Shown: piece by piece, positions 1 to 64,000 of the stretch | Layout: each line of letters starts with the position of its first letter | How positions within the stretch are numbered: the stretch's first letter is position 1 | Source: an uncultured Alphaproteobacteria bacterium | GTDB lineage: Bacteria > Pseudomonadota > Alphaproteobacteria > Rhizobiales > Beijerinckiaceae | Length of the DNA: 64,000 bases | Direction: 5' to 3' | Assembly (NCBI GenBank): GCA_963709185.1 | Contig: CAVPVQ010000029.1 | Location: 1,122-65,121, forward strand | The notes under the pieces: generated by a model | The model's database searches: none | What the model was told of the DNA's origin: nothing | What the model saw: only the letters and a program-made list of their open reading frames with translations | Made by a program: the position numbers and the translations under genes

Positions 1-374
1 CTCTCTTGCGGTCGACCTGCTCGAAACCCGCCGGTACGACCTGTTATTTGGTCCAATAGTTGCTGCTGAATTGCGAAAGGCATTGCCCCTCCCCGTCGCG
101 ATTTCTTGAGCAGGTCAAAGACCGAACAGACGTGACGAATTGTTTGCTCGTTCAGCGTCATCTCCGGCCAATCCGCCCGCACAACGGACCGCTGATCCCG
201 CAGCGCCCGAAATCAACCGCTTCGCGGCGCGAAAGGCAAGGCGGCGCAGCCTCCGGCGCGCCATTATCTCGCCCCGCGTCGCTTTTCCCGCGTTCGGCGA
301 ACGACTAAGACTAGGAGGCGATCGGGCCCGCGCCGGCCCGCCCGCCCGGCCAAATCGAAACTGGAGGGAGCGCC

Positions 375-1013
375 ATGAAAGCTCGCACACAACCTGGACG
401 CACATCGCAATATGCGCGGAAAACGCCGGCTCGCGGGCGTTGTCTGGCGACGCTCCGGCCCGACGGCGCTGAGGCTTCGGGCCAATCATCGCTTGTGCGG
501 TTTCTGGCGGCGGCGGCGGCCGTATCGATGCTGCTCGTTTCGACGGCGCCCGTCCACGCGCAGGCGGGCGGGTGCGAACTCATCCCCGACGACCGCAATC
601 CGCCGGAAAAGATCTTGCGATGCGGCGCGGCGCTGGAGGTCCGCTCCGCGCATCAGACCGACTATCACGCCGTCGATCAGGCCGGGAACGCGCCGCCGAA
701 CGCGATACAACTCGACTCCGGCGCCCTGATGATCGAGTTCCACCCGAGCAAGGGACACAGACACTTCCAGATTCTGACGCCCAACGCGATCGCCGCCGTG
801 CGCGGGACGAAATGGGTCGTCGAAGTCTCGTCCGCGCGCACGTCGACTTTCGTCATCGCCGGAAGGGTCGCCGTTTCGCGCCCGCACGGCGAGCAGACGG
901 TGCTTCTGAGGCCCGGCGAGGGAGCGGACGTCGCTCCGGACGGCGCGCCGATCGTCGTCAAGCGCTGGGCCGCGCCGCGCGTGCAGGCGCTTCTCGCGCG
1001 CTTCGGGCAATAG
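375..1013 (+). CDS. FecR-domain periplasmic protein
   Basis: GGAGGG RBS before ATG 375; signal-like stretch (FLAAAAAVSMLL..AHA); FecR-type motif FQILTPNAIAAVRGTKWVV..STFVIAGRVAV. The start could be GTG 495. Confidence 0.8.
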   Translation: MKARTQPGRTSQYARKTPARGRCLATLRPDGAEASGQSSLVRFLAAAAAVSMLLVSTAPVHAQAGGCELIPDDRNPPEKILRCGAALEVRSAHQTDYHAVDQAGNAPPNAIQLDSGALMIEFHPSKGHRHFQILTPNAIAAVRGTKWVVEVSSARTSTFVIAGRVAVSRPHGEQTVLLRPGEGADVAPDGAPIVVKRWAAPRVQALLARFGQ

Positions 1014-2875
1014 TGCGGCTCAGCGCTCCTTCGCTCGCCAGCCTCATCACCGCCGCCTTTGTCGCGGCGGGCGTTCTGTGGGGCGGATTCCTCGGCGCCG
1101 CGCAGATCTCGGGGGTCGGCTCGTTCCTCGACGGCCTCGAATATCTCACCCTCGACTGGCGTTATGCGCTGGCGGGCCCGAGACCCGCTCCGCGCGGCGT
1201 GGTCGTCGCCGCCATCGACGACGAAATGGTCCATGACGCCGGCGCCTATCCGCTGCCTCGTGGCGTGCTGGCCCGCATCATCCGCGGCCTCGCGGCGCTC
1301 GATCCCCAGGCGATCGCGATCGACATCGCGTTTCTCGACGCCGGTCAGGCCGAGGAGGACAAGCAGCTTGCCGAGGCGCTCCAGTCGACCAGGTCGGTCA
1401 TCGCCGCCATCGGCGTCTTCGACGGCGAGCGCGCGCGGGACCAGCCATGCGGGGCGAACTTGCTGCCCGGCATTCCTCGGCCAACGCGCGTGCTGTGGCC
1501 CACCGCCCCGCTCCGCGATTCCGCGCGATCGGCCCTCGTCAATGTGACGACCGACGCCGGCGGGATCCCGCGGTTCATCCCGATGATCTATTGCTCGGAC
1601 GATGTGGTCGTCCCGTCGTTCGCCCTGGCCGCGGCGTCCATCGCCTTGAGCGCGGAGCCGGTGCTCGGGATCGACGCGCTGAAGCTCGCGGGGAGAGCCA
1701 TCAGCATGGACATCGGCTATCACTTGCCGATCCGCTACTACGGTCCACGCGGCGCGATCCGGCGGTTCAGCGCCGCGCGGATCATCCACGGCGACCTCAA
1801 TCCCGACGACGTGCGCGGCCAGATCGTCATCCTGGGCGCCACGGCGCTGGGCGTCGGCGACACATTCGCCACGCCGTTCGACCGCATCGTGCCGGGGGCC
1901 GAGATTTTCGGCACGGCGATCACCAATCTTCTGGCCGGCGACGGCCTGATCCGGACGGCGCTGGTTCGAGAAATCGACGCGGGCGCGGCGGTCCTGTTGC
2001 CGTCCGTCACGGTCCTGCTGATGGCGATGCGCCGACCGTTCGCCGGATTGGGGCTTGCCGGTCTGCTCTTCGCGCTGTTTCTCGCGCTGGCGTTCGCCGC
2101 CTTTCTCCAGGGCTACTGGTTCAGCGTCGCAATTCCGCTCGCCGCGTCCATACCGGTCGTGCTCGCCTATGGCGCGACGCGGCTGGGGCTGGACCGCTAC
2201 GCCGCCGGCCGCCTGAAAACCGACCGGGCGACCCTGGCGCAGTTCCAGTCTCCGCTGTTGGTCGAGCACATCCTCAACAATCCCAGGTTTCTTGAAAGCC
2301 CGGTGCATCAGGGCGTGGCGGTGGTGTTTCTCGACCTTTCGGGCTTCACCGGCGCAGCCGAGATCCTCGGGCCGCTGTGGACGCGCGATCTGCTCGCAGC
2401 GTTTCAGGCGCTGATCGAAGGCGTCGCGCTCGCCCACGGCGGATTCGTCGTCAGCTTCATGGGCGACGGCGCGATGATCGTCTTCGGTCTGCCGGAGCCG
2501 CGGCCGGACGATGCGTCGCGCGCGCTTGTCGCGATCGGCCGCCTGCGCGAAGCCGTCGCCGCATGGCTGGACGGGCTGCCGTCGGTCGCCCGCGACCGGC
2601 TTCGCGCGCGTATCGGCGGACATTTCGGTCCGGCGGTGGTCTCGCTGCTCGGATCCGCGCACCATCGGCATGTCGCGGCGACCGGCGACACGGTCAATGT
2701 CGCGAGCCGGCTGCTCGAGGTGGCGAAGGAGCGGCGATGCGGCGTCGTGGTCAGCGAGGAGCTTTGCGCCGCGGCCGTTCCGCCGCAATCTTTTCCCGAC
2801 GACGCCGATGTCGTCGCCCTGGAGGTCGGCATTCGCGGGCGCGCGCAACCCTTGCGGATTCGCGCCTGGCGCTGA
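1013..2875 (+). CDS. CHASE2-domain membrane adenylate/guanylate cyclase (class III)
   Basis: GTG start overlaps the fecR TAG; N-terminal TM; CHASE2 (VVVAAIDD, IAIDIAF, PGAEIFGTAITNLL); 3 TMs; cyclase motifs VFLDLSGFT, FMGDGAM, GDTVNVASRL. The track ORF from 572 over-extends the 5' end. Confidence 0.9.
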   Translation: MRLSAPSLASLITAAFVAAGVLWGGFLGAAQISGVGSFLDGLEYLTLDWRYALAGPRPAPRGVVVAAIDDEMVHDAGAYPLPRGVLARIIRGLAALDPQAIAIDIAFLDAGQAEEDKQLAEALQSTRSVIAAIGVFDGERARDQPCGANLLPGIPRPTRVLWPTAPLRDSARSALVNVTTDAGGIPRFIPMIYCSDDVVVPSFALAAASIALSAEPVLGIDALKLAGRAISMDIGYHLPIRYYGPRGAIRRFSAARIIHGDLNPDDVRGQIVILGATALGVGDTFATPFDRIVPGAEIFGTAITNLLAGDGLIRTALVREIDAGAAVLLPSVTVLLMAMRRPFAGLGLAGLLFALFLALAFAAFLQGYWFSVAIPLAASIPVVLAYGATRLGLDRYAAGRLKTDRATLAQFQSPLLVEHILNNPRFLESPVHQGVAVVFLDLSGFTGAAEILGPLWTRDLLAAFQALIEGVALAHGGFVVSFMGDGAMIVFGLPEPRPDDASRALVAIGRLREAVAAWLDGLPSVARDRLRARIGGHFGPAVVSLLGSAHHRHVAATGDTVNVASRLLEVAKERRCGVVVSEELCAAAVPPQSFPDDADVVALEVGIRGRAQPLRIRAWR

Positions 2876-2911
2876 ACGGGTCGGGCGTGTCGCGGTAAAT
2901 CCAAACCGGCG

Positions 2912-2927
2912 TGTTCCCTGAGGAACA
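2912..2927 (+). promoter_or_regulatory. Clr/CRP-type palindromic box TGTTCC-CTGA-GGAACA
   Basis: Perfect 6-4-6 palindrome matching the rhizobial Clr consensus as I recall it (HGTYHC-N4-GRWACA); a second copy at 7620-7635 lies the same distance (94 nt) from its ATG. Confidence 0.7.
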
Positions 2928-3020
2928 GCGCGCCCGGTCGATTTCAACGATCGTGCTGCTGCGAGACGGTCGACCGCGACGAATGTTCGTCCGGACCGCT
3001 CGAAGACAGGAGTAACGATC

Positions 3021-3302
3021 ATGAAAAATCTTGCTGGCTATTCTATCGCCGCCTTCGCCGGCGCCACGATGCTCGCGATGTCCATGAGCCCGGCGTCCGC
3101 CTTCACTCTGTCCGGGCCTTCCCTGGAGCAGCCCGTCGCTTCCGCGCAGATCGACAAGGTCTGGTGGCGGGGCGGCGGCTGGCGGGGCGGATGGGGCTAT
3201 CGCGCATGGGGCTGGCGCCGTCCGGTCTGGGGTTGGACCGGTTACGCGTACTATCCGGGCTATTGCTGGCGCGGCTACTACGGCTACCTCCATTGCAACT
3301 GA
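3021..3302 (+). CDS. Small secreted Gly/Trp/Tyr/Arg-rich protein, 93 aa
   Basis: AGGAG RBS; Sec signal ending ASA; C-terminal WWRGGGWRGGWGY...YCWRGYYGYLHCN low-complexity tail with two Cys. Confidence 0.85.
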   Translation: MKNLAGYSIAAFAGATMLAMSMSPASAFTLSGPSLEQPVASAQIDKVWWRGGGWRGGWGYRAWGWRRPVWGWTGYAYYPGYCWRGYYGYLHCN

Positions 3303-3333
3303 AATCGCGACACGGCGCCGACGTCAGGCGCGA

Positions 3334-3365
3334 GACGGCCGTCGACCTCCAATCCGACGGCCGTC
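3334..3365. terminator. 11-bp perfect hairpin GACGGCCGTCG-N10-CGACGGCCGTC
   Basis: Inverted repeat about 30 nt after the stop of 3021-3302; no U-tract, so it may be an mRNA-stabilising stem instead. Confidence 0.35.
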
Positions 3366-3483
3366 AAACGCCCGCGGCGGGGCCGGGATTCGCAGGCGCG
3401 ACGCGGCGTTGCCGACAACGCCGAGTCGCGGCATAGTGACGTCCGAACCGAAGCTCATGGCTGTCCCGGACAGGCAGGCGCGA

Positions 3484-3978
3484 ATGAGGCTGGTCACCGC
3501 CATCGCCATTCTGGCTCTCGCAGCGGGCGCGTCAGCCTCACTGCCGGCAAGCGCGTTCGCGCAGGATCAACCTGCCACGCCCGACACGGCCTATGTCCCG
3601 AACGTGAGCGATGTGATGGGGCAAACGCAGCTCCGCCATTTCAAGCTCGGCTATGCCGGCGCTCTCGGAAACTGGGCGCTCGCCAACTACGAACTTGGAC
3701 TTGTCGCCGACAGTTTCCACACGACGTCCACACTGTTGGCCGCGCCCAGCGATGCGCGCCTCGCGCAACTGTTGACGCAGGACTCGGCGCCGCCGCTCTC
3801 CGATATCGGCAAGGCGATCGCCGCCGGAAGCAAAGAGGATTTCGGCCGCGCTTTCGAGCGGCTGACCGACGCCTGCAACGCCTGCCACAGCGCCGCGCGG
3901 GTCGGCTTCATCAAAATCAAGTTCCCAACCACCTCGCGCAATTTCCTGTTCAGCAACCAGATCTTTCCCCCGGAATAG
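3484..3978 (+). CDS. Periplasmic monoheme c-type cytochrome, class II-like (C-terminal CXXCH), paralog 1
   Basis: Signal peptide; helical body; CNACH near the C-terminus. Start could also be 3457 or 3409. Confidence 0.75.
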   Translation: MRLVTAIAILALAAGASASLPASAFAQDQPATPDTAYVPNVSDVMGQTQLRHFKLGYAGALGNWALANYELGLVADSFHTTSTLLAAPSDARLAQLLTQDSAPPLSDIGKAIAAGSKEDFGRAFERLTDACNACHSAARVGFIKIKFPTTSRNFLFSNQIFPPE

Positions 3979-4016
3979 CGGCGACGCGTCACGCGCCGCC
4001 ATTCATCGTTGACGCC

Positions 4017-5856
4017 GTGCACGAGACCTCCGCCGATCAGCCCGCCGAAGCGCCCGCCGCGACGCCGCGGCCGATGCTGATCTATGACGGCGATTGCGCA
4101 TTCTGCGGCTACTGGGCGCGCTACTGGCGCAAGCTCACCGGCGAGCGCGTCGAATATCGGCCCTACCAGGACGCCGCCGCGCGGTTTCCCGAGATTTCAG
4201 AGGCCGAATTCCGGCGCGCCGCGCAGTTCATTGCGCCCGACGGACATCGCGCCAGCGGCGCCGAGGCCAGTTTCCTGACCTTGAGCCACGCGCGCGGCAG
4301 GGGATGCTGGCTCGTCCTCTACCGCCATCTGCCCGGCTTCGCCGCGGTCTCGGAGCGGGCTTACGCATTCATCGCCGCGCATCGCTCGGCCTTCTTCCGC
4401 GTCAGCCTGATGCTGTGGGGCGCCGAGCACGCGCCGCCGCGCTACGATCTCGTGTCGTTCTTGTTCCTGCGGCTGTTCGGGCTGATCTACCTCTCGGCGT
4501 TCCTCTCCTTCGCGGTGCAGGCGCAGGGGCTGATCGGCAGCGACGGCGTCCTGCCGCTGACCGATTTCGTCGACGCGCTCGCCGACCGTCTCGGCTCCCA
4601 GCGTTTCTTCCTCGCGCCGATGGTGTTCTGGCTCAACGACAGCGATGGGGCGATTCAGGCGGTTTGCTGGGCCGGCGCCGGGCTATCGCTGCTGCTGGTC
4701 GCCAATCTCGCGCCGCGCCTCAGCCTGCTTCTGCTCTATGCGCTCTATCTCTCGCTGTTCTACGCCGGCCAGACCTTCATGAGCTTCCAGTGGGACACGT
4801 TCCTGCTGGAGACCGGATTTGTCGCGCTGCTGCTGAGCTTCGCCACCGCGCAGGGCGTCTGGCTGCTGCGCTGGTTGCTGTTCCGTTTCATGTTCATGTC
4901 GGGCGTCGTCAAGCTGCTGAGCGGCGACGCCAATTGGTGGGGTCTGTCGGCGCTGTCGAAGCATTTTCTGACCCAGCCGCTGCCGACCCCGCTGGCCTGG
5001 CACGCCGCGCAACTGCCGTCGGACCTGCTGAAATTCGCCACCGGCGCCATGTTCGTCGTCGAGCTGATCCTGCCGTTCCTGATTTTCTTCCCGCGCCGGA
5101 TGCGGTTCCTCTCGGCGTTCGGCATCCTCACGCTGCAGAGCGGCATTCTCCTCACCGGCAATTACAACTGGTTCAATCTGCAGACCATGTTGCTGTGCCT
5201 GCCGCTGTTCGACGACGCGGCGGCGCGCAATATCCTGCCGGGTCCGCTGGTCCGGCTGTCTCCAGCGGGGCGCGGCGAACCACGCGCCGCGACGAGTGGG
5301 CGCGTTCGCGGTCAACGCCCTGGCGCTGCTGCTCGTGTTCTGCAGCCTGACGCTGATGGACCTGCGTTTCGGCGGCGATCCGCCGGCGACGGCGCAGGCG
5401 GTCGACGGCGCGATCGAGCCGCTGCATATCGTCAGCGCCTATGGTCTGTTCGCGGTGATGACCACGCAGCGCGACGAAATCGTCATCGAGGGTTCGAACG
5501 ACGGCGTCGAGTGGCGCGAATACGAATTCCGCTACAAGCCCGGCGATGTCGCGCGCCGCCCGCTCTGGAACATCCCGCATCAGCCGCGGCTCGACTGGCA
5601 GATGTGGTTCGCCGCGCTCGAAGACCCGAGGGATCTGCCGTGGTTTTCACAATTCGTGATCCGGCTGCTGCAGAACGAACCCGCCGTGACGGCGCTGCTG
5701 GAAAAGAACCCTTTTCCGGATCACCCGCCAACCTACGTGCGCGCGCAGTTCTACGAATACACCTACGCCAGCCGTGAGGAAAAGGCGGAAGGCCGGTGGT
5801 GGGACCGCCGGTTGCTGGGCCTGTATTTTCCCGCTGCGCGGCTGAGGGGCAAGTGA
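4017..5856 (+). CDS. DCC1-like thiol-disulfide oxidoreductase (DUF393) fused to a lipase maturation factor (LMF1) family membrane protein; frameshift near 5259
   Basis: IYDGDCAFC (DxxCxxC) N-domain; LMF motifs FQWDTFLLETGF, WLLFRFMFMSGVVKL, TQPLPTPLAW, LTGNYNWFN; C-terminal part (YGLFAVMTT..REYEFRYKPG..PHQPRLDWQMWFAAL) continues in the 5296-5856 frame. Confidence 0.85.
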
Positions 5857-6071
5857 TCGCGTCGTCGGCAAGCGGTCGCCAGGAAACAGCATTTCTCGGA
5901 CCGGCCCGATCGAACAGCGAAGGCCTGCCTTTCGGGGCGCGCCTCACACTTCATGCTCGGGCGAGGCTCACCCGGATCATGGCGCCGGCTCCTTCAGGGA
6001 GCGAATACAAGGGGCCGGCGATACCGGAGCGCCGCGTCGCCGCGGCGCTCCACAGTCGATGGATTCGGCTC

Positions 6072-7526
6072 TCAGTATTTCCCAAGAAGAGCCTTGATCA
6101 TGTTCGAGAGGGGATTGACGCCGGCCGTCTGGGCGGCCCCGCCCGTCAGTCCACCGCCGGCGCTGCCGCCAAGACCAGTGCCAAAACCTGTTTCAGTCGC
6201 GGTGACCGGGTTGACCACGGATGCATTGATGCCGATTTTCCCTGCCCCCGAGAGTCCTCCCGCGCCGAGTATCGCCATGCCGAGATAGCCCCAATCCGTT
6301 GCGATGCCCTGCACGGCGTTGATGTCTCCCGCCGTCAACGGCGGGGCGCCCTGGGTCGGCAGGCCGACGTTGAAAATCGCCGGCACCGAACCGTTGAGCT
6401 GGCTGCCAACCGAACTGGGGTTGGGGTTGTTGGAGCCGAACGGATTGGCGATGATGAAGCTGTTGGTGGCGTTGGCCTGGCTCGTTCCGATGTTGATGGC
6501 GCCGGATCCATTCGCGCCATTGGTCGGAAGCTTGATCACGATCGGCGGCGCCGTCCCGAGCCCGCCGTTGTTGCCCGCGTCGCTCGTGGCGGCGGCGGCC
6601 GTCCATTGCGATTGATTGATCAACGACGCCACTGAGTTGACCGCGCCCAGAGCGCCGCCCGCGCTGAGTCCGCTCTGCGGCGCCGGCTTCGCGTTGGCCG
6701 CCGCTCCCGCGAGCGCTCCCGCCGAGGATTGCGCCGCCGCTATGTTGGCGGCAATCGCGTTGCCGGCGGCTGTGAACGCGTTCTGGGCGTTGGAGACGAA
6801 CATCGACGGCGCGCCGCCGGATGCGCCGCCAATGGCGGCGCCGACCTTGCTCCCCGCCTCGCCCCATCCGAACATTTGCAAGTTGGTGAGGCCGTTGCTC
6901 TGGCTGATGGCGGTCTGGAGATCGGTGACGCTGCTGGTCGAGGACGGAGCGGTCAGGTCGGTGAGGCTCGCCAGCGAGTCCGGAGCGCTGCTCGCGCCGG
7001 TGTAGGGACCGTAGTCGGGCGTCGTCGTGCCCGGCTTGGGAACCGGGATCGGTCCGGTGGCGATGGTCGCCTTGACGTTCGGCGCGGCGAAGGTCGACCC
7101 GCCGGCCGCAAGGCCCGCGGCGGTAGTCACCGGCGTCGTAGAGATATGCAACGGGGTGATCGTGGTGTTGGCCGAAAGGCCTGCCGCCGTGGTCACCGGC
7201 GTCGTGGAAATATGCAGCGGGGTGATGGTGGTGTTGGCCTGCAGGCCGGCCGCGGTGGTCACCGGCGTGGTGGAAATGTGGAACGGGGTGATCGTGGTGT
7301 TGGCCTGCAGGCCCGCCGCCGTGGTCACCGGCGTGGTGGAAATGTGGAACGGGGTGATCGTGGTGTTGGCTTGCAGGCCCGCCGCCGTGGTCACTGGCTT
7401 CGAGGACACCGGCTGGCCGAGATAGTTCAGCGGCGTCGTGTTGAGCATCTGCGCCGCGTGGGCGCCGGCGAGGCCAGCGAGGCTAAAGACGAGGGCGATC
7501 GCCGTGGTCTTGGTGAAGCGGTTCAT
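6072..7526 (-). CDS. Secreted Thr/Ala/Gly/Ser/Asn-rich protein with 22-aa tandem repeats
   Basis: AGGAG RBS before ATG 7526; signal peptide MNRFTKTTAIALVFSLAGLAGAHA; about 484 aa, no Cys, no recognisable domain. Confidence 0.85.
   Translation of the reverse strand: MNRFTKTTAIALVFSLAGLAGAHAAQMLNTTPLNYLGQPVSSKPVTTAAGLQANTTITPFHISTTPVTTAAGLQANTTITPFHISTTPVTTAAGLQANTTITPLHISTTPVTTAAGLSANTTITPLHISTTPVTTAAGLAAGGSTFAAPNVKATIATGPIPVPKPGTTTPDYGPYTGASSAPDSLASLTDLTAPSSTSSVTDLQTAISQSNGLTNLQMFGWGEAGSKVGAAIGGASGGAPSMFVSNAQNAFTAAGNAIAANIAAAQSSAGALAGAAANAKPAPQSGLSAGGALGAVNSVASLINQSQWTAAAATSDAGNNGGLGTAPPIVIKLPTNGANGSGAINIGTSQANATNSFIIANPFGSNNPNPSSVGSQLNGSVPAIFNVGLPTQGAPPLTAGDINAVQGIATDWGYLGMAILGAGGLSGAGKIGINASVVNPVTATETGFGTGLGGSAGGGLTGGAAQTAGVNPLSNMIKALLGKY
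7110..7397 (-). repeat. 66-bp (22-aa) tandem repeat, 4 full copies plus a partial: PVTTAAGLQANTTITP(F/L)HISTT
   Basis: accggcgtgg recurs at 7261 and 7327 (period 66); the copies differ mostly at synonymous positions. Confidence 0.95.
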
Positions 7527-7619
7527 GGTCGTTGCTCCTGTTAGCGAGAGGCCCGGACGATCATTCGTCCCCGTCAACTTTCTCGTGGAAGCATCATCGC
7601 CGTCCGCCCCGTCCGGCGC

Positions 7620-7635
7620 TGTTCCCGGGGTGACA
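7620..7635 (-). promoter_or_regulatory. Second Clr/CRP-type box TGTCAC-CCCG-GGAACA in the divergent promoter
   Basis: Matches HGTYHC-N4-GRWACA; 94 nt from ATG 7526 and 67 nt from divergent ATG 7702. Confidence 0.7.
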
Positions 7636-7701
7636 GCCCGGCGCGCCGACTTCGCCTACCGTCATGGGCATCGAACGGCTCAACCCGACGGAGTGAACGC
7701 C

Positions 7702-8589
7702 ATGCCGCGCCAAGCCAGCCTCATCGCCAGCGTCTCGACAGTCCTCGCCGCGACCCTCCTCGCCTCCCTCGCCCACGCCAGCGAGGCCGCTCAGCCCCTC
7801 GACCATTCGCTGGCGCTGCCGGGACAACTGGTGCGCGTCGCCGACGCCAACGCGGCGACCTGCGTCAAAGCCCCCGCCCCGGTCGATCTGAAGGCGCTCG
7901 GCGACGCGATCAAGGCGCAGATCGTCCATCGGGCGCGGCTGGAGGCCGAGCTGCAGGGGCGCGGCGACATCGAACTCCCGGCGCCGCTGCAAGGCCAGCA
8001 GGGCGTCGAGCCAATCGCCGGCGCGCTGCGCGACGAACAGGCGGTGTTCGCCGCCCGCAAGGACGCCCTGAGCGCCCAGGTCGCCTCGCTGACCCAGGAC
8101 AAGGGGTTCTCGCAGCGCGAGATCGAGCTGACCACCGCCAAGGAGGCGGCGCTCGCCCGCCAGGAGGCGCTCGCCCAGAAGGACCTCGACAAGATCGGCG
8201 GCCTGCTCAGCGAGGGGCTGGTTTCCGGACCGCAGAAGCTCGCGCTGGAGCAGAACATCCTGCAGGCCGAGGCCAGCCGGCTCGACGTCAAGCTGGCGAC
8301 GCTGCGCGCGCAGCAGGAGATCAGCAAGATCGACCGCAACATCGTCGATATTCGCAACCAGTGGCGCAACGATTCGCTGGCCGAGTTCAACAAGACCCAG
8401 GCGGCGCTAATCGACCTCGCGCAGCAGGCGCGCGCCGCCGAGGCCGCCGCCGCCACGCCCGCGGCCGCGCCGGCCGAATGCGGCGAGGCGAAGGACGCGC
8501 TCTACATCATCCTGCGCGGCCCCGGCGGCGCCATGCAGGCCTTCCCCGTCGCCGCCGGCGGGCCGGCGATCGCGCGCAACGGACAATGA
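7702..8589 (+). CDS. Periplasmic long coiled-coil protein resembling the ExoF/HlyD-AprE alpha-hairpin, without a Poly_export domain
   Basis: GGAG RBS; signal peptide; RARLEAEL..EQAVFAARKDALSAQVASL..GLVS..LEQNILQAEASRLDVKL heptads; short C-terminal YIILRG remnant. Confidence 0.65.
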   Translation: MPRQASLIASVSTVLAATLLASLAHASEAAQPLDHSLALPGQLVRVADANAATCVKAPAPVDLKALGDAIKAQIVHRARLEAELQGRGDIELPAPLQGQQGVEPIAGALRDEQAVFAARKDALSAQVASLTQDKGFSQREIELTTAKEAALARQEALAQKDLDKIGGLLSEGLVSGPQKLALEQNILQAEASRLDVKLATLRAQQEISKIDRNIVDIRNQWRNDSLAEFNKTQAALIDLAQQARAAEAAAATPAAAPAECGEAKDALYIILRGPGGAMQAFPVAAGGPAIARNGQ

Positions 8590-8726
8590 CCGAACCGGCG
8601 CACGCCAAGCCGACTTCGTCTCCGACGGTGACCCAAGCCCGCCGCGGCGGTTCAGCATTGCCGGGAGCGCCGGGCCGGGGCAGTATAATCGCCCCGCCCC
8701 TGTCGATCCCCGGGAAGCCGGTTCAC

Positions 8727-9212
8727 ATGCGACACGCCAAGGCCATCGCCGCGCTGCTCTGCTCGGCCCTCGCCGTCGCCGTGCTGTCGGCGCACACGCA
8801 AGCTCAGGAACAGTCCGCGCAATCCAGTTCGGCCTATGCGCCCAAGGTCGCCGACATCATGGGCCAGACGCAACTGCGACACTTCAAGCTGTGGTTCGCC
8901 GGCAGCGCGGGCAATTGGGCGCTCGCGAGCTACGAGCTGGGGCAGATCAGGGGCGGTTTCGACGCGGCGGCGAGGCTCTACCACACACCTGGCGGCGCGC
9001 CGTCCGCGCGAGGGTTGAAGGACGACAGCGGGCCTCCCGTGGCCGATGTCGCCAAGGCTGTCGCGGCCGGAAACAAAGAAGATTTCATCAAGGCCTTCGA
9101 GCGGCTGACGATGGCCTGCAACGCCTGCCATCAGGCCGCCCATGTCGGATTCATCAGGATCAGGGTGCCGACCTCGTCGCCGTTCACCGACCAGTCTTTT
9201 CCGCCGGAGTGA
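8727..9212 (+). CDS. Periplasmic monoheme c-type cytochrome, paralog 2
   Basis: Signal peptide from ATG 8727; perfect TATAAT at 8684-8689; CNACH; shares MGQTQLRHFKL, GNWALAxYELG, KEDF, AFERLT, VGFI and FPPE with 3484-3978. Confidence 0.75.
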   Translation: MRHAKAIAALLCSALAVAVLSAHTQAQEQSAQSSSAYAPKVADIMGQTQLRHFKLWFAGSAGNWALASYELGQIRGGFDAAARLYHTPGGAPSARGLKDDSGPPVADVAKAVAAGNKEDFIKAFERLTMACNACHQAAHVGFIRIRVPTSSPFTDQSFPPE

Positions 9213-9355
9213 CGGCAAGATCGCGGACGCCCTGCGTCGCCGACGCGGCACGCGCCATTCCTTCCTTGACACGGGCCGGCCGGGGCGCCGAGTATCCATC
9301 AACGCCGTCGCGCCCGGTCTGGCCAGCGAACCGGCGCGGGAGGAGCGGCATAGCG

Positions 9356-10900
9356 ATGGGCGTTTCCGCGGTCGCCAACGCCTGCGCCGACCTTGTCGAT
9401 CGCAATGTCGCCGAGGGGCGCGGCGACAAGCCGGCGTTCCTTGAAGCGGGGCGCGCCCTCACCTACGGCGCGCTGCAGGCGCAGACCTGCCGTTTCGCGC
9501 GCCTGCTCGCGCGCCTCGGCCTGCGGCGCGAGGACCGCATCGCCATGGCGATGCTCGACACGATCGAATTTCCGGTGGTTTTTCTTGGCGCAATCCGCGC
9601 CGGAATCGTGCCGATCCCGCTCAACACGTTGCTGACCACCGAACAATATTCCTACATGCTCGCCGACTCGCGCGCCAAGGCGCTGGTCGTGTCGGCCGCG
9701 CTGTGGCCGGCGCTGGAGCCCGCCCTCGCCCACGCGCCGGACCTCGTCCATGTGATCCTCGCCGACGGCGAAGCGCCCGCCCAAACGATTGCGCTCGACC
9801 GGGCGCTCGAAGGCGAGTCCGCCGACTTGACGCTCGCGCCGACCCATCCCGACGAGCCCTGCTTCTGGCTCTATTCCTCGGGTTCGACCGGCGCGCCCAA
9901 GGGCGTGCGCCACGTCCATTCGAGCATGAGCGATACGGCGCGGACCTTCGGGCGGCAGGTGCTGCAAATTCGCGAAGACGACCTCGTCTTCTCGGCCGCC
10001 AAGCTGTTTTTCGCCTACGGGCTCGGCAACGCGTTGTCATTTCCGCTGCACGTCGGCGCGACCGCCTATCTCCTCGCGGCGCGGCCGACGCCCGGCGCCG
10101 TGTTCGACACGCTCGAAAAATCCGACGCGACGATCTTCTGCGGCGTGCCCACCCTGCTCGCCGCCATGCTCAACGATCGCGGTCTCGCCGGGCGACGCGC
10201 CGGGCCGCGCCTGCGCCTCTGCACATCGGCGGGCGAAGCGTTGCCGGCGCATATCGGCCTGGCCTGGCGCGCCCGCTTCGGCGTCGACATCCTCGATGGC
10301 GTCGGGTCGACCGAAATGCTGCATATCTTCCTCGCCAACGCGCCTGGCGACATCGTCTATGGCGCGTCGGGCCGGGCGGTGCCGGGGTATGAATTGCGCC
10401 TGCTCGATGAGAAGATGCAGCCGACGGCGGACGGCGAAATCGGCGAACTCTATGTGCGCGGCCCCTCGGCCGGCGACGGCTACTGGAACCAGCGCGAAAA
10501 GAGCCGCGCGACGTTTCAGGGCGAGTGGACGCGCACCGGCGACAAATACACGCGCGACGCGACCGGCCTCTACACCTATTGCGGACGCGCCGACGACATG
10601 TTCAAGGTCGGCGGCGTCTGGGTCTCGCCATTCGAAGTGGAGACCGCGCTCGCCGGCCATCCCGCCGTTCTCGAGGCGGCGGTCGTTCCCGCCGAGGACG
10701 GGGACGGCCTGTTGAAACCCAAGGCCTTCATCGTTCTCAAGGACGGCGCTTCGCGCGAGGGTCTCGTCGAGGCGTTGCAGGCGCATGTCAGGGCGAGCGT
10801 CGGCGCATGGAAATATCCGCGCTGGATCGAAATCGTCGACGCTCTGCCCAAGACGGCGACCGGCAAGATCCAGCGCTTCAAATTGCGCGAGCGGGCCTGA
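9356..10900 (+). CDS. Benzoate-CoA ligase family protein
   Basis: GGAGGAG RBS; FWLYSSGSTGAPKG, DGVGSTEMLHIF, GRADDMFKVGG, LPKTATGKIQRF; next to boxC/boxB. Confidence 0.9.
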   Translation: MGVSAVANACADLVDRNVAEGRGDKPAFLEAGRALTYGALQAQTCRFARLLARLGLRREDRIAMAMLDTIEFPVVFLGAIRAGIVPIPLNTLLTTEQYSYMLADSRAKALVVSAALWPALEPALAHAPDLVHVILADGEAPAQTIALDRALEGESADLTLAPTHPDEPCFWLYSSGSTGAPKGVRHVHSSMSDTARTFGRQVLQIREDDLVFSAAKLFFAYGLGNALSFPLHVGATAYLLAARPTPGAVFDTLEKSDATIFCGVPTLLAAMLNDRGLAGRRAGPRLRLCTSAGEALPAHIGLAWRARFGVDILDGVGSTEMLHIFLANAPGDIVYGASGRAVPGYELRLLDEKMQPTADGEIGELYVRGPSAGDGYWNQREKSRATFQGEWTRTGDKYTRDATGLYTYCGRADDMFKVGGVWVSPFEVETALAGHPAVLEAAVVPAEDGDGLLKPKAFIVLKDGASREGLVEALQAHVRASVGAWKYPRWIEIVDALPKTATGKIQRFKLRERA

Positions 10901-11686
10901 GTGGCGGGCCTGCCCGGCGCCGGCTTGATCGATCTCGGCGCCGCCCGGCTGGAATATCGACTGTGGGGGCCGCCGCCCGACGCGGCGCCGACATTGGCGT
11001 TGCTGCATGAGGGGCTTGGCTGCGCCGGCGGGTGGGGCGAATTTCCGGAGCGCCTCGCGGCGGCGACGGGCTGCGCAATCTTCGCCTATTCGCGCGCCGG
11101 CTACGGCGGCTCGAGTTCGATTGCGTTGCCGCGGCCGCTTGACTATATGCAGCGCGAAGCGGTGGAGACCTTGCCGCGCGTTCTCGACGCGATCGGCTTT
11201 GCGCGCGGCGCGCTGATCGGCCATTCCGACGGCGCCTCGATCGCCGCTGTCTGCGCCGGATCGGTCGGCGACCATAGAGTGCGCGCAGTTTCGCTGATCG
11301 CGCCACATTTCATCGTCGAGGACATCACGATCGCGGCGATCGAGCGCGCGCGGGCCGCCTATCAGGCAGGCGATCTGCGCGCCAGGCTGGCGCGTTGGCA
11401 CGCCGACGTCGACGTCGCGTTCCGCGGCTGGAATGACGCGTGGCTCGACCCGAAATTCCGCGCCTTCGACATCACCGGGCATCTTCCCGCGGTGGCAATT
11501 CCCGTGCAGATCATCCAGGGCGGCGCGGACCCTTACGGCGGCGAACGGCAAATCGACGCCGCGGTCGCGGCCTTGCGCGCGCCGCCCGATCTCGTGCGCC
11601 TGCCGGGGATCGGCCACGCGCCGCACCGGGAGGCGCTGGCGGAGACGGTCGAGGCGATTCGACGCTTCGCCATGCCGCTGCTCTGA
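10901..11686 (+). CDS. Alpha/beta hydrolase (box-cluster associated)
   Basis: LLHEGLG oxyanion motif; GHSDG nucleophile elbow; GHAPH; GTG abuts the ligase stop. Confidence 0.85.
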   Translation: MAGLPGAGLIDLGAARLEYRLWGPPPDAAPTLALLHEGLGCAGGWGEFPERLAAATGCAIFAYSRAGYGGSSSIALPRPLDYMQREAVETLPRVLDAIGFARGALIGHSDGASIAAVCAGSVGDHRVRAVSLIAPHFIVEDITIAAIERARAAYQAGDLRARLARWHADVDVAFRGWNDAWLDPKFRAFDITGHLPAVAIPVQIIQGGADPYGGERQIDAAVAALRAPPDLVRLPGIGHAPHREALAETVEAIRRFAMPLL

Positions 11687-11792
11687 TCGCGCGCGCGCCT
11701 TCCTGGCGCGCCCAGCATAGTCGCGCTGGCCCGCGCTTTGCTCTAGGATCGCTGCGCGCGATGGCGCGCGACATGCGGAGGGTAGCGGTGCG

Positions 11793-13482
11793 ATGGCGCA
11801 GGAGGTGCGAAAGCTCGCCAACGGCGCGACCCGCGTGGATTTTGCGACCGACCCTTCGCGCTATCGGCACTGGAAACTGACGATCGACGGCGCGATCGCC
11901 ACGTTGAGCCTGGACGTCGACGAGTCCGGCGGCCTGTTCGAGGGCTATGCGCTGAAGCTCAACTCGTATGATCTTGGCGTCGATATCGAACTCGCCGACG
12001 CCGTGCAGCGATTGCGCTTTGAACACCCGGCGGTCAAGGTGGCGGTCCTGCGCTCGGCCAAGCCGCGCGTGTTCTGCGCGGGCGCCAACATCCGCATGCT
12101 GGCCGGCGCGGAACACCCGCACAAGGTCAATTTCTGCAAGTTCACCAACGAGACGCGCAATGCGATGGAGGACGCCGCCGCCTGCTCGGATCTGCGCTTC
12201 CTCTGCGTGGTGAACGGCAGCGCGGCGGGCGGCGGCTACGAACTGGCGCTGGCGAGCGATCATATAATGCTGGTCGACGACGGATCCTCCGCCGTCTCGC
12301 TGCCTGAACTGCCGTTGCTGGCGGTGCTGCCCGGTACCGGCGGACTCACCCGCCTCGTCGACAAGCGCAAGGTGCGGCGCGACCACGCCGACGTGCTGTG
12401 CACGCTCGAGGAAGGCGTCAAGGGCCAGCGCGCGCTCGACTGGCGGCTCGTCGACGAACTCGCGCCGGCCTCGCAGCTCAGCGAGCGCGTCGCCGCGCGC
12501 GCCAACGCGCTGGCGGCGGGCTCGCGCCGCGCCGGGCCGCCGCGCGGCGTCGCGCTTCCCCCGCTCGTTCGGCGTTTCGCCGACGACGGGGTGCGCTATC
12601 CCAACGTCTCGGTCGACGTCGACCGCGCCGCCCGTGTCGCGACGATCACGCTGCGCGCGCCCGAAGCGCCGCCGCCCGGCGGCGTCGACGAGATGATCGC
12701 CCAAGGCGCGGCGTTCTGGCCGCTGCGGCTGGCGCGCGAACTCGACGACGCGATCCTGCACTTGCGCAACAACGAATATGACATCGGCGTGCTGGTCTTC
12801 AAATCGGCGGGCGATCCGGCGCTGGTCGCGCTGCACGACGCGTTTCTCGAAACCCATCGCGACCACTGGCTGGTCCATGAGACGCGCCACTACTGGAAGC
12901 GGGTCCTCAAGCGCATCGACGTGACGTCGCGCAGCCTGGTGGCGGTCGTCGAGCCCGGATCGTGTTTTGCCGGCTTCCTCGCCGAGATCGTATTCGCCGC
13001 CGATCGCGCCTACATGCTGATCGGCCAGATCGACGGCGACGACCGTCCGCCGGCGGCCCTCACGCTCACCGCCGGCAATTTCGGCCCCTATCCCATGGCC
13101 AACGGCCTCACGCGGCTCGCCACGCGCTTTCTCGGCGAGCCGCGATCGCTCGATGACGCGGCGGCGCGGCTCGGGCAGGCGATCGACGCGCGCCAGGCCG
13201 AGGCGCTCGGTCTCGTCACCTTCGCGCTCGACGACATCGACTGGAGCGACGAATTGCGGCTGTTCATGGAGGAGCGCGCGAGCTTTTCGCCGGACGCCCT
13301 GACCGGCATGGAGGCGAACCTGCGCTTTGCCGGACCGGAGACCATGGAGAGCAAGATTTTCGCCCGCCTCACCGCCTGGCAGAACTGGATCTTCCAGCGG
13401 CCCAACGCGGCGGGCGAGGACGGCGCGTTGCGTCGCTACGGAACCGGGCGCAAGCCCAGCCTTCGACCTGCGGCGCGTTTGA
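11793..13482 (+). CDS. boxC: 2,3-epoxybenzoyl-CoA dihydrolase BoxC; +1 base near 13461
   Basis: YRHWKL, LKLNSYDLGVDIELADA, tandem crotonase folds, ETMESKIFARLTAWQNWIFQRPNA. Removing one C at 13460-13461 gives the typical ...KPSFDLRRV* end (TGA 13480-13482); the raw ORF runs to 13514. Confidence 0.9.
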
Positions 13483-13510
13483 GCGGGCGGGAGCGCCCGA
13501 GGAGATTGCG

Positions 13511-14962
13511 ATGAGCGATGTCGTGAATGTCGACTATTCGACGCGGATTCCCAACAACGTCGGGCTCACCGAAGATCGCCAGGTGCTGCGCGCCCTGGAG
13601 GGCTGGCATCCCGGCTACCTCAGTTGGTGGAAGGACATGGGCCCCGAGGGCTTCCAGGAATCCCTCGTCTATCTCCGCACCGCGATTTCCGTCGATGCGA
13701 AAGGCTGGGCCAAGTTCGACTACGTGCGCATGCCGGACTATCGCTGGGGCGTGCTGCTCGCCCCAAAGGAGGAGGGCCGCAAGGTCAATTTCGGCGAGCA
13801 TCTGGGCGAACCGGCGTGGCAGGAGGCGCCCGGCGAATACCGCGCGATGTTGCGCCGGCTGATCGTCATCCAGGGCGATACAGAGCCGGCCTCGGTCGAG
13901 CAGCAGCGCCATCTCGGCAAGACCGCGCCCTCGCTCTACGACATGCGCAACCTGTTCCAGGTGAATGTCGAGGAAGGCCGCCACCTCTGGGCGATGGTCT
14001 ATCTGCTGCACAAGTATTTCGGCCGCGACGGGCGCGAGGAGGCCGACCAGCTGCTGCAACGTCGCTCCGGCGACAAGGACAAGCCGCGCATGCTCGGCGC
14101 GTTCAACGAGGCGACGCCGGACTGGCTGTCGTTCTTCATGTTCACCTTCTTCACCGACCGCGATGGCAAGATGCAACTGGAGAGCCTCGCGCAGTCGGGC
14201 TTCGATCCGCTGTCGCGCACCTGCCGGTTCATGCTGACCGAGGAAGCCCATCATATGTTCGTCGGCGAGTCCGGCGTCGGGCGGGTGATCGAGCGGACGG
14301 CGCAGGCGATGCGCGCCGCTGGCATCGAGGACCCCGAGGAAATCGCGGGGGTGCGCGGGCTCGGCGTCATCGATCTGCCGACGCTGCAGAAAAAGCTCAA
14401 CCTGCACTATTCGCTGTCGCTCGACCTGTTCGGCTCGGAAGTGTCGACCAATTCGGCGAATTTCTTCAATTCCGGGCTCAAGGGGCGGTTCAGGGAATCC
14501 AAAATCGCCGACGATCACCGCCTGACCGACGCGACCTATCCGGTGCTCAAGCTGGTCGACGGGGCGATCACGCTGGTCGACGAACCCGCGCTCACCGCGC
14601 TCAACATGCGCCTGCGCGACGATTATACGCAGGATTGCGCCAAGGGCGTCGAGCGGTGGAACCGCATCCTCGAAAAAAACGACGTCGCCTTCCGCCTGCG
14701 CCTGCCGCATGTCGCGTTCAACCGGGCGATCGGCCAGTTCAGCCGCGCCCATGCCGACCCCGACGGCCAGATCCTCAGCGAGGCGCAATGGGCGCAGACC
14801 CGAGGCGCGCATCTCCCCTCGACCGAGGACGGCGACTTCATCGCCTCGCTGATGGCCGCTGAGACCGAGCCGGGCAAGTTCGCATCCTGGATCGCCCCGC
14901 CCAAGGCCGGCATCGACAACAAGCCGGGCGACTTCGAATATGTGAAGATCGAGAACAGTTGA
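13511..14962 (+). CDS. boxB: Benzoyl-CoA 2,3-epoxidase di-iron subunit BoxB
   Basis: IPNNV, YLRTAISV, QGDTEPASVEQQ, NVEEGRHLWAM, MLTEEAHHMFVG iron-ligand motifs; GGAG RBS. Confidence 0.95.
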   Translation: MSDVVNVDYSTRIPNNVGLTEDRQVLRALEGWHPGYLSWWKDMGPEGFQESLVYLRTAISVDAKGWAKFDYVRMPDYRWGVLLAPKEEGRKVNFGEHLGEPAWQEAPGEYRAMLRRLIVIQGDTEPASVEQQRHLGKTAPSLYDMRNLFQVNVEEGRHLWAMVYLLHKYFGRDGREEADQLLQRRSGDKDKPRMLGAFNEATPDWLSFFMFTFFTDRDGKMQLESLAQSGFDPLSRTCRFMLTEEAHHMFVGESGVGRVIERTAQAMRAAGIEDPEEIAGVRGLGVIDLPTLQKKLNLHYSLSLDLFGSEVSTNSANFFNSGLKGRFRESKIADDHRLTDATYPVLKLVDGAITLVDEPALTALNMRLRDDYTQDCAKGVERWNRILEKNDVAFRLRLPHVAFNRAIGQFSRAHADPDGQILSEAQWAQTRGAHLPSTEDGDFIASLMAAETEPGKFASWIAPPKAGIDNKPGDFEYVKIENS

Positions 14963-14992
14963 CCCCCGGGCATAGCCGCGCGAAACCGGGGG

Positions 14993-15008
14993 CTAACCGA
15001 TATTTAAC
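14993..15008 (+). promoter_or_regulatory. CtrA-like box CTAA-N7-TTAAC upstream of gtrA
   Basis: One mismatch to TTAA-N7-TTAAC in a short AT-rich patch of a GC-rich intergenic region. Confidence 0.45.
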
Positions 15009-15059
15009 CGGCCGGGGCGCAGCGTCGCCCGCCGGCGCGGCGGGCAAAAGGCGGATTCG

Positions 15060-15500
15060 ATGAGCTTTGGACGGCTGCGGACGCTGGAGACGCGCGACGC
15101 TCTGGCGCGGCAAATTCCCGCCTTCCTGATCATCGGGGCGCTCGGGTTCTGCCTCGACGCCGCCATCACCGTCACCCTCGTGCGGCGCTTCGGCGTCCCG
15201 CCGCTGCTCGCCCGGCCGCCCGCCTTCGTGGTGGTGACGCTCATCAACTTCGCGCTCAACCGCGCCTTCACCTTCCGCTCCGCGGAGACGGCGTGGCTCG
15301 GCGCGCTGGCGCGCTACATCCTCGTCTGCCTCGCCGGCCTGACGGTCAACTATGCGGTCTATGCGGCGCTGCTGGCGCTGGCCCCGTCGTTCGGCGTCGC
15401 GGTCTCGCCGGCGATGCTGACCCTGTTCGTCGCCTGCGGGACCGGCGCGGCGACCCTGCTGACCTTCGCCGGCTTCCGCTCGTTCGCCTTCAGGGCCTAG
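15060..15500 (+). CDS. GtrA-family membrane protein
   Basis: 146 aa, 4 TMs, FLIIGALGFCLD..NFALNRAFTF pattern. Confidence 0.85.
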   Translation: MSFGRLRTLETRDALARQIPAFLIIGALGFCLDAAITVTLVRRFGVPPLLARPPAFVVVTLINFALNRAFTFRSAETAWLGALARYILVCLAGLTVNYAVYAALLALAPSFGVAVSPAMLTLFVACGTGAATLLTFAGFRSFAFRA

Positions 15501-15626
15501 CGGGCGCCCGACGACGCAGTCGTCGGTTCGCGAAGCAATCAGGCGATTCCTGCCCAAAATTGCCCCCTCGCGCCGGGCGGCGTCTCGTCTATGATGCGCG
15601 GGCGCCCTCGAGCCGAGAGCCCCGCC

Positions 15627-17264
15627 ATGACCGCCTCGCCCTACGACCGGGACCTGGACCGCGGCCCCGCCAATTTCCAGCCGCTGACCCCTCTCACTTT
15701 CCTGGAGCGCTCGGCGGCGGTGTTCCCCAACCATCTGGCGATCGTGCACGGCCCGTTGCGGCGCAACTATCGCGAGTTCCATGCGCGCTCGCGGCGGCTC
15801 GCCAGCGCGTTGACGCGGCGGGGTCTCGGGCGCGGCGACACCGTCGCGGCGCTGCTCGCCAATACGCCGGCGATGCTCGAGTGCCATTACGGCGCGCCGA
15901 TGTCCGGCGCGGTGCTGAACACCCTGAACACCCGCCTCGACGCCGCGGCGCTCGCCTTCATGCTCGATCATGGCCAGGCGCGGGCGCTGATCGTCGATCG
16001 CGAATATGCCGCGCTGGCTCGGCAGGCGCTCGCCCTCGCCAAGGTTCGCCCGCTCTTGGTCGACTATGACGACGCCGAATATTCCGGGCCCGGCGAGCCG
16101 CTCGGCGGGCTGGACTACGAAGCGCTGCTCGCCGAAGGCGACGAGAATTACGAACGGACCGCCCCGCGAGACGAGTGGGACGCCATCGCGCTGAACTACA
16201 CCTCGGGCACCACCGGCGATCCCAAGGGCGTGGTCTATCACCACCGCGGCGCCAACCTGCTGGCGGTCGGCAATGTGGTCACCGCCGACATGGGCCGCCA
16301 TCCCGTCTATCTCTGGACGCTGCCGATGTTTCACTGCAACGGCTGGTGCTTCCCGTGGTCGATCAGCGTGAAGGCGGGCGTGCATGTCTGCCTGCGCCAG
16401 GTGCGCGCCAGACAGATGTACGAACTGATCGCCGAGCATCGCGTCACCCATTTGTGCGGGGCGCCGATCGTCATGTCGACGCTGCTCAATGCGCCGGCGC
16501 ATGAAAAGATCGCGCTGCCGCATGTCGTGCGCTTCTTCACCGCCGCCGCGCCGCCGCCCGCCGCCGTGCTCGCGGCGATGCGCGAGGCGGGCTTCGAGGT
16601 CACGCATCTCTATGGGCTGACCGAAACCTACGGACCCGCTGTCGTCAACGACTGGCAGGATCACTGGAACGATCTCGACGGCGCGGGCCAGGCCGAGCTG
16701 AAGGCGCGCCAGGGCGTGCGCTATCACGCGCTGGAGGCGCTCGACGTGATCGACCCCGACACGATGCAGAGCGTGCCGGCGGACGGGCGCACGCTCGGCG
16801 AGGTGATGTTCCGCGGCAATGTGGTGATGAAGGGCTATCTGAAGAACAAGGCGTCGACCGACAGGGCGTTCGCCGGCGGCTGGTTCCACTCGGGCGATCT
16901 CGGCGTCAAACATCCCGACGGCTATATCCAGCTCAAGGACCGCTCGAAGGACATCATCATCTCCGGCGGCGAGAACATCTCGTCGATCGAGGTCGAGGAC
17001 GCGCTGTTCCAGCACCCCGCGGTGCAGCTCGCGGCGGTGGTCGCGCGGCCCGACGAAAAGTGGGGCGAGACCCCCTGCGCGTTCGTCGAATTGAAGCCCG
17101 ACATGAGCGCAACCGCCGAGGAACTTATCGAATGGTGCAAAGCGCGGCTGGCCAGATATAAATGCCCGCGTCACATTTTGTTCATGGAAATCCCCAAAAC
17201 ATCCACTGGCAAAGTGCAGAAATTCGTGCTGCGCGAGCGGGCGCGGACCGTCGACCAGGTTTAA
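15627..17264 (+). CDS. Acyl-CoA synthetase (AMP-binding, AlkK/DmdB-like)
   Basis: PLTPLTFLERSA, YTSGTTGDPKG, YGLTE, WFHSGD, DRSKDIIISGGENISS, PKTSTGK. Confidence 0.9.
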   Translation: MTASPYDRDLDRGPANFQPLTPLTFLERSAAVFPNHLAIVHGPLRRNYREFHARSRRLASALTRRGLGRGDTVAALLANTPAMLECHYGAPMSGAVLNTLNTRLDAAALAFMLDHGQARALIVDREYAALARQALALAKVRPLLVDYDDAEYSGPGEPLGGLDYEALLAEGDENYERTAPRDEWDAIALNYTSGTTGDPKGVVYHHRGANLLAVGNVVTADMGRHPVYLWTLPMFHCNGWCFPWSISVKAGVHVCLRQVRARQMYELIAEHRVTHLCGAPIVMSTLLNAPAHEKIALPHVVRFFTAAAPPPAAVLAAMREAGFEVTHLYGLTETYGPAVVNDWQDHWNDLDGAGQAELKARQGVRYHALEALDVIDPDTMQSVPADGRTLGEVMFRGNVVMKGYLKNKASTDRAFAGGWFHSGDLGVKHPDGYIQLKDRSKDIIISGGENISSIEVEDALFQHPAVQLAAVVARPDEKWGETPCAFVELKPDMSATAEELIEWCKARLARYKCPRHILFMEIPKTSTGKVQKFVLRERARTVDQV

Positions 17265-17267
17265 GGG

Positions 17268-18173
17268 ATGACCAGCAAGCGCGATCCATGGCCCGAACAC
17301 TGCCGCCGGCGGCTGGTCGCCGCGATTCTGAGCGCCGCCGATCTGTTCCCGCATTCGGGCGAAGACGAGGCCTCGCGCATCCATGACGCGCGCAAGGCGC
17401 TGAAACAGGCGCGCGCCGCGGCGAGGCTGTTCGCCGTGGCGGTAGGGCCGCCCGCCTATGAGGCGATCAGCGCGCTGGAGGCGGCGCGCCGCGAGACCGG
17501 GCGAGCGCGCGACCTCGACGTGATGCCCGCCGCGCTGGCGAGCCTCGGCGCGGCGGTCGACGCCGACACGATGGCCCGCCTCAACCGCGCCATCGCCTTT
17601 GAGCGCGAGGTGGCGCGCCACGCCCATCGCGGGATCGACGTCGGCGCCCAGGTGACGCAATTGCGCGAGCTCGCGCGCTCGATCGAGGACTGGGACATCG
17701 CGTCGGCGACCGTTCCCGCGCAATTGCTCAAGGCCTTGCGCAACGGATACCGAACGGCGCGGCGGCACGGACGACGGGCGCTGGATAGCGGCGACGCGCA
17801 CGAACTGCATCTGCTGCGCGCGCAGATCGTCGATCTCGGCGATCATTTCATCGCGCTGGAGCCGGCATGGCCCGATCTGTTCGCCACGATGGGCGAGGAA
17901 TTCCAGCGGATGCGCCGCCATCTTGGCGAACATCACGACCTGACGGTGCTCGCCGAATTCGCGGTCGGCCGCCCCGACCTGCCGCTCAACCAGATGACGG
18001 ATCTGGCGCTGCAGGTGGAGCGGCGCCAGAAGAAGCTGGCGCGCCGCGCCCGCAAGGAGTTCGAGCGCCTGTTCGCCGAACGCCCCAGCGCCCTCGAGCA
18101 CCGCCTCGCCGCCTACCTGCAATATCCGAAGACGCGGATGGCGGGAGAACGCGAGAGCGTCGAGGTGGGGTGA
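17268..18173 (+). CDS. CHAD-domain protein
   Basis: IHDARKALKQARA, ARDLDV, LHLLR, LGEHHDLTVL motifs. Confidence 0.8.
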   Translation: MTSKRDPWPEHCRRRLVAAILSAADLFPHSGEDEASRIHDARKALKQARAAARLFAVAVGPPAYEAISALEAARRETGRARDLDVMPAALASLGAAVDADTMARLNRAIAFEREVARHAHRGIDVGAQVTQLRELARSIEDWDIASATVPAQLLKALRNGYRTARRHGRRALDSGDAHELHLLRAQIVDLGDHFIALEPAWPDLFATMGEEFQRMRRHLGEHHDLTVLAEFAVGRPDLPLNQMTDLALQVERRQKKLARRARKEFERLFAERPSALEHRLAAYLQYPKTRMAGERESVEVG

Positions 18174-18238
18174 GAGGTCCGCCTCGTCGCCGCCCCTTCC
18201 ATGCTACAACGCCCGCCACACCAACCACGGAGCCCGCG

Positions 18239-19258
18239 ATGGCGAAGATGCGTGCGATGATCGTCCCGAAAGCCGGCGCCCCGTTCGAAATGGTGGAGCG
18301 CGATTCCCCCGCGCCCGGCCCGCATGAGGTGCGCATCAAGGTGCAGGCGTGCGGCGTCTGCCACAGCGATTCGGTCACCGTCAATGGCCTGATGCCGGGG
18401 ATCGCCTATCCGCGCATTCCGGGCCACGAAGTGATCGGAATCATCGAGGCGGTCGGCCCCGACGTGGCGGGCTGGAGCGTCGGCGAGCGGGTCGGCGTCG
18501 GCTGGTTCGGCGGCGCCTGCGGCTATTGCGGCAATTGCCGGCGTGGCGACGCCTTCGCCTGCGAGAATATCCACGGCGCCACCGGCGTCACGCGCGACGG
18601 CGGCTACGCCACCCATATGCTGGCCCTGACTTCCGCGCTGGCGCGCGTGCCGGAGGCGCTGGATTCGGTCGAGTCGGCGCCGCTGCTGTGCGCCGGCATC
18701 ACCACCTTCAACGCGCTGCGCAATTGCGGCGCCGGCCCCGGCGACCTCGTGGCGATCCACGGCGTCGGCGGGCTCGGCCATCTCGGCATGCAGTTCGCGG
18801 CGCGGCAGGGGTTTCGCACCGTGGCCGTCAACCGCGGCCGCGACAAGGAGCAACTGGCCCGCTCGCTCGGCGCGCACGCCTATATCGACAGCGCCGCCGA
18901 GGACCCCGCCAAGGCGCTGCAGGCGATGGGCGGCGCCAAGGCGATCATCGCCACCGTCACCGACGCCGGCGCGATGCAGGCGATCGCCGGCGGCCTCGGC
19001 CCCAACGGCGTGCTGATGGTGATCGGCGCGGTCGGCGCGCTCACCGTCAATTCGCTTGATCTGCTGGCCAAGCGCGCCGCGGTGAAGGGCTGGTATTCCG
19101 GCACCTCGGCCGATTCCGAGGACACGCTGCTGTTCAGCGAGCTCAACAAGATCGCCTCGATGAACGAGGTGTTCCCGCTCGAACAGGCTCAAGCGGCCTA
19201 CGACCGGATGATGAGCGGCAAGGCGCGCTTTCGCGTGGTGCTGAAGATCGAGGGGTAG
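18239..19258 (+). CDS. Zn-dependent alcohol dehydrogenase (MDR)
   Basis: CHSD, GHE, CGYCGNC..C structural Zn, GVGGLG Rossmann, GKARFRVVL end. Confidence 0.92.
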   Translation: MAKMRAMIVPKAGAPFEMVERDSPAPGPHEVRIKVQACGVCHSDSVTVNGLMPGIAYPRIPGHEVIGIIEAVGPDVAGWSVGERVGVGWFGGACGYCGNCRRGDAFACENIHGATGVTRDGGYATHMLALTSALARVPEALDSVESAPLLCAGITTFNALRNCGAGPGDLVAIHGVGGLGHLGMQFAARQGFRTVAVNRGRDKEQLARSLGAHAYIDSAAEDPAKALQAMGGAKAIIATVTDAGAMQAIAGGLGPNGVLMVIGAVGALTVNSLDLLAKRAAVKGWYSGTSADSEDTLLFSELNKIASMNEVFPLEQAQAAYDRMMSGKARFRVVLKIEG

Positions 19259-19630
19259 CGGCGCGGCGGCTGCGATGCGTGAGGGACGTTTCTCGCGAAA
19301 TCTCGAAACATCCAGCGAGCAACGCGCTCCACTTCGAAGCGGCCGGCCAGGACGAGGGCTGTCACGTGCAGCTTGCAGATGCGGTGGCCGATGATTTAGC
19401 CGGTCGAAGGTGGTCCATCGTTTCGCATGGCGGAGCGTTTTTCATCCTCGAAGGTTTGTCAACGATCGCCCTCCGGGCGACCGCCGCAGGCGGCGCGCTA
19501 TGCGCGTCGTTGACTAACCTTCGAGGATGAAAACAATGGCCTTCAGGCGAACGATGGCTCAATCGCGAAGCTTGCGGGCAATCGACGCGCGATTCAACGC
19601 TGTTGCATCACGCTCCGACGGAGAAGTCTC

Positions 19631-19927
19631 GTGACCTCGGACTTGCCAATGCCTCACCCCGGAATCGTTCTGCGCGAGGAATTCATCGAGCCGATGGGTC
19701 TGTCAGTCTATGCGCTCGCCAAGGCGATCCATGTCACGCGAAGCCGGATCAATGAAATCTGCCACGGACGGCAAGGCATCAGCGCCAATATCGCGTTGCG
19801 ACTTGGCCGCTTCTTCGAGGTTGACCCGCAATGGTTCATGAACATGCAGGCCAAATATGATCTGCACGTCCAGGCGGCGCTGCTCGCCCGCGATCTCGCC
19901 TCGATTACGCCGCGCAGAGCGGCCTGA
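19631..19927 (+). CDS. higA: HigA-family antitoxin (HTH)
   Basis: HPGIVLREEF..LAKAI..RINEI..ALRLGRFF..WFMNMQ. Confidence 0.85.
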   Translation: MTSDLPMPHPGIVLREEFIEPMGLSVYALAKAIHVTRSRINEICHGRQGISANIALRLGRFFEVDPQWFMNMQAKYDLHVQAALLARDLASITPRRAA

Positions 19928-19952
19928 CGGCATCGGCCGGGATCAACCCATC

Positions 19953-21086
19953 TCAGTCGATGCGGGCGACCACCGCCAGGCGTTTCACCTGGCCGCTCTC
20001 GAACGCCCGCAGGAACGCCTGGTAGTCCTTGAACGACACGCAGCCGTTGGAATCGCCGTTGGGGCCGAGCATGTAGGTGTGGGCGAGGAAGCCGGCGCGG
20101 CCGAAAATGTCGCCGCCGCCGACCGGATCAAGGCGCAATGCCTGCACCCCGTGGAACAGTTCGTCCCGCGCCTTCAGCTCATAGAGATGGGGCGGCGTCG
20201 CCCCGCGATTTCGCTCGTTGACATGCGCCGGATCGTCCAGCCGGTCGCCGAGGCCCGAATGCGCCTCGAGGCGCGTCCCGTCGGGCAGATAGACGGTGTG
20301 CGCGGCGAGGTCGTAGACCGCGGTCCATCGATCGTAGCGGCCCGACGGGCCGGACACGTCGGCTTGCGCGCGCAGGGGGTTGCTGGTTCGCCGCGCGACG
20401 TCGCCCTCGGCGGAAGCATAGGCGAGCGCCGGGCCCGAGGGCTTGCCGAGGCCGAACAGTTTCTCGAAGACGTTGCGGTCGTCGGGCGGCGCGGCGGGGC
20501 CGCCCCTTCCGGCGCGCGCGACGCGGCGCAGGCTGATCGACGGCGCAGCCGGAGAGGCGACCACGGGCGGTGTGGCGACGGGTGGCGTCGCTGCGACGGG
20601 CAAGGCGGCGATGAGCGGGCGAGGCGGCGGCAGCGGCGCGGCTTCGTCGGCCGCGGAGGCGATCTCCTTGCGCGCCGGCGGAACCGCCCGCACGCCCGGG
20701 CCGGCGGCGGGAGGCTCGGCGGCCAAGAAGCGCTTCTCACCCGCGGCGAAACCGGGGTCGAGCAGGGCGCCATAGGAATCGGCCGGCTTCGGCGCTGCGG
20801 CAACGGCTACCGGGCGGGGCGTGGGGGCCGGATTGCGCGCCGCCCAGGACCCGCGGGCGAGCAAGGCGCCATAGGGGTTGGCCGCGATCCGCGATGGAGT
20901 TGCCGCGGGACGCGGCGCGGCCGCTATGACGCTGTGGGGCGCGGCGGCCGGGAGCCGGTGAACGATCCACGCGCCGGCCAGCGCCGCCAGCGCCAGGGTG
21001 AGGCCCCCGCGCACCAGAAAAGATGGGAAAACACGCGGGAACTCTGGGGAGTCGAACTCGCCCGACGCTACGAAAGTGTCTGCCAT
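19953..21086 (-). CDS. DUF2778 (Tlde1/L,D-transpeptidase-like) protein with N-terminal TM and Pro/Ala linker
   Basis: TAVYDLAAHTVYLPDGTRLEAHSGLG..RGATPP..LAHTYMLGPNGDSNGCVSF. Confidence 0.85.
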   Translation of the reverse strand: MADTFVASGEFDSPEFPRVFPSFLVRGGLTLALAALAGAWIVHRLPAAAPHSVIAAAPRPAATPSRIAANPYGALLARGSWAARNPAPTPRPVAVAAAPKPADSYGALLDPGFAAGEKRFLAAEPPAAGPGVRAVPPARKEIASAADEAAPLPPPRPLIAALPVAATPPVATPPVVASPAAPSISLRRVARAGRGGPAAPPDDRNVFEKLFGLGKPSGPALAYASAEGDVARRTSNPLRAQADVSGPSGRYDRWTAVYDLAAHTVYLPDGTRLEAHSGLGDRLDDPAHVNERNRGATPPHLYELKARDELFHGVQALRLDPVGGGDIFGRAGFLAHTYMLGPNGDSNGCVSFKDYQAFLRAFESGQVKRLAVVARID

Positions 21087-21455
21087 TCGCCCTGCTTTTA
21101 TCTCGCCTTTGATCTGATTTTGCAGTGCGCCGCTTTAGATTTCATTAACGCCGTAAACGACTTGGACCGTTCAGGCAACCGAAAAATCCCTGCCGCCGGA
21201 GCCGCGCCAGCCAGCGACCGCCCGCTTCGCGACCGCGCGGAGGGTCTGTTTTGGCCCGGATGCAGGGCGCGACCTTCAGCGAGCGACGCATCGATGGAGG
21301 GGCGAGGCAAGCGCGAACGCCAAGGGCGATTGGCTCGCGCCGCCGCCCGCCCCTCATCGCGAACGGCGGCTCCCGATCGCGAAGCATCTGACCGATGACC
21401 GCTTCGATGTATAAGAGCCGGTGATTCCATCCCCAGCTCGCGCAGAGGCGCCGCC

Positions 21456-21914
21456 ATGAAAGCCTTCCCCATCCGCCCATCGGTTGCTGCGCTCGGCGCG
21501 ATTCTGTTCAGCGCCAGCGCGCCTGGCGCCGCGTTCGGCGCCGGGGGCGAGGGGCAGGCGTTCAACCTGCATCCCGGCCAGGAGATGACCTTCGCCGTGA
21601 AAATCGCCGACGGCGCCGTCACGCTGGGGCCGCCGCGCGCGTCCAGGCTCGGCGCCGCGCAACCCGCAAAAGGCGAGATGACGGTCGGGCTCTCAAAACG
21701 CGACGAGACGCTCCACGAGCAGGTGATCGTCACCGAAAAGACCCCCGTCCCGATCGACTTCCTCGCCACCGCGATGGTCGGTGAGACCAAGATCGACGAA
21801 GCCGTGCTGTGCGGGCGCCTCGACGCGCCGTCCTCCGCCCATATCGGCGCCATCTCCTGGCGCGTCAGCCTGCACGCCTTCGAGGCGCGGAAGGAAGGGG
21901 CGACCTGCGAGTGA
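21456..21914 (+). CDS. Hypothetical secreted beta-rich protein
   Basis: GAGG RBS, signal peptide, host-like codon usage, two Cys. Confidence 0.6.
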   Translation: MKAFPIRPSVAALGAILFSASAPGAAFGAGGEGQAFNLHPGQEMTFAVKIADGAVTLGPPRASRLGAAQPAKGEMTVGLSKRDETLHEQVIVTEKTPVPIDFLATAMVGETKIDEAVLCGRLDAPSSAHIGAISWRVSLHAFEARKEGATCE

Positions 21915-21958
21915 AAGCGGGCGCGGCGAATCGTCATGGCGAGGGCGCGGCGCAGCCT

Positions 21959-22014
21959 GCGGACGAATGCTGCGCATTCGCCTTGAGCGGACGAATGCTG
22001 CGCATTCGCCTTGA
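21959..22014. repeat. Exact 28-bp tandem duplication GCGGACGAATGCTGCGCATTCGCCTTGA
   Basis: Two adjacent identical copies, each with a CGAATGC-tgc-GCATTCG hairpin; preceded at 21932 by the same CGTCATGGCGAGGG start as the REP-like units. Confidence 0.9.
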
Positions 22015-22354
22015 CTTGACGGCGGCCCGGCGGCGCGGCCGGGACCACGAGATCGCGCATTGCGCATCACGCCCCGTGACCCCGGCATTCCGTCCACTGC
22101 GCGGGCGTTTTCAAAGGCTTGCGATGCGAATTTGTCCCTCGCCGGGCGCTTCGACGTCGCGCGCCGGCGGCTTTTCGCGCGGGGTTTCGGCGGGGGATCG
22201 AGTGGCCTTGGGCTCGGTCAATGGCGGCTCGGGAATGGCGGGCGGCGGGTTCGCGCACTTGTCTGAAACCATAGCACATATTCTGCTTTACAGAAAGCAC
22301 TTGTCGCAGAAACGCCGGCGTGCGGGGCGGCAGGGGACGACCGTCGAACGACGA

Positions 22355-22798
22355 ACCGTCATGGCGAGGGAGCGAAGCGACGAAGCCATCCAGACGAAGG
22401 CCGATCCACCCCCCAGTCTGGATCGCTTCGTCGCTGACGCTCCCTCGCGATGACGGCGGCGCGCAAGGGCGAAGGACGGCTCCATGCCATCGCCGTGCTC
22501 GCGGTCAAGTCGACCGCTGCGCGGGCGCGCGCGGCTCGCTGGCTCCCCCGAGCGATGGCCCTTTCGCCGGCGCAAACAGGGAAGCGCTGACCGTCATGGC
22601 GAGGGAGCGAAGCGACGAAGCCATCCAGACGAAGGCCGATCCACCCCCCAGTCTGGATCGCTTCGTCGCTGACGCTCCCTCGCGATGACGGCGGCGCGCA
22701 AGGGCGAAGGACGGCTCCATGCCATCGCCGTGCTCGCGGTCAAGTCAACCGCTGCGCGGGCGCGCGCGGCTCGATGGCTCCCCCGAGCGATGGCCCTT
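22355..22798. repeat. Two near-identical 209-bp units (period 235) each containing a ~100-bp REP-like palindrome
   Basis: Copies 22355-22563 and 22590-22798; hairpin CCGTCATGGCGAGGGAGCGAAGCGACGAAGCCATCCAGAC...GTCTGGATCGCTTCGTCGCTGACGCTCCCTCGCGATGACGG at 22356-22456 and 22591-22691. Confidence 0.92.
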
Positions 22799-22807
22799 GG
22801 CCATCAC

Positions 22808-22859
22808 GTTCTTTTGCTGAGCGAAAGCGGCGGTCGGCCGCCTCGCTCAGCAAAAGAAC
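22808..22859. repeat. Perfect 17-bp inverted repeat GTTCTTTTGCTGAGCGA...TCGCTCAGCAAAAGAAC
   Basis: Arms 22808-22824 and 22843-22859 with an inner GCGGC/GCCGC stem. Confidence 0.85.
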
Positions 22860-22879
22860 ACGGATGTGAAAACGTCGCG

Positions 22880-22954
22880 CCGCCGAGCCGCGGTCACCCG
22901 CAGGGCCGTAACGAAGTGAAGGAGCGGCGCAGCCGCTTGACAGCGGCTCGGTGG
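22880..22954. repeat. Nested palindromic extragenic element
   Basis: CCGCCGAGCCGC / GCGGCTCGGTGG outer arms with an inner AGCGGC-gca-GCCGCT stem. Confidence 0.6.
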
Positions 22955-23021
22955 GGCGGCGCCAGCAACGAGGCTACGACGTTGCCACGCCAGGCGCCAA
23001 ACAGTCCTCCCTGCCTCAATC

Positions 23022-23225
23022 CTACCTACTGCGTTTGAGTAGTTCGTCAAGAGAATCGACGCCCTCCTTCTTGAGAACGGTGCCCAGTTGAGTGTCGGGT
23101 CGATAGCCCTTAGCGAAACTTGGTCCGTACTCCTCTCGGAGAGTGCGGACCAGAGTGTTGCTATTTTTGCGCCGAATTTCTCCACCGTGATCCCGATGCC
23201 GATGATCTAGTCCCGGCTGCTTCAT
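23022..23225 (-). CDS. Small conserved-type hypothetical protein, 67 aa (MKQPGLDHRHRD..)
   Basis: GLDxRHRDxxGEIxRKxxNTLVxTLR motif that I recognise from rhizobial small proteins; own purine-rich RBS; in frame with the upstream DUF2442 ORF. Confidence 0.7.
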   Translation of the reverse strand: MKQPGLDHRHRDHGGEIRRKNSNTLVRTLREEYGPSFAKGYRPDTQLGTVLKKEGVDSLDELLKRSR

Positions 23226-23582
23226 ATCCCGTCCCCCGCTTTCCACCGCAGATGACTGATGTCGACCGACGCCTCCAATTCTGGGAATGCGATCACCCTC
23301 TGCCTCACGCCCCGATGCCGTGATGATCTTGAAGCGGACCGCTGATCTCGCATCCGTCGTTTGATCACAGCGCTCCGCCAGCAGGCCGGCGATCGAAATG
23401 TCCTCGTCGATCTCAGCCCAATGCAGACCGAAGCGGCCGATCTCGAAATTCTCGCGCTGACTCTTTGTCGCGTTGAACAGACGTGGATACCACGCGAACG
23501 GCACGCCGATCGTCCGCCCGTCGGACAGTTCGACCCACATCGAGTGCTCGTCGAACTTGACGCCTGTGGCCGAAATGGTCAT
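23022..23582 (-). CDS. DUF2442 putative antitoxin; reads through without a stop into the small protein
   Basis: MTISATGVKFDEHSMWVELSDGRTIGVPFAWYPRL..GLHWAEIDEDISIAGLL domain occupies about 23350-23582. Confidence 0.75.
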   Translation of the reverse strand: MTISATGVKFDEHSMWVELSDGRTIGVPFAWYPRLFNATKSQRENFEIGRFGLHWAEIDEDISIAGLLAERCDQTTDARSAVRFKIITASGREAEGDRIPRIGGVGRHQSSAVESGGRDMKQPGLDHRHRDHGGEIRRKNSNTLVRTLREEYGPSFAKGYRPDTQLGTVLKKEGVDSLDELLKRSR

Positions 23583-23808
23583 TCCACGCTCTTTCAATTT
23601 GAGCACGCTCCCGACGCACCAACCTCAGAAGTGCGTTCAGCTCAGGAGCATTGAACCCGAAACTGTCGGCGACAGCAACTTCGGGCTCCAGCCAGAATTT
23701 CGCTTCATCGCCACCTTTGCGCGCATGGACATGTATCGGCTCTTTCGGATCGCCTTCGTCCGAGAAGAAGAAAAATCTGTAGCCGTCACGACGAAATACT
23801 GTCGGCAT
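23413..23808 (-). CDS. DUF4160 putative toxin of the DUF4160/DUF2442 pair
   Basis: MPTVFRRDGYRFFFFS.E..EPIHVH..AKFWLEP..WNDHFG; overlaps the DUF2442 start and has about a 50-aa extension. Confidence 0.8.
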   Translation of the reverse strand: MPTVFRRDGYRFFFFSDEGDPKEPIHVHARKGGDEAKFWLEPEVAVADSFGFNAPELNALLRLVRRERAQIERAWNDHFGHRRQVRRALDVGRTVRRADDRRAVRVVSTSVQRDKESAREFRDRPLRSALG

Positions 23809-23839
23809 GACCGCTCACCTCAGAAACCTCAAAATCGAA

Positions 23840-26800
23840 TTACGAACACCCCGTCGTCCCCCCACAAGTCTCGCACTTCAAACACGTCCCGTTGCGCACC
23901 ATCGTGAAGTTCCCGCACTCGGGGCAGGCTTCGCCGACGTAGCCTTTCATGCGCGCCTCGGTCCGCTTCTCGGCGGCGCTGGCGTTGGGCGCGGAGAACT
24001 CGAGGCGAAGATCGCTTCTGCCGACCTCGACCGCCTCCTGCGCGAACTCCGCCAGATCGCCCTTCAGCGCGGTCGCCCCCTGCGTCGCATAGCCATAGGC
24101 CCCCGCCCCGCCCTGCCCGTGCGCGAGCGAGCCTTCGCCGCCGGCGCCGCCCTGCACCAGCATCAATTTGTCGGTCTTCGAGCGCACCAGGCCCTTCGAG
24201 ACCACCGAGCTGCGCAAAGCCTCGGCGCCGGCCGGCGACTTGCCCTGGTCGACGCCGCCGCCGAGCGCGTCATGGGTCAGGTCCTCGGGCGCGACATGGG
24301 CGAGGTCGTTGCGGCCGAGATAGGAGATCGCCAGTTCGCGGAACACGTAGTCGACGATCGACGTCGCGCTCTTGATCGCGTCATTGCCCTGCACCAGGCC
24401 GGCCGGCTCGAAGCGCGTGAAGGTGAAGGCGTCGACATATTCCTCGAGCGGCACGCCGTATTGCAGGCCGAGCGAAATGGCGATCGCGAAATTGTTCATC
24501 AGCGAGCGGAAGGCGGCGCCTTCCTTGTGCATGTCGATGAAGATTTCGCCGATCCGCCCGTCCTGGTATTCGCCGGTGCGCAGATAGACCTTGTGGCCGC
24601 CGACCACCGCCTTCTGCGTATAGCCCTTGCGGCGGTCGGGCAGCCGCTCGCGCTCGCGCTGGCGCTCGACCCGTTCGATCACCCGCTCGACGATCCGCTC
24701 GGCGACCATCGCGGCGCGGGCCGGCGTGTTGGCGGCGACGATCGCCTCGACCGCGTCGATCTCGTCGTCCTCGGCGCTTTCGAGCAACTGCGAATTCAAC
24801 GGCTGCGAAAGCTTCGAGCCGTCGCGATAGAGCGCGTTGGCCTTCAGGCCGAGTCGCCAGGACAGCATATAGGCGTCCTTGCAATCCTCGACGCTGGCGT
24901 CGTTGGGCATGTTGATGGTCTTGGAGATCGCCCCCGAAATGAACGGCTGCGCCGCCGCCATCATGCGGATATGGCTGTCGACCGAGAGATAGCGCTTGCC
25001 GGTGCGCCCGCACGGATTGGCGCAATCGAACACCGCGTAATGCGCGACCTTGAGATGCGGCGCGCCTTCCAGCGTCATCGCGCCGCAGACATGCACGTTG
25101 GCCGCCTCGATCTCCTGTTTGGTGAAGCCGATCTGGGCGAGCAGGTCGAAGCCCGGCTCCTCGATTCGCTCGGCCGGGATTTTCAGCGTCCCGGTGAGGA
25201 AGTCGGCGCCGAGCGTCCATTTGTTGAAGATGAAGCGGATGTCGAACGCGCCGGCCAGCGCCGCGTCGACCTTGGCGAGCGCCGTCGAATCGAAGCCCCT
25301 GGCGCGCAGGCTGGCATGGTTGATGCCCGGCGACTGGCCGAGCGAGGCGTGGCCGACCGCGTAAGCTTCGATCTCGCCGATCTCGGCTTCGCGATAGCCG
25401 AGCGCGCGCAGGGCTTCCGGCACGGCGCGGTTGATGATCTTGAAATAGCCGCCGCCCGCCAGCTTCTTGAACTTCACCAGCGCGAAATCCGGCTCGATGC
25501 CGGTGGTGTCGCAATCCATCACCAGGCCGATCGTGCCGGTCGGGGCGACCACCGACACCTGCGCGTTGCGGAAGCCGTGCTGCGCGCCGCCGTTCAGCGC
25601 CTCGCGCCAGACGCGGCGCGCCGCCTCGGACAGGCCGGCCCATGCGGCGCCCGCCTTGTCCAGCGAGGCGTGGTCGAGCGGGGTCGGCGCCACCGCCAGC
25701 TTCTCGTAGCCGTCGGCCTCGCCGTCGGCGGCGCGCGCGTGGTTGCGGATGACCCGCAGCATCGCGGCGGCGTTGGCGGGATGGCCGGGGAACGCGCCGA
25801 GGCTGGCGGCCATTTCGGCCGAGGCGGCGTAGGCGCCCCGGTCATGATCGCGCTCAAGGCGCCGCAGATCGCCCGGCCCTCGTCGCTGTCATAGGCGATG
25901 CCGCAGGACATCAGGAGGCCGCCGATATTGGCGAAGCCGAGGCCGAGCGTGCGGTAGTCATAGGAATTGCGCGCGATCTCCTTGGAGGGAAACTGCGCCA
26001 TCGTCACCGAGATTTCGAGCACGATCGTCCACAGCCGCACCGCGTGCTCGTAAGAATCGACGTCGAACACGCGGGTCTCGGGGTCGCGGAACTGCAGCAG
26101 GTTCAGCGAAGCCAGATTGCACGCGGTGTCGTCGAGGAACATGTATTCCGAGCACGGATTGCTCGCGCGGATCGGCCCGGAGGCCGGGCAGGTGTGCCAG
26201 TCGTTGATCGTGGTGTGGTACTGCAGGCCGGGATCGGCCGAGGCCCAGGCGGCGTAGCCGATCTTCTCCCACAAGTCGCGCGCCTTCAGCGTCTTGTGGA
26301 CCTTGCCGTCGAGCCGGCGCGTCAGGCTCCAGTCGCCGTCGTTCTCCACCGCCTGCAGGAAGCCGTCGGTGACGCGCACCGAATTGTTGGAGTTCTGGCC
26401 GGACACCGTGAGATAGGCTTCCGAATCCCAGTCGGTGTCGTAGGTGTCGAAGTCGAATTCCGTTTTGCCCTGCCGCGCGAACTGGATGATCCGGTTGATC
26501 ATGCCGTCCGGCACGTCGTTGCGGCGCGCCAGCTTGGCCTCGCGCTTCAGCGCCGGGTTCTTCTCGATGTTGAAGCAATCGTCGCCCGAGCCCTGGCAAT
26601 TGACGCAGGCCTTGAGGATCGCCTTGAGGTGGCGCTTGACGACTTTCGAGCCGGCGACCAGCGCCGCGACCTTCTGCTCCTCCTTGACCTTCCAGTCGAT
26701 GTAGGCCTCGATATCGGGGTGGTCGACGTCGACCACCACCATCTTGGCGGCTCTTCGCGTCGTGCCGCCCGACTTGATCGCCCCCGCCGCGCGATCGCCG

Positions 26801-27580
26801 ATCTTCAGGAACGACATCAGGCCGCTGGAGCGCCCGCCGCCCGACAGCTTCTCGTTCTCGCCGCGCAAGGCCGAGAAATTGGAGCCGGTGCCCGATCCGT
26901 ATTTGAACAGCCGCGCCTCGCGCACCCACAGGTCCATGATGCCGCCGTCGTTGACGAGGTCGTCGGCGACCGACTGGATGAAGCAGGCGTGCGGCTGCGG
27001 ATGCTCGTAGGCCGTCCGCGATTTGGTCAGCTTGCCGGTCTCGAAGTCGACGTAATAATGGCCCTGGCTGGGCCCATCGACGCCATAGGCCCAGTGCAGG
27101 CCGGTGTTGAACCATTGCGGCGAATTGGGCGCGGCCATCTGCCGCGCCAGCATGAAGCGCATTTCGTCGAAGAACGCGCGCGCGTCTTCCTCGCGCGCTG
27201 AAATATCCGCCCTTCCAGCCCCAATAGGTCCAGGCCCCGGCGAGCCGGTCGAACACCTGCCTGGCTGATGTCTCCGGGCCGGCGCGTTCGGCCTTGGGCA
27301 GCGATTCGAGCGCCGCCTCGTCGGGAACCGAGCGCCACAGGAACGACGGCACGGCGTTCTCCTCGACGCGCTTCAGGCGCGCCGGGATTCCCGCCTTGCG
27401 GAAATATTTCTGGGCGAGCACGTCGGCCGCCACCTGGCTCCAGCCGGCGGGAACCTCGATATTGTCGAGCGCGAACACCACCGAGCCGTCGGGATTGCGG
27501 ATCTCGCTCTTCGTCGTATGAAATTCGATCAAGGCGTAAGGGGAAACGTCAGCCTTGGTGTATCGCCGCTCGATCCGCAT
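23840..27580 (-). CDS. nrdJ: Adenosylcobalamin-dependent class II ribonucleotide reductase; two 1-nt frameshifts (about 27195 and 25838)
   Basis: MRIERRYT start; [54 protein letters not shown]-terminal [13 protein letters not shown]. The three reading frames join into one canonical protein. Confidence 0.93.
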
Positions 27581-27819
27581 TTTCTCGTTCCCATTTTGGC
27601 GGACGCACGTCCGCTCCGACCGCGACGCGGCCCCCCGGTTTTGAATCGTCCACTGTCTGAAACGCCCAAGCCGTTGAAGGCGTTGGAGACCTGACGCGCG
27701 GCTCTCCGCCAACCCCCGCGGATCGCCCCGCAACCACCAGACACCACAGCCCGCCAGCGCCAGGAACACTACGCTTTTATGACGAAAACGTCAACAGTTT
27801 GTGCCAAACATTCCGGCGG

Positions 27820-27835
27820 ACACAACATATTGTGG
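27820..27835. promoter_or_regulatory. NrdR box ACACAACATATTGTGG
   Basis: Near-palindrome matching the acaCwAyATrTwGtg consensus, about 240 nt upstream of nrdJ. Confidence 0.75.
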
Positions 27836-28065
27836 ATCAAAAATGTATAACGTTAGGTAAACGGCCGGACCTCTTGACAGCATCGACCGAGTCGGGCGGC
27901 CGACGCAAGACACAATTTCGCCGCCATCGCGCCGCCGGTTGTTTGCCGCGCCGCACGGCCCATTGCGCGCTGGACAGGCCTCACGCGCCTCGTCATAGTC
28001 CGCCGCGAAAACGCGGAGTCGATCCGCCCCGTTCGCCTCCCCCGCGACCGGTCCGGAGTCAACGT

Positions 28066-28476
28066 ATGAAACTCTTTCTGTTGCGGTTCTTCACGTGGTG
28101 GAACGGCGCGACGCTCAACACGCTGTTCTACACAAGCCGGCGCGGCGAACTCGTCGGCCATGACGAATTCGGCAACCAATATTACCAGACGCGCGGCGCC
28201 GCGATCGATCCGGCCCTCGGATTCGTGCGGCGCTGGGTGATCTACAACGGCGTGGCGGAAGCCTCGATGACGCCGCCGGGCTGGAACGGCTGGCTGCATC
28301 ACACCGTCGACACGCCGCCGACCAAAGAGGATTATCGCCCCCGCGAATGGGAGCGCCCGCACGTCGGCAACCTCACCGGCACCCCCTTCGCCTACCGCCC
28401 CGCCGGCTCGACGATGAGCTCCGGCCGCCGCCAGCCGGCCGAGGGCGATTATGAGGCGTGGTCGCCGGAGGGCTGA
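28066..28476 (+). CDS. NADH:ubiquinone oxidoreductase NDUFA12 (17.2 kDa) family protein
   Basis: FTWWNG..G.DEFGNQYY..RRWVIYNG.AEAS..PPGWNGWLH..W.P; GGAG RBS. Confidence 0.9.
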   Translation: MKLFLLRFFTWWNGATLNTLFYTSRRGELVGHDEFGNQYYQTRGAAIDPALGFVRRWVIYNGVAEASMTPPGWNGWLHHTVDTPPTKEDYRPREWERPHVGNLTGTPFAYRPAGSTMSSGRRQPAEGDYEAWSPEG

Positions 28477-28584
28477 GGGAGCCGCCGCGCTCGCCGGGCG
28501 GCGCCTTCATTTGGCCCCGCTTTGTCGCAAGACAAGCGCATGTTATGGGCGCGGGGTCTGGTGGCGGCGGGTCCGAATCGAACG

Positions 28585-29253
28585 ATGAACGCGAAAACGC
28601 GCGGCCGCGCCGCTTCAACCGCCCTCGGCGCCCTGCTCGTCGCGGCCCCGTTCGCCGCCGGCCCCGCCTCGGCCGACCGGATCAGCCACCCCACCGCCAT
28701 TTTCGCCGGTCTCGACAAGATCACCGGCCGCATCATCGCGTTCGAAGCGGGGATCGACGAAACGGTGCAATTCGGTTCGCTGCTGGTCACGCCGCGCATC
28801 TGCTACACAAGGCCGCCGACCGAGGCGCCGCGGACCGACGGCTTCGTGGAAGTCGATGAGATCACCGAAAAGAAGACTTACAATCGCATCTTCACCGGCT
28901 GGATGTTCGCCGCCAGCCCCGGCCTGCACGGCGTCGAGCATCCGGTCTACGACATCTGGCTGACCGACTGCAAAGGCGGAACCCAGATCCTGCCCTCGCC
29001 GCCCGAGCAAGTGGAGGCCCCCGACATCGGACCGCCCGACGTCGCCCCGGCGGTCGCGCCGACCGATCCCAAACTCGCAGCCCCGCCCAAGAAGCGCAAA
29101 CCGCCGAAGCCGGCCGAGGCCAGCGCGCCGGGCCCGCTCGACCTCGACGCCGGGCCCTCGGCGGCGACGCCGCCCTCGCAGCGCGGAGGAATCATCCGGC
29201 GGTTCTTCCCGACCGATTCGCCGCCGGTTCCCCCCGGCAACGTCGGCCAATAG
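28585..29253 (+). CDS. DUF2155-domain secreted protein
   Basis: FAGLDKITGRI..FGSL.VTPRICY..IFTGWMFAASPGL..EHPVYDIWLTDC; Pro-rich tail. Confidence 0.9.
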   Translation: MNAKTRGRAASTALGALLVAAPFAAGPASADRISHPTAIFAGLDKITGRIIAFEAGIDETVQFGSLLVTPRICYTRPPTEAPRTDGFVEVDEITEKKTYNRIFTGWMFAASPGLHGVEHPVYDIWLTDCKGGTQILPSPPEQVEAPDIGPPDVAPAVAPTDPKLAAPPKKRKPPKPAEASAPGPLDLDAGPSAATPPSQRGGIIRRFFPTDSPPVPPGNVGQ

Positions 29254-29279
29254 ACGCCGGGCGAACGCCGCACCCCGGC

Positions 29280-30113
29280 CTAACTCTGGCTCTGGCTTTG
29301 GCCCTGCCGGTGGGCGTGGCCGATCCTCAAGGACATGCTGAGCGTTTCGCTGCCGAAGCCGGCCCGCGCTCCGCGAACCGGCGCGGCGCTCTGATAGTCG
29401 AAGCCGACCGCCACACGCACGTAGCGCTCGTCGGCGCAGACGTCGTTGGCCGCGTCGAACGCCACCCAGCCGAGACCGGGCACGTAGGACTCCGCCCAGG
29501 CGTGGCCGGCGTCCGGCGAATCGGCGTCCGGGCGCACGAAATAGCCGCTGACGTAGCGCGCCGGCATCCCCAGCCAGCGCGAGCAGGCGATGAACACATG
29601 CGCGAAATCCCGGCCGACGCCGTTGCGCAGCGCGAAGGCCTCGGCCGCGGTGGTGGTCGCCGGCGTCGGCGCCGGAGCGAAGGTCATCGCCTCATAAATC
29701 GCCGCCATCAACGGATGCAGGCGATCGAGCGCCTCGCGCTTGCCCGTCGTCGCGGCCTCGGCGAATTCGCGCAACGCGCCATTGGCTTCGGCCAGAGGGG
29801 CGGCGCGCAGGTAGATCTCCGGCGGCAGCGGCTCGATCGAACCGCGCACCACGCCGACCGAGTCGAAGGTCTCGACCTCCCCCTCGGCGGTGACCCCGAT
29901 GCGCTCCAGCGGGCCGGGATGGGAAAACGAATGGACGATGTTGCCGAGCGAATCCTCGCTCTGGCGCAACGCGCAGTCGATGTCGGTGGCGATCCGCCAC
30001 CGCGACACATATTGCGCCTCGAAGCTGCGCGGGGTGAGGCGCAGGACCTGGATGATCGAACGCGCGGCCGGCGCATAGGCGTAGGAGGCTTGTTGCGAAA
30101 TCCTGATCCGCAT
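29280..30113 (-). CDS. Transglutaminase-like protein (N-terminal beta domain plus core); catalytic Cys position reads Gly
   Basis: LRLTPR, GNIVH, ARYVSGY, HAWAE, GWVAFD, YVRVAVGFDY; GVGRDFAH in place of GVCQDFAH. Confidence 0.88.
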   Translation of the reverse strand: MRIRISQQASYAYAPAARSIIQVLRLTPRSFEAQYVSRWRIATDIDCALRQSEDSLGNIVHSFSHPGPLERIGVTAEGEVETFDSVGVVRGSIEPLPPEIYLRAAPLAEANGALREFAEAATTGKREALDRLHPLMAAIYEAMTFAPAPTPATTTAAEAFALRNGVGRDFAHVFIACSRWLGMPARYVSGYFVRPDADSPDAGHAWAESYVPGLGWVAFDAANDVCADERYVRVAVGFDYQSAAPVRGARAGFGSETLSMSLRIGHAHRQGQSQSQS

Positions 30114-30209
30114 CGCGCGCACTCAGCTTTGTTCAGGTCGAACCACAAGGCATTGATTTATATGGATTTCGCGTCGGGCGGGAGGCCCGGCGCGCCGCGG
30201 CCCGCCAAG

Positions 30210-31169
30210 TCAGGTGAACAGGTATTGCTCCGAGATGGTCGCCGCAAGCCGGGCGTTGTCGTCCAGAAAGGCGGTGATGAATTCATGCAGGCCGCTCTGG
30301 AAGATTTCCGACATCGTCGCCCGCTCGAGACGCGACATCATCGCGCGCGCCTGGCGCTGCGAGGCGCCGCTGCGGCCGTCGTCGCGGGCCAGCAAGTCCA
30401 GCGCCCGGTCGATGCTTTCGTAGCATGAGATCAGCGAGCGCGGCATCGCCGACTTGAGGATCAGCAGGTCGGCGATCAGCCACGGCTTGACCCGGTCGCG
30501 ATACACCCAGTGATACGAGGTGGTCGCCGACACCGCGCGCAGGATCGCCACCCATTGAAAATAGTCCAGCGAGCCGCCGACCTCTTCGTCGGACGGCAGC
30601 AGCAGGTGATATTTCACGTCGAGCAGACGCGCCGTGTTGTCGGCGCGCTCGACGAAAATCCCGAGGCGGTTGAACCAGTAGGCGTCGTTGCGCAGCATGG
30701 TGCGGTAGCAGGCGCCGTCGAAATCGAGCGAGGCCTTCTTCACATAGTCGAGGAAGCGGACCAGCGACTCCCGATCGAAATCCTTGGCCCCGCGGCGGCG
30801 CGATTCGAAGCGCTTGAGTTCGAGCCACGCGTCGTTGATCGCGGTCCAGGTTTCCGCGGTCAGGGCGGTGCGCACCGCCCGCCCGGTGGCGCGGGCGTTC
30901 TCCAGGCAATTGCAGATCGAGGACGGGTTCGAGCGGTCGAAGGTGAGGAATTCGACGGCGCCGGGCTCGTCGAGCGCCTCGTGGCTTTCGAGAAAGGCGT
31001 CGAGGGCGCCGACCGACGACAGCGCGCCCTCCCATTCGGCGGTGTCCTCGGGGCCTGATTTCGGCAGGATTTCAAGGCGCAAGGTGGCTTCGATGGTGCG
31101 CGCCGTGAAGTCGGCCCGCTCCATCGAGCGGGCCAGCCAGAACAGATTGTCGGCGGTGCGCGCCAGCAT
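30210..31169 (-). CDS. Alpha-E domain protein (DUF403)
   Basis: MLARTADNLFWLARSMERA..ENARATGR..GIFVERADNTARLLDVKY. Confidence 0.92.
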   Translation of the reverse strand: MLARTADNLFWLARSMERADFTARTIEATLRLEILPKSGPEDTAEWEGALSSVGALDAFLESHEALDEPGAVEFLTFDRSNPSSICNCLENARATGRAVRTALTAETWTAINDAWLELKRFESRRRGAKDFDRESLVRFLDYVKKASLDFDGACYRTMLRNDAYWFNRLGIFVERADNTARLLDVKYHLLLPSDEEVGGSLDYFQWVAILRAVSATTSYHWVYRDRVKPWLIADLLILKSAMPRSLISCYESIDRALDLLARDDGRSGASQRQARAMMSRLERATMSEIFQSGLHEFITAFLDDNARLAATISEQYLFT

Positions 31170-31172
31170 GAT

Positions 31173-32621
31173 TCAGCCGCCTCCGCCGCTTGCCGGTTCG
31201 TCGTCGACGACCCAGGTGTCCTTGGTGCCGCCGCCCTGGCTGGAATTGACCACCAGCGACCCTTCGGTCAGCGCCACGCGGGTCAGGCCGCCCGGCACGA
31301 TCTTGACGCCGTTGGCGCCCGACAGCGCGAAGGGCCGCAGATCGACGTGGCGCGGCGAAACGCCGCTGTCGAACGAAGCGGGGCAGGTCGACAGCGCCAG
31401 CGTCGGCTGGGCGATGAAATTGGCCGGATCGGCCTTCAGCTTGGCGGCGAAAATTTCGCGTTGCGCGGCGCTGGCGTGCGGGCCGACCAGCATGCCGTAG
31501 CCGCCGGAGCCGTTGACCTCCTTGACCACCAGCGCGTCCAGGTTGTCGAGCACATGCGAGAGCGCCGCCGGTTCGCGGCAACGGAAGGTCGGCACATTCG
31601 CCAGCAGCGGCTCCTCGTCGAGATAAAACCGTATGATCTCCGGCACATAGCTATAGAGCGCCTTGTCGTCGGCGACGCCGGTGCCCACTGCATTGGCGAT
31701 AGTCACATTGCCTGCCAAATAGGCGCCGGTGAGACCGGGCACGCCCAGCACCGACGCCGGATTGAACACCAGCGGATCGAGAAAGTCGTCGTCGACGCGC
31801 CGGTAGATGACATCGACCCGCTGCGGACCCCGGGTCGTGCGCATGTAGACGACTTCTTCGGAGACGAACAGGTCGCGTCCCTCGACCAGTTCGACGCCGA
31901 GCTTGTCGGCGAGGAAGGAATGTTCGTAATAGGCGGAATTGAACGGCCCCGGCGTCAGGAGCACGATGACCGCCTCCTCGTAGCCGACGCGCGGCGCCAC
32001 CGAGCGCAGGCAGGACAGCAGCGCGTCGGGATAGTTGTCGACCGGCGCGACGCGGTGCTTGGCGAACAGGTCCGGCATTAACCGCATCGTCACTTCGCGA
32101 TTTTCCAGCATGTAGGACACGCCGGAGGGCGTTCGGGCGTTGTCTTCAAGCACGTAGAATTCGTCGCCGTCGACCCGCACGATGTCGATGCCGGCGATAT
32201 GCACCCAGATGTCGTGGGGCGCCCGTCGGCCGATCATTTCAGGCCGGTAGTAGGGGTTGCGCAAAATGAGTTCGGGAGGAATCAGGCCCTCTTTGAGGAT
32301 CGCGCGGGGACCGTAGACGTCGCGCAGGAACAGATTGAGCGCGTTGACGCGCTGGGTGATGCCCGCCTCCAGGCGCGTCCACTCGGCCCGCGAGATCAGG
32401 CGCGGAATGATGTCGAACGGGATGAGCCGCTCGGCCGCGTCCTTGTCGCCATAGACGCCGAAGGTGATGCCGATGCGGCGAAACATATATTCGGCCTGCG
32501 CCCGACGCGCCGCCAGCACGTCGGCCGGCGTCTCCTCCAGCCACCGCTCGATGCGGCGATAGAGCGGGCGCACCGCGTCCTTTTCGAGGCCCATTTCGTC
32601 GAAGAATCGCGGCGCCGGCAT
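31173..32621 (-). CDS. Circularly permuted type 2 ATP-grasp protein (DUF404/DUF407)
   Basis: GITFGVY, GIDIVR, VLEDNARTPSGVSY, IYRRVDDDFLDP, RHVDLRPF, VVNSSQGGGTKDTWV. Confidence 0.92.
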   Translation of the reverse strand: MPAPRFFDEMGLEKDAVRPLYRRIERWLEETPADVLAARRAQAEYMFRRIGITFGVYGDKDAAERLIPFDIIPRLISRAEWTRLEAGITQRVNALNLFLRDVYGPRAILKEGLIPPELILRNPYYRPEMIGRRAPHDIWVHIAGIDIVRVDGDEFYVLEDNARTPSGVSYMLENREVTMRLMPDLFAKHRVAPVDNYPDALLSCLRSVAPRVGYEEAVIVLLTPGPFNSAYYEHSFLADKLGVELVEGRDLFVSEEVVYMRTTRGPQRVDVIYRRVDDDFLDPLVFNPASVLGVPGLTGAYLAGNVTIANAVGTGVADDKALYSYVPEIIRFYLDEEPLLANVPTFRCREPAALSHVLDNLDALVVKEVNGSGGYGMLVGPHASAAQREIFAAKLKADPANFIAQPTLALSTCPASFDSGVSPRHVDLRPFALSGANGVKIVPGGLTRVALTEGSLVVNSSQGGGTKDTWVVDDEPASGGGG

Positions 32622-32708
32622 TGCGTGTTTCCCAAAGGCGGCCAGGGGCCGGTCGCAGACTAGCAAGAGCCATACCGTCGCCGCCGGGGGCGCTTGCCCG
32701 CCCGTCGA

Positions 32709-33364
32709 TCATCGCGCCAAATGGGCCAGCGCCTCCCTGCCGCACATCGGCCTGGCGATCGGCCAGGCGCCGAAATCGGCCTCCACGCTGAGCGCCCGCC
32801 CAAGCATCTGCAGATAGGCGCTCCGACTGACCTCGATGGCCCCGAGGCTCGCCAGATGCGGGGTGACGAACTGGGTGTCGAGCAGGCGGTAGCCGCCCAG
32901 ACGCAGGCGCGCCACCAGATGGGCGAGCGCGACCTTCGAGGCGTCGCGCGCCCGATGGAACATGCTCTCCCCGAAGAAGGCGGCGCCCAGCGACACGCCG
33001 TAGAGACCCCCGCCAGCGCGCCGTCTTCGAAAACCTCGATCGAATGGGCGCGCCCGGCCTCGAACAACTCGCGATAGAGGCGGCGGATTTCCGCGTTGAT
33101 CCAGGTCTTGTCGCGGTTCGCGCAGGCGACGACGACGTCATCGAAGCGTTCGTCGGCGCGGACCTCGAACCGGTCGGCGCGCAGGGTCCTGGCGAGGCTG
33201 CGCGAGATCACCAGGCCGTCGAGCGGAAACACGCCCCGCTCCTTGGGGTCGACCCAGAACAGGGTCGAGGACTCGCAGCTCTCGGCCATCGGAAACAGGC
33301 CGATCGAATAGGCCCGCAGCAGAATGTCGGCGGTGATCTCGAAGGATTCGGCGGGTCGCGACAT
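32709..33364 (-). CDS. aat: Leucyl/phenylalanyl-tRNA--protein transferase; 1-G deletion near 33007-33011
   Basis: [28 protein letters not shown]; after the shift [39 protein letters not shown]. Confidence 0.9.
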
Positions 33365-33502
33365 CAGCCGATGTTGCGGCGCGCGTCGGGCCGGGTCAAG
33401 CAGGATCAGCCCGACTGTTCACCGCGGCCGACCACCAAACGGCGTCTTCCCCCGATCGGGCCAATCTGCGACCATGCCGCCTTCAACGACAGGGAGGGCG
33501 CG

Positions 33503-34783
33503 ATGAGCGACCAGGAGCCGGGATTTTCGACCTTATCGATTCACGCGGGCGCGCGGCCCGATCCGACGACCGGCGCCCGGGTGACGCCGATCTATCAGAC
33601 GACCGCCTTCGTGTTCGATGACGTCGACCATGCCGCCTCGCTGTTCGCCCTGCAGGCCTTCGGCAACATCTACACCCGCATCACCAACCCGACGACCGCG
33701 GTGCTGGAGGAGCGGGTGGCGGCGCTGGAGGGCGGCCCGGCGGCGCTGGCGGTCGCCTCGGGCCACGCGGCGCAGGCCGTGGTGTTCCACACCTTGCTGC
33801 AGTCAGGCGACGAATTCGTTGCTTCGACAAAGCTTTATGGCGGTTCCATCAACCAGTTCAACCATGCCTTCAAGAACTTCAACTGGCAGGTGAAATGGGC
33901 CAATCCCGACGAGCCGCAGTCCTTCGACGCCGCCATCACCGAACGGACGAAGGCGATTTTCGTCGAGTCGATCGCCAATCCCGGCGGCGTCGTCACCGAC
34001 CTCGCGGCGATCGCGGCGATCGCCAAGCGCGCCAACCTGCCGCTGATCGTCGACAACACTTTGGCCACCCCCTACCTCATCCGCCCGATCGACTACGGCG
34101 CCGACATCGTCATCCATTCCGCGACCAAATATCTCGGCGGCCACGGCAATTCGATGGGCGGGGTGATCGTCGACGGCGGCTCGTTCGAATGGTCGGGCGA
34201 CAAGCGCTATCCGATGCTTTCGGCGCCGCGGCCCGAATATAACGGCATGGTGCTCTCCGAGACCTTCGGCAATTTCGCCTTTGCGATCGCCTGCCGGGTG
34301 CTCGGCCTTCGCGATCTCGGACCGGCGATTTCGCCGTTCAATTCGTTCCTGATCCTGACCGGCATCGAGACGCTGAGCCTGCGCATGCAGCGCCATTGCG
34401 ACAACACGCTGGCGGTTGCGCAGCACCTCGCCCAGCACGACAGGGTCGGATGGGTCTCCTATCCCGGCCTCGCCGGCGACCGCTATCACGAGCTCGCCAG
34501 AAAATACTGCCCGAAGGGGGCCGGCGGCGTCTTCACTTTCGGGGTCAAGGGCGGCTACGACGCAGGCATTTCCCTGGTGCGCAACCTCAAGCTGTTTTCG
34601 CATCTGGCCAATATCGGCGACACCCGCTCGCTGGTCATTCACCCGGCCTCGACGACCCATCGCCAGATCAGCGACGCCCAGAAGGTCGCCGCAGGCGCCG
34701 GCCCCGACGTCGTGCGCCTGTCGATCGGCCTCGAAGACGTCGCCGATCTGATCGCCGATCTCGATGAGGCGCTGGCGGTGTAA
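33503..34783 (+). CDS. metY: O-acetylhomoserine aminocarboxypropyltransferase (OAH/OAS sulfhydrylase)
   Basis: GGAGG RBS; PIYQTTAF, YTRITNPT, HSATKYLGGHG PLP lysine, HLANIGD, HPASTTH. Confidence 0.9.
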   Translation: MSDQEPGFSTLSIHAGARPDPTTGARVTPIYQTTAFVFDDVDHAASLFALQAFGNIYTRITNPTTAVLEERVAALEGGPAALAVASGHAAQAVVFHTLLQSGDEFVASTKLYGGSINQFNHAFKNFNWQVKWANPDEPQSFDAAITERTKAIFVESIANPGGVVTDLAAIAAIAKRANLPLIVDNTLATPYLIRPIDYGADIVIHSATKYLGGHGNSMGGVIVDGGSFEWSGDKRYPMLSAPRPEYNGMVLSETFGNFAFAIACRVLGLRDLGPAISPFNSFLILTGIETLSLRMQRHCDNTLAVAQHLAQHDRVGWVSYPGLAGDRYHELARKYCPKGAGGVFTFGVKGGYDAGISLVRNLKLFSHLANIGDTRSLVIHPASTTHRQISDAQKVAAGAGPDVVRLSIGLEDVADLIADLDEALAV

Positions 34784-34816
34784 CGCGGCAATTCCGGGGC
34801 CTCGCCGCGGATCCGG

Positions 34817-34838
34817 GGCAATTGTGTTTACAATTGCC
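34817..34838. promoter_or_regulatory. Perfect palindrome GGCAATTGT-gttt-ACAATTGCC, probable BrnA autoregulatory operator
   Basis: 9-bp perfect arms 35 nt upstream of the brnT start. Confidence 0.65.
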
Positions 34839-34873
34839 TATACATGCCCTATCTCTGATCGGGATCGGAAAGC

Positions 34874-35173
34874 ATGGAATTTTCCGGCTTTGATTGGGAT
34901 GAAGCCAATCGGCGCAAATGCCAGAAGCACGGGGTTTCGATCGCCGAGATCGAGAGCTTGTTTGGCGGGAGCGTCGTCATCCTTCCCGACGCCGATCACT
35001 CCCAAACGGAACGACGGTTCCGCGCGATCGGCAGAACATCGGTAGGTCGGGTGGTATTTGTCGTCTTCACGGAGCGATGGCACGGCCGGGACATGAATAT
35101 TCGTCCGATCAGCGCCCGCTATATGCATCGCAGAGAGGCGAGCAACTATGAAAAAGCCTATCCCGAGCTTTAA
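34874..35173 (+). CDS. brnT: BrnT-family toxin (DUF497)
   Basis: FDWDEAN.RK..KHGVS..E.RFRAIG..VVFT.R..IRPISAR. Confidence 0.88.
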   Translation: MEFSGFDWDEANRRKCQKHGVSIAEIESLFGGSVVILPDADHSQTERRFRAIGRTSVGRVVFVVFTERWHGRDMNIRPISARYMHRREASNYEKAYPEL

Positions 35174-35402
35174 GACCGACGAGGAAGCCGAGCATTTCGT
35201 CGACACCGCGGACCTAAGCGAATACGATCTGTCGGGCGGCCGGATTATGCGCTTCGAACTGAAGCCCAAGGACAAATCGATCAACCTGCGCTTGCCCGAA
35301 CAGCTTCTCGAGGCGGTCCGCAGCCGCGCCACCCGCGCGGGCATTCCCTACCAGCGCTTCATCCGCATGGCCCTCGAACGCGCCTTGCAAGACCACAAGT
35401 AG
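35148..35402 (+). CDS. brnA: BrnA/CopG-like antitoxin
   Basis: IPSFKTDEEAE.F..DLSEYD..KDKSINLRL..GIPYQRFIR; overlaps the toxin. Confidence 0.85.
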   Translation: MKKPIPSFKTDEEAEHFVDTADLSEYDLSGGRIMRFELKPKDKSINLRLPEQLLEAVRSRATRAGIPYQRFIRMALERALQDHK

Positions 35403-35405
35403 CGC

Positions 35406-35855
35406 TCATTCCGGCCAGAATTCGTCGTCCATCAACTGATCGAACGACCAGGGACAGCCCGCCGGGAAAGTCTCGGCGTCGAGGCCGGTTTCCCGTTGTG
35501 CGCCGATCACAGCGAGCCGATAAGCATCGGCGATCGCAGTCGCCTGCTGGGCTTTCAGACTCGGATTGTCGGCAAGGTGGCTCGCGACCTGGAGTCGTTG
35601 CTCCTGGACGCTAAGTCGCCAACTCCTGCTTCGGAACTCCGGCTGGAATCGCCATTTGAGAAGATGCAGCAGCAGCACCGTGAGGCGACTGACGAGTTCG
35701 CGCTTCTCGGTCCTGCCCATGCTCTCGATTTCCTCGGCGATATGTTCGAGCTCCGCCTGCGCGAGCTTGCCGGCGCGCAAGAGGGCGGCCTGTTCGTTCG
35801 CCCAGGCGTAAAAGTCACGATCATAATTGCTGTCAGGCGCGGCCAGCTTCGTCAT
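35406..35855 (-). CDS. DUF29-family protein
   Basis: YDRDFYAWANEQA.LLR..HIAEEIESMG..LLHLLKW..W..QR..NPSLK..CPWSFDQL. Confidence 0.9.
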   Translation of the reverse strand: MTKLAAPDSNYDRDFYAWANEQAALLRAGKLAQAELEHIAEEIESMGRTEKRELVSRLTVLLLHLLKWRFQPEFRSRSWRLSVQEQRLQVASHLADNPSLKAQQATAIADAYRLAVIGAQRETGLDAETFPAGCPWSFDQLMDDEFWPE

Positions 35856-35913
35856 GGCGACATTCTATTCAATCCGCCGCCTATTGAGAAGGATAGACCC
35901 CGACAGCGCCGAG

Positions 35914-36916
35914 CTACCCCCCGCTTGTCGCGCGCCAATGGGCGACCGCCATGCCGAACAGCAGCATCGCAAGGGCCTGGTGCATCAGTCCCGCCCAGAT
36001 CGGTGCGACGAGCAGCAGCGTGACCACGCCGAGCGCCGCCTGCGCCAGCGCCAGAGCGCCGACCGCCAGCGCGCGGCGCGCCAGCGCGGTTCCGGGCGCG
36101 GCGCGGTTGACCGCGACGGCATGCCACAGCGCCGCCGCAACCACGACATAGGCGAGCAGACGGTGATCGAACTGCACGGTGGTCACGTCTTCGAACAGAT
36201 TGCGCGGCCACGGCGAGAGGGTGAACAGCCCTTCGGGGATCAGCCGCCCGTCCATCAACGGCCAGGTGTTGAAGGTGAGCCCGGCGCGCAGGCCGGCGAC
36301 CAGCGCGCCGAGGCCAAGCTGGCAGAACACCAGCGCCGCCAGAACGCCGCTGGCTGTGGCGAAGCGCCGCGCCGCCGCTTCGCGCGGGCGCTGGCGGAGG
36401 CCGACAGCGGCCCACAGCAGCGCGCCAAAGGTCGCGGCGGCGATCAGCAAATGGGCGGCGAGCCGGTATTGCGACACTTCGACGCGTTCGCTGAGGCCCG
36501 AGGCGACCATCCACCAACCGACGATCGGCTCCAGCGCCAGCAAGCCCGTCGCGACGAGCACCGGACGTCCGATCGGCCCGGCGAGCCGCCCTTTGCGCCA
36601 GAACCACAGCAGTGGCAGGACGAAGGCGGCGCCGATGATCCGCGCGAGCAAGCGGTGCGCCCATTCCCAGTAGAAGATCGCCTTGAACCCATCGAGACTC
36701 ATGTCCGGGTTCAATTCGGCATATTGCGGGATTTGCCGGTAGCGGGCGAACTCCGCCTGCCAGTCGGCCTCGCTCAAGGGGGGAACCACCCCGGTCACCG
36801 GCTGCCATCTGGTGATCGACAGACCCGAACTCGGTCAGCCGCGTCGCGCCGCCGACCAGAACCATCGCGAACACCAGCGCCGCGACGGCGAACAGCCAGA
36901 CGCGGACGCCGCGCAT
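35914..36916 (-). CDS. ctaA: Heme A synthase COX15/CtaA; +1 base near 36829
   Basis: VGGATRLTE[SGLSIT]..PPLSEADW..FKAIFYWEWAHRLLAR..GWWMVASGL..RLAAHL..QFDHRLLAY..HQALA. Confidence 0.9.
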
Positions 36917-37088
36917 GGTCGGGTCGAACCGCGACGCCGGCGCGGCGGCGAGCCGGCGCGATGAGGCTTTGAGCAGCGGACATGCTAAACTCCGGCGACG
37001 GCCGCTTGAAACGCACGCCGCCCGGAGACATAAACGCCCGCGCCGCCTGCGACAAACGCCATTGTGTCGCGGCGCATGGAGAATTCCG

Positions 37089-37304
37089 ATGCCCCGTCGC
37101 GCCCGCAAGCTGATCGGCGGCGCCGCCATGCTGGTGTTCGTGGTGGCCTACGCGCTGGTCGCGATGGCGCTCGCCCAGGCGCGCCCGCTGCAGGAAGCGC
37201 CGGCGATCGTGCAGAGTCTCGGCTATGTCATTCTCGGCCTCGCCTGGACCCTGCCGCTGATGCCGCTCATCAAATGGATGGAGCGGCCGGATCGGCGCGC
37301 GTGA
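37089..37304 (+). CDS. DUF2842 small membrane protein
   Basis: RARKLIGG..YAL..Y.ILGLAWTLPLMPLIKWM. Confidence 0.85.
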   Translation: MPRRARKLIGGAAMLVFVVAYALVAMALAQARPLQEAPAIVQSLGYVILGLAWTLPLMPLIKWMERPDRRA

Positions 37305-37393
37305 GCTCAAAGCAACTCAACGGACGAGTTACGTGAAAAAGACCGGCGCTGCGCAGCAACCGCCCGGCACGAGCCGACAACGAAGGACCGCCA

Positions 37394-38677
37394 ATGACCG
37401 CCGAAGCGCCAGCGCCTCCCCTGCTCCAGCTCGCCACCTTCGACGGCGCGCTGGGGCGACGGGTCATCGACACCCATATCTGGGCGGTCCGGGAGGGATT
37501 GCGCGGCGCCACCGCTTACGACCTGTTCGACGGCTATTGCCAGCGCCTGGTGGTGGACGGCGTCATGCTGTGGCGCGGCCACGTGGCGATGGAGACGCTC
37601 CATCCGCAATGGAGCGGCTACGGCTACACCTGGCGGCGCGACCTCAACGCGATCCAGCCGCAGCAATATGCGCATGACGCCGATGATGCGATCTGGCTGA
37701 GCAGCCCGCTCTACGACCTGATTCGCCGAGCGCATGCGGGAGAGGACAGCCCGCAAATGCGCCGCCGCCTGACGGAAGGCCCGGAGCAGCGCGATTTCGT
37801 CGTCCTCGAGGAATTCTTCGCCGGCGGCGCGACGGACTATTTCGCCAAGCTGTTCGTTTTCGGAGAGGGCGGCGACCGCTCGCACGGATCGGGCGCCGTC
37901 TATTCCTTCGCGACCGACCGACGCGGCGGGTTCACCGAGGACGACACGACGCTGTTGCAGATGACGCTTCCGGCGCTATCGCTGGCGGTCAAGGCGCATG
38001 CGGGCCATGTCATCGCGTCGGGATTGCTGCAGACCTATCTTGGCGAGGACGCCGGTCGGCGCGTTCACGCCGGCGCCGTCGTGCGCGGATCGGTGGACAG
38101 CGTGCACGCGGTGCTGTGGTACGCCGACATCCGCGGCTTCACGCGCGCCAGCGACGCCGCCCCTGGCCTGCTCATCATCGAGATGCTCGACGACGTCTTC
38201 GAGATCATGACCGCGGCGCTTCGCCCCCATGGCGGCCAGGTGCTCAAGTTCATCGGCGACGGGCTGCTGGCGACCTTCGCCTTCGAGCCGGCTGACCGCG
38301 CGCGGACTTGCCAGCGGGCGCTCGACGCCGCCACGCAGGCGATGCGCGAACTCGAAGCACGCAATGTAGCGCGCATGGCGGCTGGCGTTCCGGTCGTGAC
38401 AGTCGATCTCGCCCTCCATCTTGGCGACGTGCTCTACGGCAATGTCGGCGCGGCCGACCGGCTCGACTTCACGGTGATCGGCCCCGCGGTCAACGAGGTC
38501 GCCCGCATCGAGGCGCTATGCGAGCCGCTGGGCCGCGCGGTGCTGGCTTCGGCGGAGTTCGTGGCGGCGGCGCAGGGCGCCGGAGATCGTCTTGAATCGC
38601 TCGGCCGCTACACGCTTCGCGGGGTCAGCGAGGCGAAGGAAATCTTCGCGCTGGACCTGACCGCCGCCGCGCAATAG
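37394..38677 (+). CDS. Soluble class III adenylate/guanylate cyclase with an N-terminal GAF-like region
   Basis: TLHPQW, LQTYLGEDAG.RV, WYADIRGFT, LKFIGDGLLA, GNVG..RLDFTVIGPAVNEVARIE. Confidence 0.88.
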   Translation: MTAEAPAPPLLQLATFDGALGRRVIDTHIWAVREGLRGATAYDLFDGYCQRLVVDGVMLWRGHVAMETLHPQWSGYGYTWRRDLNAIQPQQYAHDADDAIWLSSPLYDLIRRAHAGEDSPQMRRRLTEGPEQRDFVVLEEFFAGGATDYFAKLFVFGEGGDRSHGSGAVYSFATDRRGGFTEDDTTLLQMTLPALSLAVKAHAGHVIASGLLQTYLGEDAGRRVHAGAVVRGSVDSVHAVLWYADIRGFTRASDAAPGLLIIEMLDDVFEIMTAALRPHGGQVLKFIGDGLLATFAFEPADRARTCQRALDAATQAMRELEARNVARMAAGVPVVTVDLALHLGDVLYGNVGAADRLDFTVIGPAVNEVARIEALCEPLGRAVLASAEFVAAAQGAGDRLESLGRYTLRGVSEAKEIFALDLTAAAQ

Positions 38678-38684
38678 GCCCGCG

Positions 38685-39741
38685 TCAGGCGACGTTGAGC
38701 CGCCGCCCGCGGTTCCATAGCGCGAACGGGGCGCCCGACAGCAGCACCTCGCAATAGCCGACATCCTGCCAATTGCCGTTGAGCGAAACGCGCGGCAGCG
38801 CAGTCAGGTGATCGCGGTGCGCGGGAAAGAGCATGCCGGGCCGGGTGGTCACCGCGCTCGCAAAGCCGAGTTCGCGCGCCAGGTCGAATTCGCGCCGCCC
38901 CGCGCTGCCGGGATCGCCGACCGGATAGGCGAAATGGCGGACCGGCCGGCCGAGCTTCTCCTCGATCCGCCGTTTCGACGTGCGCATTTCCTCCCTTGCA
39001 ACGTCAAGCGGCCATTTGGCGAGCATCTTGTGGCTGACCGAATGGGCGCCGATCGTCGCCAGCGGATGGCTGGCGAGCGCGGCGATCTCGGTCCAGTCCA
39101 TGCACAGCGTGTCGACGAACGCCGCGCGGTCGACGCCGTGGCGCTCCGCGAGATTCGCCACGACGCGCAGCAGCCGCGCCTCGGAGCCGCCGCGCAGCGC
39201 CCAGTAGATGCGCTCGAAGGCTTCGCGTCTTCTCGCGCGGCGTTCCGGTCGGCAGGTCGAGCGACAGGCCCTCGTCGTCGATCGCCACGCGGCCGGCGCG
39301 GCGCAGCGCCGCTTCGAGCTCCAGCCACCACATCCCGGCGGTGCGCTCGGCGAATCCGGTCGCGACAAAGACCGTGAACGGCGCCCGATGGCGCTCCAGC
39401 ACCGGCAGCGCGAAACTCACCGTGTCGCGATAGCCGTCGTCGAAGGTCAGCGCCACGAAGGGGGGCGCGCCGCCGTCGGCGAGCCGCGCCGCGGCCTCGT
39501 CCATCGCGACGATGTCGAAGCCGAGCCGCCGCGCCAGAACCAGCACGTCGTCGAGGAATTCCGGGGTGATTTCGAGCAGCCGGTTGGGCGTGAACCCCGG
39601 CGATTCCGGCCGCCAGGGGCGGACATGATGAAGCATCAGCACGGCGCCCCGCCCGCGCGTCGCCGCTCCGGCGAGCCGGTGCAGCCCGGTGAGGCGGAAC
39701 GCGGCAAAGCCGGCGCCGATGATGCTGTCCTTCAAACCCAT
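38685..39741 (-). CDS. Polysaccharide deacetylase (CE4); frameshift near 39225
   Basis: LMLHHV, ALTFDDGYRD, TIGAHSVSH, HFAYPVG, LPRVSLNG. Confidence 0.87.
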
Positions 39742-39920
39742 GCTCGCTCCAGGGTCATCGCCTAACATGCGGGGATTGCCAAGTGTTTAGCGGCGCGCTG
39801 GGTCGGCGGAGGCCGGCTCCCCCCGCCCCGCGATCGGGATTCGGCGACCGCCTCTGCGTCAACGTTGCGTTGACGGTTTTCCGGCATGATCCGGCCCCGC
39901 GCCGAAAAAGGGATAGGTCT

Positions 39921-41171
39921 TTGAGCAACGCGCCTGGCCTCGCGACAATTCCGAGGGGGCCCGCCGCGGCGCGCGACGACTCCGGCGCGATCCGGCAGCG
40001 CCCCTTTGCGCATTGCGAGGTGTTCAGCGATCTCGCGCAGGCGCGGCCGGCCTGGGTCGAAATCGAGAAGCTGGGGCTCGCATCGCCCTATCAGGGCTAT
40101 GCCCTCCTCGACGCCTGGCTGCGCACGAAGGGGCGGGCGCGGGCCGTCGAACCGATGATCGTGGTGGCGCGCGACGAGGCCGGGCGCGCCAACGCCGTGC
40201 TGCCGCTCGGGCGGCTGCGGCGCGGTCCGGTCTGCGCGGCCGAATTTCTCGGCGGCGGCGACGCCAACTTCAAGATGGGTCTGTTTCGCCCCGGACTCGA
40301 GGCAGGCAGCCAGACGATCGTCGACCTGCTGCGGCAGGCGGCGTGCATGACGACGCCGGCGGTCGACGTCTTCTGGCTGGCCGACCAGCCCCATTCCTGG
40401 CGCGGCGCCGTCAATCCGATGGCTGCGCTGCCGCGACAGCCGAGCCCGAGCTTCGGGCACAAATCCGCGCTGGACGAAGACTTCGAGGTCTGGCTCAGGA
40501 ATCACTATTCCGGGGAAGCGCAGCGCAAATGGCGCAAGAAGGCGCGCCGTCTGCACGAAATCGGTCCGATCGTCCATGTCGTGGCCCGCGATGAGGCGAG
40601 CGCCGCCGAAATACTCTCGGCGTTTCTCAGCCAGAAGGCGGCGCGCATGCGGGCGCTCGGGCTGGCCAATGTCTACGGGAGCCCGCATACGGCGAGATTT
40701 TTCGAGGTCGCCGCGATGGCCAATCTGCGGCACGGGACGCCGCCGATCGAATTGCATGCGCTGCGCAGCGGGGAGCGCATCGTCGCGACGTTCGGCGGCC
40801 TGGCGCAGGCCGAACGGTTTTGCGGCATGTTCTTGTCCTATGACGCCGATCCCGAGATCGCCCGCTGCAGCCCCGGCCAGATGATCGTCCTCGAGACGAT
40901 TCGCGACCTGACCGCGCGCGGCTTTTCGACATTCGATCTGGGCGTCGGCGAAGCGCGCTACAAGGATGAAAACTGCGAGACGGACGAACCGTTGTTCGAC
41001 GCGGCGGTCGCCGTCACCGCGATCGGCTCGGCCTTCGCCGCGGCGACGCTGCTGCAACGGCGGATCAAGCGCTGGACCAAGCAGACGCCGTGGGCGCGCA
41101 CGCTCGCCGAAGGCCTGCGCCGGCGCGCCTTTCTCATGCGCGGCGGCAGACGGCGCACGCCGGCGTCTTGA
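39921..41171 (+). CDS. CelD/BcsL-like GNAT acetyltransferase (start uncertain)
   Basis: FLGGGDANFKMG, LHAL..GERIVA, SPGQMIV, FDLGVGEARYK. Confidence 0.8.
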   Translation: MSNAPGLATIPRGPAAARDDSGAIRQRPFAHCEVFSDLAQARPAWVEIEKLGLASPYQGYALLDAWLRTKGRARAVEPMIVVARDEAGRANAVLPLGRLRRGPVCAAEFLGGGDANFKMGLFRPGLEAGSQTIVDLLRQAACMTTPAVDVFWLADQPHSWRGAVNPMAALPRQPSPSFGHKSALDEDFEVWLRNHYSGEAQRKWRKKARRLHEIGPIVHVVARDEASAAEILSAFLSQKAARMRALGLANVYGSPHTARFFEVAAMANLRHGTPPIELHALRSGERIVATFGGLAQAERFCGMFLSYDADPEIARCSPGQMIVLETIRDLTARGFSTFDLGVGEARYKDENCETDEPLFDAAVAVTAIGSAFAAATLLQRRIKRWTKQTPWARTLAEGLRRRAFLMRGGRRRTPAS

Positions 41172-41207
41172 CGCGCCAGTTCCACTCGAGGCGATGCCGC
41201 CTCGGCT

Positions 41208-43340
41208 TCAGGCGGCTCGCTCGACGCGCGAACGAAGGTCGCTGACGACGAAGCCGACGACATCGCCGGCGTCGCCGCCCTTCGCCTCCCGCGCGTGAGC
41301 GAGCGCGCCGGCCAACCGCGACGCCGGCGCGACCAGCACCGCCGTGTCGACGCGGTCGATGGCCGCCAGCGCCGGTTCAGACCGCCAGTCCGAAGCGCGG
41401 ATCACGACGAACGCATAGGCCGCGGCGAGCGCATCGAGTATTTCGTCGAGGCCGTCGCTCGCAACGGCGCCGAGGCCGACGGGGATGAAATCGAGGCTCG
41501 AAGACGGGTCGCGCTGGATGACCTCTTCGAAGGACGCCTCGCCCGCCATCAGTTCGGCGAGGCCCAAAGGCGCGCGATCGCTCTCCTCGTCCCACGCCAG
41601 CGCGTCGGCGAACCCGTCCGGCGTCGCGCCGAGATCGACGAGGATCGTGCGCCCGCGGCTACTCAGCTCCCGCGCGGTCGCCGTCGCGACGGGCAGGCTC
41701 TCGCCCGACGCTTCCGCGGCGATCAGCGCCAGCAGCGCGGCGCCGGGCGCGGCGCGCGACGCCAGATGTTCGGCGAGGACTGACGTCGAGCGAAAATCGC
41801 CTTCCGAAGCGTCGCCGGAAGCGTCGGCCGCGGCCTCGACCGGCGCCGCGCGGTCATCGCCCGGTTCTTCGCGCGGCGCGACTTGCGCATCCTCGCGCCG
41901 CGCCGTGACCGGCTGGGCGACAGCAGGCGTCGCGGCGGAGCCCGCCGCCAGAAGCGCCTGAGAGACGACGATTCCGGTCGACAGCAGCAACCCGGCGAGG
42001 GTGCTGAGCGCCAGGGTCTCGGCCTTCTTGGGAAAGGTCGGGCTGCGCGGCGCGCTGGCCAGCGAAATGACCCGCGCGTCGGCGGGCGACGCATTGTCGG
42101 CGTCGCGCGCGATCGCTTCGCGGTATTTCTGCATGTAGGATTCGAGCTGGTCGCGCGCGGTATGCGCGTCGAGCTCCAGCGCGCGCAACTGCACCCCGTC
42201 GACGTCGCCGGCGGCGACCGTCCTGGACTGGACGGCGAGCGCCTTGTTGAGGCTGTCGACTTGCGCCGCGGCGAGCCGCGCGTCATCCTCCAGCCCGCGC
42301 GCCGCCTTGTCGATGGCGAGGCGTATCTCGCCGTCGAGGCCGGCGAGCTGCGCCGCCAGCTCCTTCATGTGGGGATGGCCGGGCAGCAGCGTGCGCGACT
42401 CCTGCGCGATCTGCGCCTTCAGGGCGACGCGCTGCTCGGCGTAGCGACGCAGCGATTCGTCCTTGGCGAGTTCGGGCACGTCCGACAGCCGGCCGTCGCG
42501 CAGCATCGTACGCAAGAGCTGCGCCTTGGCGAGCGCCGCCGATTGCGTCGAGCGCGCGGTCGCCATCTGCGCGTTGAGGTCCGCCAGTTGCTGGCCTGGC
42601 ACGGTCATGTTGTTGGCGCCGGCGAGCAATCCCGATTGCGCCCGGTAGTTCTCGGCCTTGGCGTCCGCCTCGGCGACCTTGCCGCGCAATTCGTCGATCT
42701 TGCCGGCGAGCCAGGCGCTGGCCGCTTTGGCCTCGTCCTGCTTGGCGGTCTCCTGCGCCTCGAGAAACAACTGCGCGACGACATTGGCGCCGCGCGCCGC
42801 CAGTTCCGGATCCTCGCTGACGAATTCGATCTGCAGGACGCGCGTCTTGGCCACCGGAAAGGCGGTGAGCCGCGACAGGAAAACATCGACGACGCGCGCC
42901 TCGCCCGATCGCGCCGCCGCCGAACCCCCCAGCCCCAGAAGGGACAGGGCGATCGACAACGGATTGGTCGAGGCGGCCTGGTTGAATTCCGGTCGGTTGA
43001 CGAGATCGAGTTTGGCGATCGCCTTGCGCGCCAGATCCGGCGAGGTGATCGTTTCGGCCTCGCTCTGCACCGCTTCCGCGTCGAGCGTCGGGGCCTGCTC
43101 GGCGCCCGCCTTGTCCGGTCTGGTGTAATAGCTTTCCTGGTTTTCCAGCAGAACCTTGGCGACGCCGGTGTAGCGCGGAGGAAGCACGACCACCGCGGCG
43201 AGCGCCAGCGCGAAGGCCGCGCAGGTCGGGACGATGATCCCCCATTTGCGGCGCGCGATCGCGCGAAGGAGCTGCGGCAGGTCGATGGCGCCGTCGCGCG
43301 CCCGGCCCGCGGCGTCCCCTTCCGTCCACTCGCCGTCCAT
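41208..43340 (-). CDS. GumC/Wzc-type polysaccharide co-polymerase with a degenerate kinase-like C-terminal domain
   Basis: TM1 (IIVPTCAAFALA), long coiled coil, ARVIS.A..P..P.FPK, TM2; the C-terminal P-loop-like region lacks a GKS/T. Confidence 0.88.
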   Translation of the reverse strand: MDGEWTEGDAAGRARDGAIDLPQLLRAIARRKWGIIVPTCAAFALALAAVVVLPPRYTGVAKVLLENQESYYTRPDKAGAEQAPTLDAEAVQSEAETITSPDLARKAIAKLDLVNRPEFNQAASTNPLSIALSLLGLGGSAAARSGEARVVDVFLSRLTAFPVAKTRVLQIEFVSEDPELAARGANVVAQLFLEAQETAKQDEAKAASAWLAGKIDELRGKVAEADAKAENYRAQSGLLAGANNMTVPGQQLADLNAQMATARSTQSAALAKAQLLRTMLRDGRLSDVPELAKDESLRRYAEQRVALKAQIAQESRTLLPGHPHMKELAAQLAGLDGEIRLAIDKAARGLEDDARLAAAQVDSLNKALAVQSRTVAAGDVDGVQLRALELDAHTARDQLESYMQKYREAIARDADNASPADARVISLASAPRSPTFPKKAETLALSTLAGLLLSTGIVVSQALLAAGSAATPAVAQPVTARREDAQVAPREEPGDDRAAPVEAAADASGDASEGDFRSTSVLAEHLASRAAPGAALLALIAAEASGESLPVATATARELSSRGRTILVDLGATPDGFADALAWDEESDRAPLGLAELMAGEASFEEVIQRDPSSSLDFIPVGLGAVASDGLDEILDALAAAYAFVVIRASDWRSEPALAAIDRVDTAVLVAPASRLAGALAHAREAKGGDAGDVVGFVVSDLRSRVERAA

Positions 43341-43390
43341 CAATCCGCTCCCGCCGAACGCACGCAACGCCCAAGATAATTTATGCGCGA

Positions 43391-43447
43391 TTAAGGTTGC
43401 TCGCGGGTTAAGAGGCGAGCGCTCCCCGTTCGGCTTTCATTAACCAT
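43391..43447. promoter_or_regulatory. Cluster of CtrA-like half sites (TTAAGGTT, GGTTAA, TTAACCAT) in the divergent wzc/wza promoter
   Basis: Three TTAA-core motifs in 57 bp, including the TTAACCAT 8-mer at 43440-43447. Confidence 0.4.
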
Positions 43448-43497
43448 GGGTCGATAGAACTAGGCGCGAGCTTCGATTTTCTGACGCGGTCCGTCGA

Positions 43498-44060
43498 ATG
43501 CGTATGCGCTCCATCGCCATTGTCCTGCTCGCCGCCGGCCTGGCCGGCGCCTGCGCGAGGACGCAGCATCCCGCCGACCTGGCGATGCGCGCCCAGTTCA
43601 ACGCCCCCTACCTGCTGGCGAGCGGCGACCGCGTGCGCGTCATCGTCTTCGGCCAGGACAATCTGTCGAACTCCTTCTCGGTCGACGGCGCCGGCAATAT
43701 CTCGATGCCGCTGATCGGCCGGGTCGTCGCGCAAGGCCTCACCACCGCCGATCTCGAGCGCGTCGTCGAGCAGCGGCTGCGCAACGGCTTCGTGCGCGAG
43801 CCCAGGGTGTCGATCGAGGTCGAGGCCTACCGGCCGTTCTTCGTGCTCGGCGAAGTGACCACCGCCGGCCAATATCCGTTCATCAACGGCATGACCGTTC
43901 AGGACGCGGTCGCGGTCGCGGGCGGATTCACCCCGCGCGGCGCGCAAGGCGACGTCGACATCACGCGCATGGTCAACGGGCGCCCCAGACATTCGCCGCG
44001 CCGCAGACCTTTCCCGTGCGCCCCGGCGACACGATCGCCGTCCGGGAACGTTTCTTTTAG
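43498..44060 (+). CDS. wza: Polysaccharide export lipoprotein Wza/OPX; 1-C deletion near 43985
   Basis: Lipobox LAGAC; YLLASGDRVRVIVFGQ, DGAGNISMPLIG, RPFFVLGEV. Restoring one C yields ..VRPGDTIAVRERFF* (TAG 44058-44060). Confidence 0.88.
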
Positions 44061-44107
44061 GTTATCCGCCTATTGAGGGACTCTCGCCGTTTTGTGGAGT
44101 CCCCAGG

Positions 44108-45313
44108 ATGAATGCGGAGCGAGGCGCCCCCGCGAGAAAGTGGCGCATTCTGCATGTGTTTCGGGCGCCGCTCGGCGGGTTGTTTCGGCATGTCGTCGAC
44201 CTCGCCAACGAACAGGTCGCGCGCGGCCACGAAGTCGGCCTGTTCTTCGACAGCGCGGCGCGCGGCGAGCACGTCGCTCCCGCCCTCGCGCGGATCGCCG
44301 GGGGCTTGAGTCTCGGCGCCTCCGGCTGCCCGATCCGGCGCAATCCTCATCCCGGCGACGCGGTCGCCATCGCGCGCTTCATGAAAAAGGTCGCCGAGGT
44401 GAGGCCGGACATCGTCCACGGCCACGGCTCGAAGGGCGGCGCCTATGCGCGGCTGCCGGGCCTGCTGCATCCGGCGCACGGCCCGATTCGCGCCTATACG
44501 CCGCACGGCGGCAGCTTCAACTATCAGCCCGACGGCTTGCGGCGCCGCGTCTTCATGGCGGCGGAAAGGCTGCTCACCCGATCGACCGACGTGTTCCTGT
44601 TTGAAAGCGCCTTCATCGCGGGGCTGTTCGACGCGCAGGTCGGCGACCAAAGCCGTCTGCGACGGATTGTCGCCAATGGCCTGAGCCCCGCCGAGTTCGC
44701 TCCTGCCGTCCCCAATCCGGACGCCGCGGAATTTCTCTACGTCGGCGAATTACGCGCCGCCAAGGGCGTCGACACGCTGCTCGAGGCGATCGCCCGCGCC
44801 GGATCGCAACTGGGCGAGATTCCGCGCGCCGTCCTCGTGGGGTCGGGGCCCGACAAGGATGTTTTGATCGCCCTGGCGCACAAGCTCGGCGTCGCCCATC
44901 GCCTGTCCTTCCCCGGCCCGATGCCGGTGCGCGAGGCGTTCAAGCTGGGGCGAAATCTGGTGGTGCCCTCGCGCGCGGAGTCGCTGCCCTATATCGTGCT
45001 CGAGGCGGCGGCGGCGCGCGTGCCGCTGATCGCCTCGAACGTCGGGGGAATCCCGGAAATCTTCGGCCCCTATCGAGACCGCCTCGGCCCCAGCGACGAT
45101 CCCGCCGATCTCTGCGCGCGCATGCTGGCGATGCTGCGCCTTTCGCCGATCGTGCGCGAGCGGCAGGGCGCCGAACTGGCGGTCCATGTCGGCAACCACT
45201 TTTCGATCGAGACGATGGTCGAGTCCGTCCTTGACGGCTATGCCGAGGCGATGGCGCGGCGCGCGTCCCATCGATCCAGGCCGCATTTGTCCAACCTTCC
45301 TTCAAGCGCCTGA
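44108..45313 (+). CDS. GT4-family glycosyltransferase
   Basis: FRAPLGGLFRHV, HGHGSKGG, YVGELRAAKG, PSRAESLPYIVLEA. Confidence 0.9.
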   Translation: MNAERGAPARKWRILHVFRAPLGGLFRHVVDLANEQVARGHEVGLFFDSAARGEHVAPALARIAGGLSLGASGCPIRRNPHPGDAVAIARFMKKVAEVRPDIVHGHGSKGGAYARLPGLLHPAHGPIRAYTPHGGSFNYQPDGLRRRVFMAAERLLTRSTDVFLFESAFIAGLFDAQVGDQSRLRRIVANGLSPAEFAPAVPNPDAAEFLYVGELRAAKGVDTLLEAIARAGSQLGEIPRAVLVGSGPDKDVLIALAHKLGVAHRLSFPGPMPVREAFKLGRNLVVPSRAESLPYIVLEAAAARVPLIASNVGGIPEIFGPYRDRLGPSDDPADLCARMLAMLRLSPIVRERQGAELAVHVGNHFSIETMVESVLDGYAEAMARRASHRSRPHLSNLPSSA

Positions 45314-45320
45314 GGCGACC

Positions 45321-46868
45321 GTGGCGGCAACTTCGGCCCATGACGTCGACTCGCTGAGAGACCTTCAGCGCGATGACGCGTCCGCGCCGGCGAACGACGC
45401 CGACCGCGAACCCGCCAGGAGCGAACTGCTGGAGAGACTGGCGGCCGAGCCGGTCAAGCCGGCGTATTCCCCGGTCGTGCTGGCCGGTCTGGTCAGGGCG
45501 GGCGAACTCCTCCTGCTGGTGCTGATGGCGACGCTGATCCACCGCCTCTACGTCGTCGGCCAGGTCGGTTACGAGCCGGCCTATTTCATCATAACGCCGA
45601 CGATCGCCGCATTGGCCGTCCTCGCCTTCCAATCACTGCATGCCTACAATCTGACCGCCTTCCGGCAGCCCGTCAGCCAGTTGCTGCGCCTGGCGGGCGG
45701 CTGGAGCTTCGCCTTTCTCGTGGTGTTCGCGGCGCTGTTCTTCCTCAAGCTGGAAGGCGTCGTCTCGCGCGTCTGGGTCGCCAGCTGGTTCGTCTTCGGC
45801 TTCGGCGCGCTGGCCATCGAGCGCGCGCTGCTGGCGCGGATGATTTTCCGGATGGCGAGATCCGGCCGGCTGGCGCGGCGCGCGGCGGTGGTGGGCGGGG
45901 GCGAATTCGGCCGCGACCTGCTTCGCCAGTTCGGCGCCGCGCAGGGCTCCGACATCGCCTTGCTCGGCGTCTTCGACGACCGCAGCGACGAGCGCTCGCC
46001 GCAGACCGTCGAGGGCGTCCCCAAGCTGGGCAATGTCGACGATCTCGTCGCGGTCGCCCGCCACACCCGCATCGATCTGGTGATCTTCGCGCTGCCGATC
46101 ACCGCCGAACAGCGCATCCTGCAGATGCTGCGCAAATTGTGGGTGCTGCCGGTCGATATTCGCCTGGCCGCCCACGCCAATCGTTTGCGGTTTCGCCCGC
46201 GCTCCTACTCCTATCTCGGCCGCGTGCCGGTTCTCGATCTCTTCGACAAGCCGATCGCCGACTGGGACGTCGTCATCAAGCTGGCGTTCGACAAGATCGT
46301 CGGCGCCCTCGCGCTCATCGCGCTGTCGCCGGTTCTGCTCGCCACCGCGATCGCGGTGAAGCTTGACTCGCCGGGCCCGGTCCTGTTCCGGCAGCGGCGC
46401 TACGGATTCAACAACGAGCTGATCGAAGTGTTCAAGTTCCGCTCGATGTACGTCGACCAGACCGATGCGACCGCCGCCAGGCTGGTGACGCGCGACGACC
46501 CGCGGGTGACCCGGGTCGGGCGGTTCATCCGCAAGACCTCGATCGACGAACTGCCGCAACTGTTCAACGTCGTGTTCAAGGGCAATCTGTCGCTGGTCGG
46601 GCCGCGCCCGCACGCCGTGCACGCCAAGGCGGCCGATCGGCAGTACGAGGAGGTGGTCGACGGTTATTTCGCGCGCCACCGCGTGCGCCCCGGCATCACC
46701 GGCTGGGCGCAGGTCAACGGCTGGCGCGGCGAAACCGACACGCCGGAGAAAATCCAGCAGCGCGTCGAGCATGATCTCTACTACATCGAGAACTGGTCGA
46801 TCCTGCTCGATCTTTCCATCCTGGCGATCACGCCGTTCGCGCTGTTCAAGACCAAGAACGCCTACTGA
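45321..46868 (+). CDS. wcaJ: Undecaprenyl-phosphate glucose phosphotransferase (priming transferase)
   Basis: 4 TMs, CoA-binding-like domain, KFRSM, DPRVTRVG.FIRKTSIDELPQLFNV, VGPRP, PGITGWAQVNG. Start GTG 45321 is tentative. Confidence 0.9.
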   Translation: MAATSAHDVDSLRDLQRDDASAPANDADREPARSELLERLAAEPVKPAYSPVVLAGLVRAGELLLLVLMATLIHRLYVVGQVGYEPAYFIITPTIAALAVLAFQSLHAYNLTAFRQPVSQLLRLAGGWSFAFLVVFAALFFLKLEGVVSRVWVASWFVFGFGALAIERALLARMIFRMARSGRLARRAAVVGGGEFGRDLLRQFGAAQGSDIALLGVFDDRSDERSPQTVEGVPKLGNVDDLVAVARHTRIDLVIFALPITAEQRILQMLRKLWVLPVDIRLAAHANRLRFRPRSYSYLGRVPVLDLFDKPIADWDVVIKLAFDKIVGALALIALSPVLLATAIAVKLDSPGPVLFRQRRYGFNNELIEVFKFRSMYVDQTDATAARLVTRDDPRVTRVGRFIRKTSIDELPQLFNVVFKGNLSLVGPRPHAVHAKAADRQYEEVVDGYFARHRVRPGITGWAQVNGWRGETDTPEKIQQRVEHDLYYIENWSILLDLSILAITPFALFKTKNAY

Positions 46869-46874
46869 GCCGCC

Positions 46875-48149
46875 ATGACCAACGCCGCCCTCCCCGCGCG
46901 CGCCTCCCCGCCCCGCGCGGCGGCGCTCAGTCTTTCGATCGCCGGCGCGCAGCGCAGCGTGCTGTGGCTGTTCATCGCTTGCGGCGCGTTCGCCAGCATC
47001 GAGCCGTCGCCCTACGAATTGCTGTTCGTCCTCGCGCTTCTGGCGTTCGGCGCGCGCGGCCTGGCGTTCGACCGCGGCATGATCCCGCTGATCCTCGGCC
47101 TCGCATTATTCAACATCGGCGGCCTTCTGGCGCTGCCGCCCTACATCCAGGACCGCGACAGCACGATCTTCGTCGCGATCTCGCTCTACATCTCGGTGAC
47201 CGCGGTGTTCTTCGCCGCGCTGATCGCCGGCAGCCCGCTGGAGCGCATGCGCACGATCCGCTCGGGCTATGTCGCGGCGGGCTGCATCGCCAGCGTCGTT
47301 GCGATCGTCGGCTATTTCGACATCTTCGGATCGAGCGAATATTTCACGCTTTATGGACGCGCGTCCGGCACGTTCAAGGACCCCAATGTGCTCGGCTCGT
47401 TCCTGGTTCCGCCGGTGGTCTGGCTGACCCAGGATATCATGCTGCGGCGCGCCAGGCTGATGCGCAGCGTCCTCGCGTTGCTGGTCATGCTGATGGCGCT
47501 GCTGCTGAGCTTCTCACGCGGCTCGTGGGGGGTATGGGCGGGCTCGACGGCGCTGATGGTCTGGCTGACCTTCGTCACCACCCGGTCGCCGGCGCTGCGC
47601 CAGCGCATCGTCGCGGTGTCGATCGTCGGGCTGATCGGCGTGCTGATCCTGCTGACCATCGCGCTGTCGATTCCGGCGGTTCGCGATGTCTTCGACGTCC
47701 GCGCGTCGCTGAGCCAGGACTACGACCTCGGCCAGACCGGACGCTTCGGCGACCAGTTGCGTTCGCTGCCGATGCTGCTCGACCGGCCCTTCGGCTTCGG
47801 CCCGCTGCAGTTCCGCAATCATTTCCACGGCGAGGATCCGCACAACGTCTATCTCAACGCCTTCGCGTCGTACGGATGGATCGGCGGCCTGTCGTTCGCG
47901 GCCTTCACCGCGGCGATGGTCTATCTCGGCTGGCGCCTGGCGTTTCAGCGCACGCCGTTGCAGACCGAGGCGATCGCGGTGTGGTCGTGCCTGTTCGTCC
48001 AGATCCTGCAGGGCTTCCAGATCGACACCGATCATTGGCGCCATCTGTTCCTGCTGATCGGCGCCCTGTTCGGCCTCGTCGCGGCCTCGCGGCGCTACGC
48101 GACGCCTGTCCCGGCGAGGAACTCGGCGCCCAAGTCCGTGATGGCCTGA
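46875..48149 (+). CDS. O-antigen ligase/Wzy-like polymerase
   Basis: Multiple TMs; RASGTFKDPN, SFSRGSW, PFGFGPLQF, PHNVYLNAF. Confidence 0.85.
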   Translation: MTNAALPARASPPRAAALSLSIAGAQRSVLWLFIACGAFASIEPSPYELLFVLALLAFGARGLAFDRGMIPLILGLALFNIGGLLALPPYIQDRDSTIFVAISLYISVTAVFFAALIAGSPLERMRTIRSGYVAAGCIASVVAIVGYFDIFGSSEYFTLYGRASGTFKDPNVLGSFLVPPVVWLTQDIMLRRARLMRSVLALLVMLMALLLSFSRGSWGVWAGSTALMVWLTFVTTRSPALRQRIVAVSIVGLIGVLILLTIALSIPAVRDVFDVRASLSQDYDLGQTGRFGDQLRSLPMLLDRPFGFGPLQFRNHFHGEDPHNVYLNAFASYGWIGGLSFAAFTAAMVYLGWRLAFQRTPLQTEAIAVWSCLFVQILQGFQIDTDHWRHLFLLIGALFGLVAASRRYATPVPARNSAPKSVMA

Positions 48150-48199
48150 ACGTTCGCGCCTTTTGGCGACCGCGTCCGTCCCGGTCGCCGTTCGCTGAG

Positions 48200-48488
48200 A
48201 TCTCCTCGCCTCGCCGAATGGTTGCTGAAGGCGGGCCGGACGCCGCCGCGCCGACAGAGCCGGTTAGGAGGCGCTGTCGCCGCAACGTCGTCCAACGGAA
48301 CAAGGACGCCGTCGTCGACCGATCTTCCGTCGTCGTTCGCTGCCGCTCTTCAAGGAAATCGGAGCTCGGCAGATCGCCTTCGTCGTCCTCGCTAGCCGCA
48401 GCGACCGAAGAAGGTCGACTCCTCCTCGGGCAGCACCGCGAGCCGCTCGCCCGAGGGCGTCACAATAATCCGAGCGGCTCTTGTTCAT
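48200..48488 (-). pseudogene. Disrupted antitoxin-like gene downstream of relE
   Basis: ATG one base after the relE stop. Removing one base gives MNKAARIIVTPSGERLAVLPEE, a typical N-terminus of rhizobial HigA-like HTH antitoxins; further shifts and a TAG follow. The 3' end is approximate. Confidence 0.55.
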
Positions 48489-48489
48489 T

Positions 48490-48759
48490 TCACGTCTCCG
48501 ACCGATAAATTTCCCTGCGATGGGCAATCGCCAAGACGATGATCTCCGCGGCACGCACGTCAAATATGATGCGCCAGTCCCCGACACGCAAGCGCATCGC
48601 CGAGTCGCCCTTCAGGCGCTTGATTTGATTTCTGAGAGCAACCGGATCGAGCGCAAGTTGATCGAGCGCCTTCTCGACCCTCTGCCGCACCGTCGAATCA
48701 AGGGCGTCGAAATCCCTCGCCGCGTCCGGCGTGAAGACGATGGTGCTGCCCGCGCTCAC
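48490..48759 (-). CDS. RelE/ParE-family toxin
   Basis: IVFTPDAARDF..IKRLKG..RLRVGDWRIIF..IAHRREIY; GTGA overlap with the aminotransferase stop. Confidence 0.88.
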   Translation of the reverse strand: MSAGSTIVFTPDAARDFDALDSTVRQRVEKALDQLALDPVALRNQIKRLKGDSAMRLRVGDWRIIFDVRAAEIIVLAIAHRREIYRSET

Positions 48760-49973
48760 GCCGGCTTGCGCAGGCGCACCACATTGTGCAGCGTCTCGTC
48801 CGCCGTCTCGAAGAACCGCCGCACGCCGCGCGCGGCCTGGCGGATGCGCTGCTCGTTCTCGACCAGCGCGAGGCGCACGTAGTCGTCGCCGTGCTCGCCG
48901 AAACCGACGCCGGGCGCCGCCGCGACCTCCGCCTTCTCGATCAGCAGCTTGCAGAATTCGAGGCTGCCGAGATGGCGGAATTTTTCAGGGACCGGCGTCC
49001 ATGCGAACATCGAGGCGCGCGGCGAATCGATGACCCAGCCGGCCTGCGCGAAGCTCTCGACCATCACATCGCGGCGGCGCTTGTAGATCGCGCGCATCTC
49101 CTTGACGCAATCGTCGGGGCCGTTGAGCGCGGCGGCCGCCGCGACCTGGATCGGCGTATAGGCGCCGTAGTCGAGATAGGACTTCACCCGCGCCAGCGCC
49201 GCCAGCAGCCGTTCGTTGCCGACCGCGAAGCCGATGCGCCAGCCGGCCATCGAGAAGGTCTTCGACATCGAGGTGAACTCGACCGCCACATCGATCGCGC
49301 CGGGCGCTTGCAGCAACGACGGCGGCGGATCGTCGTCGAAAAACACTTCGGCGTAGGCGAGGTCGGACAGCACGAAAATCTCGTGCTTCTTGGCGAAGAT
49401 CACCAGGTCCTTGTAGAAATCCAGCGAAGCGACCATCGCCGTCGGATTGGAGGGGTAGCAAACCACCACGGCGATCGGCTTGGGGATCGAATGGATCAGC
49501 GCGCGCTCCATCGCCACGAAGAAATCGGGCGTCGGGTCGGCGGGCACCGAGCGGATCACCCCGCCGGCCATCAGAAAGCCGAAGGCGTGGATCGGATAGG
49601 ACGGATTGGGAACCAGCACGACGTCGCCCGGCGCGGTGATCGCCTGGGCCATATTGGCGAAGCCCTCTTTCGACCCGAGGGTCGCGACGATCTGGGTCTC
49701 CGGGTTGAGCCGGACGCCAAACCGCCGGGCGTAGTAGCCGGCCTGCGCGCGCCGCAATCCGGGAATTCCCTTGGAGGCGGAATAGCGGTCGGTGCGCGGC
49801 TTGCCGACCGTCTCGATCAGTTTGTCGAGCACGTGCTTGGGCGCCGGCAGATCGGGATTGCCCATGCCGAGGTCGACGATGTCGGCGCCAGCCGCGCGAG
49901 CCTGCGCCTTGAGCCGATTGACCTGCTCGAAGACATAGGGCGGCAAGCGCCGCACGCGGTGAAAATCGCTCAT
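48756..49973 (-). CDS. PLP-dependent class I/II aminotransferase (AlaC-like; often annotated LL-diaminopimelate aminotransferase)
   Basis: RLPPYVF, DLGMGNPD, GSKEG, YPSNPT, SDLAY, SMSKTFSMAGWRIGF. Confidence 0.9.
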   Translation of the reverse strand: MSDFHRVRRLPPYVFEQVNRLKAQARAAGADIVDLGMGNPDLPAPKHVLDKLIETVGKPRTDRYSASKGIPGLRRAQAGYYARRFGVRLNPETQIVATLGSKEGFANMAQAITAPGDVVLVPNPSYPIHAFGFLMAGGVIRSVPADPTPDFFVAMERALIHSIPKPIAVVVCYPSNPTAMVASLDFYKDLVIFAKKHEIFVLSDLAYAEVFFDDDPPPSLLQAPGAIDVAVEFTSMSKTFSMAGWRIGFAVGNERLLAALARVKSYLDYGAYTPIQVAAAAALNGPDDCVKEMRAIYKRRRDVMVESFAQAGWVIDSPRASMFAWTPVPEKFRHLGSLEFCKLLIEKAEVAAAPGVGFGEHGDDYVRLALVENEQRIRQAARGVRRFFETADETLHNVVRLRKPA

Positions 49974-50106
49974 CTCGACCAAAGCCCCTCTGATCCCGCG
50001 CCGATGCAAAGTCCGGCGATCCCTGCTGATATAGCATTTTTGGGGAAAGCGAACGCCCGATTGATGAAGAAAGCGTGAGCGTCGCCCGACCGGGACGGCG
50101 CGTCGT

Positions 50107-50565
50107 TCATTGCGGAACGGCGGGCGGCGGTTTCGATTTTCTCGCTTTTTCCTTCGCCGCCTTGGCCGCCGCGGCGTCCGCCACCGCCTTGACGGCCGGC
50201 GCGAATGTGGAGCGGATCGTGTCGTGGCGCGCGCGCACGGCGTCCATATCGGCGTCGAGCGCCTTCAGTTCGTCGGGCGTCTTGACCTTGTTGTCGTGCA
50301 CAAACGGCTTTCGGCCGGCCGGAACATAGTCCAGCGGGCCGGCCGGCCTGCTCTTGATGACGAAATCCTGGGGTTGGCCGGGATCGGTGGCCAGACCGAG
50401 TTTTTTGGCGATCGTCCTGACGATTCCATCGTCCGGCGCGTCGGCCGAAGGGCTCGCCGGCGCGCTGTCTGTCGCGTTGGCCGGAGCGCTGTCCTGGGCG
50501 CGCGCGCCGGCGCAAAGGCCGGTCAGCGCCACCGCCACAAGGCCGGCCGCCGCGGCTCTTCGCAT
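50107..50565 (-). CDS. Hypothetical secreted protein
   Basis: Signal peptide MRRAAAAGLVAVALTGLCAGARA; DFVIKSRP..LDYVP motif; host codon usage. Confidence 0.65.
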   Translation of the reverse strand: MRRAAAAGLVAVALTGLCAGARAQDSAPANATDSAPASPSADAPDDGIVRTIAKKLGLATDPGQPQDFVIKSRPAGPLDYVPAGRKPFVHDNKVKTPDELKALDADMDAVRARHDTIRSTFAPAVKAVADAAAAKAAKEKARKSKPPPAVPQ

Positions 50566-50753
50566 GCGCTTCAAGCGCCGGCGATGCGTCACCATCGATC
50601 AGGCATCCCGTTTCCTGCCGCGCGTCGCGCCAGCGCGTTTTCGCCAGGCTCGCGCGAATAGATAGCCTGCGCCGCCGATATCGTTCTATTATGTCGGAAA
50701 CAGGACGGCGCCGCATGTTCAGGCGGCGGCCAAAAAGCCTGAGGACGCGAGTT

Positions 50754-52743
50754 ATGGCCATCGACCCGCTCGACCGCCCGCGAGGGCGACGCCAGGCGCG
50801 GCGCCCCTCAGCAGCGGCAAGAGCATCCAAACCCCCGGCGGGTTCGGCGCAGACTTCCACGCCCCCGCCAATCGAGAAGCCCGTCGCCGACGAGCAGCCG
50901 CGAACCAGCAGCAAGGCGGCGGGGAAGGCCGCGGCGTCGGAATCGGCGGCTGCGCCGCGCCCCTCCGCCGCCCCTGCCCGATCTCGACGCGCTGTCGCAC
51001 AATGTCGCGCGGCTGATCGAGGAAGGCGGCAAGGTCGCCGCGGCGTTTCTGGCGCCGCGCGAGTCGGGCGAAACCAGGCCGACCGCGTTCAGCGAGGACA
51101 TCGCCGACGCCATCGCTACGCTGGGCAAGGTGGCGGAACATTATTATTCCGATCCGCAGCGCGCCCTCGAGGCGCAAGCCGGGCTGTCCTCCCAATTCGT
51201 CTCGCTGTGGGCGGCCACACTGCAGCGCCTGAACGGCGAACAGGTCGCCCCGATCGCCGCGCCCGAGCCAAGCGACAAGCGCTTTGCCGATCCGGAGTGG
51301 CGAACCAACCCGTATTTCGACTTTCTCGCCCAGGCCTATGTGATGACCACGCGCTGGGCCGGCGACCTCGTGCGAAAAGCCGACGCGCTCGACCCGCATA
51401 CGCGCGACAAGGCGCAGTTCTATATGCGCCAACTGGCCGGCGCGCTGTCGCCGTCGAATTTCATCGCCACCAACCCGGAACTGATGCGCGCGACGCTTGC
51501 CGAAAACGGCGAAAATCTGGTGCGCGGCCTGCACATGATGGCGCAGGACATCCAAGCGGGCCACGGCAACCTGCGCATTCGCCAGAGCGACGCCAGTAAG
51601 TTCGTGCTCGGCAAGAACATGGCGGCGACGCCCGGCAAGGTGATCTTCCGCAATGAGCTGATCGAACTCCTTCAATATGCGCCGTCGACGCCGACGGTCT
51701 ACAAGCGCCCGGTGCTGATCGTGCCGCCGTGGATCAACAAATACTACGTGCTCGATCTCAATCCGGAAAAATCCTTCGTCCGCTGGGCGGTGGCGCAGGG
51801 CCTCACCATCTTCGTCATCTCGTGGGTCAACCCCGACGAACGGCACGCGCAAAAGGGCTTCGAAGCCTATATGCGCGAGGGGATTTTCGCGGCGCTCGAT
51901 GCGATCGAGCAGGCGACCGGCGAACGCGAGACGACGGCGATCGGCTATTGCGTCGGCGGCACGCTGCTCGCCATCGCGCTCGCCTATATGGCGCGGACCG
52001 GCGACAAGCGCATCGCCAGTGCGACGCTGTTCGCCACGCAGGTCGATTTCGCCGATCCCGGCGACCTCAAGGTCTTCGTCGACGCCGAACGGCTGAAGTC
52101 GATCGAGGACAAGATGGCGGGCAAGGGCTATCTCGATGGCTCGGACATGGCCGGCGCCTTCAACATGCTGCGGCCCAACGACCTGATCTGGTCGTTCTTC
52201 GTCAACAACTACCTCAAAGGCAAGGAGCCGATGCCGTTCGACCTCCTGGTCTGGAACGCCGACTCGACGCGCATGCCCGCCGCCAATCATTCGTTCTACC
52301 TGCGCAACTGCTATCTCGAAAACAATCTGACGGGCGGGCGCATGGCGCTGGCCGGCGAGACGCTCGACCTGTCGCAGGTGAAAATCCCGATCTACGAACT
52401 GGCGACGCGCGAGGACCATATCGCGCCGGCCAAATCGGTGTTCGCCGGCGCGAAGTTCTTCGGCGGTCCGGTGCGCTATGTGCTGGCCGGCTCCGGCCAT
52501 ATCGCCGGCGTCGTCAATCCGCCCGACAAGCCCAAGTATCAATATTGGACCGGCGCGGCGCCCGGCGGCGCCTTCGAGACGTGGCTGCAGGGGGCGACCG
52601 AAAACAAGGGAAGCTGGTGGCCGGACTGGGCGGAATGGCTGACCCGGCAGGCGCCGCGCAAGGTTCCCGCGCGGCAGCCGGGAGGCGGCAAGCTGAAGGC
52701 GCTCGCTGACGCGCCGGGCGACTATGTCAAGGCGAAGGCGTAA
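50754..52743 (+). CDS. phaC: Class I PHA synthase; frameshift near 50972; start uncertain
   Basis: [39 protein letters not shown] lipase box, [29 protein letters not shown]. Confidence 0.92.
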
Positions 52744-52753
52744 AGGACCGGCG

Positions 52754-53692
52754 ATGCGCATCCTTGTGGTCGGGGCCGGCGCGATCGGCGGCTATTTTGG
52801 CGGCCGGCTGCTCGCGGCGGGCCGCGACGTCACGTTTCTGGTGCGGGCGAGGCGGGCGGCGCAACTGGCCGCTGGCGGCCTGTCAATCCGCAGCCCGCGC
52901 GGCGATGTCGACCTGCCGGCCCCGCCAACCGTGCAGGCCGATGCGTTGCGGCAGCCCTTCGACCTCGTGCTGCTGAGCTGCAAGGCCTATGACCTCGAAG
53001 GGGCGATGGACTCCTTCGCGCCGGCGGTCGGGCCGGGAACGGCGATCCTGCCGCTGCTCAACGGCCTGCGGCATATCGAGACGCTCGACCGGCGCTTCGG
53101 CCCCGACCATACGCTCGGCGGCCTGTGCATGATTTCGTCGACGCTCGACGCCGAAGGGCGCGTGCGCCACTTGAACGATCTGCACGGCCTGCTGTTCGGC
53201 GAGCGTGACGGCGCGTCCTCGAAGCGCGCCGCAGCGATCGATTCGGCGCTTTCCAACGCCGGCTTCGATGCGCGGCTGAGTTCGGCGATCGTCCAGGACA
53301 TGTGGGACAAGTGGATGTTCATCGCCTCGGCGGCGGGCATCACCTGCCTGATGCGCGCCGCGATCGGCGACATCGTCGCCGCCGGCGGCGCCGGGCTCGC
53401 AACGAGTCTCGCCGAGGAATGCGCGGCGGTGGCGGCGCGTCACGGCTTCGCGCCGGGCGAGGCGGCGATGCAAAGGATCCGCTCGACGATCGCCGCGCCG
53501 GGCTCGACGATCATGGCCTCGATGCTGCGCGACATCGAGCGCGGCGCGCCGATCGAGGCCGACCAGATCATCTACGATCTCGCGCGACGCGGCCGGGCCG
53601 ACGGGCTCGACCTGCCGCTGCTCGCCATCGTCGAGGCTCACCTCAAGGCCTATGAGGCGCGGCGAGCGCGCGAAAGCGCCGCCCGCTCGTAA
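52754..53692 (+). CDS. panE: 2-dehydropantoate 2-reductase (ketopantoate reductase)
   Basis: VVGAGAIGGYFG, LSCKAYD, LNG, WDKW, SMLRD..IEAD. Confidence 0.88.
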   Translation: MRILVVGAGAIGGYFGGRLLAAGRDVTFLVRARRAAQLAAGGLSIRSPRGDVDLPAPPTVQADALRQPFDLVLLSCKAYDLEGAMDSFAPAVGPGTAILPLLNGLRHIETLDRRFGPDHTLGGLCMISSTLDAEGRVRHLNDLHGLLFGERDGASSKRAAAIDSALSNAGFDARLSSAIVQDMWDKWMFIASAAGITCLMRAAIGDIVAAGGAGLATSLAEECAAVAARHGFAPGEAAMQRIRSTIAAPGSTIMASMLRDIERGAPIEADQIIYDLARRGRADGLDLPLLAIVEAHLKAYEARRARESAARS

Positions 53693-53702
53693 GGGCCGGC
53701 CT

Positions 53703-54032
53703 TCAGTTCACGGGCTCGACCGCCTGTCGCCGCGCCGCGGCGACAATGGCGTCGAGCAGGCCGGGAAAACGCGCCGCCAGATCCTCGAGGCGCACGGAAA
53801 TGCGCCGGTACGGCCCGTCAATGCGCGTCCGCGTGACTCCGGCCTCCCGCAACCGCGCGAGGTGGTAGCTGATGTTGGTCTTCGGCGCATAATCATCGAA
53901 CGCCTGGCAGGGCTGCTCGCCCTGGGCGAGAAGCTGCAGGACGATGTCGCGGCGGATCGGCTCGCTCAGCGCTTCCAGCACAGCCGACAGATCGATGCTG
54001 TCGCGATCGGGGTGATAAAGCTCTCTGGCCAT
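53703..54032 (-). CDS. ArsR/SmtB-family repressor
   Basis: LEALSEPIRRDIV..ISYHLARLREAGV..RFPGLLDAI. Confidence 0.88.
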   Translation of the reverse strand: MARELYHPDRDSIDLSAVLEALSEPIRRDIVLQLLAQGEQPCQAFDDYAPKTNISYHLARLREAGVTRTRIDGPYRRISVRLEDLAARFPGLLDAIVAAARRQAVEPVN

Positions 54033-54059
54033 GGCTCCCTATAGGCCAAACCGCCAAGG

Positions 54060-54125
54060 AGTTCAAGATTTATTGAACTGATTGACGAGGGATGGCGAAT
54101 GAGATAGTTCAAGAGTTGTTGAACT
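54060..54125. promoter_or_regulatory. Two perfect AGTTCAA-N6-TTGAACT operators (54060-54079 and 54106-54125)
   Basis: Identical 7-bp palindromic arms occur twice in the 105-bp divergent ArsR/MFS promoter. Confidence 0.8.
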
Positions 54126-54137
54126 CATGGACCGCCA

Positions 54138-55359
54138 ATGACCTTCCGTCTGCTCCCCCTCGTCCTCGGTGCTTTCGCCATCGGGACTGAAACCTTCATG
54201 ATCACCGGCGTTCTGCCGGTCATTTCGGCCGAACTGCGGATTTCTCCCGCCGCCGCCGGCTCGCTCGTTACGATTTTCGCGCTCGCCTATGCATTCGGTT
54301 CTCCGCTGCTGGCGATCGCCACCGCCGGCGTGGAGCGCCGGCGTCTGTTGCTGACGGCGATGGGCGCCTTCGCGGCGGCCAATTTTCTCGCCGCGCTGGC
54401 TCCGAACTTCCTGTGGCTGCGTGGCGGCGCGCGTTCTGCTCGCGCTGACGGCCGGAACCTTCATGCCGGCGGCGACGGCTTTTGCGACCGCCATGCATGA
54501 ACCCGCGCAGCGCGGCCGCGCGCTGGCGCTGGTCTATGCCGGCATGACGCTCGCCACGGTCGTCGGCGTGCCGGCGGGAACGTTGATCGCCGCCGCCGCC
54601 GACTGGCGCGCGACGTTCGTCGGCGTCGGGCTGCTTTCCCTGCTCGCCTGCACCGGCGTCGCGGCGATCCTGCCGCGCCAGCAGGGGCTCGGCGCGATCG
54701 GCCTGCGGGAACGTCTGGCCGTGGCGCGGCGGCCGGCGGTGCTCAGGATGCTGGCGCTGACGATGCTGGCGCTGCTCGGCCCGTTCGCTGTCAACACCTA
54801 TCTCGGCGTGCTGCTTAAATCGGCGTTCGGCGTCACCGGCAATGGTCTCGCCGGCCTCTTGATGATTTTCGGCATCGTCAGTTTCGGCGGCAGCCAGTTC
54901 GGCGGCTACGGCGCCGATCGCTGGAGCCGCGAACGGTTCATCGCGACGATCCTGATGGTGCTCGTCGTCGCGTTCGCCCTGCTGTCGGTCGGTTCGCGGA
55001 TCGGCGGATTGGCCGGCGAAGCGGCGGCGCTGGCCGGGCTGATCCTGTGGGGCTCGTTTGGCTGGGCGTTCCCGATCGCCCAGCAGGCCCGCCTCGTCAC
55101 GCTCGATCCGGCGGTGGCGCCGATCACCCTCTCGCTCAACACCTCGGCGCTGTATTTCGGCGCCGCGGCGGGATCGGCGCTCGGCGGCCTGGCGATCCGC
55201 CAGTGGTCGATCGGCGCCGTCGGATGGGTCGCCGCGCTGACCGAGATGTCGGCGCTCGCGCTGCTGATCGCGACGGACGGACGCCGGCTGGTCGGCGCAT
55301 CCCGACGAAGCGCCGACGCGCCCTGCCCCGCCGCCAGAGAGGCGCCCGCTCACTCCTGA
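54138..55359 (+). CDS. MFS efflux transporter (DHA1/NepI-like); frameshift near 54420
   Basis: LGAFAIGTETF..G.LP, GVERRRLLL loop motif, RGRALALV..G.TLA.V.GVP.G, SLNTSALYFG. Confidence 0.87.
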
Positions 55360-55377
55360 TCAAGGCGTCCGCGCCGC

Positions 55378-56507
55378 CTATTCCACGTCCTCGACCGCCA
55401 CCGTGCGGCCCGACAGCCGCTGGGCGAGCGAAGCCTCCATGAACGCGTCGAGATCGCCGTCCAGCACGTCGGCGGGCGTTCCCGAGACATGGCCGGTGCG
55501 CAGGTCTTTCACCATCTGGTAGGGCTGCAGCACGTAGGAACGGATCTGGTGGCCCCAGCCGATATCGGTCTTGGACGCTGAAATCGGCGCTGACCGCCGC
55601 CTCGCGCAGCTCCAGTTCGCGTTCGTAGAGCCGCGCGCGCAGCATGTTCCAGGCGGTGGCGCGGTTCTTGTGCTGCGAGCGCTCGGACTGGCAGGCGACC
55701 ACGATGCCGGTCGGCAGATGGGTGATGCGCACCGCCGATTCGGTCTTGTTGACGTGCTGGCCGCCGGCCCCCGAGGCGCGATAGACGTCGATCCGGCAAT
55801 CGCCTTCATTGATGTCGATGATGATGCGGTCGTCGACGACGGGATAGACCCAGACCGAAGCAAAGCTGGTGTGGCGGCGCGCGTTCGAATCGAACGGCGA
55901 AATGCGCACGAGGCGATGCACGCCCAATTCGGTCTTCATCCAGCCATGCGCGTTGTGGCCCTTGATGATCAGCGTCGCCGACTTGATGCCGGCTTCGTCG
56001 CCGGCCGTCTCCTCGGCGATCTCGACCTCGAATTTGCGGCGCTCCGCCCAGCGGATGTACATGCGCAGCAGCATGCGCGCCCAGTCGCAGCTTTCCGTGC
56101 CCCCCGCTCCTGAATGCACCTCGACATAGGTGTCGTTGCCATCCGCCTCGCCCGACAGCAGCGCTTCAAGCTGGCGGCGCTCGCCTTCGGCCTTCAGCGC
56201 CCTGAGGATGGCGAGGCCCTCCTGCTCGGTCGGCGGATCGCCCTCGATCTCGCCGAGTTCGACCAGCGTCGCCGCGTCGTCGAGTTCGCGCTGCAGCCTG
56301 GCGATCCCGCCGAGCCGGTCTTCGAGCATGGTGCGCTCGCGCATCAGCTTTTGCGCCGCTTCCGGATCGTTCCACAGGCCGGAATCCTCGGCCTTGGCGT
56401 TCAGTTCGGCGAGGCGACGCGCGGCGGCCTCGACGTCAAAGATGCCTCCTCAGCAATCCCATGGACTGCTTGATGCTTTCGACAAGGGATTCGGCTTCGG
56501 CGCGCAT
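55378..56507 (-). CDS. prfB: Peptide chain release factor 2 with programmed +1 frameshift; extra apparent error near 55582
   Basis: [22 protein letters not shown] (SPF anticodon mimic), [21 protein letters not shown]. Confidence 0.95.
56435..56450 (-). promoter_or_regulatory. prfB programmed +1 frameshift signal AGGAGG-CAT-CTT-TGA-C
   Basis: Internal Shine-Dalgarno, slippery CTT and in-frame TGA at codon 24; canonical. Confidence 0.95.
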
Positions 56508-56637
56508 GCGGGGCTCGCAGGGTCGGGAGAGGCGTGTGGGAGATCGCAAAGCGAAATCCGCCGCCCGTCCGCTACTCCCTATTGCCGCGCCGTTCAAGAC
56601 GCGTCGTGCAAGGCGCCTGTCGAGCGTGGACGCGAAA

Positions 56638-56752
56638 CCCTTCTCCCGCCGCGCGGGAAAAGATGTCACGAGCAGCGTTACAGATGAGGGCCTCGATCGG
56701 TGAGCGCGGCCCCAACGCCCACACCCTGCCCTCTCCCGCACGCGGGAGAAGG
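56638..56752. repeat. REP-like palindromes (CCCTTCTCCCG..CGGGA..GATGAGGG family)
   Basis: Units 56638-56690 and 56724-56752 with CTCCCGC-n-GCGGGAG hairpins; an inverted relative lies at 57729-57779. Confidence 0.6.
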
Positions 56753-56760
56753 AAATCGCC

Positions 56761-57402
56761 TCACCGGCTTTCCCGGCTCGCGTCGCCGCTGGCGTAGACG
56801 GCGCGGCGGGGGTCGCCGATCGACAGCCACAGGTTCGGGTCTTCCTGCGACTGCCGCTTGACGAAGCGATAGCCGGTGGCGTTCCACGGTCGGATCTCGT
56901 CCGACAGGTTGTCGAGGACGAACTCGCCGTGGTCGGTCTTCACGGTGAGGATCGCATGGCCCTCGTCATGGAGATCGCGCACGATGGTCATCAGCAGCGC
57001 CTGACGCGGGAAGCCCTGGTCGAGCAGCAGCTTGCGCTTGTAGAGCGCGTAAATCTTGCAATCGCCCTTGCCGTCCACCGGATAGTCCCAGTGATCGAGC
57101 ATGGTGCCCCAATGGTCGAAATTGCTGATCGGTTCGATGAACGCGTTCACCGCGCGGTTGATCCGGTCGAGCAGCGCCCAGGTCTCTTCGGTGAGCCTGA
57201 CGTCGACGGCGGGAAGGCGCTGGCCGTTGCACTCCTCGGGCCGGCGGCCGCAGAAGTCCACCCAGCCGTAAGGGATGCTGGTCTCGGCCCCGACGGCGGC
57301 GTAGCTCGCCTGGGGCATGCGGGCTTCGGCGGCGCCTCCGCCCGCGAGGCAAACGGCGAGCATCGCGGCGGCGATGACGCTTCGGATCGAAACGATAGAC
57401 AT
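56761..57402 (-). CDS. Bacterial transglutaminase-like cysteine proteinase (BTLCP/LapG-like)
   Basis: Signal peptide; PYGWVDFC, W.YP..G.GDC, GHAILTV.TDHG..VLDN; Cys-His-Asp triad present. Confidence 0.88.
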   Translation of the reverse strand: MSIVSIRSVIAAAMLAVCLAGGGAAEARMPQASYAAVGAETSIPYGWVDFCGRRPEECNGQRLPAVDVRLTEETWALLDRINRAVNAFIEPISNFDHWGTMLDHWDYPVDGKGDCKIYALYKRKLLLDQGFPRQALLMTIVRDLHDEGHAILTVKTDHGEFVLDNLSDEIRPWNATGYRFVKRQSQEDPNLWLSIGDPRRAVYASGDASRESR

Positions 57403-57622
57403 GACGACGGCCTCTGCTGCTAAGCTGAGGCCACCGTGACGAATTCATTTTGCAGTCGATCTAAATCAATTGCTCAAATTCTACAGAAACGCATTAATTG
57501 TTGTGACTATTCAATAGTATACAGGAGACAAACAGACGCGGTTTACACTCCGTTGCTTTCGCGCGACGGCAATGATTTGTTAGCCATCGGTCGCCCGCCG
57601 AGCCGATGACGCGCGCAATCGG

Positions 57623-57779
57623 CCGTCATCGCGAGGGAGCGAAGCGACGAAGCGATCCAGACTGAGCCGTTGCAGCCAACGCCTGGATGGCTTCGCTGGC
57701 GGCGGAGCGGCGCGCTCCGTGATCGACGCCCTCATCCGACCTCGCTTCGCGAGGCCGCCCGCCTTCGGTGGGAGAAGGG
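57623..57779. repeat. Third partial copy of the 22.4-kb REP palindrome, followed by a CCCTCATCC..GGGAGAAGGG unit
   Basis: CCGTCATCGCGAGGGAGCGAAGCGACGAAGCGATCCAGAC at 57623-57662 matches the arms at 22356 and 22591. Confidence 0.75.
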
Positions 57780-57808
57780 ACGCGCGTTCGCTCGTGAAGG
57801 CGCGCCGC

Positions 57809-58198
57809 TCAAAACCCCAGCTTCACCCCGGCCTGGACATTGTAGCCCTGCCCGTTGGGGACCCACGGCGGCAGATAGGGATTGTCGATATGCTGGTTGT
57901 CGGCGTGCCATTTGAGGTCGAGCGCCGGGCCGCCCTGCGGCTCCTGCGGCGCACGCGCGGCGTTCGGTGCGAGGGCCGGCTTAGGCGGCCTGGCGGCGCC
58001 GACCAGCGCGGCGCCGGGGTCGGAGAATTTGATCGCCGCGAAACCGCCGTCCGGCGCGGCAACCTTCGCTCGCGCTTTCGCCCTGGCGACATGCGCCGGC
58101 GCCTTGACCGCGGCCGGCGCGCCGGCTTCGTCCGCCAGCGCCGGCGCCGCGATCATGACGAGAATAGCTCCGACGAAGCTGATGCGACGAAAGCCCAT
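57809..58198 (-). CDS. Hypothetical secreted protein with an outer-membrane-like C-terminus (..VQAGVKLGF)
   Basis: Signal peptide MGFRRISFVGAILVMIAAPALA; terminal Phe beta-signal-like motif. Confidence 0.6.
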   Translation of the reverse strand: MGFRRISFVGAILVMIAAPALADEAGAPAAVKAPAHVARAKARAKVAAPDGGFAAIKFSDPGAALVGAARPPKPALAPNAARAPQEPQGGPALDLKWHADNQHIDNPYLPPWVPNGQGYNVQAGVKLGF

Positions 58199-58427
58199 TG
58201 CGCTGCGCTTTCCGAAGTCGACGCCTGTTCCACCAATTGTGCCGCCGCGTGACGCGGCGCGCAAGCCCGCTCGGTTCGGCGCGCTTCATCCGCGACGTCG
58301 TCGCCTCGACGGTACGCCGCGCTTGGCCGGCCGGAGCGGGCCAAACGGAATGCGGGATTTTGTGCGGCTTCGCCGCCACCCCGATCCTCCGAAGGCCGCC
58401 TTTATCGATGGCCGCATTGGGGGCGGA

Positions 58428-59187
58428 TCATTCCACCAGCCCGCGAACCTCCGCCGGCGCGTCATCGAGGTTCGCCAGATCGCGAGCTTCAGCGGCCGCC
58501 GCGGTCGCATCTTCGATCTCGCCGCTCGCCAAACGGCTCTGTGCGAGGATAACGAGCGCCGTCGCGAGCCGCGGTTTCAAGGCCTCCGGTTGCGCACGGA
58601 TGGCGCAACGCAGAAGGGAGACGGCCATGACGGCGGCGCGCGTCGCTTCCTCCGTCTTGTCGGGGGTGGCGCTCAACAGTCGCGCGAGATCGCCAAGAGC
58701 GACGGCCAGATCAAGCGGGGCGGACGACGCAGGTTTGTCGCTGACGCGACGCCAGAGAGCCGTGGACTCGCCAAGAATTTGTGCGAAGTGCTTGAGATGG
58801 GGCGGCTGAGGTTCGCGCCTTCCCGATAAGATCCCGGGGAATTCGAGAACGAGGCGCAGTTCCTCCGCCTCTATTTGCTCCCACAGTTCAGTCAGGCGCC
58901 GCCTGAACTCATTCAGTTGCGCCCCAAGGTCGGCAAGACCCGGGTCGCTGGCTGCGTCGGGCGGGATATCGAGTTCGGTCTTCAGCCGGTGAAGGCAATC
59001 AGAAGACTTTCGATGCAAGACGTCGATGCGAACATCCCAAGCGGCGCGCTGATCGCGTGGTAAATCGAGAACTCTCCACTTCGTCTCTCAGCCAAAAAAT
59101 ATCGGATAGTTGGGCGGCCTCGGTCGCCTCATGCAGCGAATCGGCCTCGTCCAGAATCTCCGAGAGTCGAGCGCCAAACTCGGTCAT
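58428..59187 (-). CDS. All-helical hypothetical protein with a TPR-like C-terminus; probably one gene split by a frameshift near 59075
   Basis: ORF 58999-59187 (own ATG) joins the frame LDLPRDQRAAWDVRIDVL.. that continues into 58428-59018; LATALVILA..GEIEDA..AAAEA pattern. Confidence 0.5.
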
Positions 59188-59362
59188 CTGGTCACCGCTC
59201 CGTCCGCGCCGTTTCCGCGCAGGTCATCCAAGCGCGGATGTCGCAGCGAAGGTCCGCCGCGCGGCGCTTTCGTAGGGGAACGCCGGATACGGCGATTGTG
59301 CCGCCGGTCGATGCGCCGCGCAAGAGCGTGGACCTGGGCGCGGCGGCGGCGGGAAGGCGATC

Positions 59363-59875
59363 TCACGGCCGGTAGACGACGAAGCTCTTTTCCAGCAGTT
59401 CGCGATCGCCCTGCCAAAGCTCGAACGACCACGGGCCGGGCGCGAGCTCTTCCTCCGCGTCGAACAGATAGCCGACGAACAAACCTGCATCGCCGGCGCG
59501 CACGGTGATTTCGCTCGCTTCGCGCCTGTGGCGTTCGCCGGTCTTCGCGTTGACCAATCCAGCGGGTGGAAAGTTTCGCACCCAGCGCAATCGCACCAGG
59601 CTGCCGGCCGGCGCGCCCGACAGCGTGAAGCCGAATCCGAACCGCGTATGCAGGATCGCCGGAATCCGGTCGCTGTTTGTCGCCGGCGGTTCGATTCCGG
59701 TGGATACGGTCTTCTCGCCAAGCAGGGCGCTGTCGTCCTTCACGTGGGAGTCATTGTTCGCTCGATAAACGCCGTACCAGGTCAGGCGCGCCTCGGCGCT
59801 CGACCCCTGCTGCGCCAATGCTGCGGGCTGGTCGAGCAAAGCGAGGAAGAGCGCGGCAAATCCCAGCGCGCGCAT
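59363..59875 (-). CDS. DUF3859-domain secreted protein
   Basis: YG.Y..T.RIPA..G/HTRFGF..GY.FD..EELAPGPW.FELWQG..LLEKSF.V. Confidence 0.75.
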   Translation of the reverse strand: MRALGFAALFLALLDQPAALAQQGSSAEARLTWYGVYRANNDSHVKDDSALLGEKTVSTGIEPPATNSDRIPAILHTRFGFGFTLSGAPAGSLVRLRWVRNFPPAGLVNAKTGERHRREASEITVRAGDAGLFVGYLFDAEEELAPGPWSFELWQGDRELLEKSFVVYRP

Positions 59876-60061
59876 GGCGCCTTGCCCGCGTCGATCGCAG
59901 CTTGCGCCGTCCCTCACAGTCGCCATCTCCTTCGTCGCGGGTGCGCTATGCGCAATACGTGATCCCTCCAAACCGCCTTCGAACGGCGCGGTTCGAAAGA
60001 TCGTGCAACACGTATCACCTCCGCGTAGCCTCTGCTTGATCGGATTCGACCGTTGAGCCTG

Positions 60062-61105
60062 ATGTCAATGGTGAACAAAAAGCGCTGCTTCACCGCGGCG
60101 GCGATGATGCTGGTCGCCTGTGGCGGTGTCGAACCCGCCTCGGCCGGCGAGCCGACGCTCGGCTCCGCCGCGGCGTCCACGGGCCGCTATTTCGGCGCCG
60201 CGCTCGATCCCGGATTTTTCGGCGAGAAGCCGTATCGCGATCTCGCGACGACGCAGCTCACCTGCGTCACGCCGGAAAACGCGATGAAATGGGGTTCCGT
60301 CGAGCCCGAGCGCGGAAGTTTCGATTGGAGCGCGGCGGACGCGCTGGTCGCCTTCGCCAAGGCCAACGGGCAGAAGATCCGCGGCCATACGCTGGTCTGG
60401 CATTCGCAACTGCCGCCATGGCTCATCAACGGCGCGTTTGCGCCCGGCGAATTGCGCGATCTGATGGTCGCGCATATCGCGATCGAGGCCGGGCGCTACA
60501 GGAACGCGATCTACGCCTGGGACGTCGTCAACGAGCCTTTCACCGACAGCGGCGCCTGGCGGAAATCGATCTGGTATGAGGCGATGGGGCCGGACTATGT
60601 CGCCATCGCCTTGAAGGCCGCGCACGAAGCGGACCCTGAGGCCAGGCTCTACGTCAACGACTACAACGTGGAGACCGACGGCCCCAAGATGCGCGCGCTC
60701 TCCGATCTCGTCGCCTCGCTGAAGCGCGCCGGCGCGCCGATCGACGGCGTCGGCCTGCAGTCGCATTTCGTCGGCGGCGCCGCGCCGAGGGACATTCAGT
60801 CGGTCATGGAGAAATTCGCAAAGCTCGGGGTCGACGTCGCCGTCACCGAACTCGACCTTCGCCTGCGCCTGCCGCCTGACGAAAAGACGCTGGCGACGCA
60901 GGCCGCCGATTACGCGTCGATCGCGCGCGCCTGCCGGGCGACGCCGCGCTGCGTGGGCATCACCACCTGGGGCCTGGCCGACAACCATTCCTGGGTCCCG
61001 GGATTCTTCTCCGGCTATGGCGCGGCGCTGCCCTTCGACGAGGCGAGCCGCCCCAAACCGGCCGTCGCCGCGATGATCGCGGCGTTCACCGAAGCGGCGC
61101 CGTGA
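60062..61105 (+). CDS. GH10 endo-1,4-beta-xylanase, possible lipoprotein
   Basis: TPENAMKW, RGHTLVWHSQ, WDVVNEP (acid/base Glu), NDYN, DGVGLQSH, VTELD (nucleophile); LVAC lipobox-like motif. Start 60062 or 60068. Confidence 0.92.
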   Translation: MSMVNKKRCFTAAAMMLVACGGVEPASAGEPTLGSAAASTGRYFGAALDPGFFGEKPYRDLATTQLTCVTPENAMKWGSVEPERGSFDWSAADALVAFAKANGQKIRGHTLVWHSQLPPWLINGAFAPGELRDLMVAHIAIEAGRYRNAIYAWDVVNEPFTDSGAWRKSIWYEAMGPDYVAIALKAAHEADPEARLYVNDYNVETDGPKMRALSDLVASLKRAGAPIDGVGLQSHFVGGAAPRDIQSVMEKFAKLGVDVAVTELDLRLRLPPDEKTLATQAADYASIARACRATPRCVGITTWGLADNHSWVPGFFSGYGAALPFDEASRPKPAVAAMIAAFTEAAP

Positions 61106-61900
61106 GCGGCGGCGCTGATGCAACTCAGCCCTCGACCGCGCGCGCTGTGAGGCGGGTGACAACGCGATATCAAACCTCTCGGCGCGACCCGCAGGCGACG
61201 CTATTTCAAATGTCGTGCAATGAGTATCGCTTCCCCGCAACCGCCACCGATCTCACGTTGCTCCAGCTGCCCCCAACGGCGTAAAACCTGAAAAGACCTT
61301 CATCGCCTTGGTGAATGTGCAGCGGCAGGTCACCGTTAGGGGCGCCTGTCCAGTGCAATTTGGGTAAATGGCAGGGTAAGTAAGTCGGTCGCGCATTGGG
61401 GATGCGGGAGGGGTTTCGTACCTTGATCGCAACGGCAGTCGACGAGGGGGCGCACCATGGCCTTCGGAGAGACGTTTTTGTTTGGCTGTATTGATGGTTT
61501 GCTCAGTTGGCTGCCACAAGAGGGAGTCGGGATGATGTGTCCCCCATTTACTTCGCTCTCCAGGATTTGTTTGTTATTCGGTCTCTATATCGGCAACTCT
61601 GCCGTTTCCGCATGAGGTGTTTTGGGTTTAGTACTATTGTTTATTATTAATTAATATCGTTGGACTTTCAATAGGTGGCTCTTGCAGATAAATGTGATTC
61701 ATTTGCGCTTATAATTCATCGACGATTTTTTGTTAATTATTGCTCCGTTATTTGTCTTGGAGGCACATTGGTATCGGACGATAGCCAAGCTTCTTTCCGA
61801 AGAGTTGGCGAGCAGATCGCCTTCATGTCCTTCGGTGACCTTCTTCGTTGAACTTGATTTTTTAGGTCATTGAGTAGTCCTTGCCACCGCCTTGATGTTA

Positions 61901-63133
61901 CAGTTCACCGTCATCGCCATTCATGGCGATCTCTGAATCAATACCATCGGGAAAGGCGATGGAGATGATTCGTGGCCGGGAAGGAGATTGCCGTCAAGAA
62001 ATACGTTGTCAGGCTGAGCGCGGAGGAGCGGGCAGCTTGAGGAGTTGATCCGCAAGGGCAAGCGCGCCGGGCATTTGTTGACGAGGGCCCGGATTCTGTT
62101 GAAGGCCGACGTTTCGGAGGCTGGCGAGGGATGGAGCGACAGCCGGATCGCCGAGGCGCTGGACACCAGCATCGCGACGATCGAGCGGACGCGACGGCAA
62201 CTTGTCGAGGAAGGTTTCGAGGCGGTCCTGACGCGCAAGTACAATCCCAAATCGGCTCGGCCGCGGATATTCGACGGCGCGGCGGAAGCGAAGCTGATCG
62301 CGTTGGCGTGCGGGCCGGCGCCGGCGGGCCTCGCCAAATGGAGCCTGCGTCTTCTGGAGGAGAAGGTCGTCGAACTGCACATCGTCGAGAGCGCCAGCGA
62401 CAACACGATCGGCCGGACGCTCAAAAAAACATTCTCCAGCCGCATCTCAAGCAGCAATGGGTGATCGCGCCCGAGGCCAACGCGGCCTTTGTCGCGGCGA
62501 TGGAAGACGTGCTGGAGGTCTACCAAAGGCCGCACGATCCCAAGCGGCCCTTCGTTTGCCTCGATGAAACGTCGAAGCAATTGATCGTCGAGACGCGCAC
62601 GCCGATCGCCGCCAAGCCGGGAAGACCGGCGCGTCACGACTACGAATACGAACGCAACGGCGTCGCCAATCTGTTCATGATGTTCGCGCCGCTGGAAGGC
62701 TGGCGGCACGTGAAAGTCACCGACCGTCACGCGGCCGTCGATTACGCCCACGCGCTCAAGGACCTGTCCGACACGCATTTTCCCGACGCGGCCAAGATCG
62801 TGCTGGTCCAGGACAATCTCAGCACGCACACGACCGCGTCGCTCTACGAAGCCTTCCCCGCCGCCGAAGCGCGCCGCCTCGTCGAGCGGTTCGAATGGCA
62901 TTACACGCCCAAGCACGGAAGCTGGCTCGACATGGCCGAATCCGAACTCGGCGTGCTCTCGACCCAATGTCTCGATCGCCGAATTCCCGACAAGCCGACC
63001 CTGATCAGCGAAGTCGCCGCCTGGGAGCAAAACCGAAACAAACATCACGCCAAGGCCGACTGGCAATTCACAACCGCCGACGCCCGCGTCAAACTCAAAA
63101 GGCTATACCCTCAGTTCGAATGACTCGCGCCAC
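61901..63133 (+). mobile_element. IS630-family insertion sequence with TA target duplication
   Basis: TA at 61899-61900 and 63134-63135; imperfect ends TA-N9-GTCAT on both sides; transposase inside. Confidence 0.85.
61972..63123 (+). CDS. IS630 transposase (OrfA HTH plus OrfB DDE, programmed -1 shift at A7C 62423-62430); extra shift near 62030
   Basis: KKYVVRLS..ARILLKAD..WSLRLL; DETSKQ, QDNLSTH, WLDMAESE catalytic motifs. Confidence 0.88.
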
Positions 63134-63199
63134 TAGGATGTCGCGTCACGCGTCTCGTGCCTGACAGGATGTGATCCACCCATCCGACAGGAGATTCGG

Positions 63200-63340
63200 A
63201 TGGCCGAGTTGAGCCCCTCGGCGCGGCATGATCAAGGACGTGACCGTCCGCAATCTTATTCGCGGCGATAGTCAACATTGAGCCACGTTGCGCTGCGGCA
63301 GCGTTTTCGAGGCGCTTTTGTAGTCCACAGATTTTTCCTT
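63200..63340 (+). pseudogene. Eroded N-terminus of a tyrosine recombinase (SAM-like domain, IS91-associated type)
   Basis: AGGAG RBS, then fragments across frames MAELSP / RRGMIKDVTVRNL / SHVA / AAFSRRFCSP matching the MxxISPLRRRMIEDMTVRNLSPATQ..HAVAKFSR.F..SP pattern. Confidence 0.6.
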
Positions 63341-63397
63341 GCAAACTACAAGATTGAGGAGTGTGCTACCTCTTCGGCATTCCTGCCGGAGGGCGTG

Positions 63398-64000
63398 ATG
63401 TCTCCTCACTGGATGTTTCTTCGATCGTTTTTGACTATTGCTACTTCGATTTTCTTGATCGTATTCGCCTTCCCGGCTTTCGCCTACTGTCTTCCTGGCC
63501 AGAGATGCATTGAGCAGCCGGGTCGAGTGTTCGTCCCACAAAATCGTCCTCAAGTGTTCCGTCAACCGAATGGACAATTCAGGGCGCCGGGCGTTCCCGG
63601 ATTCAGGCAAGGCCGCATGGCGCAAAGACCGATGGTGCAAGGACGGTTCGGTTGGCACCCGCAGAGAAATCAGAGTCCAATTGCAATTGTCTCAGGAATT
63701 ATCAGCGGCTCTCCAGTCAATACCGAACAATTTATTAAATCGATAGACCTGAGCCAACCTCCAATGACTGTGGATGCTTGCGTGAACTGTATCGGTCCGT
63801 TTGCCGCGATTAGCGTCGCGAGCGACCGAGCTTCGTCCAGCACATTTAACGCTCCTGATGCACAGGCTGCGCAGGCCGGTGTTACCAGGTTGCATGGCCA
63901 GCAGCATCACAAGGGATTGTGGACCCGTCAAGTGGTATTTGGCTCACAATGGATTGTTGCAGCTTACTGCAACAACGGAGCGCTACAATCTGGCTTCACC
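63398..64000 (+). CDS. Secreted hypothetical protein, partial (201 codons, open at the window edge; absent from the ORF track)
   Basis: GGAGGG RBS; MSPHWMFLRSFLTIATSIFLIVFAFPAFA signal, then YCLPGQRC and a Q/R/P/G-rich stretch; no stop through 64000 by manual translation. Confidence 0.7.
   Translation, partial: MSPHWMFLRSFLTIATSIFLIVFAFPAFAYCLPGQRCIEQPGRVFVPQNRPQVFRQPNGQFRAPGVPGFRQGRMAQRPMVQGRFGWHPQRNQSPIAIVSGIISGSPVNTEQFIKSIDLSQPPMTVDACVNCIGPFAAISVASDRASSSTFNAPDAQAAQAGVTRLHGQQHHKGLWTRQVVFGSQWIVAAYCNNGALQSGFT

What the first reader, a model, noticed from the sequence alone, without database searches (positions are those of the whole stretch)
2912..7635. Duplicated Clr-type promoter/leader cassette links a CHASE2 cyclase to two secreted low-complexity proteins: candidate local cAMP-controlled extracellular module
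Seen: the 109 bp upstream of ATG 3021 (+) and of ATG 7526 (-) align without gaps (73/109 identical by hand count; 35/43 over the ATG-proximal part), although the two proteins are unrelated. Each has a TGTYHC-N4-GGAACA box 94 nt from the ATG, a GATSRT hexamer that would be a -10 if the box is centred at -41.5, a GACGA-N4-TCGTC leader palindrome and AGGAG. Established: in Sinorhizobium, CHASE2 cyclases make cAMP that activates the CRP-like Clr at such boxes, and -41.5 is the class II CRP position. Inference: the FecR/CHASE2 cyclase at 375-2875 senses a periplasmic cue and co-induces the Gly/Trp-rich peptide, the repeat protein and (divergently, from the same box) the ExoF-like coiled coil. I know of no description of this target set.
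Basis: partly seen in the sequence, partly recalled or inferred. Interest (0 to 1): 0.9.

Follow-up and report, generated by a model that had tools for sequence, protein, structure and literature searches.

The report
Clr-type cyclic-nucleotide promoter cassette, duplicated
Two unrelated secreted-protein genes next to a cyclic-nucleotide cyclase carry the same 110-base control cassette (a Clr-type activator site plus a conserved mRNA leader), and this cassette recurs in related soil bacteria beside the same signalling genes, so it is a new variant of the Sinorhizobium Clr system with an undescribed target set.

Summary
The 109 nt upstream of ATG 3021(+) and ATG 7526(-) are 73/109 identical without gaps, against 30±5 for random pairs.

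- **The boxes.** Both match the published Clr binding-site consensus HGTYHCNNNNGRWACA. They are the only two such sites in 64 kb.
- **The regulator.** Near-identical sibling contigs carry a Crp-family gene immediately left of the FecR gene. Its best solved relative is S. meliloti Clr (E=2e-49), and all five base-reading side chains are conserved.
- **The cassette family.** I found 21 cassette copies in 15 contigs. Each sits directly upstream of an ORF, mostly for signal-peptide, low-complexity or repeat proteins.
- **The footprint.** Box half-sites are 0.94 and 0.86 identical and the spacer only 0.46. The box centre lies 41.5 nt from the first conserved leader base in 12 of 15 copies, which is class II geometry.
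- **Linkage.** Several cassette contigs also carry clr-like, FecR and CHASE2-cyclase genes. The coiled-coil gene has a box about 74 nt upstream of its ATG in at least six contigs.

Corrections: FecR and the cyclase are two ORFs. The coiled coil is an HlyD/ExoF-type helical hairpin without export domains. The window's own first 135 nt are anomalous.

Untested: transcription starts, cAMP versus cGMP, and binding. The leader hairpin has only weak covariation support.

Verdict: a new variant of a known kind, of moderate interest.

The parts
136..264 (-). First codons of a Clr-like (cNMP_binding + HTH_Crp_2) regulator gene. In the window it is cut off by an unmatched left end (1-135). It is complete (236-272 aa) in sibling contigs L001 and L002.
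375..1013 (+). FecR-domain protein, 212 aa, with an N-terminal hydrophobic signal-like segment. It is the counterpart of S. meliloti SMc02177.
   Evidence: PF04773, E=2e-9; PMC5498481
1013..2875 (+). CHASE2 class III nucleotide cyclase, 620 aa. Its GTG start overlaps the FecR stop by 1 nt. The substrate-specifying positions are Ser/Ala (non-canonical), as in other FecR-linked cyclases of Hyphomicrobiales.
2912..2927 (.). Clr-type box 1, TGTTCCCTGAGGAACA, a perfect palindrome.
   Evidence: consensus from PMC5498481 and PMC10127613
2949..2954 (+). -10-like hexamer GATCGT, at -12..-7 if the TSS is 2961. There is no -35 element.
2961..3020 (+). Predicted 60-nt leader of the peptide gene. The predicted TSS is 2961, which is 41.5 nt from the box centre. 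A conserved interrupted hairpin spans 2962-3002 and the AGGAG lies at 3008-3012.
   Evidence: TSS inferred, not measured
3021..3302 (+). 93-aa secreted peptide precursor. It has a signal peptide, a conserved FTLSGPSLEQPVASAQIDKVWW segment, a variable Gly/Trp/Arg/Tyr(His) core and a conserved C-terminal HCWRGYxGxLHCN.
   Evidence: a 151-nt metatranscriptome contig matches 3044-3182 with 1 mismatch
3457..3978 (+). Cytochrome c'-like periplasmic protein 1, with a C-terminal CNACH. It is 55% identical to its paralogue at 8727-9212. The start codon is uncertain (3457 or 3484).
6072..7526 (-). 484-aa secreted repeat protein. It has a signal peptide and 4.5 copies of a 66-nt (22-aa) tandem repeat at 7111-7406, followed by an Ala/Gly/Ser/Asn-rich low-complexity body.
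7527..7586 (-). Predicted 60-nt leader of the repeat-protein gene. The predicted TSS is 7586, the hairpin spans 7545-7585 and the AGGAG lies at 7535-7539.
7593..7598 (-). -10-like hexamer GATGAT of the repeat-protein promoter.
7620..7635 (.). Clr-type box 2, TGTCACCCCGGGAACA on the minus strand. It is shared by the divergent repeat-protein and coiled-coil genes.
7657..7662 (+). -10-like hexamer TACCGT of the coiled-coil gene. The predicted TSS is about 7669, 41.5 nt from the box centre. It is conserved in L099, L115/L116 and L117/L118.
7702..8589 (+). 295-aa coiled-coil protein with an N-terminal signal or anchor. It has an HlyD/LipC-type helical hairpin and is homologous to the coiled-coil part of ExoF-type proteins, but lacks Poly_export and SLBB.
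8727..9212 (+). Cytochrome c'-like periplasmic protein 2. The same coiled-coil to cytochrome c'-like order is found in L115 and L116.

Best explanation
**What it is.** The repeated 110-nt unit is a promoter-plus-leader cassette of a Clr-type (CRP-family cluster G) cyclic-nucleotide regulon.

**Proposed mechanism.**
1. The FecR-domain protein and the CHASE2 cyclase form the sensing and synthesis pair. Their input is unknown.
2. The cyclic nucleotide loads the Clr-like regulator encoded divergently next to them.
3. The regulator dimer binds the 16-bp palindrome TGTTCC-N4-GGAACA, centred at -41.5. From that position it replaces a -35 element, as at a class II CRP promoter.
4. Transcription starts at a conserved purine, predicted at 2961 on the plus strand and 7586 on the minus strand.
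5. The transcript opens at +2 with a conserved, roughly 41-nt interrupted hairpin. A free Shine-Dalgarno sequence follows, and the ATG lies at about +61.
6. I infer that the 5'-terminal hairpin stabilises the mRNA or otherwise sets its expression level. It does not occlude the ribosome-binding site.

**Targets in the window.**
- The 93-aa Gly/Trp-rich secreted peptide.
- The 484-aa secreted repeat protein.
- The HlyD/ExoF-type coiled-coil protein, driven from the same box 2 in the opposite direction. Its downstream cytochrome c'-like gene probably belongs too.

**Status of each step.**
- Shown by sequence and comparison: the similarity, the box match, the neighbouring Clr-like gene with conserved DNA-reading residues, the conserved geometry, and the conserved linkage.
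- Inferred: the transcription starts, activation by a cyclic nucleotide, and the role of the hairpin.
For: - **Similarity.** 73/109 identical against 30±5 for random pairs.
- **Boxes.** They are the only two matches to HGTYHCNNNNGRWACA in 64 kb, with 0.17 expected. The consensus and the core GTNNCNNNNGNNAC come from PMC5498481 and PMC10127613. Strong Clr sites are pyrimidine-rich on the left and purine-rich on the right, as these are.
- **Regulator.** A Crp-family gene lies next to the FecR gene in L001 and L002.
  - Its best PDB relative is S. meliloti Clr 7PZA, at E=2e-49.
  - Q184, S194, R195, K197 and N199, and the cNMP-pocket residues G85, E86, R95 and S96, are conserved.
- **Cassette family.** 21 cassette copies in 15 contigs were found through the hairpin pattern, a profile search and coiled-coil homologues.
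  - The box was not part of the search pattern. It is nevertheless present at the same place in every copy that reaches far enough upstream.
- **Footprint.** Pairwise identity is 0.94 and 0.86 for the half-sites, 0.52 for the central N4, 0.46 for the spacer, 0.71 for the -10 region and 0.88 for the leader.
- **Geometry.** The box centre lies 41.5 nt from the first conserved leader base in 12 of 15 copies, and 40.5 or 42.5 nt in the other three.
- **No ordinary promoter.** No sigma-70-type -35/-10 promoter is found in 2800-9300.
- **Linkage.** clr-like, FecR and cyclase genes lie beside cassette genes in L016, L102 and L113, which holds four cassettes. They also lie beside coiled-coil genes in L117 and in the 14.6-kb P0124 contig.
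- **Position after the cyclase.** In L016 the cassette sits right after the cyclase gene, as in the window, and drives a third unrelated secreted protein.
- **Closest genome.** In L012 a box with the same geometry follows the cyclase. A different 8-bp hairpin starts at +1 or +2.
- **Coiled-coil gene.** A box is centred 70.5-74.5 nt upstream of its ATG in the window, L099, L096, L102, L115/L116 and L117/L118.
- **Transcription.** A metatranscriptome contig covers the peptide gene.
- **Precedent.** S. meliloti has clr, cyaD1 (CHASE2), the FecR-domain gene smc02177 and the Clr-box-controlled, signal-peptide gene smc02178 side by side (PMC5498481).
Against: - No TSS is measured. The RNA data found are assembled contigs without 5'-end information, and no RNA run holds the 7380-8000 region.
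- No binding or induction data exist for this organism.
- In the window as given, the clr-like gene is broken after its first codons. The unmatched left end may be an assembly artefact.
- The nucleotide is not defined.
  - The cyclase has Ser/Ala at the substrate-specifying positions.
  - The regulator has Val-Ser where Clr has T140-T141.
- No box lies in the clr-fecR intergenic region. This differs from S. meliloti smc02177.
- The hairpin's support is weak.
  - Folding energies are no better than shuffles, with z from +0.6 to -1.9.
  - Only one pair shows compensatory change, in 2 sequences.
  - Shuffle controls are borderline.
  - Twenty of the hairpin's roughly 41-47 positions were fixed by my own search pattern.
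- More distant homologues of the peptide in Methylocapsa, Roseiarcus and another lineage have no cassette.
Confidence: 0.65

Rival explanations
1. The conserved leader works as DNA, not RNA. The nested palindromes (GTCGAC; GACGA-N4-TCGTC; CGAGA...TCTCG) at +2 to +42 would be an operator for a second, unidentified regulator. This would most likely be a repressor acting as a roadblock, so each target would need both Clr activation and de-repression.
For: - The leader is conserved mainly at the level of primary sequence (0.88 identity), including the loop.
- Folding energy is not better than shuffles.
- Covariation is minimal.
Against: - The single-sided changes that keep pairing are G-U wobbles on the sense strand: 9 cells.
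- L114 and L106b keep a long stem by pairing a changed 3' arm (…CCGUUC) with GAAC instead of CGAGA. This register shift would alter half-site spacing for a dimeric DNA binder.
- L012 has the same box and geometry with an unrelated 8-bp hairpin at the same place.
- No candidate second regulator gene is conserved in the neighbourhoods.
Confidence: 0.2
2. The cassette similarity is only shared ancestry. Under this view, the 5' regions of a family of secreted-protein genes were copied or recombined, and the palindrome is bound by some other factor or by none. The neighbouring cyclase and Crp-like genes would be unrelated to their expression.
For: - Many cassette genes share a similar signal peptide (M-x-R-x-x-x-T-A-I-A-L...), so part of the family is paralogous.
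- No experimental link exists.
Against: - The cassette also precedes unrelated genes: the 93-aa peptide, the L016 197-aa protein, the L107 GG-leader peptide and the L106 genes.
- Conservation is patterned like a footprint. Half-sites are 0.9 identical and the spacer 0.46, with fixed spacing, which is not uniform decay.
- The box occurs without the cassette leader at the coiled-coil gene and in L012, at the same distances.
- Linkage to clr, FecR and cyclase genes recurs in at least six independent contigs with different gene orders.
- The regulator keeps Clr's base-reading residues.
Confidence: 0.1
3. The GGAAC-containing element is the -35 of an ECF sigma-factor promoter, and the FecR-domain protein is its anti-sigma partner, as in FecI/FecR-type surface signalling.
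For: - A FecR domain is present.
- GGAAC is a common ECF -35 core (established knowledge).
Against: - Both half-sites of the palindrome are conserved, the left TGTTCC even more than the right (0.94 against 0.86). This fits a dimeric factor, not a -35 element.
- GGAACA is 21 nt from the conserved GATNNT hexamer, which is too far for the 16-17 nt spacers of ECF promoters.
- No sigma-factor gene was seen beside the module in L001, L002, L117 or the P0124 contig.
- The 212-aa FecR-domain protein has a signal-like N-terminus and no room for a cytoplasmic anti-sigma domain.
Confidence: 0.03
4. The cassette is a dispersed repeat of REP or MITE type that happens to lie near genes.
For: It is a repeated palindrome-rich sequence of about 110 nt.
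Against: - All 21 copies lie in one orientation directly upstream of an ORF. A Shine-Dalgarno sequence and the ATG follow 55-64 nt after the conserved purine.
- There are only two copies in 64 kb.
- The other pattern hits were unrelated terminator-like hairpins or chance matches that lack every other cassette feature.
Confidence: 0.02

Closest known systems
Sinorhizobium meliloti Clr regulon, in particular the clr (SMc02175) - cyaD1 (SMc02176, CHASE2 cyclase) - smc02177 (FecR domain) - smc02178 locus (Tian 2012; Krol 2016; Zou 2017, PMC5498481; Werel 2023, PMC10127613)
   Same: - A CRP cluster-G regulator sits next to a CHASE2 class III cyclase and a FecR-domain protein.
- The 16-bp site fits HGTYHCNNNNGRWACA.
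- The regulator keeps Clr's base-reading residues.
- An adjacent target encodes a signal-peptide protein of unknown function.
- Site-to-TSS distances of -42 to -76 are reported for Clr-activated promoters. The predicted distance here is -41.5.
   Different: - The targets are unrelated to smc02178, smb20495 or the exo genes. Here they are a Gly/Trp-rich peptide, hypervariable repeat proteins and a truncated HlyD/ExoF-type coiled coil.
- The targets share a roughly 60-nt conserved leader with a 5'-terminal hairpin, which those papers do not report for Clr targets. I did not inspect S. meliloti leaders.
- No box lies in front of the FecR-cyclase operon.
- The hosts are uncultured, probably free-living soil or peat Alphaproteobacteria.
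- The regulator has V-S where Clr has T140-T141.
Escherichia coli class II CRP-dependent promoters
   Same: A palindromic activator site is centred at -41.5 and overlaps or replaces the -35 element. The -10 is recognisable but weak.
   Different: - The half-site is different (TGTTCC rather than TGTGA) with a different spacer (N4 rather than N6).
- The regulator belongs to cluster G and lacks the RE(T/M)VGR motif.
- The geometry here is inferred from conservation, not from a mapped TSS.
Rhodospirillum centenum CgrA/cGMP control of cyst formation (cluster G CRP, as cited in PMC10127613)
   Same: A cluster-G CRP-type regulator of an alphaproteobacterium responds to a cyclic nucleotide made by dedicated cyclases.
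   Different: No sequence-level comparison was made here. The CgrA targets and site were not examined, and the cyst link is only an idea.
5'-terminal stabilising stem-loops of abundant envelope-protein mRNAs (for example the E. coli ompA 5' UTR; established knowledge)
   Same: The hairpin begins within one or two nucleotides of the predicted 5' end, the ribosome-binding site is left free, and the genes encode exported proteins.
   Different: There is no sequence relation. The function here is inferred and the 5' end is not mapped.
HlyD/LipC type I secretion adaptors and ExoF-type outer-membrane polysaccharide export proteins (for the coiled-coil gene)
   Same: - The protein has a long alpha-helical hairpin: Foldseek finds LipC 5NEN at E=8e-7 and HlyD 5C22, and TIGR01843 matches at E=1e-14 over the hairpin only.
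- Distant homologues carry Poly_export and SLBB domains together with the same hairpin family, PF25994.
   Different: The protein is only 295 aa. It has no beta-barrel or membrane-proximal domain, and no Poly_export or SLBB domain.

Membership tests
Clr (CRP cluster G) binding site / Clr-dependent promoter | 16-bp site matching HGTYHCNNNNGRWACA (core GTNNCNNNNGNNAC) | tested here: met
   Both boxes match with 0 mismatches and are the only matches in 64 kb, with 0.17 expected. The consensus is taken from PMC5498481 and PMC10127613.
Clr (CRP cluster G) binding site / Clr-dependent promoter | A Clr-type regulator in the same genome with the DNA-reading residues of Clr | tested here: met
   L001 and L002 (99.3% identical to the window) encode it next to the FecR gene. 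The best PDB hit is Clr 7PZA at E=2e-49. Q184, S194, R195, K197 and N199 are conserved. Caveat: the window itself keeps only the first codons of the gene.
Clr (CRP cluster G) binding site / Clr-dependent promoter | Site located -42 to -76 from the transcription start (activating position) | tested here: inconclusive
   No TSS data exist. The box centre is 41.5 nt from the first conserved leader purine in 12 of 15 cassettes, with a GATNNT hexamer at -12..-7.
Clr (CRP cluster G) binding site / Clr-dependent promoter | cAMP/cGMP-dependent binding of the regulator, and cNMP-dependent induction | not testable with these tools
   This needs EMSA or ITC and reporter fusions.
S. meliloti-type clr-cyaD1-smc02177-smc02178 locus | A CHASE2 class III cyclase adjacent to a FecR-domain protein and clr | tested here: met
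   Pfam finds CHASE2 (E=2e-41), Guanylate_cyc and FecR, with clr beside them. The FecR-cyclase pair is conserved in 80 Hyphomicrobiales loci.
S. meliloti-type clr-cyaD1-smc02177-smc02178 locus | A box-controlled neighbouring gene for a signal-peptide protein | tested here: met
   The cassette lies 37 nt after the cyclase stop and is followed by the peptide gene with its signal peptide. L016 has the same arrangement. Homology of the target to SMc02178 was not tested.
Any described cis-regulatory RNA family (Rfam 15) | A match to a covariance model at or near the gathering score | tested here: not met
   There were no gathering-level hits in 64 kb. Only chance-level miRNA or lncRNA matches were found in 2800-7800, and none lies on the leaders.
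Structured cis-regulatory RNA (generic) | Base pairs supported by compensatory changes beyond controls | tested here: inconclusive
   Across 18 sequences and 15 pairs, 91.8% of cells are paired. One pair shows double changes (2 cells). The covariation score is 0.086 against 0.074 in shuffles (14 of 500 reach it). The slid controls are much lower. MFE z-scores are not significant.
ExoF / OPX polysaccharide export protein | Poly_export (PF02563) and SLBB (PF10531) domains | tested here: not met
   There is no Pfam hit even at E<=1. Only distant homologues P0134 and P0135 carry these domains.
HlyD-family type I secretion adaptor | An alpha-helical hairpin plus lipoyl and beta-barrel domains and an N-terminal membrane anchor | tested here: inconclusive
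   The hairpin is present: TIGR01843 at E=1e-14 covering profile positions 89-267 of 422, and Foldseek to LipC and HlyD. The protein is too short for the beta-barrel, and the terminal segments are modelled at low confidence.
ECF sigma / FecR anti-sigma signalling | An adjacent ECF sigma gene, an anti-sigma N-terminal domain, and a -35 GGAAC with a 16-17 nt spacer | tested here: not met
   No sigma gene appears in the neighbourhoods. The spacer is 21 nt and the left half-site is conserved.

The most novel reading that the evidence does not exclude
The conserved 60-nt leader may be a new structured cis-acting RNA element that is obligatorily coupled to Clr-type promoters. It would add a second, post-transcriptional layer, either mRNA stabilisation or binding of a dedicated factor. 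The module as a whole would then be a cyclic-nucleotide-triggered programme that deposits a set of fast-evolving, intrinsically disordered or repeat proteins and Trp/Gly-rich peptides in the envelope or outside the cell. Possible roles are a matrix, a resting-cell coat or a surface-variation layer in uncultured soil Alphaproteobacteria.
Probability: 0.25. Interest if true: 0.7.

Novelty: new variant of a known kind. Interest (0 to 1): 0.5.

Why it matters
Clr signalling is understood only in the Sinorhizobium-Medicago symbiosis, and even there the function of its core targets (smc02178, smc02177, smb20495) is unknown.

This locus shows the same sensor-cyclase-regulator trio in uncultured soil and peat bacteria. 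Here it is wired to a compact target set that can be read from the sequence, because the targets are marked by one reusable promoter-leader cassette.

- **A search key.** The box plus leader gives a way to enumerate the regulon in metagenomes.
- **A target class to test.** The targets are secreted low-complexity or repeat proteins and a conserved Trp/Gly-rich peptide family.
- **A simple heterologous test.** The regulator keeps Clr's DNA-reading residues, so the cassette could be tested in S. meliloti with added cAMP or cGMP.
- **A possible new RNA element.** If the leader hairpin proves functional, it would be a new cis-element coupled to a CRP-type promoter.

If the module is simply a local Clr regulon, it is a solid but incremental extension of known biology.

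Tried and rejected
- **Rfam.** The whole window at gathering thresholds, and 2800-7800 at permissive thresholds, gave nothing on the leaders.
- **Crp gene inside the window.** tblastn with E. coli CRP and with the L001 Clr-like protein found none beyond the truncated start.
- **Upstream regions of more distant peptide homologues** (Methylocapsa sp. S129, Roseiarcus, a third lineage). None has a box or leader, so the cassette is not tied to the peptide family as such.
- **RNA evidence for transcription starts.**
  - Only assembled metatranscriptome contigs were available. One 99% match lies inside the peptide gene, and one roughly 87% homologue spans 2500-3001. Neither gives 5'-end information.
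  - No RNA run holds 7380-8000.
- **Sigma-70 consensus scan.** No promoter was found in 2800-9300. No convincing intrinsic terminator follows the peptide gene.
- **Folding-energy test of the leader.** The result was not significant.
- **One-mismatch boxes at 19170 and 38386.** The 19170 site lies inside a coding region, and both were judged to be chance.
- **Box in the clr-fecR intergenic region** (autoregulation as in S. meliloti smc02177). None was found within 3 mismatches in the window, L001, L117 or L012.
- **Hairpin pattern scan of metagenomes.** Eleven or twelve of the 23 hits were unrelated, being terminator-like GGGCCG...CGGCCCTTTT hairpins or chance matches. They were discarded because they lack the box, the -10, the Shine-Dalgarno sequence and the ATG.
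- **Substrate assignment of the cyclase from the canonical Lys/Asp (AC) or Glu/Cys (GC) rule.** This is not possible, because the residues are Ser/Ala.
- **ECF-promoter and dispersed-repeat readings.** Both were rejected (see the rival explanations).

Full report
**1.

I compared window 2912-3020(+) with the reverse complement of 7527-7635.
- They align without gaps at 73/109 identities, and at 35/43 next to the ATG.
- Random 109-mer pairs from the window give 30.4±5.3.
- The similarity starts at the box and ends at the ATG. The encoded proteins are unrelated.
- Every named element is present: TGTTCCCTGAGGAACA (2912-2927), TGTCACCCCGGGAACA (7620-7635, minus strand), the GATCGT and GATGAT hexamers, GACGA-N4-TCGTC, and AGGAG.

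One correction applies to the gene map. 'FecR/CHASE2 cyclase 375-2875' is two ORFs:
- a 212-aa FecR-domain protein at 375-1013;
- a 620-aa CHASE2 plus class III cyclase protein at 1013-2875, whose GTG start overlaps the FecR stop by one base.

**2. The boxes are Clr-type sites**

- The experimentally derived Clr binding-site consensus is HGTYHCNNNNGRWACA, with core GTNNCNNNNGNNAC (PMC5498481; PMC10127613).
- Both boxes match it exactly. They are the only matches in the 64-kb window: 0.17 are expected, and 0 of 100 shuffles reach the observed count.
- They also show the bias reported for strong sites, pyrimidines on the left and purines on the right.
- One-mismatch hits at 19170 (inside a coding region) and 38386 look like chance.

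**3. A Clr-like regulator is the left-hand neighbour**

- The window's proteins occur on sibling metagenome contigs L001-L004, which are 98.7-99.7% identical to the window (99.3% for L001 and L002) from position 136 onward.
- In L001 and L002 the gene divergent from the FecR gene encodes a cNMP_binding + HTH_Crp_2 protein.
- Its best solved relative is S. meliloti Clr (7PZA/7PZB, E=2e-49). The next group, the mycobacterial CRPs, scores 5e-26, and E. coli CAP scores 2e-10.
- The Clr structure paper names Q184, S194, R195, K197 and N199 as the base-reading side chains. It names G85, E86, R95 and S96 as pocket residues.
- All of these are identical in the alignment...sQs...gaSRpKiN... and ...fGE...pRS....
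- Clr T140-T141, which contact the nucleotide base, are V-S here. Nucleotide preference is therefore open.

There is a caveat about the window itself. Its first 135 nt match no other assembly.
- Contigs of two public runs continue with the clr-like sequence at that point.
- The 135 nt occur nowhere else in the data I hold.

I treat this as an odd assembly end or a rare variant, and I flag it.

**4. The cassette is a family, not a local duplication**

How the copies were found:
- A profile of the two window copies found a third copy in L016. It lies 31 nt after the stop of a 55%-identical FecR-linked CHASE2 cyclase and drives an unrelated 197-aa secreted protein.
- I scanned metagenome contigs with only the inner hairpin (GACGAATGNTCGTCCGGNCC). 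This returned 23 stretches, of which 11 are full cassettes.
- A profile of 14 copies then found five more with diverged hairpins. L113 holds four cassettes in all and L106 holds two.
- Homologues of the coiled-coil protein led to the copy in L115 and L116, two near-identical contigs.

That makes 21 copies in 15 contigs, counting the near-identical L115 and L116 as one and leaving out the sibling contigs L001 and L002.

What the copies share:
- Every copy lies in one orientation immediately upstream of an ORF, with a Shine-Dalgarno sequence.
- The box was not in the search pattern. It is nevertheless present at the same position in every copy that extends far enough.

| Segment | Mean pairwise identity |
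|---|---|
| Left half-site | 0.94 |
| Central N4 | 0.52 |
| Right half-site | 0.86 |
| About 20-nt spacer | 0.46 |
| -10 region | 0.71 |
| -6 to -1 | 0.45 |
| Leader hairpin | 0.88 |
| Linker | 0.46 |
| SD to ATG | 0.75 |

- The distance from the box centre to the purine that opens the conserved leader is 41.5 nt in 12 of 15 copies, and 40.5 or 42.5 nt in the rest.
- A (G/C)AT(C/G)(A/C)T hexamer falls at -12..-7.
- GGAACA lies 21 nt from that hexamer, and no sigma-70-type -35/-10 pair exists in 2800-9300.

This is the layout of a class II activator-dependent promoter. Clr-activated promoters in S. meliloti have site-to-TSS distances of -42 to -76. The TSS positions here (2961, 7586) are inferred, not measured.

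**5. The link to cyclic-nucleotide genes recurs**

| Contig | Arrangement |
|---|---|
| L102 | FecR, clr-like (58%), a cyclase, the coiled-coil gene, then a cassette driving a repeat protein |
| L113 | clr-like, cyclase and FecR next to four cassette genes |
| L016 | FecR and cyclase, then a cassette gene |
| L117 | Divergent secreted gene, box, coiled-coil gene, clr-like (77%), FecR, cyclase (68%) |
| P0124 contig (14.6 kb) | Coiled-coil gene within 3 kb of a Crp-like gene, a CHASE2 cyclase and FecR |

In the closest species-level genome (L012; cyclase 71% and Clr 79% identical) a box, TGTTACCCGGGGAACA, follows the cyclase gene. It has CATCGT at -12..-7 and a different, perfect 8-bp hairpin starting at the predicted +1 or +2.

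The gene orders differ between contigs, so this is conserved linkage rather than one inherited block.

**6. The divergent coiled-coil gene belongs to the set**

- In the window and in L099, box 2 is shared with the repeat-protein cassette. Its centre lies 74.5 nt from the coiled-coil ATG.
- In L096 and L102 the coiled-coil gene has its own box, at 73.5 nt.
- In L115/L116 the box is shared, and in L117/L118 it lies at 70.5 nt. TACCGT is conserved at -12..-7 in four of these lineages.

What the protein is:
- Pfam gives no Poly_export or SLBB domain.
- NCBIfam matches only the hairpin part of HlyD-type adaptors (E=1e-14).
- The AlphaFold model has mean pLDDT 74, and above 90 over the two long helices. 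It matches LipC (5NEN, E=8e-7) and HlyD.
- Some close homologues are labelled 'ExoF' by JGI. Distant homologues do carry Poly_export and SLBB together with this hairpin.

'ExoF-like coiled coil' is therefore right for the coiled coil only.

A cytochrome c'-like gene follows the coiled-coil gene in the window (8727-9212) and twice in L115/L116. A 55%-identical paralogue follows the peptide gene at 3457-3978.

**7. The targets**

The 93-aa product belongs to a family of at least 132 small proteins in soil and peat metagenomes, including Methylocapsa sp. S129 and Roseiarcus MAGs. The family has four parts:
- a conserved signal peptide;
- a conserved FTLSGPSLEQPVASAQIDKVWW segment;
- a variable Gly/Trp/Arg/His/Tyr core;
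- an invariant C-terminal CW...G...C loop.

The gene is transcribed in at least one metatranscriptome.

The 484-aa protein has a signal peptide, 4.5 copies of a 22-aa repeat and a low-complexity body. Its positional counterparts keep the signal peptide but carry quite different repeats: NTxPVNTxGQIVT in L096 and L112, and APAYTASLVAQQAAAKAASQVTIA in L115 and L099.

Other cassette genes encode:
- Gly/Phe/His- and Arg/Asp-rich peptides (L113b, L114);
- a Pro/Ser-rich protein (L113d);
- a double-glycine-leader peptide (L107);
- a few non-secreted small proteins (L106).

No Pfam or NCBIfam family covers any of those I tested.

**8. The leader**

- All copies can form one interrupted hairpin from +2. 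It has an outer stem CGAGA/UCUCG, a middle stem GGUC/GACC, and an inner stem GGACGA/UCGUCC with loop AUGN. The Shine-Dalgarno sequence is left free.
- On 18 sequences, 91.8% of cells pair, against 34-54% when the partner is slid. One pair shows U-A to C-G in two sequences. Nine cells are single changes to G-U.
- L114 and L106b keep a long stem by a register shift, GAACGG(G/CC) with (CC/GG)CCGUUC.
- L012 has a different hairpin at the same place.

Evidence against:
- MFE z-scores are not significant.
- The shuffle controls are borderline.
- My search pattern fixed 20 positions.

My preferred reading is an RNA 5'-terminal stem-loop that stabilises the mRNA or tunes its output. I hold this at modest confidence and keep a DNA operator as a live rival. 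No Rfam family matches.

**9. Comparison with what is known**

The closest known system is the S. meliloti locus clr - cyaD1 (CHASE2) - smc02177 (FecR domain, Clr-activated) - smc02178 (signal-peptide periplasmic protein with the founding Clr box), described in PMC5498481.

Same:
- the trio of genes;
- the site;
- the reading residues;
- an adjacent exported target.

Different:
- the targets themselves;
- the shared promoter-leader cassette, reused for at least 21 genes;
- the absence of a box before the FecR-cyclase operon;
- the hosts, which are uncultured soil or peat Alphaproteobacteria whose best named relatives are Roseiarcus and Methylocapsa;
- the non-canonical Ser/Ala substrate positions of the cyclase, which it shares with other FecR-linked cyclases of Hyphomicrobiales, including a Sinorhizobium one that has Ser/Thr.

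**10. Verdict**

- The finding is real, and its regulatory reading is well supported by comparative evidence. It remains experimentally untested.
- It is a new variant of a known kind: a Clr-type local regulon with a new target class and a conserved leader.
- Interest is 0.5. A specialist would find the target set and the cassette useful, and the leader intriguing, but the logic mirrors S. meliloti.
- The most novel reading not excluded is that the leader is a new cis-acting RNA element and the module a cNMP-triggered programme for secreted disordered or repeat proteins (probability about 0.25).

Noticed in passing
window 1-135: The first 135 nt of the window match none of the four sibling contigs, which continue here with the clr-like gene. 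Contigs of two public runs also read the clr-like sequence to the left of about position 148. The 135 nt occur nowhere else in the window or in any fetched locus. This is either an assembly chimera at a contig end or a rare rearrangement that truncates the regulator gene.
   Followed up: partly
window 4017-5856 (indel at ~5260; also ~3781): The DCC1-like / lipase-maturation-factor (LMF1 + LMF1_C) gene is split into two overlapping frames in the window (4017-5777 and 5296-5856). Sibling contig L001 lacks one C at about 5260 and has an extra A at about 3781, and its gene call is a single 790-aa product. This is probably a sequencing indel or a strain-level frameshift.
   Followed up: partly
window 3457-3978 and 8727-9212; L115 3164-3973; L116 1736-2785: Two 55%-identical cytochrome c'-like periplasmic proteins with a C-terminal CNACH motif. 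One follows the peptide gene and one follows the coiled-coil gene. The coiled-coil to cytochrome c'-like order, with two tandem copies, recurs in L115 and L116. They may belong to the module, possibly as redox or gas sensors, but no box lies directly upstream of them.
   Followed up: partly
window 3021-3302 and homologues P0001-P0120: The 93-aa peptide defines an unannotated family of at least 132 members, with several paralogues per genome in Methylocapsa sp. S129 and Roseiarcus MAGs. It has an invariant PASAFTL...KVW segment after the signal peptide, a length-variable Gly/Trp/(Arg|His)/Tyr core and an invariant Cys-X9-Cys C-terminus. His-rich variants suggest metal binding.
   Followed up: partly
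window 7111-7406 (minus-strand gene 6072-7526); L096, L099, L112, L113, L115: The repeat protein carries 4.5 copies of a 66-nt unit. Genes at the same position in related contigs keep the signal peptide but have entirely different tandem repeats. This pattern suggests rapid turnover of the exposed part.
   Followed up: partly
L107 1027-~865 (minus strand): One cassette drives a 54-aa peptide with a double-glycine-type leader (ELTFEEMEKISGG), which resembles a bacteriocin or RiPP-like precursor.
   Followed up: no
L113 9418-12701: Four cassettes lie within 3.3 kb next to clr-like, cyclase and FecR genes. Two of them are back to back, on the minus strand at 9418-9531 and the plus strand at 9743-9854. 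This is a small 'regulon island'.
   Followed up: partly
L096 3001-3055 and L102 4418-4472: In two contigs a second Clr-type box lies 39 nt upstream of the cassette box, centre to centre. This would put tandem sites at about -41.5 and -80.5.
   Followed up: no
window 2440-2460 and 2680-2700 (cyclase catalytic domain): The cyclase has Ser where canonical adenylate cyclases have the purine-specifying Lys, and Ala where they have Asp. In 77 related FecR-linked CHASE2 cyclases the pair is mostly Ser/Thr (56) or Ser/Ala (11). The ATP-versus-GTP rule therefore does not apply to this family.
   Followed up: partly
L016 (record title: Acetobacteraceae bacterium MAG): A nearly identical cassette (profile E=3.5e-19) sits in a MAG labelled as a different order from the Roseiarcus-like relatives, although its cyclase is only 55% identical. 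Either the MAG label is wrong or the module has moved horizontally.
   Followed up: no
window 9323-10900 and onward to ~17 kb: An AMP-binding CoA ligase (Pfam) and further large ORFs follow the module. They appear unrelated to it and were not examined.
   Followed up: no

What the first reader, a model, noticed from the sequence alone, without database searches (positions are those of the whole stretch)
4017..5856. DCC1 thioredoxin-like domain fused to a bacterial LMF1 homolog, bracketed by c-type cytochromes
Eukaryotic LMF1 assists folding of secreted lipases and has been linked to ER redox; the function of bacterial homologs is unknown to me. Here it carries an N-terminal DxxCxxC domain and sits among Cys-bearing exported proteins (two CXXCH cytochromes, the two-Cys peptide, the two-Cys coiled coil). 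Inference: a dedicated trans-membrane redox/maturation factor for this module.
Basis: partly seen in the sequence, partly recalled or inferred. Interest (0 to 1): 0.65.

Follow-up and report, generated by a model that had tools for sequence, protein, structure and literature searches.

The report
Common DCC–LMF1 membrane fusion gene
This is an ordinary member of a very large but unstudied bacterial family: a small cytoplasmic two-cysteine redox domain joined to a relative of human lipase maturation factor 1. It is not tied to the neighbouring cytochrome genes, and the apparent break in its reading frame is most likely an assembly error.

Summary
Window 4017-5856 (+) encodes DCC1-like (PF04134), LMF1 (PF06762) and LMF1_C (PF25179) domains, and two paralogous cytochrome c'-like genes lie on either side.

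**Frame break.** It is one extra base at 5260. Five same-genus orthologues lack it, and so do all four public short-read contigs that cover the site. With that base left out, the gene is one 612-aa ORF, 89.5% identical to its closest intact relative.

**The fusion is common.** It occurs in at least 598 species genomes across many phyla, and 78 of the 80 kept are intact single ORFs. NCBI already names it 'lipase maturation factor family protein'.

None of 87 related loci has a cytochrome c'-like, repeat or coiled-coil neighbour. No gene family recurs in more than 13 of 80 loci. The closest relatives lack most of the upstream cytochrome gene.

**The 'trans-membrane redox factor' reading stays plausible.** The always-conserved CxxC is cytoplasmic. 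A confident model (pLDDT 91) resembles only vitamin K-dependent carboxylase. An invariant membrane lysine falls on the carboxylase's K217/K218 pair, of which Lys218 is the catalytic base.

Verdict: a new member of a known, uncharacterised kind. Interest is moderate and attaches to the family rather than to this locus.

The parts
4017..5259 (+). 5' part of the DCC1-LMF1 gene (GTG start; residues 1-414) in the frame of 4017
   Evidence: ORF list; Pfam DCC1-like and LMF1; the N-terminus matches that of the orthologues
5260..5260 (+). Single extra base (C in GT-C-TCC) that shifts the frame; probably an assembly error, possibly a variant private to this strain
   Evidence: Absent from 5 same-genus orthologues and from 4 of 4 covering contigs in public runs X1, X2, X7 and X8. 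Without it the junction matches P0002.
5261..5856 (+). 3' part of the same gene (residues 415-612, stop TGA at 5854-5856)
   Evidence: Pfam LMF1_C, 5.6e-53; continuous with the 5' part in all intact orthologues
4077..4400 (+). DCC1-like thioredoxin-fold domain (aa 21-128), predicted cytoplasmic
   Evidence: PF04134, 45.7 bits; no hydrophobic segment before aa 144; a beta-alpha fold in the model of orthologue P0002
4095..4106 (+). C27-A-F-C30 redox motif
   Evidence: Sequence; both Cys kept in 79 of 79 aligned fused proteins
4779..5222 (+). LMF1 Pfam domain (aa 255-402), the core of a membrane region of about 9 helices spanning aa 144-450
   Evidence: PF06762, 2.2e-48; helices in the AlphaFold2 model; hydropathy
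4911..4913 (+). Lys299 codon in the motif SGVVKLLSGD: an invariant lysine in the membrane domain
   Evidence: Kept in 245 of 245 LMF homologues. It aligns through an HTTM profile to GGCX K217/K218.
5196..5198 (+). Cys394 codon (LLCLPLFDD), the only highly conserved Cys outside the CxxC
   Evidence: 97% of 79 sequences; 91% of fused and 79% of DCC-less homologues
5428..5832 (+). LMF1_C beta-rich domain, predicted periplasmic
   Evidence: PF25179; beta strands at aa 485-607 in the model; location inferred from the LMF1 and GGCX topologies (PMC11526315, PMC13187478)
3457..3978 (+). Neighbour, not part of the system: cytochrome c'-like gene 1 (signal peptide, C-terminal CNACH), 38 nt upstream of the LMF gene
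   Evidence: Weak PF01322 hit. Most of it (3568-3977) is absent from the closest relatives L015 and L016.
8727..9212 (+). Neighbour, not part of the system: cytochrome c'-like gene 2, a paralogue of gene 1
   Evidence: 53-57% identity to gene 1; two further paralogues on contigs C22 and C28

Best explanation
Window 4017-5856 is one stand-alone gene for a 612-aa inner-membrane protein of the bacterial 'lipase maturation factor family'.

Shown:
- A thioredoxin-fold DCC1-like domain with an always-kept CxxC lies before the first membrane helix and has no signal peptide, so it is cytoplasmic.
- It is followed by about 9 membrane helices and a beta-rich C-terminal LMF1_C domain.
- The extra base at 5260 is absent from every related or near-identical sequence examined.
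- The gene has no conserved neighbours.

Inferred:
- The membrane core with its C-terminal domain belongs to the fold class of vitamin K-dependent gamma-carboxylase (9 membrane helices plus an extracytoplasmic domain).
- The core carries a polar site buried in the membrane. Lys299, Gln258, Trp259, Glu265 and Asn387 are invariant across 245 homologues, and Asp260 is nearly so.
- The protein therefore probably acts as a membrane enzyme or redox-coupled maturation factor on exported or envelope substrates, which the periplasmic domain engages.
- The fused cytoplasmic CxxC domain probably supplies or removes reducing equivalents. That is the role proposed for cytosolic thioredoxin with eukaryotic LMF1.

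It serves the cell in general rather than the cytochrome and peptide genes beside it.
For: Identity and single ORF.

Family size and spread:
- More than 5,700 hits, with the top 120 all having the same three domains.
- At least 598 species genomes across many phyla.
- 5,780 clusters at the 50% level.

Cytoplasmic CxxC: no hydrophobic segment before aa 144 and no signal peptide. Loops rich in Arg/Lys at 229-234, 356-364 and 400-426 alternate with acidic or neutral loops, which gives an N-in, C-out layout with 9 helices.

Fold: the AlphaFold2 model of the 89%-identical orthologue has pLDDT 91.4 and pTM 0.89. The top 15 Foldseek PDB hits are all GGCX (probability 1.0, about 500 aligned columns), and the next hit has E 0.2. 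GGCX has 9 membrane helices and a luminal domain (PMC13187478).

Lysine: Lys299 aligns with the invariant HTTM lysine (hhalign E 2.5e-4), which in turn aligns with GGCX K217/K218 (E 9e-6).

Invariant polar residues in the membrane region, with or without the DCC domain.

Literature: LMF1 cysteines interact with cytosolic thioredoxin and ERdj5 (PMC11526315). LMF1 has been named a candidate shuttle of reducing equivalents into the ER (PMC7197872). HTTM-DCC1-like fusions that resemble GGCX exist in Firmicutes (bioRxiv 10.64898/2026.08.19.745780).

No conserved neighbourhood.
Against: - No experiment exists on any bacterial member, so the substrate and the chemistry are unknown.
- Foldseek TM-scores to GGCX are low (0.32-0.38).
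- The LMF-HTTM profile match is only 43% probability. Pfam HTTM does not match even at E<=10.
- The GGCX quinone ligands His287 and Asn290 have no invariant counterpart in LMF.
- A thiol relay of the DsbD type is not supported. Only one membrane Cys is highly conserved (C394), and there is none in the periplasmic domain.
- C394 is nearly as common in homologues without DCC (79%) as in fused ones (91%).
- About half of the nearest family clusters lack the DCC domain, so the redox domain is dispensable for the core function.
- I could not inspect model coordinates, so the distance from the CxxC to the membrane site is unknown.
Confidence: 0.55

Rival explanations
1. Enzyme of the carboxylase type. 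The LMF core would be a quinol-dependent enzyme like GGCX or MloH, with Lys299 activating a membrane quinol to modify a peptide or small molecule. The DCC CxxC domain would recycle the oxidised quinone, which is the job VKOR does for GGCX.
For: Fold hits are to GGCX only. Lys299 is invariant and falls on GGCX K217/K218 by a two-step alignment. DCC1-like domains also occur fused to true HTTM domains. Many polar residues in the membrane region are invariant, which suits an enzyme better than a passive chaperone.
Against: The HTTM/GGCX His-x-x-Asn quinone-binding motif is not kept in LMF: the profile alignment ends before it, and there is no invariant His at 360-400. In GGCX the naphthoquinone head sits near the membrane surface, held by TM5-8 and the cap domain (PMC12647623), whereas the CxxC here is cytoplasmic. 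Half of the family lacks DCC. No carboxylated substrate is known, and no substrate gene is linked.
Confidence: 0.2
2. One reading: a dedicated maturation or redox factor for the local set of exported Cys-bearing proteins, namely the two cytochromes, the Gly/Trp peptide and the coiled-coil protein.
For: Physical adjacency. Only 38 nt separate the upstream cytochrome c'-like gene from the LMF start, and no terminator-like site lies between them. The two closest relatives keep the Gly/Trp peptide upstream.
Against: - 0 of 87 related loci have a cytochrome c'-like, repeat or coiled-coil neighbour.
- The closest relatives have lost most of the cytochrome gene yet keep an intact LMF gene.
- Cytochrome and peptide paralogues sit elsewhere in the genome without an LMF gene.
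- Ccm and CcdA/DsbD genes are present elsewhere.
- No recurrent neighbour family was found.
Confidence: 0.05
3. Genuine pseudogene. The extra base at 5260 would be real in this strain, so the gene would make a 586-aa product without the LMF1_C domain.
For: The assembly carries the base. Over 20 kb it is the only coding indel against near-identical short-read contigs, so the assembly is not riddled with errors. Orthologues in two other genomes of the genus (G001, G011) also have frame breaks at other positions.
Against: Four of four covering contigs, from three studies, lack the base. Both halves are otherwise intact and 89.5% identical to an intact orthologue. The genome appears to belong to a set of metagenome-assembled genomes (MAGs) that I take, from my own knowledge, to be built from long reads, where isolated consensus indels are expected (record titles).
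Confidence: 0.1

Closest known systems
Eukaryotic lipase maturation factor 1 (LMF1; Pfam PF06762 + PF25179)
   Same: Both Pfam domains match far above their cut-offs. It is a multi-pass membrane protein with a cytoplasmic N-terminus and an extracytoplasmic C-terminal domain. LMF1 has a published link to thiol redox through cytosolic thioredoxin and ERdj5 (PMC11526315, PMC7197872).
   Different: The bacterial protein carries its own fused thioredoxin-like DCC1 domain, and its model has about 9 membrane helices against the 5 mapped for LMF1. It has no lipase client and no ER. Of the eight LMF1 cysteines reported as redox-active, I could not test correspondence here. The bacterial family keeps only one or two Cys outside the CxxC.
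Bacterial 'lipase maturation factor family protein' (DCC1-like + LMF1 + LMF1_C), as named by NCBI and JGI
   Same: Same architecture and about the same length. It is 73-89% identical to named metagenomic members.
   Different: Nothing of substance. The window copy has one extra base in the assembly, and two cytochrome c'-like genes happen to lie beside it.
[quoted passage not shown]
   Same: GGCX is the only solved fold that the model resembles. It shares the plan of 9 membrane helices plus a C-terminal extracytoplasmic domain. The motif G-x-x-K...W is shared, with the invariant Lys on GGCX K217/K218. DCC1-like domains are also found fused to HTTM domains.
   Different: There is no Pfam HTTM match and TM-scores are low. 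The His287/Asn290 quinone ligands are not conserved. No propeptide-bearing substrates are known.
DsbD/CcdA transmembrane thiol-disulfide relay
   Same: The idea is the same: a cytoplasmic thioredoxin-type donor coupled through a membrane protein to the periplasm.
   Different: There are no paired conserved cysteines in the membrane helices and none in the periplasmic domain. The fold is unrelated. The genome has its own CcdA/DsbD_TM gene elsewhere.

Membership tests
LMF1 family (Pfam PF06762 + PF25179) | Match to both family profiles above the curated cut-offs | tested here: met
   LMF1 164.9 bits (cut-off 27) and LMF1_C 179.1 bits (cut-off 34.2)
LMF1 family (Pfam PF06762 + PF25179) | Polytopic membrane protein with a cytoplasmic N-terminus and an extracytoplasmic C-terminal domain | tested here: inconclusive
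   Hydropathy, the positive-inside pattern and model helices fit N-in, 9 membrane helices, C-out. This is prediction only.
LMF1 family (Pfam PF06762 + PF25179) | Required for maturation of secreted, disulfide-bonded client proteins | not testable with these tools
   Needs genetics and biochemistry
DCC1-like thiol-disulfide oxidoreductases (Pfam PF04134) | Profile match above the cut-off | tested here: met
   45.7 bits against 27.8
DCC1-like thiol-disulfide oxidoreductases (Pfam PF04134) | D-x-x-C-x-x-C motif at the start of a thioredoxin-like fold | tested here: met
   D24GDC27AFC30; both Cys in 79 of 79 aligned sequences; beta-alpha-beta pattern in the model
DCC1-like thiol-disulfide oxidoreductases (Pfam PF04134) | Thiol-disulfide exchange activity | not testable with these tools
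   Needs a redox assay
HTTM / vitamin K-dependent carboxylase (Pfam PF05090, GGCX) | Match to the HTTM profile | tested here: not met
   No PF05090 hit even at E<=10. Profile-to-profile comparison with HTTM proteins gives only 43% probability, E 2.5e-4.
HTTM / vitamin K-dependent carboxylase (Pfam PF05090, GGCX) | GGCX-like fold (9 membrane helices plus a luminal domain) | tested here: met
   The top 15 Foldseek PDB hits are all GGCX, probability 1.0, but TM-scores are 0.32-0.38
HTTM / vitamin K-dependent carboxylase (Pfam PF05090, GGCX) | Catalytic base Lys218 | tested here: inconclusive
   The invariant Lys299 falls on GGCX K217/K218 by a two-step alignment. The register is uncertain by one residue.
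HTTM / vitamin K-dependent carboxylase (Pfam PF05090, GGCX) | Quinone ligands His287 and Asn290 | tested here: not met
   The HTTM F-H-x-x-N motif aligns to GGCX. The LMF alignment ends before it, and LMF has no invariant His at 360-400.
DsbD/CcdA-type transmembrane thiol relay | Conserved cysteine pairs in membrane helices and in a periplasmic domain | tested here: not met
   Only C394 (91-97%) and C217 (63-75%) are conserved, and there is no Cys in the C-terminal domain
   0 of 87 loci; no recurrent neighbour family; the cytochrome gene is largely absent from the closest relatives

The most novel reading that the evidence does not exclude
The bacterial DCC1-LMF1 fusion would be a 'Rosetta stone' for the whole LMF family, human LMF1 included. 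On this reading LMF proteins are not passive chaperones. They are a diverged branch of the GGCX/HTTM membrane-enzyme superfamily that keeps the activating lysine in a polar site buried in the membrane. They draw reducing power from a cytosolic thioredoxin-type partner, which is fused in many bacteria and separate in eukaryotes, and so couple cytoplasmic redox to the maturation of exported proteins. I found no paper in the searched library that links LMF1 to GGCX or discusses the fusion. One GGCX structure paper states that GGCX has no known homology to other enzyme families (PMC12647623).
Probability: 0.2. Interest if true: 0.8.

Novelty: new member of a known kind. Interest (0 to 1): 0.33.

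Why it matters
For this locus, little. It corrects an annotation, turning two apparent ORFs into one gene, and it removes a tempting but unsupported 'module' story.

For the family, more. Thousands of bacteria fuse a thioredoxin-like domain to an LMF1 homologue. Published work proposes that human LMF1 takes electrons from cytosolic thioredoxin, and how reducing equivalents cross the ER membrane is still an open question. The bacterial proteins would give a tractable model, with an invariant lysine and a carboxylase-like fold, in which that idea could be tested directly.

Tried and rejected
- **Programmed +1 frameshift.** Rejected. The site (CTG-TCT-CCA) has no slippery or stop-codon context. 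All orthologues, and every contig from a public run that covers the site, simply lack the base.
- **Conserved gene neighbourhood.** I searched three ways: close homologues with called genes, tblastn of every window neighbour against 87 loci, and de novo clustering of all flanking ORFs. Nothing specific turned up. By their sequences, the commonest recurrent neighbours look like generic families: sigma-54 activators, ABC ATPases, short-chain dehydrogenases, GGDEF-EAL proteins and TetR regulators. I judged this by eye and ran no profile search on them.
- **Split DCC + LMF gene pairs as extra Rosetta-stone evidence.** Among 17 DCC-less loci from metagenomes, none had a separate DCC gene within the available flank. 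An earlier unchecked scan note reports one such pair in another genome.
- **Covariation of C394 with presence of DCC.** C394 is kept in 91% of fused and 79% of DCC-less homologues. The difference is too small to argue for a CxxC-to-C394 relay.
- **Sequence search of solved structures with the family profile.** Nothing found. NCBIfam: no model.
- **Eukaryotic LMF1 sequences.** I could not obtain any, so I could not test directly whether Lys299 or the cysteines are shared with human LMF1.
Full report
**1. What is there**

The ORF list shows a 586-aa frame from GTG 4017 whose last 170 or so residues are Arg-rich nonsense. It also shows a 186-aa frame from 5296 to 5856 that reads like real protein.

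Pfam places DCC1-like (PF04134, aa 21-128, 45.7 bits) and LMF1 (PF06762, aa 255-402, 164.9 bits) in the first frame. LMF1_C (PF25179, 179 bits) is in the second. The motif D-G-D-C27-A-F-C30 is at nt 4086-4106. The domain fusion and the frame change are therefore both really in the sequence.

**2. The frame break**

- Orthologues in four same-genus genomes are single ORFs of about 600 aa.
- A DNA alignment with five orthologues shows exactly one extra base in the window, at about 5258-5260.
- Contigs from public soil-metagenome runs that are otherwise identical or nearly so all leave out one base at 5260. These are X1 and X2 and X7 and X8: four of four covering contigs, from three studies. No run showed the window's version.
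- With that base left out the gene is one 612-aa ORF. The junction reads LVRLFQRGAANHAPRR, against LVRLFRRGAANHTPRR in the closest intact relative P0002. Overall identity to P0002 is 548/612.
- Over the first 20 kb of the window this is the only coding indel against such contigs.
- The genome is a 33-contig assembly that is 92% complete. Its relatives carry titles of a large set of metagenome-assembled genomes (MAGs). From my own knowledge I take that set to be built from long reads, so an isolated consensus error is the likeliest cause. I put this at about 85-90%, with a strain-specific pseudogene at about 10%.
- The site has no features of programmed frameshifting.

**3. How common the fusion is**

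- A search of the protein collection gave more than 5,700 hits. The top 120 all have the same three domains at about 615 aa, and several are named 'lipase maturation factor family protein' or 'DCC family thiol-disulfide oxidoreductase YuxK'.
They span Alpha-, Beta- and Gammaproteobacteria, Binatia, Acidobacteriota, Verrucomicrobiota, Planctomycetota, Poribacteria and others. Of the 80 kept, 78 are intact single ORFs.
- An exhaustive search with the membrane part alone finds 5,780 clusters at the 50% level. Among full-length members of the best 150, 43 carry the DxxCxxC domain (median 613 aa) and 43 do not (median 512 aa).
- Of 80 metagenome loci, 63 are fused and 17 lack DCC. None of the 17 has a separate DCC gene within the available flank.
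- The gene is patchy. It is in 9 of 19 genomes of the window's genus but in only 1 other of 300 evenly drawn genomes of the class. Copies in other phyla are nevertheless 70-74% identical, which hints at horizontal spread among soil bacteria.

**4. The neighbourhood**

In this window the gene follows a cytochrome c'-like gene by 38 nt. A paralogue of that gene lies 2.9 kb downstream, beyond a Thr-repeat protein gene on the other strand and a coiled-coil gene.

None of this is conserved:
- Same-genus loci at 73-79% identity have quite different neighbours: CoA transferase, sulfotransferase, GTP cyclohydrolase and TadE genes.
- The two closest metagenomic loci (89% identity) share only the upstream FecR, CHASE2-cyclase and Gly/Trp-peptide genes. 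Their DNA aligns to window 2909-3567 and 3978-5875 but not to 3568-3977. Most of the upstream cytochrome gene is therefore missing there, while the LMF gene stays intact.
- Across 80 diverse loci, tblastn finds no homologue of either cytochrome, the peptide, the repeat protein or the coiled coil within 10 kb.
- Clustering of all flanking ORFs finds no family in more than 13 of 80 loci. By their sequences, those that recur most look like generic families such as sigma-54 activators, ABC ATPases, short-chain dehydrogenases and GGDEF-EAL proteins (judged by eye, with no profile search).
- The window's genome has two more cytochrome c'-like paralogues and four more Gly/Trp-peptide paralogues elsewhere, none of them beside an LMF gene.
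- It also has CcmF/CcmC-type and CcdA/DsbD-type genes elsewhere.

**5. Anatomy and likely mechanism**

*Topology.* The N-terminal 143 residues have no hydrophobic segment or signal peptide, so the CxxC domain is cytoplasmic. The AlphaFold2 model of P0002, built on a 60-sequence alignment, is confident (pLDDT 91.4, pTM 0.89). It shows:
- a thioredoxin-like beta-alpha unit with three further helices;
- long helices at 144-173, 210-228, 233-254, 258-275, 277-301, 335-355, 360-380 and 426-450, plus a short hydrophobic helix at 384-392;
- a beta-rich domain at 485-607.

Loops rich in Arg/Lys (around 234, 358-364 and 400-426) alternate with acidic or neutral ones. That gives an N-in, 9-helix, C-out layout, the same plan as reported for GGCX. 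It also agrees with the lumenal C-terminus of LMF1 (PMC11526315). The frame break falls in the least conserved part of the protein, a loop that I place on the cytoplasmic side.

*Fold.* The model's only significant matches among solved structures are 15 entries of vitamin K-dependent gamma-carboxylase (probability 1.0, about 500 aligned columns, E 1e-4 to 6e-3). The next hit has E 0.2. TM-scores are low (0.32-0.38), so this is a distant resemblance.

*Sequence link.* At sequence level Pfam HTTM does not match. A profile comparison with alphaproteobacterial HTTM proteins gives E 2.5e-4 at 43% probability. It aligns LMF 'SGVVK299LLSGD..WW' with HTTM 'SGWVK..NPEW'. The HTTM profile in turn aligns that lysine with GGCX 'AGVKKLDADW', that is K217/K218 (E 9e-6). 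[quoted passage not shown]

*Conservation.*
- Lys299 is kept in 245 of 245 LMF homologues, with or without DCC. Gln258, Trp259, Glu265, Asn387, Arg524 and Asp526 are also invariant.
- By contrast, the GGCX/HTTM His-x-x-Asn quinone ligands have no invariant counterpart.
- Outside the CxxC, only Cys394 (91% of fused, 79% of DCC-less) and Cys217 (about 65%) are conserved. The periplasmic domain has no conserved Cys.

*Reading.* The picture is a membrane enzyme with a conserved polar site inside the membrane, an outward-facing binding domain and an optional cytoplasmic thiol-redox module. It is not a cysteine relay of the DsbD type. This parallels the proposal that eukaryotic LMF1 receives electrons from cytosolic thioredoxin (PMC11526315) and may shuttle reducing equivalents into the ER (PMC7197872). 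A preprint describes the reverse fusion, HTTM followed by DCC1-like, in Firmicutes, and finds that it resembles GGCX.

**6. Comparison with what is known, and novelty**

The gene is a member of the LMF1 and DCC1-like Pfam families: profile scores and the motif were tested and met. It belongs to the already named bacterial 'lipase maturation factor family'. It is not a member of the HTTM family by profile and lacks two GGCX ligands, although it shares the fold plan and the lysine.

I found no paper in the searched library on the bacterial fusion or on an LMF1-GGCX relationship. One GGCX structure paper says the enzyme has no known homology to other enzyme families.

Earlier unchecked notes of this scan reached the same reading for other genomes. 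My results agree with them and were obtained before I read them.

**7. Verdict**

- The locus is an ordinary new member of a known but uncharacterised kind.
- The family-level idea of a Rosetta-stone fusion and a GGCX-like enzyme is the interesting part, and it remains an inference.

Noticed in passing
window 4911-4913 (Lys299); model of P0002: The LMF1 membrane core with its C-terminal domain resembles only GGCX among solved structures. Its invariant Lys lines up with the GGCX K217/K218 pair through an HTTM profile. I found no paper in the searched library that links LMF1 and GGCX.
   Followed up: partly
window 3568-3977, compared with L015 and L016: The closest relatives (89% identical LMF gene) align to the window up to 3567 and again from 3978. 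Most of the upstream cytochrome c'-like gene is absent there, with about 117 nt of unrelated sequence in its place. This is a lineage-specific deletion or insertion.
   Followed up: partly
L006/L030 (G001) and L007/L011 (G011): Orthologues in two other genomes of the same genus also have frame breaks, at different positions (near the C-terminus in G001, near residue 44 in G011). G001 at least belongs to the same MAG series. These could be consensus errors or repeated decay, and I did not resolve which.
   Followed up: no
loci L035-L045 against the window: LMF copies from Steroidobacteraceae, Burkholderiales and an acidobacterial MAG are 70-74% identical to the alphaproteobacterial one. Yet only 1 other of 300 evenly drawn genomes of the class has the gene. 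This pattern suggests horizontal transfer among soil bacteria.
   Followed up: no
window 3457-3978 and 8727-9212; genome contigs C22 (~679309-679788) and C28 (~18003-18401): This is a four-member family of small exported proteins with a C-terminal CNACH. They match Pfam cytochrome c' only below the cut-off and have no NCBIfam model. Two of the members flank a block of about 4.7 kb.
   Followed up: no
window 7705-8589: The coiled-coil protein matches the HlyD type I adaptor subfamily TIGR01843 weakly (1e-14, 54 bits, far below the cut-off of 209) over its hairpin region only.
   Followed up: no
window 3021-3302; genome contigs C23, C32, C6 and C22: The secreted Gly/Trp/Tyr/Arg-rich two-Cys peptide has at least four paralogues elsewhere in the genome (57-71% identity over parts).
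   Followed up: no
window 177-195: One contig from run X2 differs from the window here by small insertions and a deletion (AG, CCGT, -1) in a non-coding or divergent stretch. This is probably strain variation.
   Followed up: no

What the first reader, a model, noticed from the sequence alone, without database searches (positions are those of the whole stretch)
6072..7526. Secreted 484-aa protein with 22-aa Thr-rich tandem repeats and no known domain
The repeat PVTTAAGLQANTTITPFHISTT occurs 4 times plus a partial, with synonymous divergence between copies, indicating selection on the peptide. The alternating beta-prone T/I/F/H segment and the Gly/Asn/Ala-rich remainder suggest a beta-solenoid, functional amyloid or O-glycosylated surface fibre. 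The repeat is not the curlin motif.
Basis: partly seen in the sequence, partly recalled or inferred. Interest (0 to 1): 0.7.

Follow-up and report, generated by a model that had tools for sequence, protein, structure and literature searches.

The report
Exported Thr-repeat orphan protein, Clr-regulated
This is a real gene for an exported, threonine-rich repeat protein with no recognisable domain, from a tiny family seen only in soil metagenomes; its promoter suggests it is switched on by a cyclic-nucleotide (Clr/Crp-type) regulator, but what the protein does is still unknown.

Summary
Window 7526..6072 (minus strand) is a monocistronic 484-aa gene with a Shine-Dalgarno site, a Sec signal peptide (AHA|AQ), native codon bias and a terminator hairpin. 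It carries four 22-aa Thr-rich units plus an 8-aa partial; most differences between copies are synonymous. Pfam and NCBIfam find nothing.

Three things are new. First, it belongs to a very small orphan family: about 30 representatives among 1.84 billion, all unannotated metagenome proteins. The family shares a signal peptide, an LNTTPLNxxGQPV motif, NTT-containing repeats of varying period (13 to 23 aa) and an invariant core, TTAAGL...PNVKATIATGPIPVPKPG.

Second, the gene sits behind a conserved leader of about 125 nt. Its palindrome TGTCACCCCGGGAACA matches the S. meliloti Clr box exactly, and by inference is centred at about -41.5. The same leader precedes a 93-aa exported peptide gene beside a FecR and CHASE2-cyclase pair in the window. 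It also precedes 15 further genes on metagenome contigs, two of which carry a Clr homologue. The protein is therefore probably an exported output of cNMP/Clr signalling, analogous to SMc02178.

Third, the 22-mer has an LRR-like residue order that beats permutation controls. However, Pfam LRR models, AlphaFold (pLDDT 40 to 59) and Foldseek do not support a fold. Solenoid, amyloid and glycoprotein readings remain untested. Interest is moderate.

The parts
6072..7526 (-). Coding sequence, 484 aa plus stop; exported orphan repeat protein
   Evidence: ORF list and translation. GC3 is 0.847. An identical product is called on ENA contig L007. The 3 nt differences from L007 are all synonymous third positions.
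7455..7526 (-). Sec-type signal peptide, aa 1-24 (MNRFTKTTAIALVFSLAGLAGAHA, predicted cleavage AHA|AQ)
   Evidence: Sequence inspection. It is the strongest hydrophobic segment and is conserved across the family. No Cys, so it is not a lipoprotein.
7407..7445 (-). Family N-terminal motif LNTTPLNYLGQPV (aa 28-40)
   Evidence: N29, T30, P32, L33, G37 and P39 are invariant in alignment A1. The same motif is itself the tandem unit in other members.
7134..7397 (-). Four full 22-aa (66-nt) tandem units, aa 44-131; an 8-aa partial fifth unit follows at 7110-7133
   Evidence: Tandem Repeats Finder; unit-by-unit comparison; LRR-like register.
6999..7133 (-). Conserved family core, aa 132-176 (PVTTAAGLAAGGSTFAAPNVKATIATGPIPVPKPGTTTPDYGPYT)
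   Evidence: T131, T134, A136, A137, G138, L139, P149, N150, V151, A153, G158 and P163 are invariant. This block has the highest AlphaFold confidence in the N-terminal model (pLDDT about 81).
6228..6290 (-). Gly-rich hydrophobic segment, aa 413-433 (GYLGMAILGAGGLSGAGKIGI); possible glycine-zipper or membrane-interacting element
   Evidence: Second-highest hydropathy peak. Comparable G/A-rich hydrophobic C-terminal stretches occur in P0004, P0005, P0009 and P0011. Inference only.
6084..6113 (-). Predicted amphipathic C-terminal helix, aa 472-481 (...NPLSNMIKALLGKY)
   Evidence: Helix in the AlphaFold model, local pLDDT about 67. Similar tails occur in P0003, P0006, P0007, P0014 and P0019.
7535..7539 (-). 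Shine-Dalgarno sequence AGGAG, 8 nt upstream of the ATG
   Evidence: Sequence; GAG is invariant in the leader alignment.
7545..7569 (-). Conserved 25-nt leader motif GACGAATGATCGTCCGGGCCTCTCG, containing the small palindrome/hairpin GACGA-ATGA-TCGTC
   Evidence: It occurs in 17 leader copies. RNA structure is unproven: no compensatory pairs, and the fold is no more stable than shuffled sequence.
7593..7598 (-). -10-like hexamer GATGAT (A at -11 and T at -7 invariant in 8 leaders). The inferred transcription start is near 7586, giving a 5'UTR of about 60 nt (7527-7586).
   Evidence: Leader alignment A2. The positions are inferred, not measured. The generic sigma-70 scan finds no -35/-10 pair, as expected for an activator-dependent promoter.
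7620..7635 (-). Clr-type (Crp cluster G) binding box TGTCACCCCGGGAACA, centred about 41.5 bp upstream of the inferred start and 74.5 bp upstream of the divergent gene's ATG
   Evidence: Exact match to HGTYHCNNNNGRWACA. Only 2 sites occur in the 64 kb (3 strand matches), against 0.17 matches expected by chance. The consensus comes from PMC5498481 and PMC10127613.
6026..6051 (-). GC-rich terminator-like hairpin GGAGCGCCGCG-GCGA-CGCGGCGCTCC, 21 nt after the stop codon
   Evidence: Sequence. The 71-nt fold is -34.4 kcal/mol, z = -2.5. There is no T-run, so the simple terminator scan misses it.
2912..3302 (+). Second copy of the cassette: Clr box TGTTCCCTGAGGAACA (2912-2927), leader motif (2978-3002), and a gene for a 93-aa exported W/G/R/Y-rich peptide (3021-3302)
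   Evidence: The peptide belongs to a 12-member cluster of metagenome hypotheticals.
375..2875 (+). FecR-domain exported protein (375-1013), translationally coupled to a CHASE2 plus class III nucleotidyl cyclase (GTG 1013-2875). This is the presumed cNMP source for the Clr-box genes.
   Evidence: Pfam: FecR 2.2e-9, CHASE2 2.1e-41, Guanylate_cyc 1.2e-11. The junction overlaps by 1 nt. The same trio plus a Clr homologue lies beside family genes in L004.

Best explanation
The gene encodes a Sec-exported, Cys- and Arg-free, low-complexity envelope or extracellular protein. It belongs to a very small, uncharacterised family found so far only in soil and peat metagenome contigs.

The family's build is: a signal peptide; an LNTTPLNxxGQPV motif; a fast-evolving block of NTT-containing tandem repeats (here 4.4 units of 22 aa); an invariant core TTAAGL-x6-TFAxPNVKATIATGPIPVPKPG; and a Gly/Ala/Asn/Ser-rich tail that ends in a Gly-rich hydrophobic stretch and a short amphipathic helix.

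The gene is a single transcription unit. Its promoter is predicted to be activated by a Clr-type cAMP/cGMP receptor protein bound at a canonical Clr box overlapping the -35 region (class II geometry). The cyclic nucleotide would come from CHASE2-type receptor cyclases such as the FecR-coupled one 4.5 kb away. The protein is therefore best read as an exported output of an envelope-sensing cyclic-nucleotide circuit, playing the role SMc02178 plays at the S. meliloti cyaD1/clr locus.

Within the protein, the Thr-rich repeats most likely form an extended, beta-rich spacer of adjustable length with a weak LRR-like periodicity. That spacer would present the conserved core and C-terminal part within the envelope.

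Shown: the gene, its export signal, the repeats, family membership, the Clr-box match, the conserved leader, and the synteny with the cyclase, FecR and Clr genes. Inferred: the transcription start, activation by Clr, the final location of the protein, and the structural role of the repeats.
For: - Gene reality: Shine-Dalgarno site, GC3 of 0.847, only synonymous differences from a 99.6% identical contig, and a terminator hairpin.
- Family: 6 word-indexed homologues and about 30 representatives in 1.84 billion. All are hypothetical proteins without a Pfam domain.
- Invariant motifs and variable repeat periods of 13, 17, 21, 22 and 23 aa at the same position.
- Clr box: an exact match to HGTYHCNNNNGRWACA. 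The only two sites in 64 kb both lie about 95-110 nt upstream of exported-protein genes, against 0.17 matches expected by chance. The consensus and Clr-box-to-start distances of -42 to -76 come from PMC5498481 and PMC10127613.
- Leader: 78% mean identity over 8 copies in front of proteins whose mature parts are unrelated. There are 17 copies in all. All 14 copies with enough upstream sequence carry the Clr core GTNNCNNNNGNNAC at -64 to -67 from the leader motif.
- Regulator: L004 and L005 carry a Crp-like gene next to family genes. The L004 protein's best PDB match is S. meliloti Clr (7PZA, E = 2e-44), aligned end to end with an identical SRPKVN recognition motif.
- Cyclase: FecR plus CHASE2 cyclase in the window and in L004. 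The S. meliloti cyaD1 locus likewise holds clr, a FecR-domain gene and the periplasmic Clr target smc02178.
- Repeats: beta bridges recur in every unit of the AlphaFold model, and the residue order is LRR-like beyond composition and periodicity.
Against: - No Clr/Crp homologue is present in the 64-kb window, so the regulator is assumed to be encoded elsewhere in the genome.
- No transcript data exist: no RNA runs were found. The transcription start, the -41.5 spacing and expression itself are unverified.
- The leader is conserved well beyond the Clr box, and I cannot explain that. Its hairpin shows no compensatory changes, and the target's 5'UTR folds no better than shuffled sequence.
- Structure predictions are of low confidence (pLDDT 39.7 and 59.1) and have no Foldseek match.
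- A Sec signal alone takes the protein only as far as the periplasm of a diderm cell. No dedicated secretion or anchoring system is adjacent.
The analogy rests only on position and regulation.
Confidence: 0.55

Rival explanations
1. The repeat block is a short, divergent leucine-rich-repeat (SDS22/internalin-type, 22-residue) solenoid with Thr in the Asn-ladder position. The protein would then be a ligand- or protein-binding receptor or adhesin module in the envelope.
For: phmmer against the PDB aligns aa 39-140 to the 22-residue LRRs of C. tepidum Roco (5il7, E = 5e-9) and InlH (0.028). The family profile also picks up an LRR_4 Roco protein, P0027. In column-permutation controls that keep composition and period, only 1/300, 2/300 and 0/300 permutations reach the real score. 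The register I7xxF10xI12xxT15xV17 mimics LxxLxLxxNxL, and the 23-aa units of P0002, P0009 and P0017 fit it with one inserted residue.
Against: No Pfam LRR model matches even at E<=10, for the whole protein or for the repeat region alone. AlphaFold gives no LRR horseshoe and Foldseek finds no match. There are only 4.4 units and no capping motifs. Two core positions are Asn and Ala. Sister proteins have 13-, 17- and 21-aa units in the same place, which is hard to reconcile with a fixed LRR geometry. Repeat-against-repeat E-values are inflated.
Confidence: 0.2
2. The protein is an intrinsically disordered, mucin-like exported protein. Its conserved NTT (N-x-T) and Thr/Ser/Pro-rich repeats would be glycosylation sites, and the protein would form a hydrated coat or matrix component.
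For: The NTT triplet is the only element shared by all repeat types in the family (periods 13-23 aa). The protein has 10 N-x-S/T sequons, 13% Thr and 9% Ser, almost no charged residues, and no Cys or Arg. AlphaFold predicts most of the chain as unstructured.
Against: No glycosyltransferase or oligosaccharyltransferase gene lies next to the gene in the window or in the related loci. The repeats are under peptide-level constraint at hydrophobic positions as well as at NTT. There is no direct evidence of modification.
Confidence: 0.12
3. The protein is a functional amyloid or self-assembling fibre subunit, analogous to curli or Fap, that contributes to a biofilm matrix.
For: It is exported and Cys-free, has a Gly/Ala/Asn/Ser/Gln-rich composition, and has imperfect repeats with alternating beta-prone residues.
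Against: There is no match to curlin, Fap or any other amyloid family. The gene is monocistronic, with no nucleator, chaperone or outer-membrane channel gene beside it in the window or in the homologous loci. Repeat types are not conserved across the family.
Confidence: 0.06
4. The protein is a competition factor. The G/A-rich hydrophobic C-terminal part would act as a glycine-zipper, membrane-inserting (bacteriocin-like) module, delivered with an N-terminal repeat 'pro' region.
For: There is a Gly-rich hydrophobic segment at aa 413-433. P0028 has sub-threshold Gly-zipper_Omp and Lysostaphin_N matches. One copy of the same leader precedes a peptide with a double-glycine-type leader, in L014. 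P0005 lies beside RHS and CdiI-like genes.
Against: All of these matches are below threshold. No immunity gene or exporter is adjacent. The hydropathy of the segment is modest (1.3). C-terminal parts are poorly conserved across the family.
Confidence: 0.05
5. It is not a functional gene: a chance ORF or an assembly artefact in a GC-rich repeat.
For: GC-rich DNA yields long spurious ORFs. Several overlap this one. In one near-identical assembly (L006) the gene is broken into three pieces.
Against: Only this frame shows native GC3 together with a Shine-Dalgarno site, a signal peptide and homologues. Relative to the window, L006 has 12 gap openings over the aligned 4.5 kb, typical of assembly error, whereas L007 and the window agree exactly at the protein level. 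Divergence is synonymous both between repeat copies and between strains. Four soil metagenome runs cover most of the gene, in contig fragments.
Confidence: 0.02

Closest known systems
SMc02178 of Sinorhizobium meliloti (Clr-activated periplasmic protein of unknown function at the cyaD1/clr locus)
   Same: It is an exported protein with a cleavable signal peptide and no recognisable domain. Its promoter carries a functional palindromic Clr box. It is encoded beside a CHASE2 receptor cyclase, a FecR-domain protein and clr (PMC5498481, PMC4222275). The window and L004 show the same set of neighbours and the same box.
   Different: The organism is an uncultured soil bacterium with no known symbiosis. 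The window lacks clr itself. Nothing indicates that SMc02178 has these Thr-rich repeats, or that its promoter shares the extended conserved leader.
22-residue leucine-rich repeats (SDS22/internalin class; e.g. C. tepidum Roco LRR 5il7, InlH 1h6u)
   Same: The 22-aa period and the order of hydrophobic positions (LxxNxxIxxFxIxxTxVxxAxG against LxxLxxLxxLxLxxNxIxxIxx) are shared, and the similarity is significant relative to permuted controls.
   Different: No Pfam LRR hit. Thr, Asn and Ala occupy three canonical positions. There are only 4.4 units. No LRR fold is predicted. Paralogues have other repeat periods.
Curli CsgA / Pseudomonas FapC functional amyloids
   Same: These are Sec-exported, Cys-poor, Gly/Asn/Gln/Ser/Ala-rich proteins with imperfect repeats.
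   Different: There is no curlin or Fap motif and no family match. There is no dedicated csg- or fap-type operon. The repeat sequence and period are different.
CRP/CAP class II activator-dependent promoters (regulatory architecture)
   Same: A 16-bp palindrome is centred about 41.5 bp upstream of the inferred start. There is no recognisable -35 element, and a -10 hexamer with invariant A(-11) and T(-7) is retained.
   Different: The half-sites are Clr-type (GTNNC...GNNAC) rather than TGTGA...TCACA. The transcription start has not been mapped. In addition, a roughly 60-nt, almost invariant transcribed leader of unknown role follows.

Membership tests
Orphan 'NTT-repeat / PNVKATIATGP' exported protein family (defined here) | N-terminal Sec signal peptide followed by LNT[TV]PLNxxG[QK]PV | tested here: met
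   aa 1-40. N29, T30, P32, L33, G37 and P39 are invariant in A1.
Orphan 'NTT-repeat / PNVKATIATGP' exported protein family (defined here) | Block of NTT-containing tandem repeats between the N-terminal motif and the core | tested here: met
   NTT occurs at aa 54, 76, 98 and 120 (spacing 22). Other members show spacings of 13, 17, 21 and 23.
Orphan 'NTT-repeat / PNVKATIATGP' exported protein family (defined here) | Invariant core TTAAGL-x6-[TS]F[AS]xPN[VI]KATIATGPIxVPKxG | tested here: met
   aa 134-166. It matches P0001, P0003, P0004, P0006, P0007, P0009, P0010, P0014, P0019 and P0026. Profile E-values run down to 1e-165.
Clr (Crp cluster G) regulon of Alphaproteobacteria - promoter-level membership | Clr binding site matching HGTYHCNNNNGRWACA (core GTNNCNNNNGNNAC) in the upstream region | tested here: met
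   TGTCACCCCGGGAACA at 7620-7635. 0.17 matches are expected by chance in the window. Consensus.
Clr (Crp cluster G) regulon of Alphaproteobacteria - promoter-level membership | Box placed 42-76 bp upstream of the transcription start | tested here: inconclusive
   The -10-like nATnnT lies 29.5 bp downstream of the box centre, which implies -41.5. No transcription-start or RNA data are available.
Clr (Crp cluster G) regulon of Alphaproteobacteria - promoter-level membership | A Clr orthologue encoded in the same genome | tested here: inconclusive
   None in the 64-kb window. L004 and L005 carry a Crp-like regulator next to family genes. The L004 protein, the one compared with the PDB, matches Clr 7PZA at 2e-44 and shares the SRPKVN helix. 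The rest of this genome could not be searched.
Clr (Crp cluster G) regulon of Alphaproteobacteria - promoter-level membership | cAMP/cGMP- and Clr-dependent transcription | not testable with these tools
   This needs reporter fusions or a gel-shift assay.
Leucine-rich repeat (Pfam LRR clan; 22-residue SDS22/internalin class) | Match to curated LRR profile models | tested here: not met
   No LRR family at E<=10 for the whole protein or for aa 39-142 alone. The true LRR protein P0027 scores 5.8e-66 in the same call.
Leucine-rich repeat (Pfam LRR clan; 22-residue SDS22/internalin class) | Conserved segment LxxLxLxxNxL repeated with a 20-30 aa period | tested here: inconclusive
   IxxFxIxxTxV recurs 4 times with a period of 22. 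It scores 47.6 bits against Roco (1/300 permutations as good) and 187.6 bits against P0027 (0/300). Thr replaces the ladder Asn, and other family members use other periods.
Leucine-rich repeat (Pfam LRR clan; 22-residue SDS22/internalin class) | Curved solenoid fold with a parallel beta-sheet | tested here: not met
   AlphaFold N-terminal model: pLDDT 59, pTM 0.39. Foldseek finds 0 PDB matches. This is weak evidence because the model is of low confidence.
Curli / Fap functional amyloid | Curlin (Sx5QxGxGNxAx3Q) or FapC repeat and family profile match | tested here: not met
   No Pfam or NCBIfam hit. The motif is absent from the sequence.
Curli / Fap functional amyloid | Dedicated operon with nucleator, chaperone and outer-membrane secretion channel | tested here: not met
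   The gene is monocistronic. Its neighbours are an LMF1/DCC1 fusion and a 295-aa coiled-coil exported protein. The homologous loci show none either.
Sec-dependent exported proteins (signal peptidase I substrates) | Positively charged n-region, hydrophobic h-region, AxA cleavage motif, no lipobox Cys | tested here: met
   MNRFTK / TTAIALVFSLAGLAG / AHA|AQ. This segment has the highest hydropathy peak. There are 0 Cys. It was judged by rule because no predictor was available.

The most novel reading that the evidence does not exclude
The NTT-repeat proteins are a previously unrecognised class of exported fibre/solenoid (or glycosylated) envelope proteins. The roughly 125-nt unit of Clr box, leader and signal peptide is a portable expression cassette. 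It would wire a whole set of unrelated low-complexity exported proteins (Thr-repeat, Gly/His-rich, Trp/Arg-rich, and a GG-leader peptide) to CHASE2-cyclase/cNMP signalling in uncultured soil bacteria. The near-invariant transcribed leader would be a new cis-regulatory element, either an RNA or an operator, acting on top of Clr.
Probability: 0.2. Interest if true: 0.7.

Novelty: new variant of a known kind. Interest (0 to 1): 0.45.

Why it matters
The outputs of alphaproteobacterial cAMP/cGMP-Clr signalling are mostly exported proteins of unknown function. SMc02178, which limits secondary legume infection, is the classic example. This locus shows the same circuit logic (FecR, CHASE2 cyclase, Clr box, exported orphan protein) in free-living soil bacteria. 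It also shows one strongly conserved promoter-leader cassette placed in front of many different low-complexity exported proteins. That yields a defined, testable regulon and a set of candidate effector proteins for asking what CHASE2-cyclase signalling does to the cell envelope. The protein is also a clean example of a repeat block that keeps its position and a three-residue motif (NTT) while changing period and sequence. That pattern points to a spacer or modification-site role rather than a fixed fold.

Tried and rejected
- Two scans of 185,579 species-representative genomes, one with the family alignment and one with the protein, found no relative. The source genome itself was not found either, so I could not assign a taxon.
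- The plasmid collection gave no match.
- Rfam gave no family for the leader, either at E<=1 over 1-12,000 or at gathering thresholds over the whole window. The two microRNA 'hits' are chance. There are no tRNAs.
- AlphaFold on the full-length protein with 7 sequences gave pLDDT 39.7. The N-terminal 156 aa with 21 sequences gave pLDDT 59.1. Foldseek against the PDB found nothing.
- I considered the longer TTG start at 7577 (501 aa) and rejected it. It would bury the signal peptide and overlap the conserved leader. The ATG has the Shine-Dalgarno site and is the start called elsewhere.
- I considered an EcfG/ECF-type promoter (GGAAC-N16-17-CGTT, or GAAC...CGTC). By inspection of the leader alignment the spacings do not fit.
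- RNA structure in the leader is unsupported: RNAalifold finds no compensatory pairs, and the target's UTR is no more stable than shuffled sequence.
- Repeat-number variation: three 99.4-100% identical assemblies carry the same 4.4 units, and Logan contigs from four soil runs show no joints.
- Expression could not be checked because no RNA runs are available.
- I looked for a Clr gene in the window and found none.
- The precomputed HH_AprE label on the divergent neighbour was not reproduced by my own Pfam scan.
Full report
**1. The observation**

The minus-strand ORF 7526..6072 gives a 484-aa product from an ATG, with AGGAG 8 nt upstream. A longer TTG start at 7577 exists, but I reject it (section 4). 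The frame has GC3 = 0.847, matching clearly real neighbours (0.85-0.92). Overlapping ORFs in other frames show the inverted pattern typical of shadow frames.

The identical 484-aa protein is called on an ENA soil-metagenome contig (L007, 99.6% identical DNA). The only three nucleotide differences in the coding sequence are synonymous third positions. A second assembly (L006, 99.4%) has the gene split. Relative to the window it has 12 gap openings over the aligned 4.5 kb, so this is assembly error.

Tandem Repeats Finder reports a 66-nt unit, 4.5 copies, at 7111-7406.

- At the peptide level there are four full 22-aa units (aa 44-131).
- Two units are identical, one carries F->L, and one carries F->L plus Q->S.
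- An 8-aa start of a fifth unit merges into a conserved core.
- 11 codons vary among the four copies: 9 synonymously and 2 with an amino-acid change.

The N-terminus, MNRFTKTTAIALVFSLAGLAGAHA|AQ, is a textbook Sec signal peptide. It was judged by rule and carries the strongest hydropathy peak. The mature chain has no Cys and no Arg, and only 18 charged residues in 460. A 12-bp GC hairpin follows the stop codon (6026-6051; -34.4 kcal/mol, z = -2.5).

**2. Domain and family searches**

Pfam and NCBIfam return nothing at E<=10. The word-indexed search of 5.8 billion proteins finds six relatives. An exhaustive profile search of 1.84 billion cluster representatives finds only 30 at E<=1e-3. One of these is a fragment of this same protein, and one is a genuine LRR protein. 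None of the 14 family members I scanned has a Pfam domain, and the sources label the relatives 'hypothetical' or leave them unnamed. Two scans of 185,579 species-representative genomes found no relative. Sequencing runs that hold the sequence are all soil or unspecified metagenomes.

The family has a clear build:

- a conserved signal peptide;
- the motif LNT[TV]PLNxxG[QK]PV;
- a repeat block;
- an invariant core, TTAAGL-x6-TFAxPNVKATIATGPIPVPKPG;
- a variable tail, which may be G/A/N/S-rich with a Gly-rich hydrophobic stretch and a short amphipathic C-terminal helix, G/A-rich and short, or Q/N-rich.

The repeat block differs greatly between members. Periods of 13, 17, 21, 22 and 23 aa occur, and the number of copies differs widely between members. 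Every repeat type keeps an NTT triplet.

**3. The repeat and LRRs**

phmmer against PDB sequences aligns aa 39-140 to the 22-residue LRRs of the Chlorobaculum Roco protein (E = 5e-9) and InlH (0.028). Repeat-against-repeat E-values are inflated, so I ran a control. I permuted the 22 columns of the unit identically in all copies, which keeps composition and period, and re-scored 300 permutations. Only 1, 2 and 0 of them reached the real score against Roco, InlH and P0027 respectively.

The register is L1xxN4xxI7xxF10xI12xxT15xV17xxA20xG22. In other words, IxxFxIxxTxV sits where LRRs have LxxLxLxxNxL. The 23-aa units of P0002, P0009 and P0017 fit this register with one inserted residue.

Against this:

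- Pfam LRR models are silent even on the isolated repeat region, while P0027 scores 5.8e-66 in the same call.
- AlphaFold gives pLDDT 39.7 for the full protein and 59.1 for aa 25-180. It places 2-3 short beta bridges in each unit but forms no recognisable fold.
- Foldseek finds no PDB match.
- The 13-, 17- and 21-aa repeats of sister proteins cannot share an LRR geometry.

I treat the LRR likeness as a lead, not as membership.

**4. The upstream region is the most informative part**

tblastn matches between the window and the homologue contigs ran upstream of the start codons. Aligning eight upstream regions shows a leader of about 125 nt with 78% mean column identity. That is higher than the 39% mean column identity of the seven aligned proteins. 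These eight regions come from the target, a 93-aa gene at window 3021..3302, and six genes on L001, L004 and L005.

The leader contains, in order:

- a 16-bp palindrome;
- a variable stretch of about 20 nt;
- a -10-like nATnnT with invariant A and T;
- an almost invariant ACGAGAACGGTCGACGGAGACGAATGTTCGTCCGGACCTCTCG;
- ACAGGAG;
- the ATG.

The target's palindrome, TGTCACCCCGGGAACA (7620-7635), and the second one, TGTTCCCTGAGGAACA (2912-2927), are exact matches to the S. meliloti Clr-box consensus HGTYHCNNNNGRWACA. They are the only two sites in the 64 kb, where 0.17 matches are expected by chance (consensus quoted in PMC5498481 and PMC10127613). The box centre lies 29.5 bp upstream of the -10-like hexamer. 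This implies about -41.5, which sits at the near end of the -42 to -76 range reported for Clr-activated promoters. This position is inferred, not measured.

A 25-nt piece of the leader, searched exactly in JGI metagenome contigs, hit 10 contigs. Together with the window, L001 and L005 this makes 17 leader copies. All 14 copies with at least 80 nt of upstream sequence carry the Clr core GTNNCNNNNGNNAC at -64 to -67 from the motif. The downstream ORFs are mostly Sec-signal proteins with NTT repeats. They also include Gly/His-rich 96- and 112-aa proteins, the Trp/Gly/Arg-rich 93-aa peptide, and one peptide with a double-glycine-type leader. Logan contigs from three of the four soil runs examined hold a further divergent copy of the leader.

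**5. Cyclic-nucleotide context**

Upstream of the 93-aa gene, the window encodes a FecR-domain exported protein (375-1013). It is translationally coupled to a CHASE2 plus class III cyclase (1013-2875). L004 has a FecR gene, a CHASE2 cyclase and a Crp-like regulator beside three or four leader-bearing genes. L005 has the regulator as well. The L004 regulator's best PDB match is S. meliloti Clr (7PZA/7PZB, E = 2e-44; the next transcription factor scores 6e-23). The alignment runs end to end, and the SRPKVN recognition-helix motif is identical.

In S. meliloti the cyaD1 locus holds clr, the CHASE2 cyclase cyaD1, the FecR-domain gene smc02177, and smc02178. The last is a Clr-box-driven, experimentally periplasmic protein without recognisable features. 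The architecture here is the same. The window itself has no Clr gene.

**6. Interpretation**

The best-supported reading is an exported output protein of a CHASE2-cyclase -> cNMP -> Clr circuit, belonging to a new, very small family. The repeat block has a variable period and copy number, a fixed position, a conserved NTT, and beta-prone alternation. It most likely acts as an extended spacer of adjustable length, possibly a coil or a modification-site array, that carries the invariant core and C-terminal part.

The rival readings are ranked as follows:

- a genuine LRR-like binding solenoid (0.2);
- a glycosylated, disordered, mucin-like protein (0.12);
- a functional amyloid (0.06), given no partner genes and no motif;
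- a glycine-zipper, bacteriocin-like factor (0.05);
- a non-gene (0.02).

**7. What remains unexplained**

- Why is the transcribed leader nearly invariant? Its small hairpin (GACGA-AUGN-UCGUC) shows only one-sided G.U changes, and the target's UTR folds no better than shuffled sequence (z = +0.65). An RNA structure is therefore unproven, and a DNA operator or a sequence-specific RNA-binding site is equally possible.
- There is no expression evidence, no taxonomic assignment, and no test of homology to SMc02178.

**8. Verdict**

Its structural guesses remain open. The added value is the regulatory and family context. Novelty: a new variant of a known kind, namely Clr-regulon exported orphan proteins. 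Interest is moderate (0.45).

Noticed in passing
window 2912-3302 (+): A 93-aa exported peptide (MKNLAGYS...; mature part WWRGGGWRGGWGYRAWGWRRPVWGWTGYAYYPGYCWRGYYGYLHCN), extremely rich in Trp, Gly, Arg and Tyr. It sits behind a second perfect Clr box and the same leader. It belongs to a 12-member cluster of metagenome 'hypothetical proteins'.
   Followed up: partly
window 3457-3978 (+) and 8727-9212 (+): Two paralogous exported proteins (55% identical, E = 6e-56), each with a CxxCH (ACNACH) haem-c-type motif and no Pfam match. One lies 154 nt downstream of the 93-aa Clr-box gene. The other lies on the far side of the target's divergent 295-aa neighbour. This hints at a local duplication.
   Followed up: partly
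window about 5260 (gene 4017-5856, +): The DCC1-like/LMF1/LMF1_C fusion gene is frameshifted in the window, which has an extra G at 5260 compared with L007. In L007 the gene is an intact 790-aa ORF. This is either an assembly indel or a recent pseudogene.
   Followed up: partly
window 7702-8589 (+): A divergently transcribed 295-aa exported coiled-coil protein whose ATG lies 74.5 bp from the centre of the same palindromic Clr box, so it may be co-regulated. The collection's precomputed label is PF25994 HH_AprE, but my own Pfam scan did not reproduce it.
   Followed up: partly
window about 9300-14962 (+): Aerobic benzoyl-CoA (box) pathway genes: an AMP-binding CoA ligase, an alpha/beta hydrolase, an enoyl-CoA hydratase-family (BoxC-like) protein, and a PaaA/PaaC-family protein that a source names benzoyl-CoA 2,3-dioxygenase component B. 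These appear unrelated to the finding.
   Followed up: no
window 37394-38677 (+): A second class III nucleotidyl-cyclase catalytic domain in the window (tblastn with the L004 cyclase, E = 4e-6).
   Followed up: no
L014 about 150-220 (-) (Ga0187855_10172431): The same Clr-box leader precedes a 56-aa ORF, MNMNTAYENETRELTFEEMEKISGG|ETLNEF..., which looks like a double-glycine-leader (bacteriocin/RiPP-type) peptide. The regulon may therefore include secreted peptides.
   Followed up: no
L004 8631-8921 (-) and L005 1012-1350 (-): Leader-bearing genes for 96- and 112-aa exported Gly/His/Phe-rich then Arg/Asp-rich proteins (GGGGFGGGGFGGGHGFGG...RGDRGDDRRRDD). These are another low-complexity cargo of the same cassette.
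   Followed up: partly
L001 11060-16929 (-): The homologue P0005 lies next to a run of RHS/YD-repeat genes and a faint CdiI-like gene. This is a polymorphic-toxin neighbourhood not seen in the window.
   Followed up: no
P0023 and P0028 (no locus fetched): The 13-aa unit NTTPVNTFGQPVT also occurs as a long tandem array in proteins with a different, non-family N-terminus (...LEALESRTLLT / ...EEREMLS). In P0028 there is also a sub-threshold glycine-zipper C-terminus. The unit may be an independent module that spreads beyond this family.
   Followed up: no
window 7495-7541, Logan contigs of runs X1, X2 and X4: Contigs that match only the Shine-Dalgarno and early signal-peptide region (4 mismatches) and then diverge into another copy of the leader (reverse complement GAGACGAATGTTCGTCCGGGCC...). 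At least one more paralogous cassette therefore exists in the same communities.
   Followed up: no
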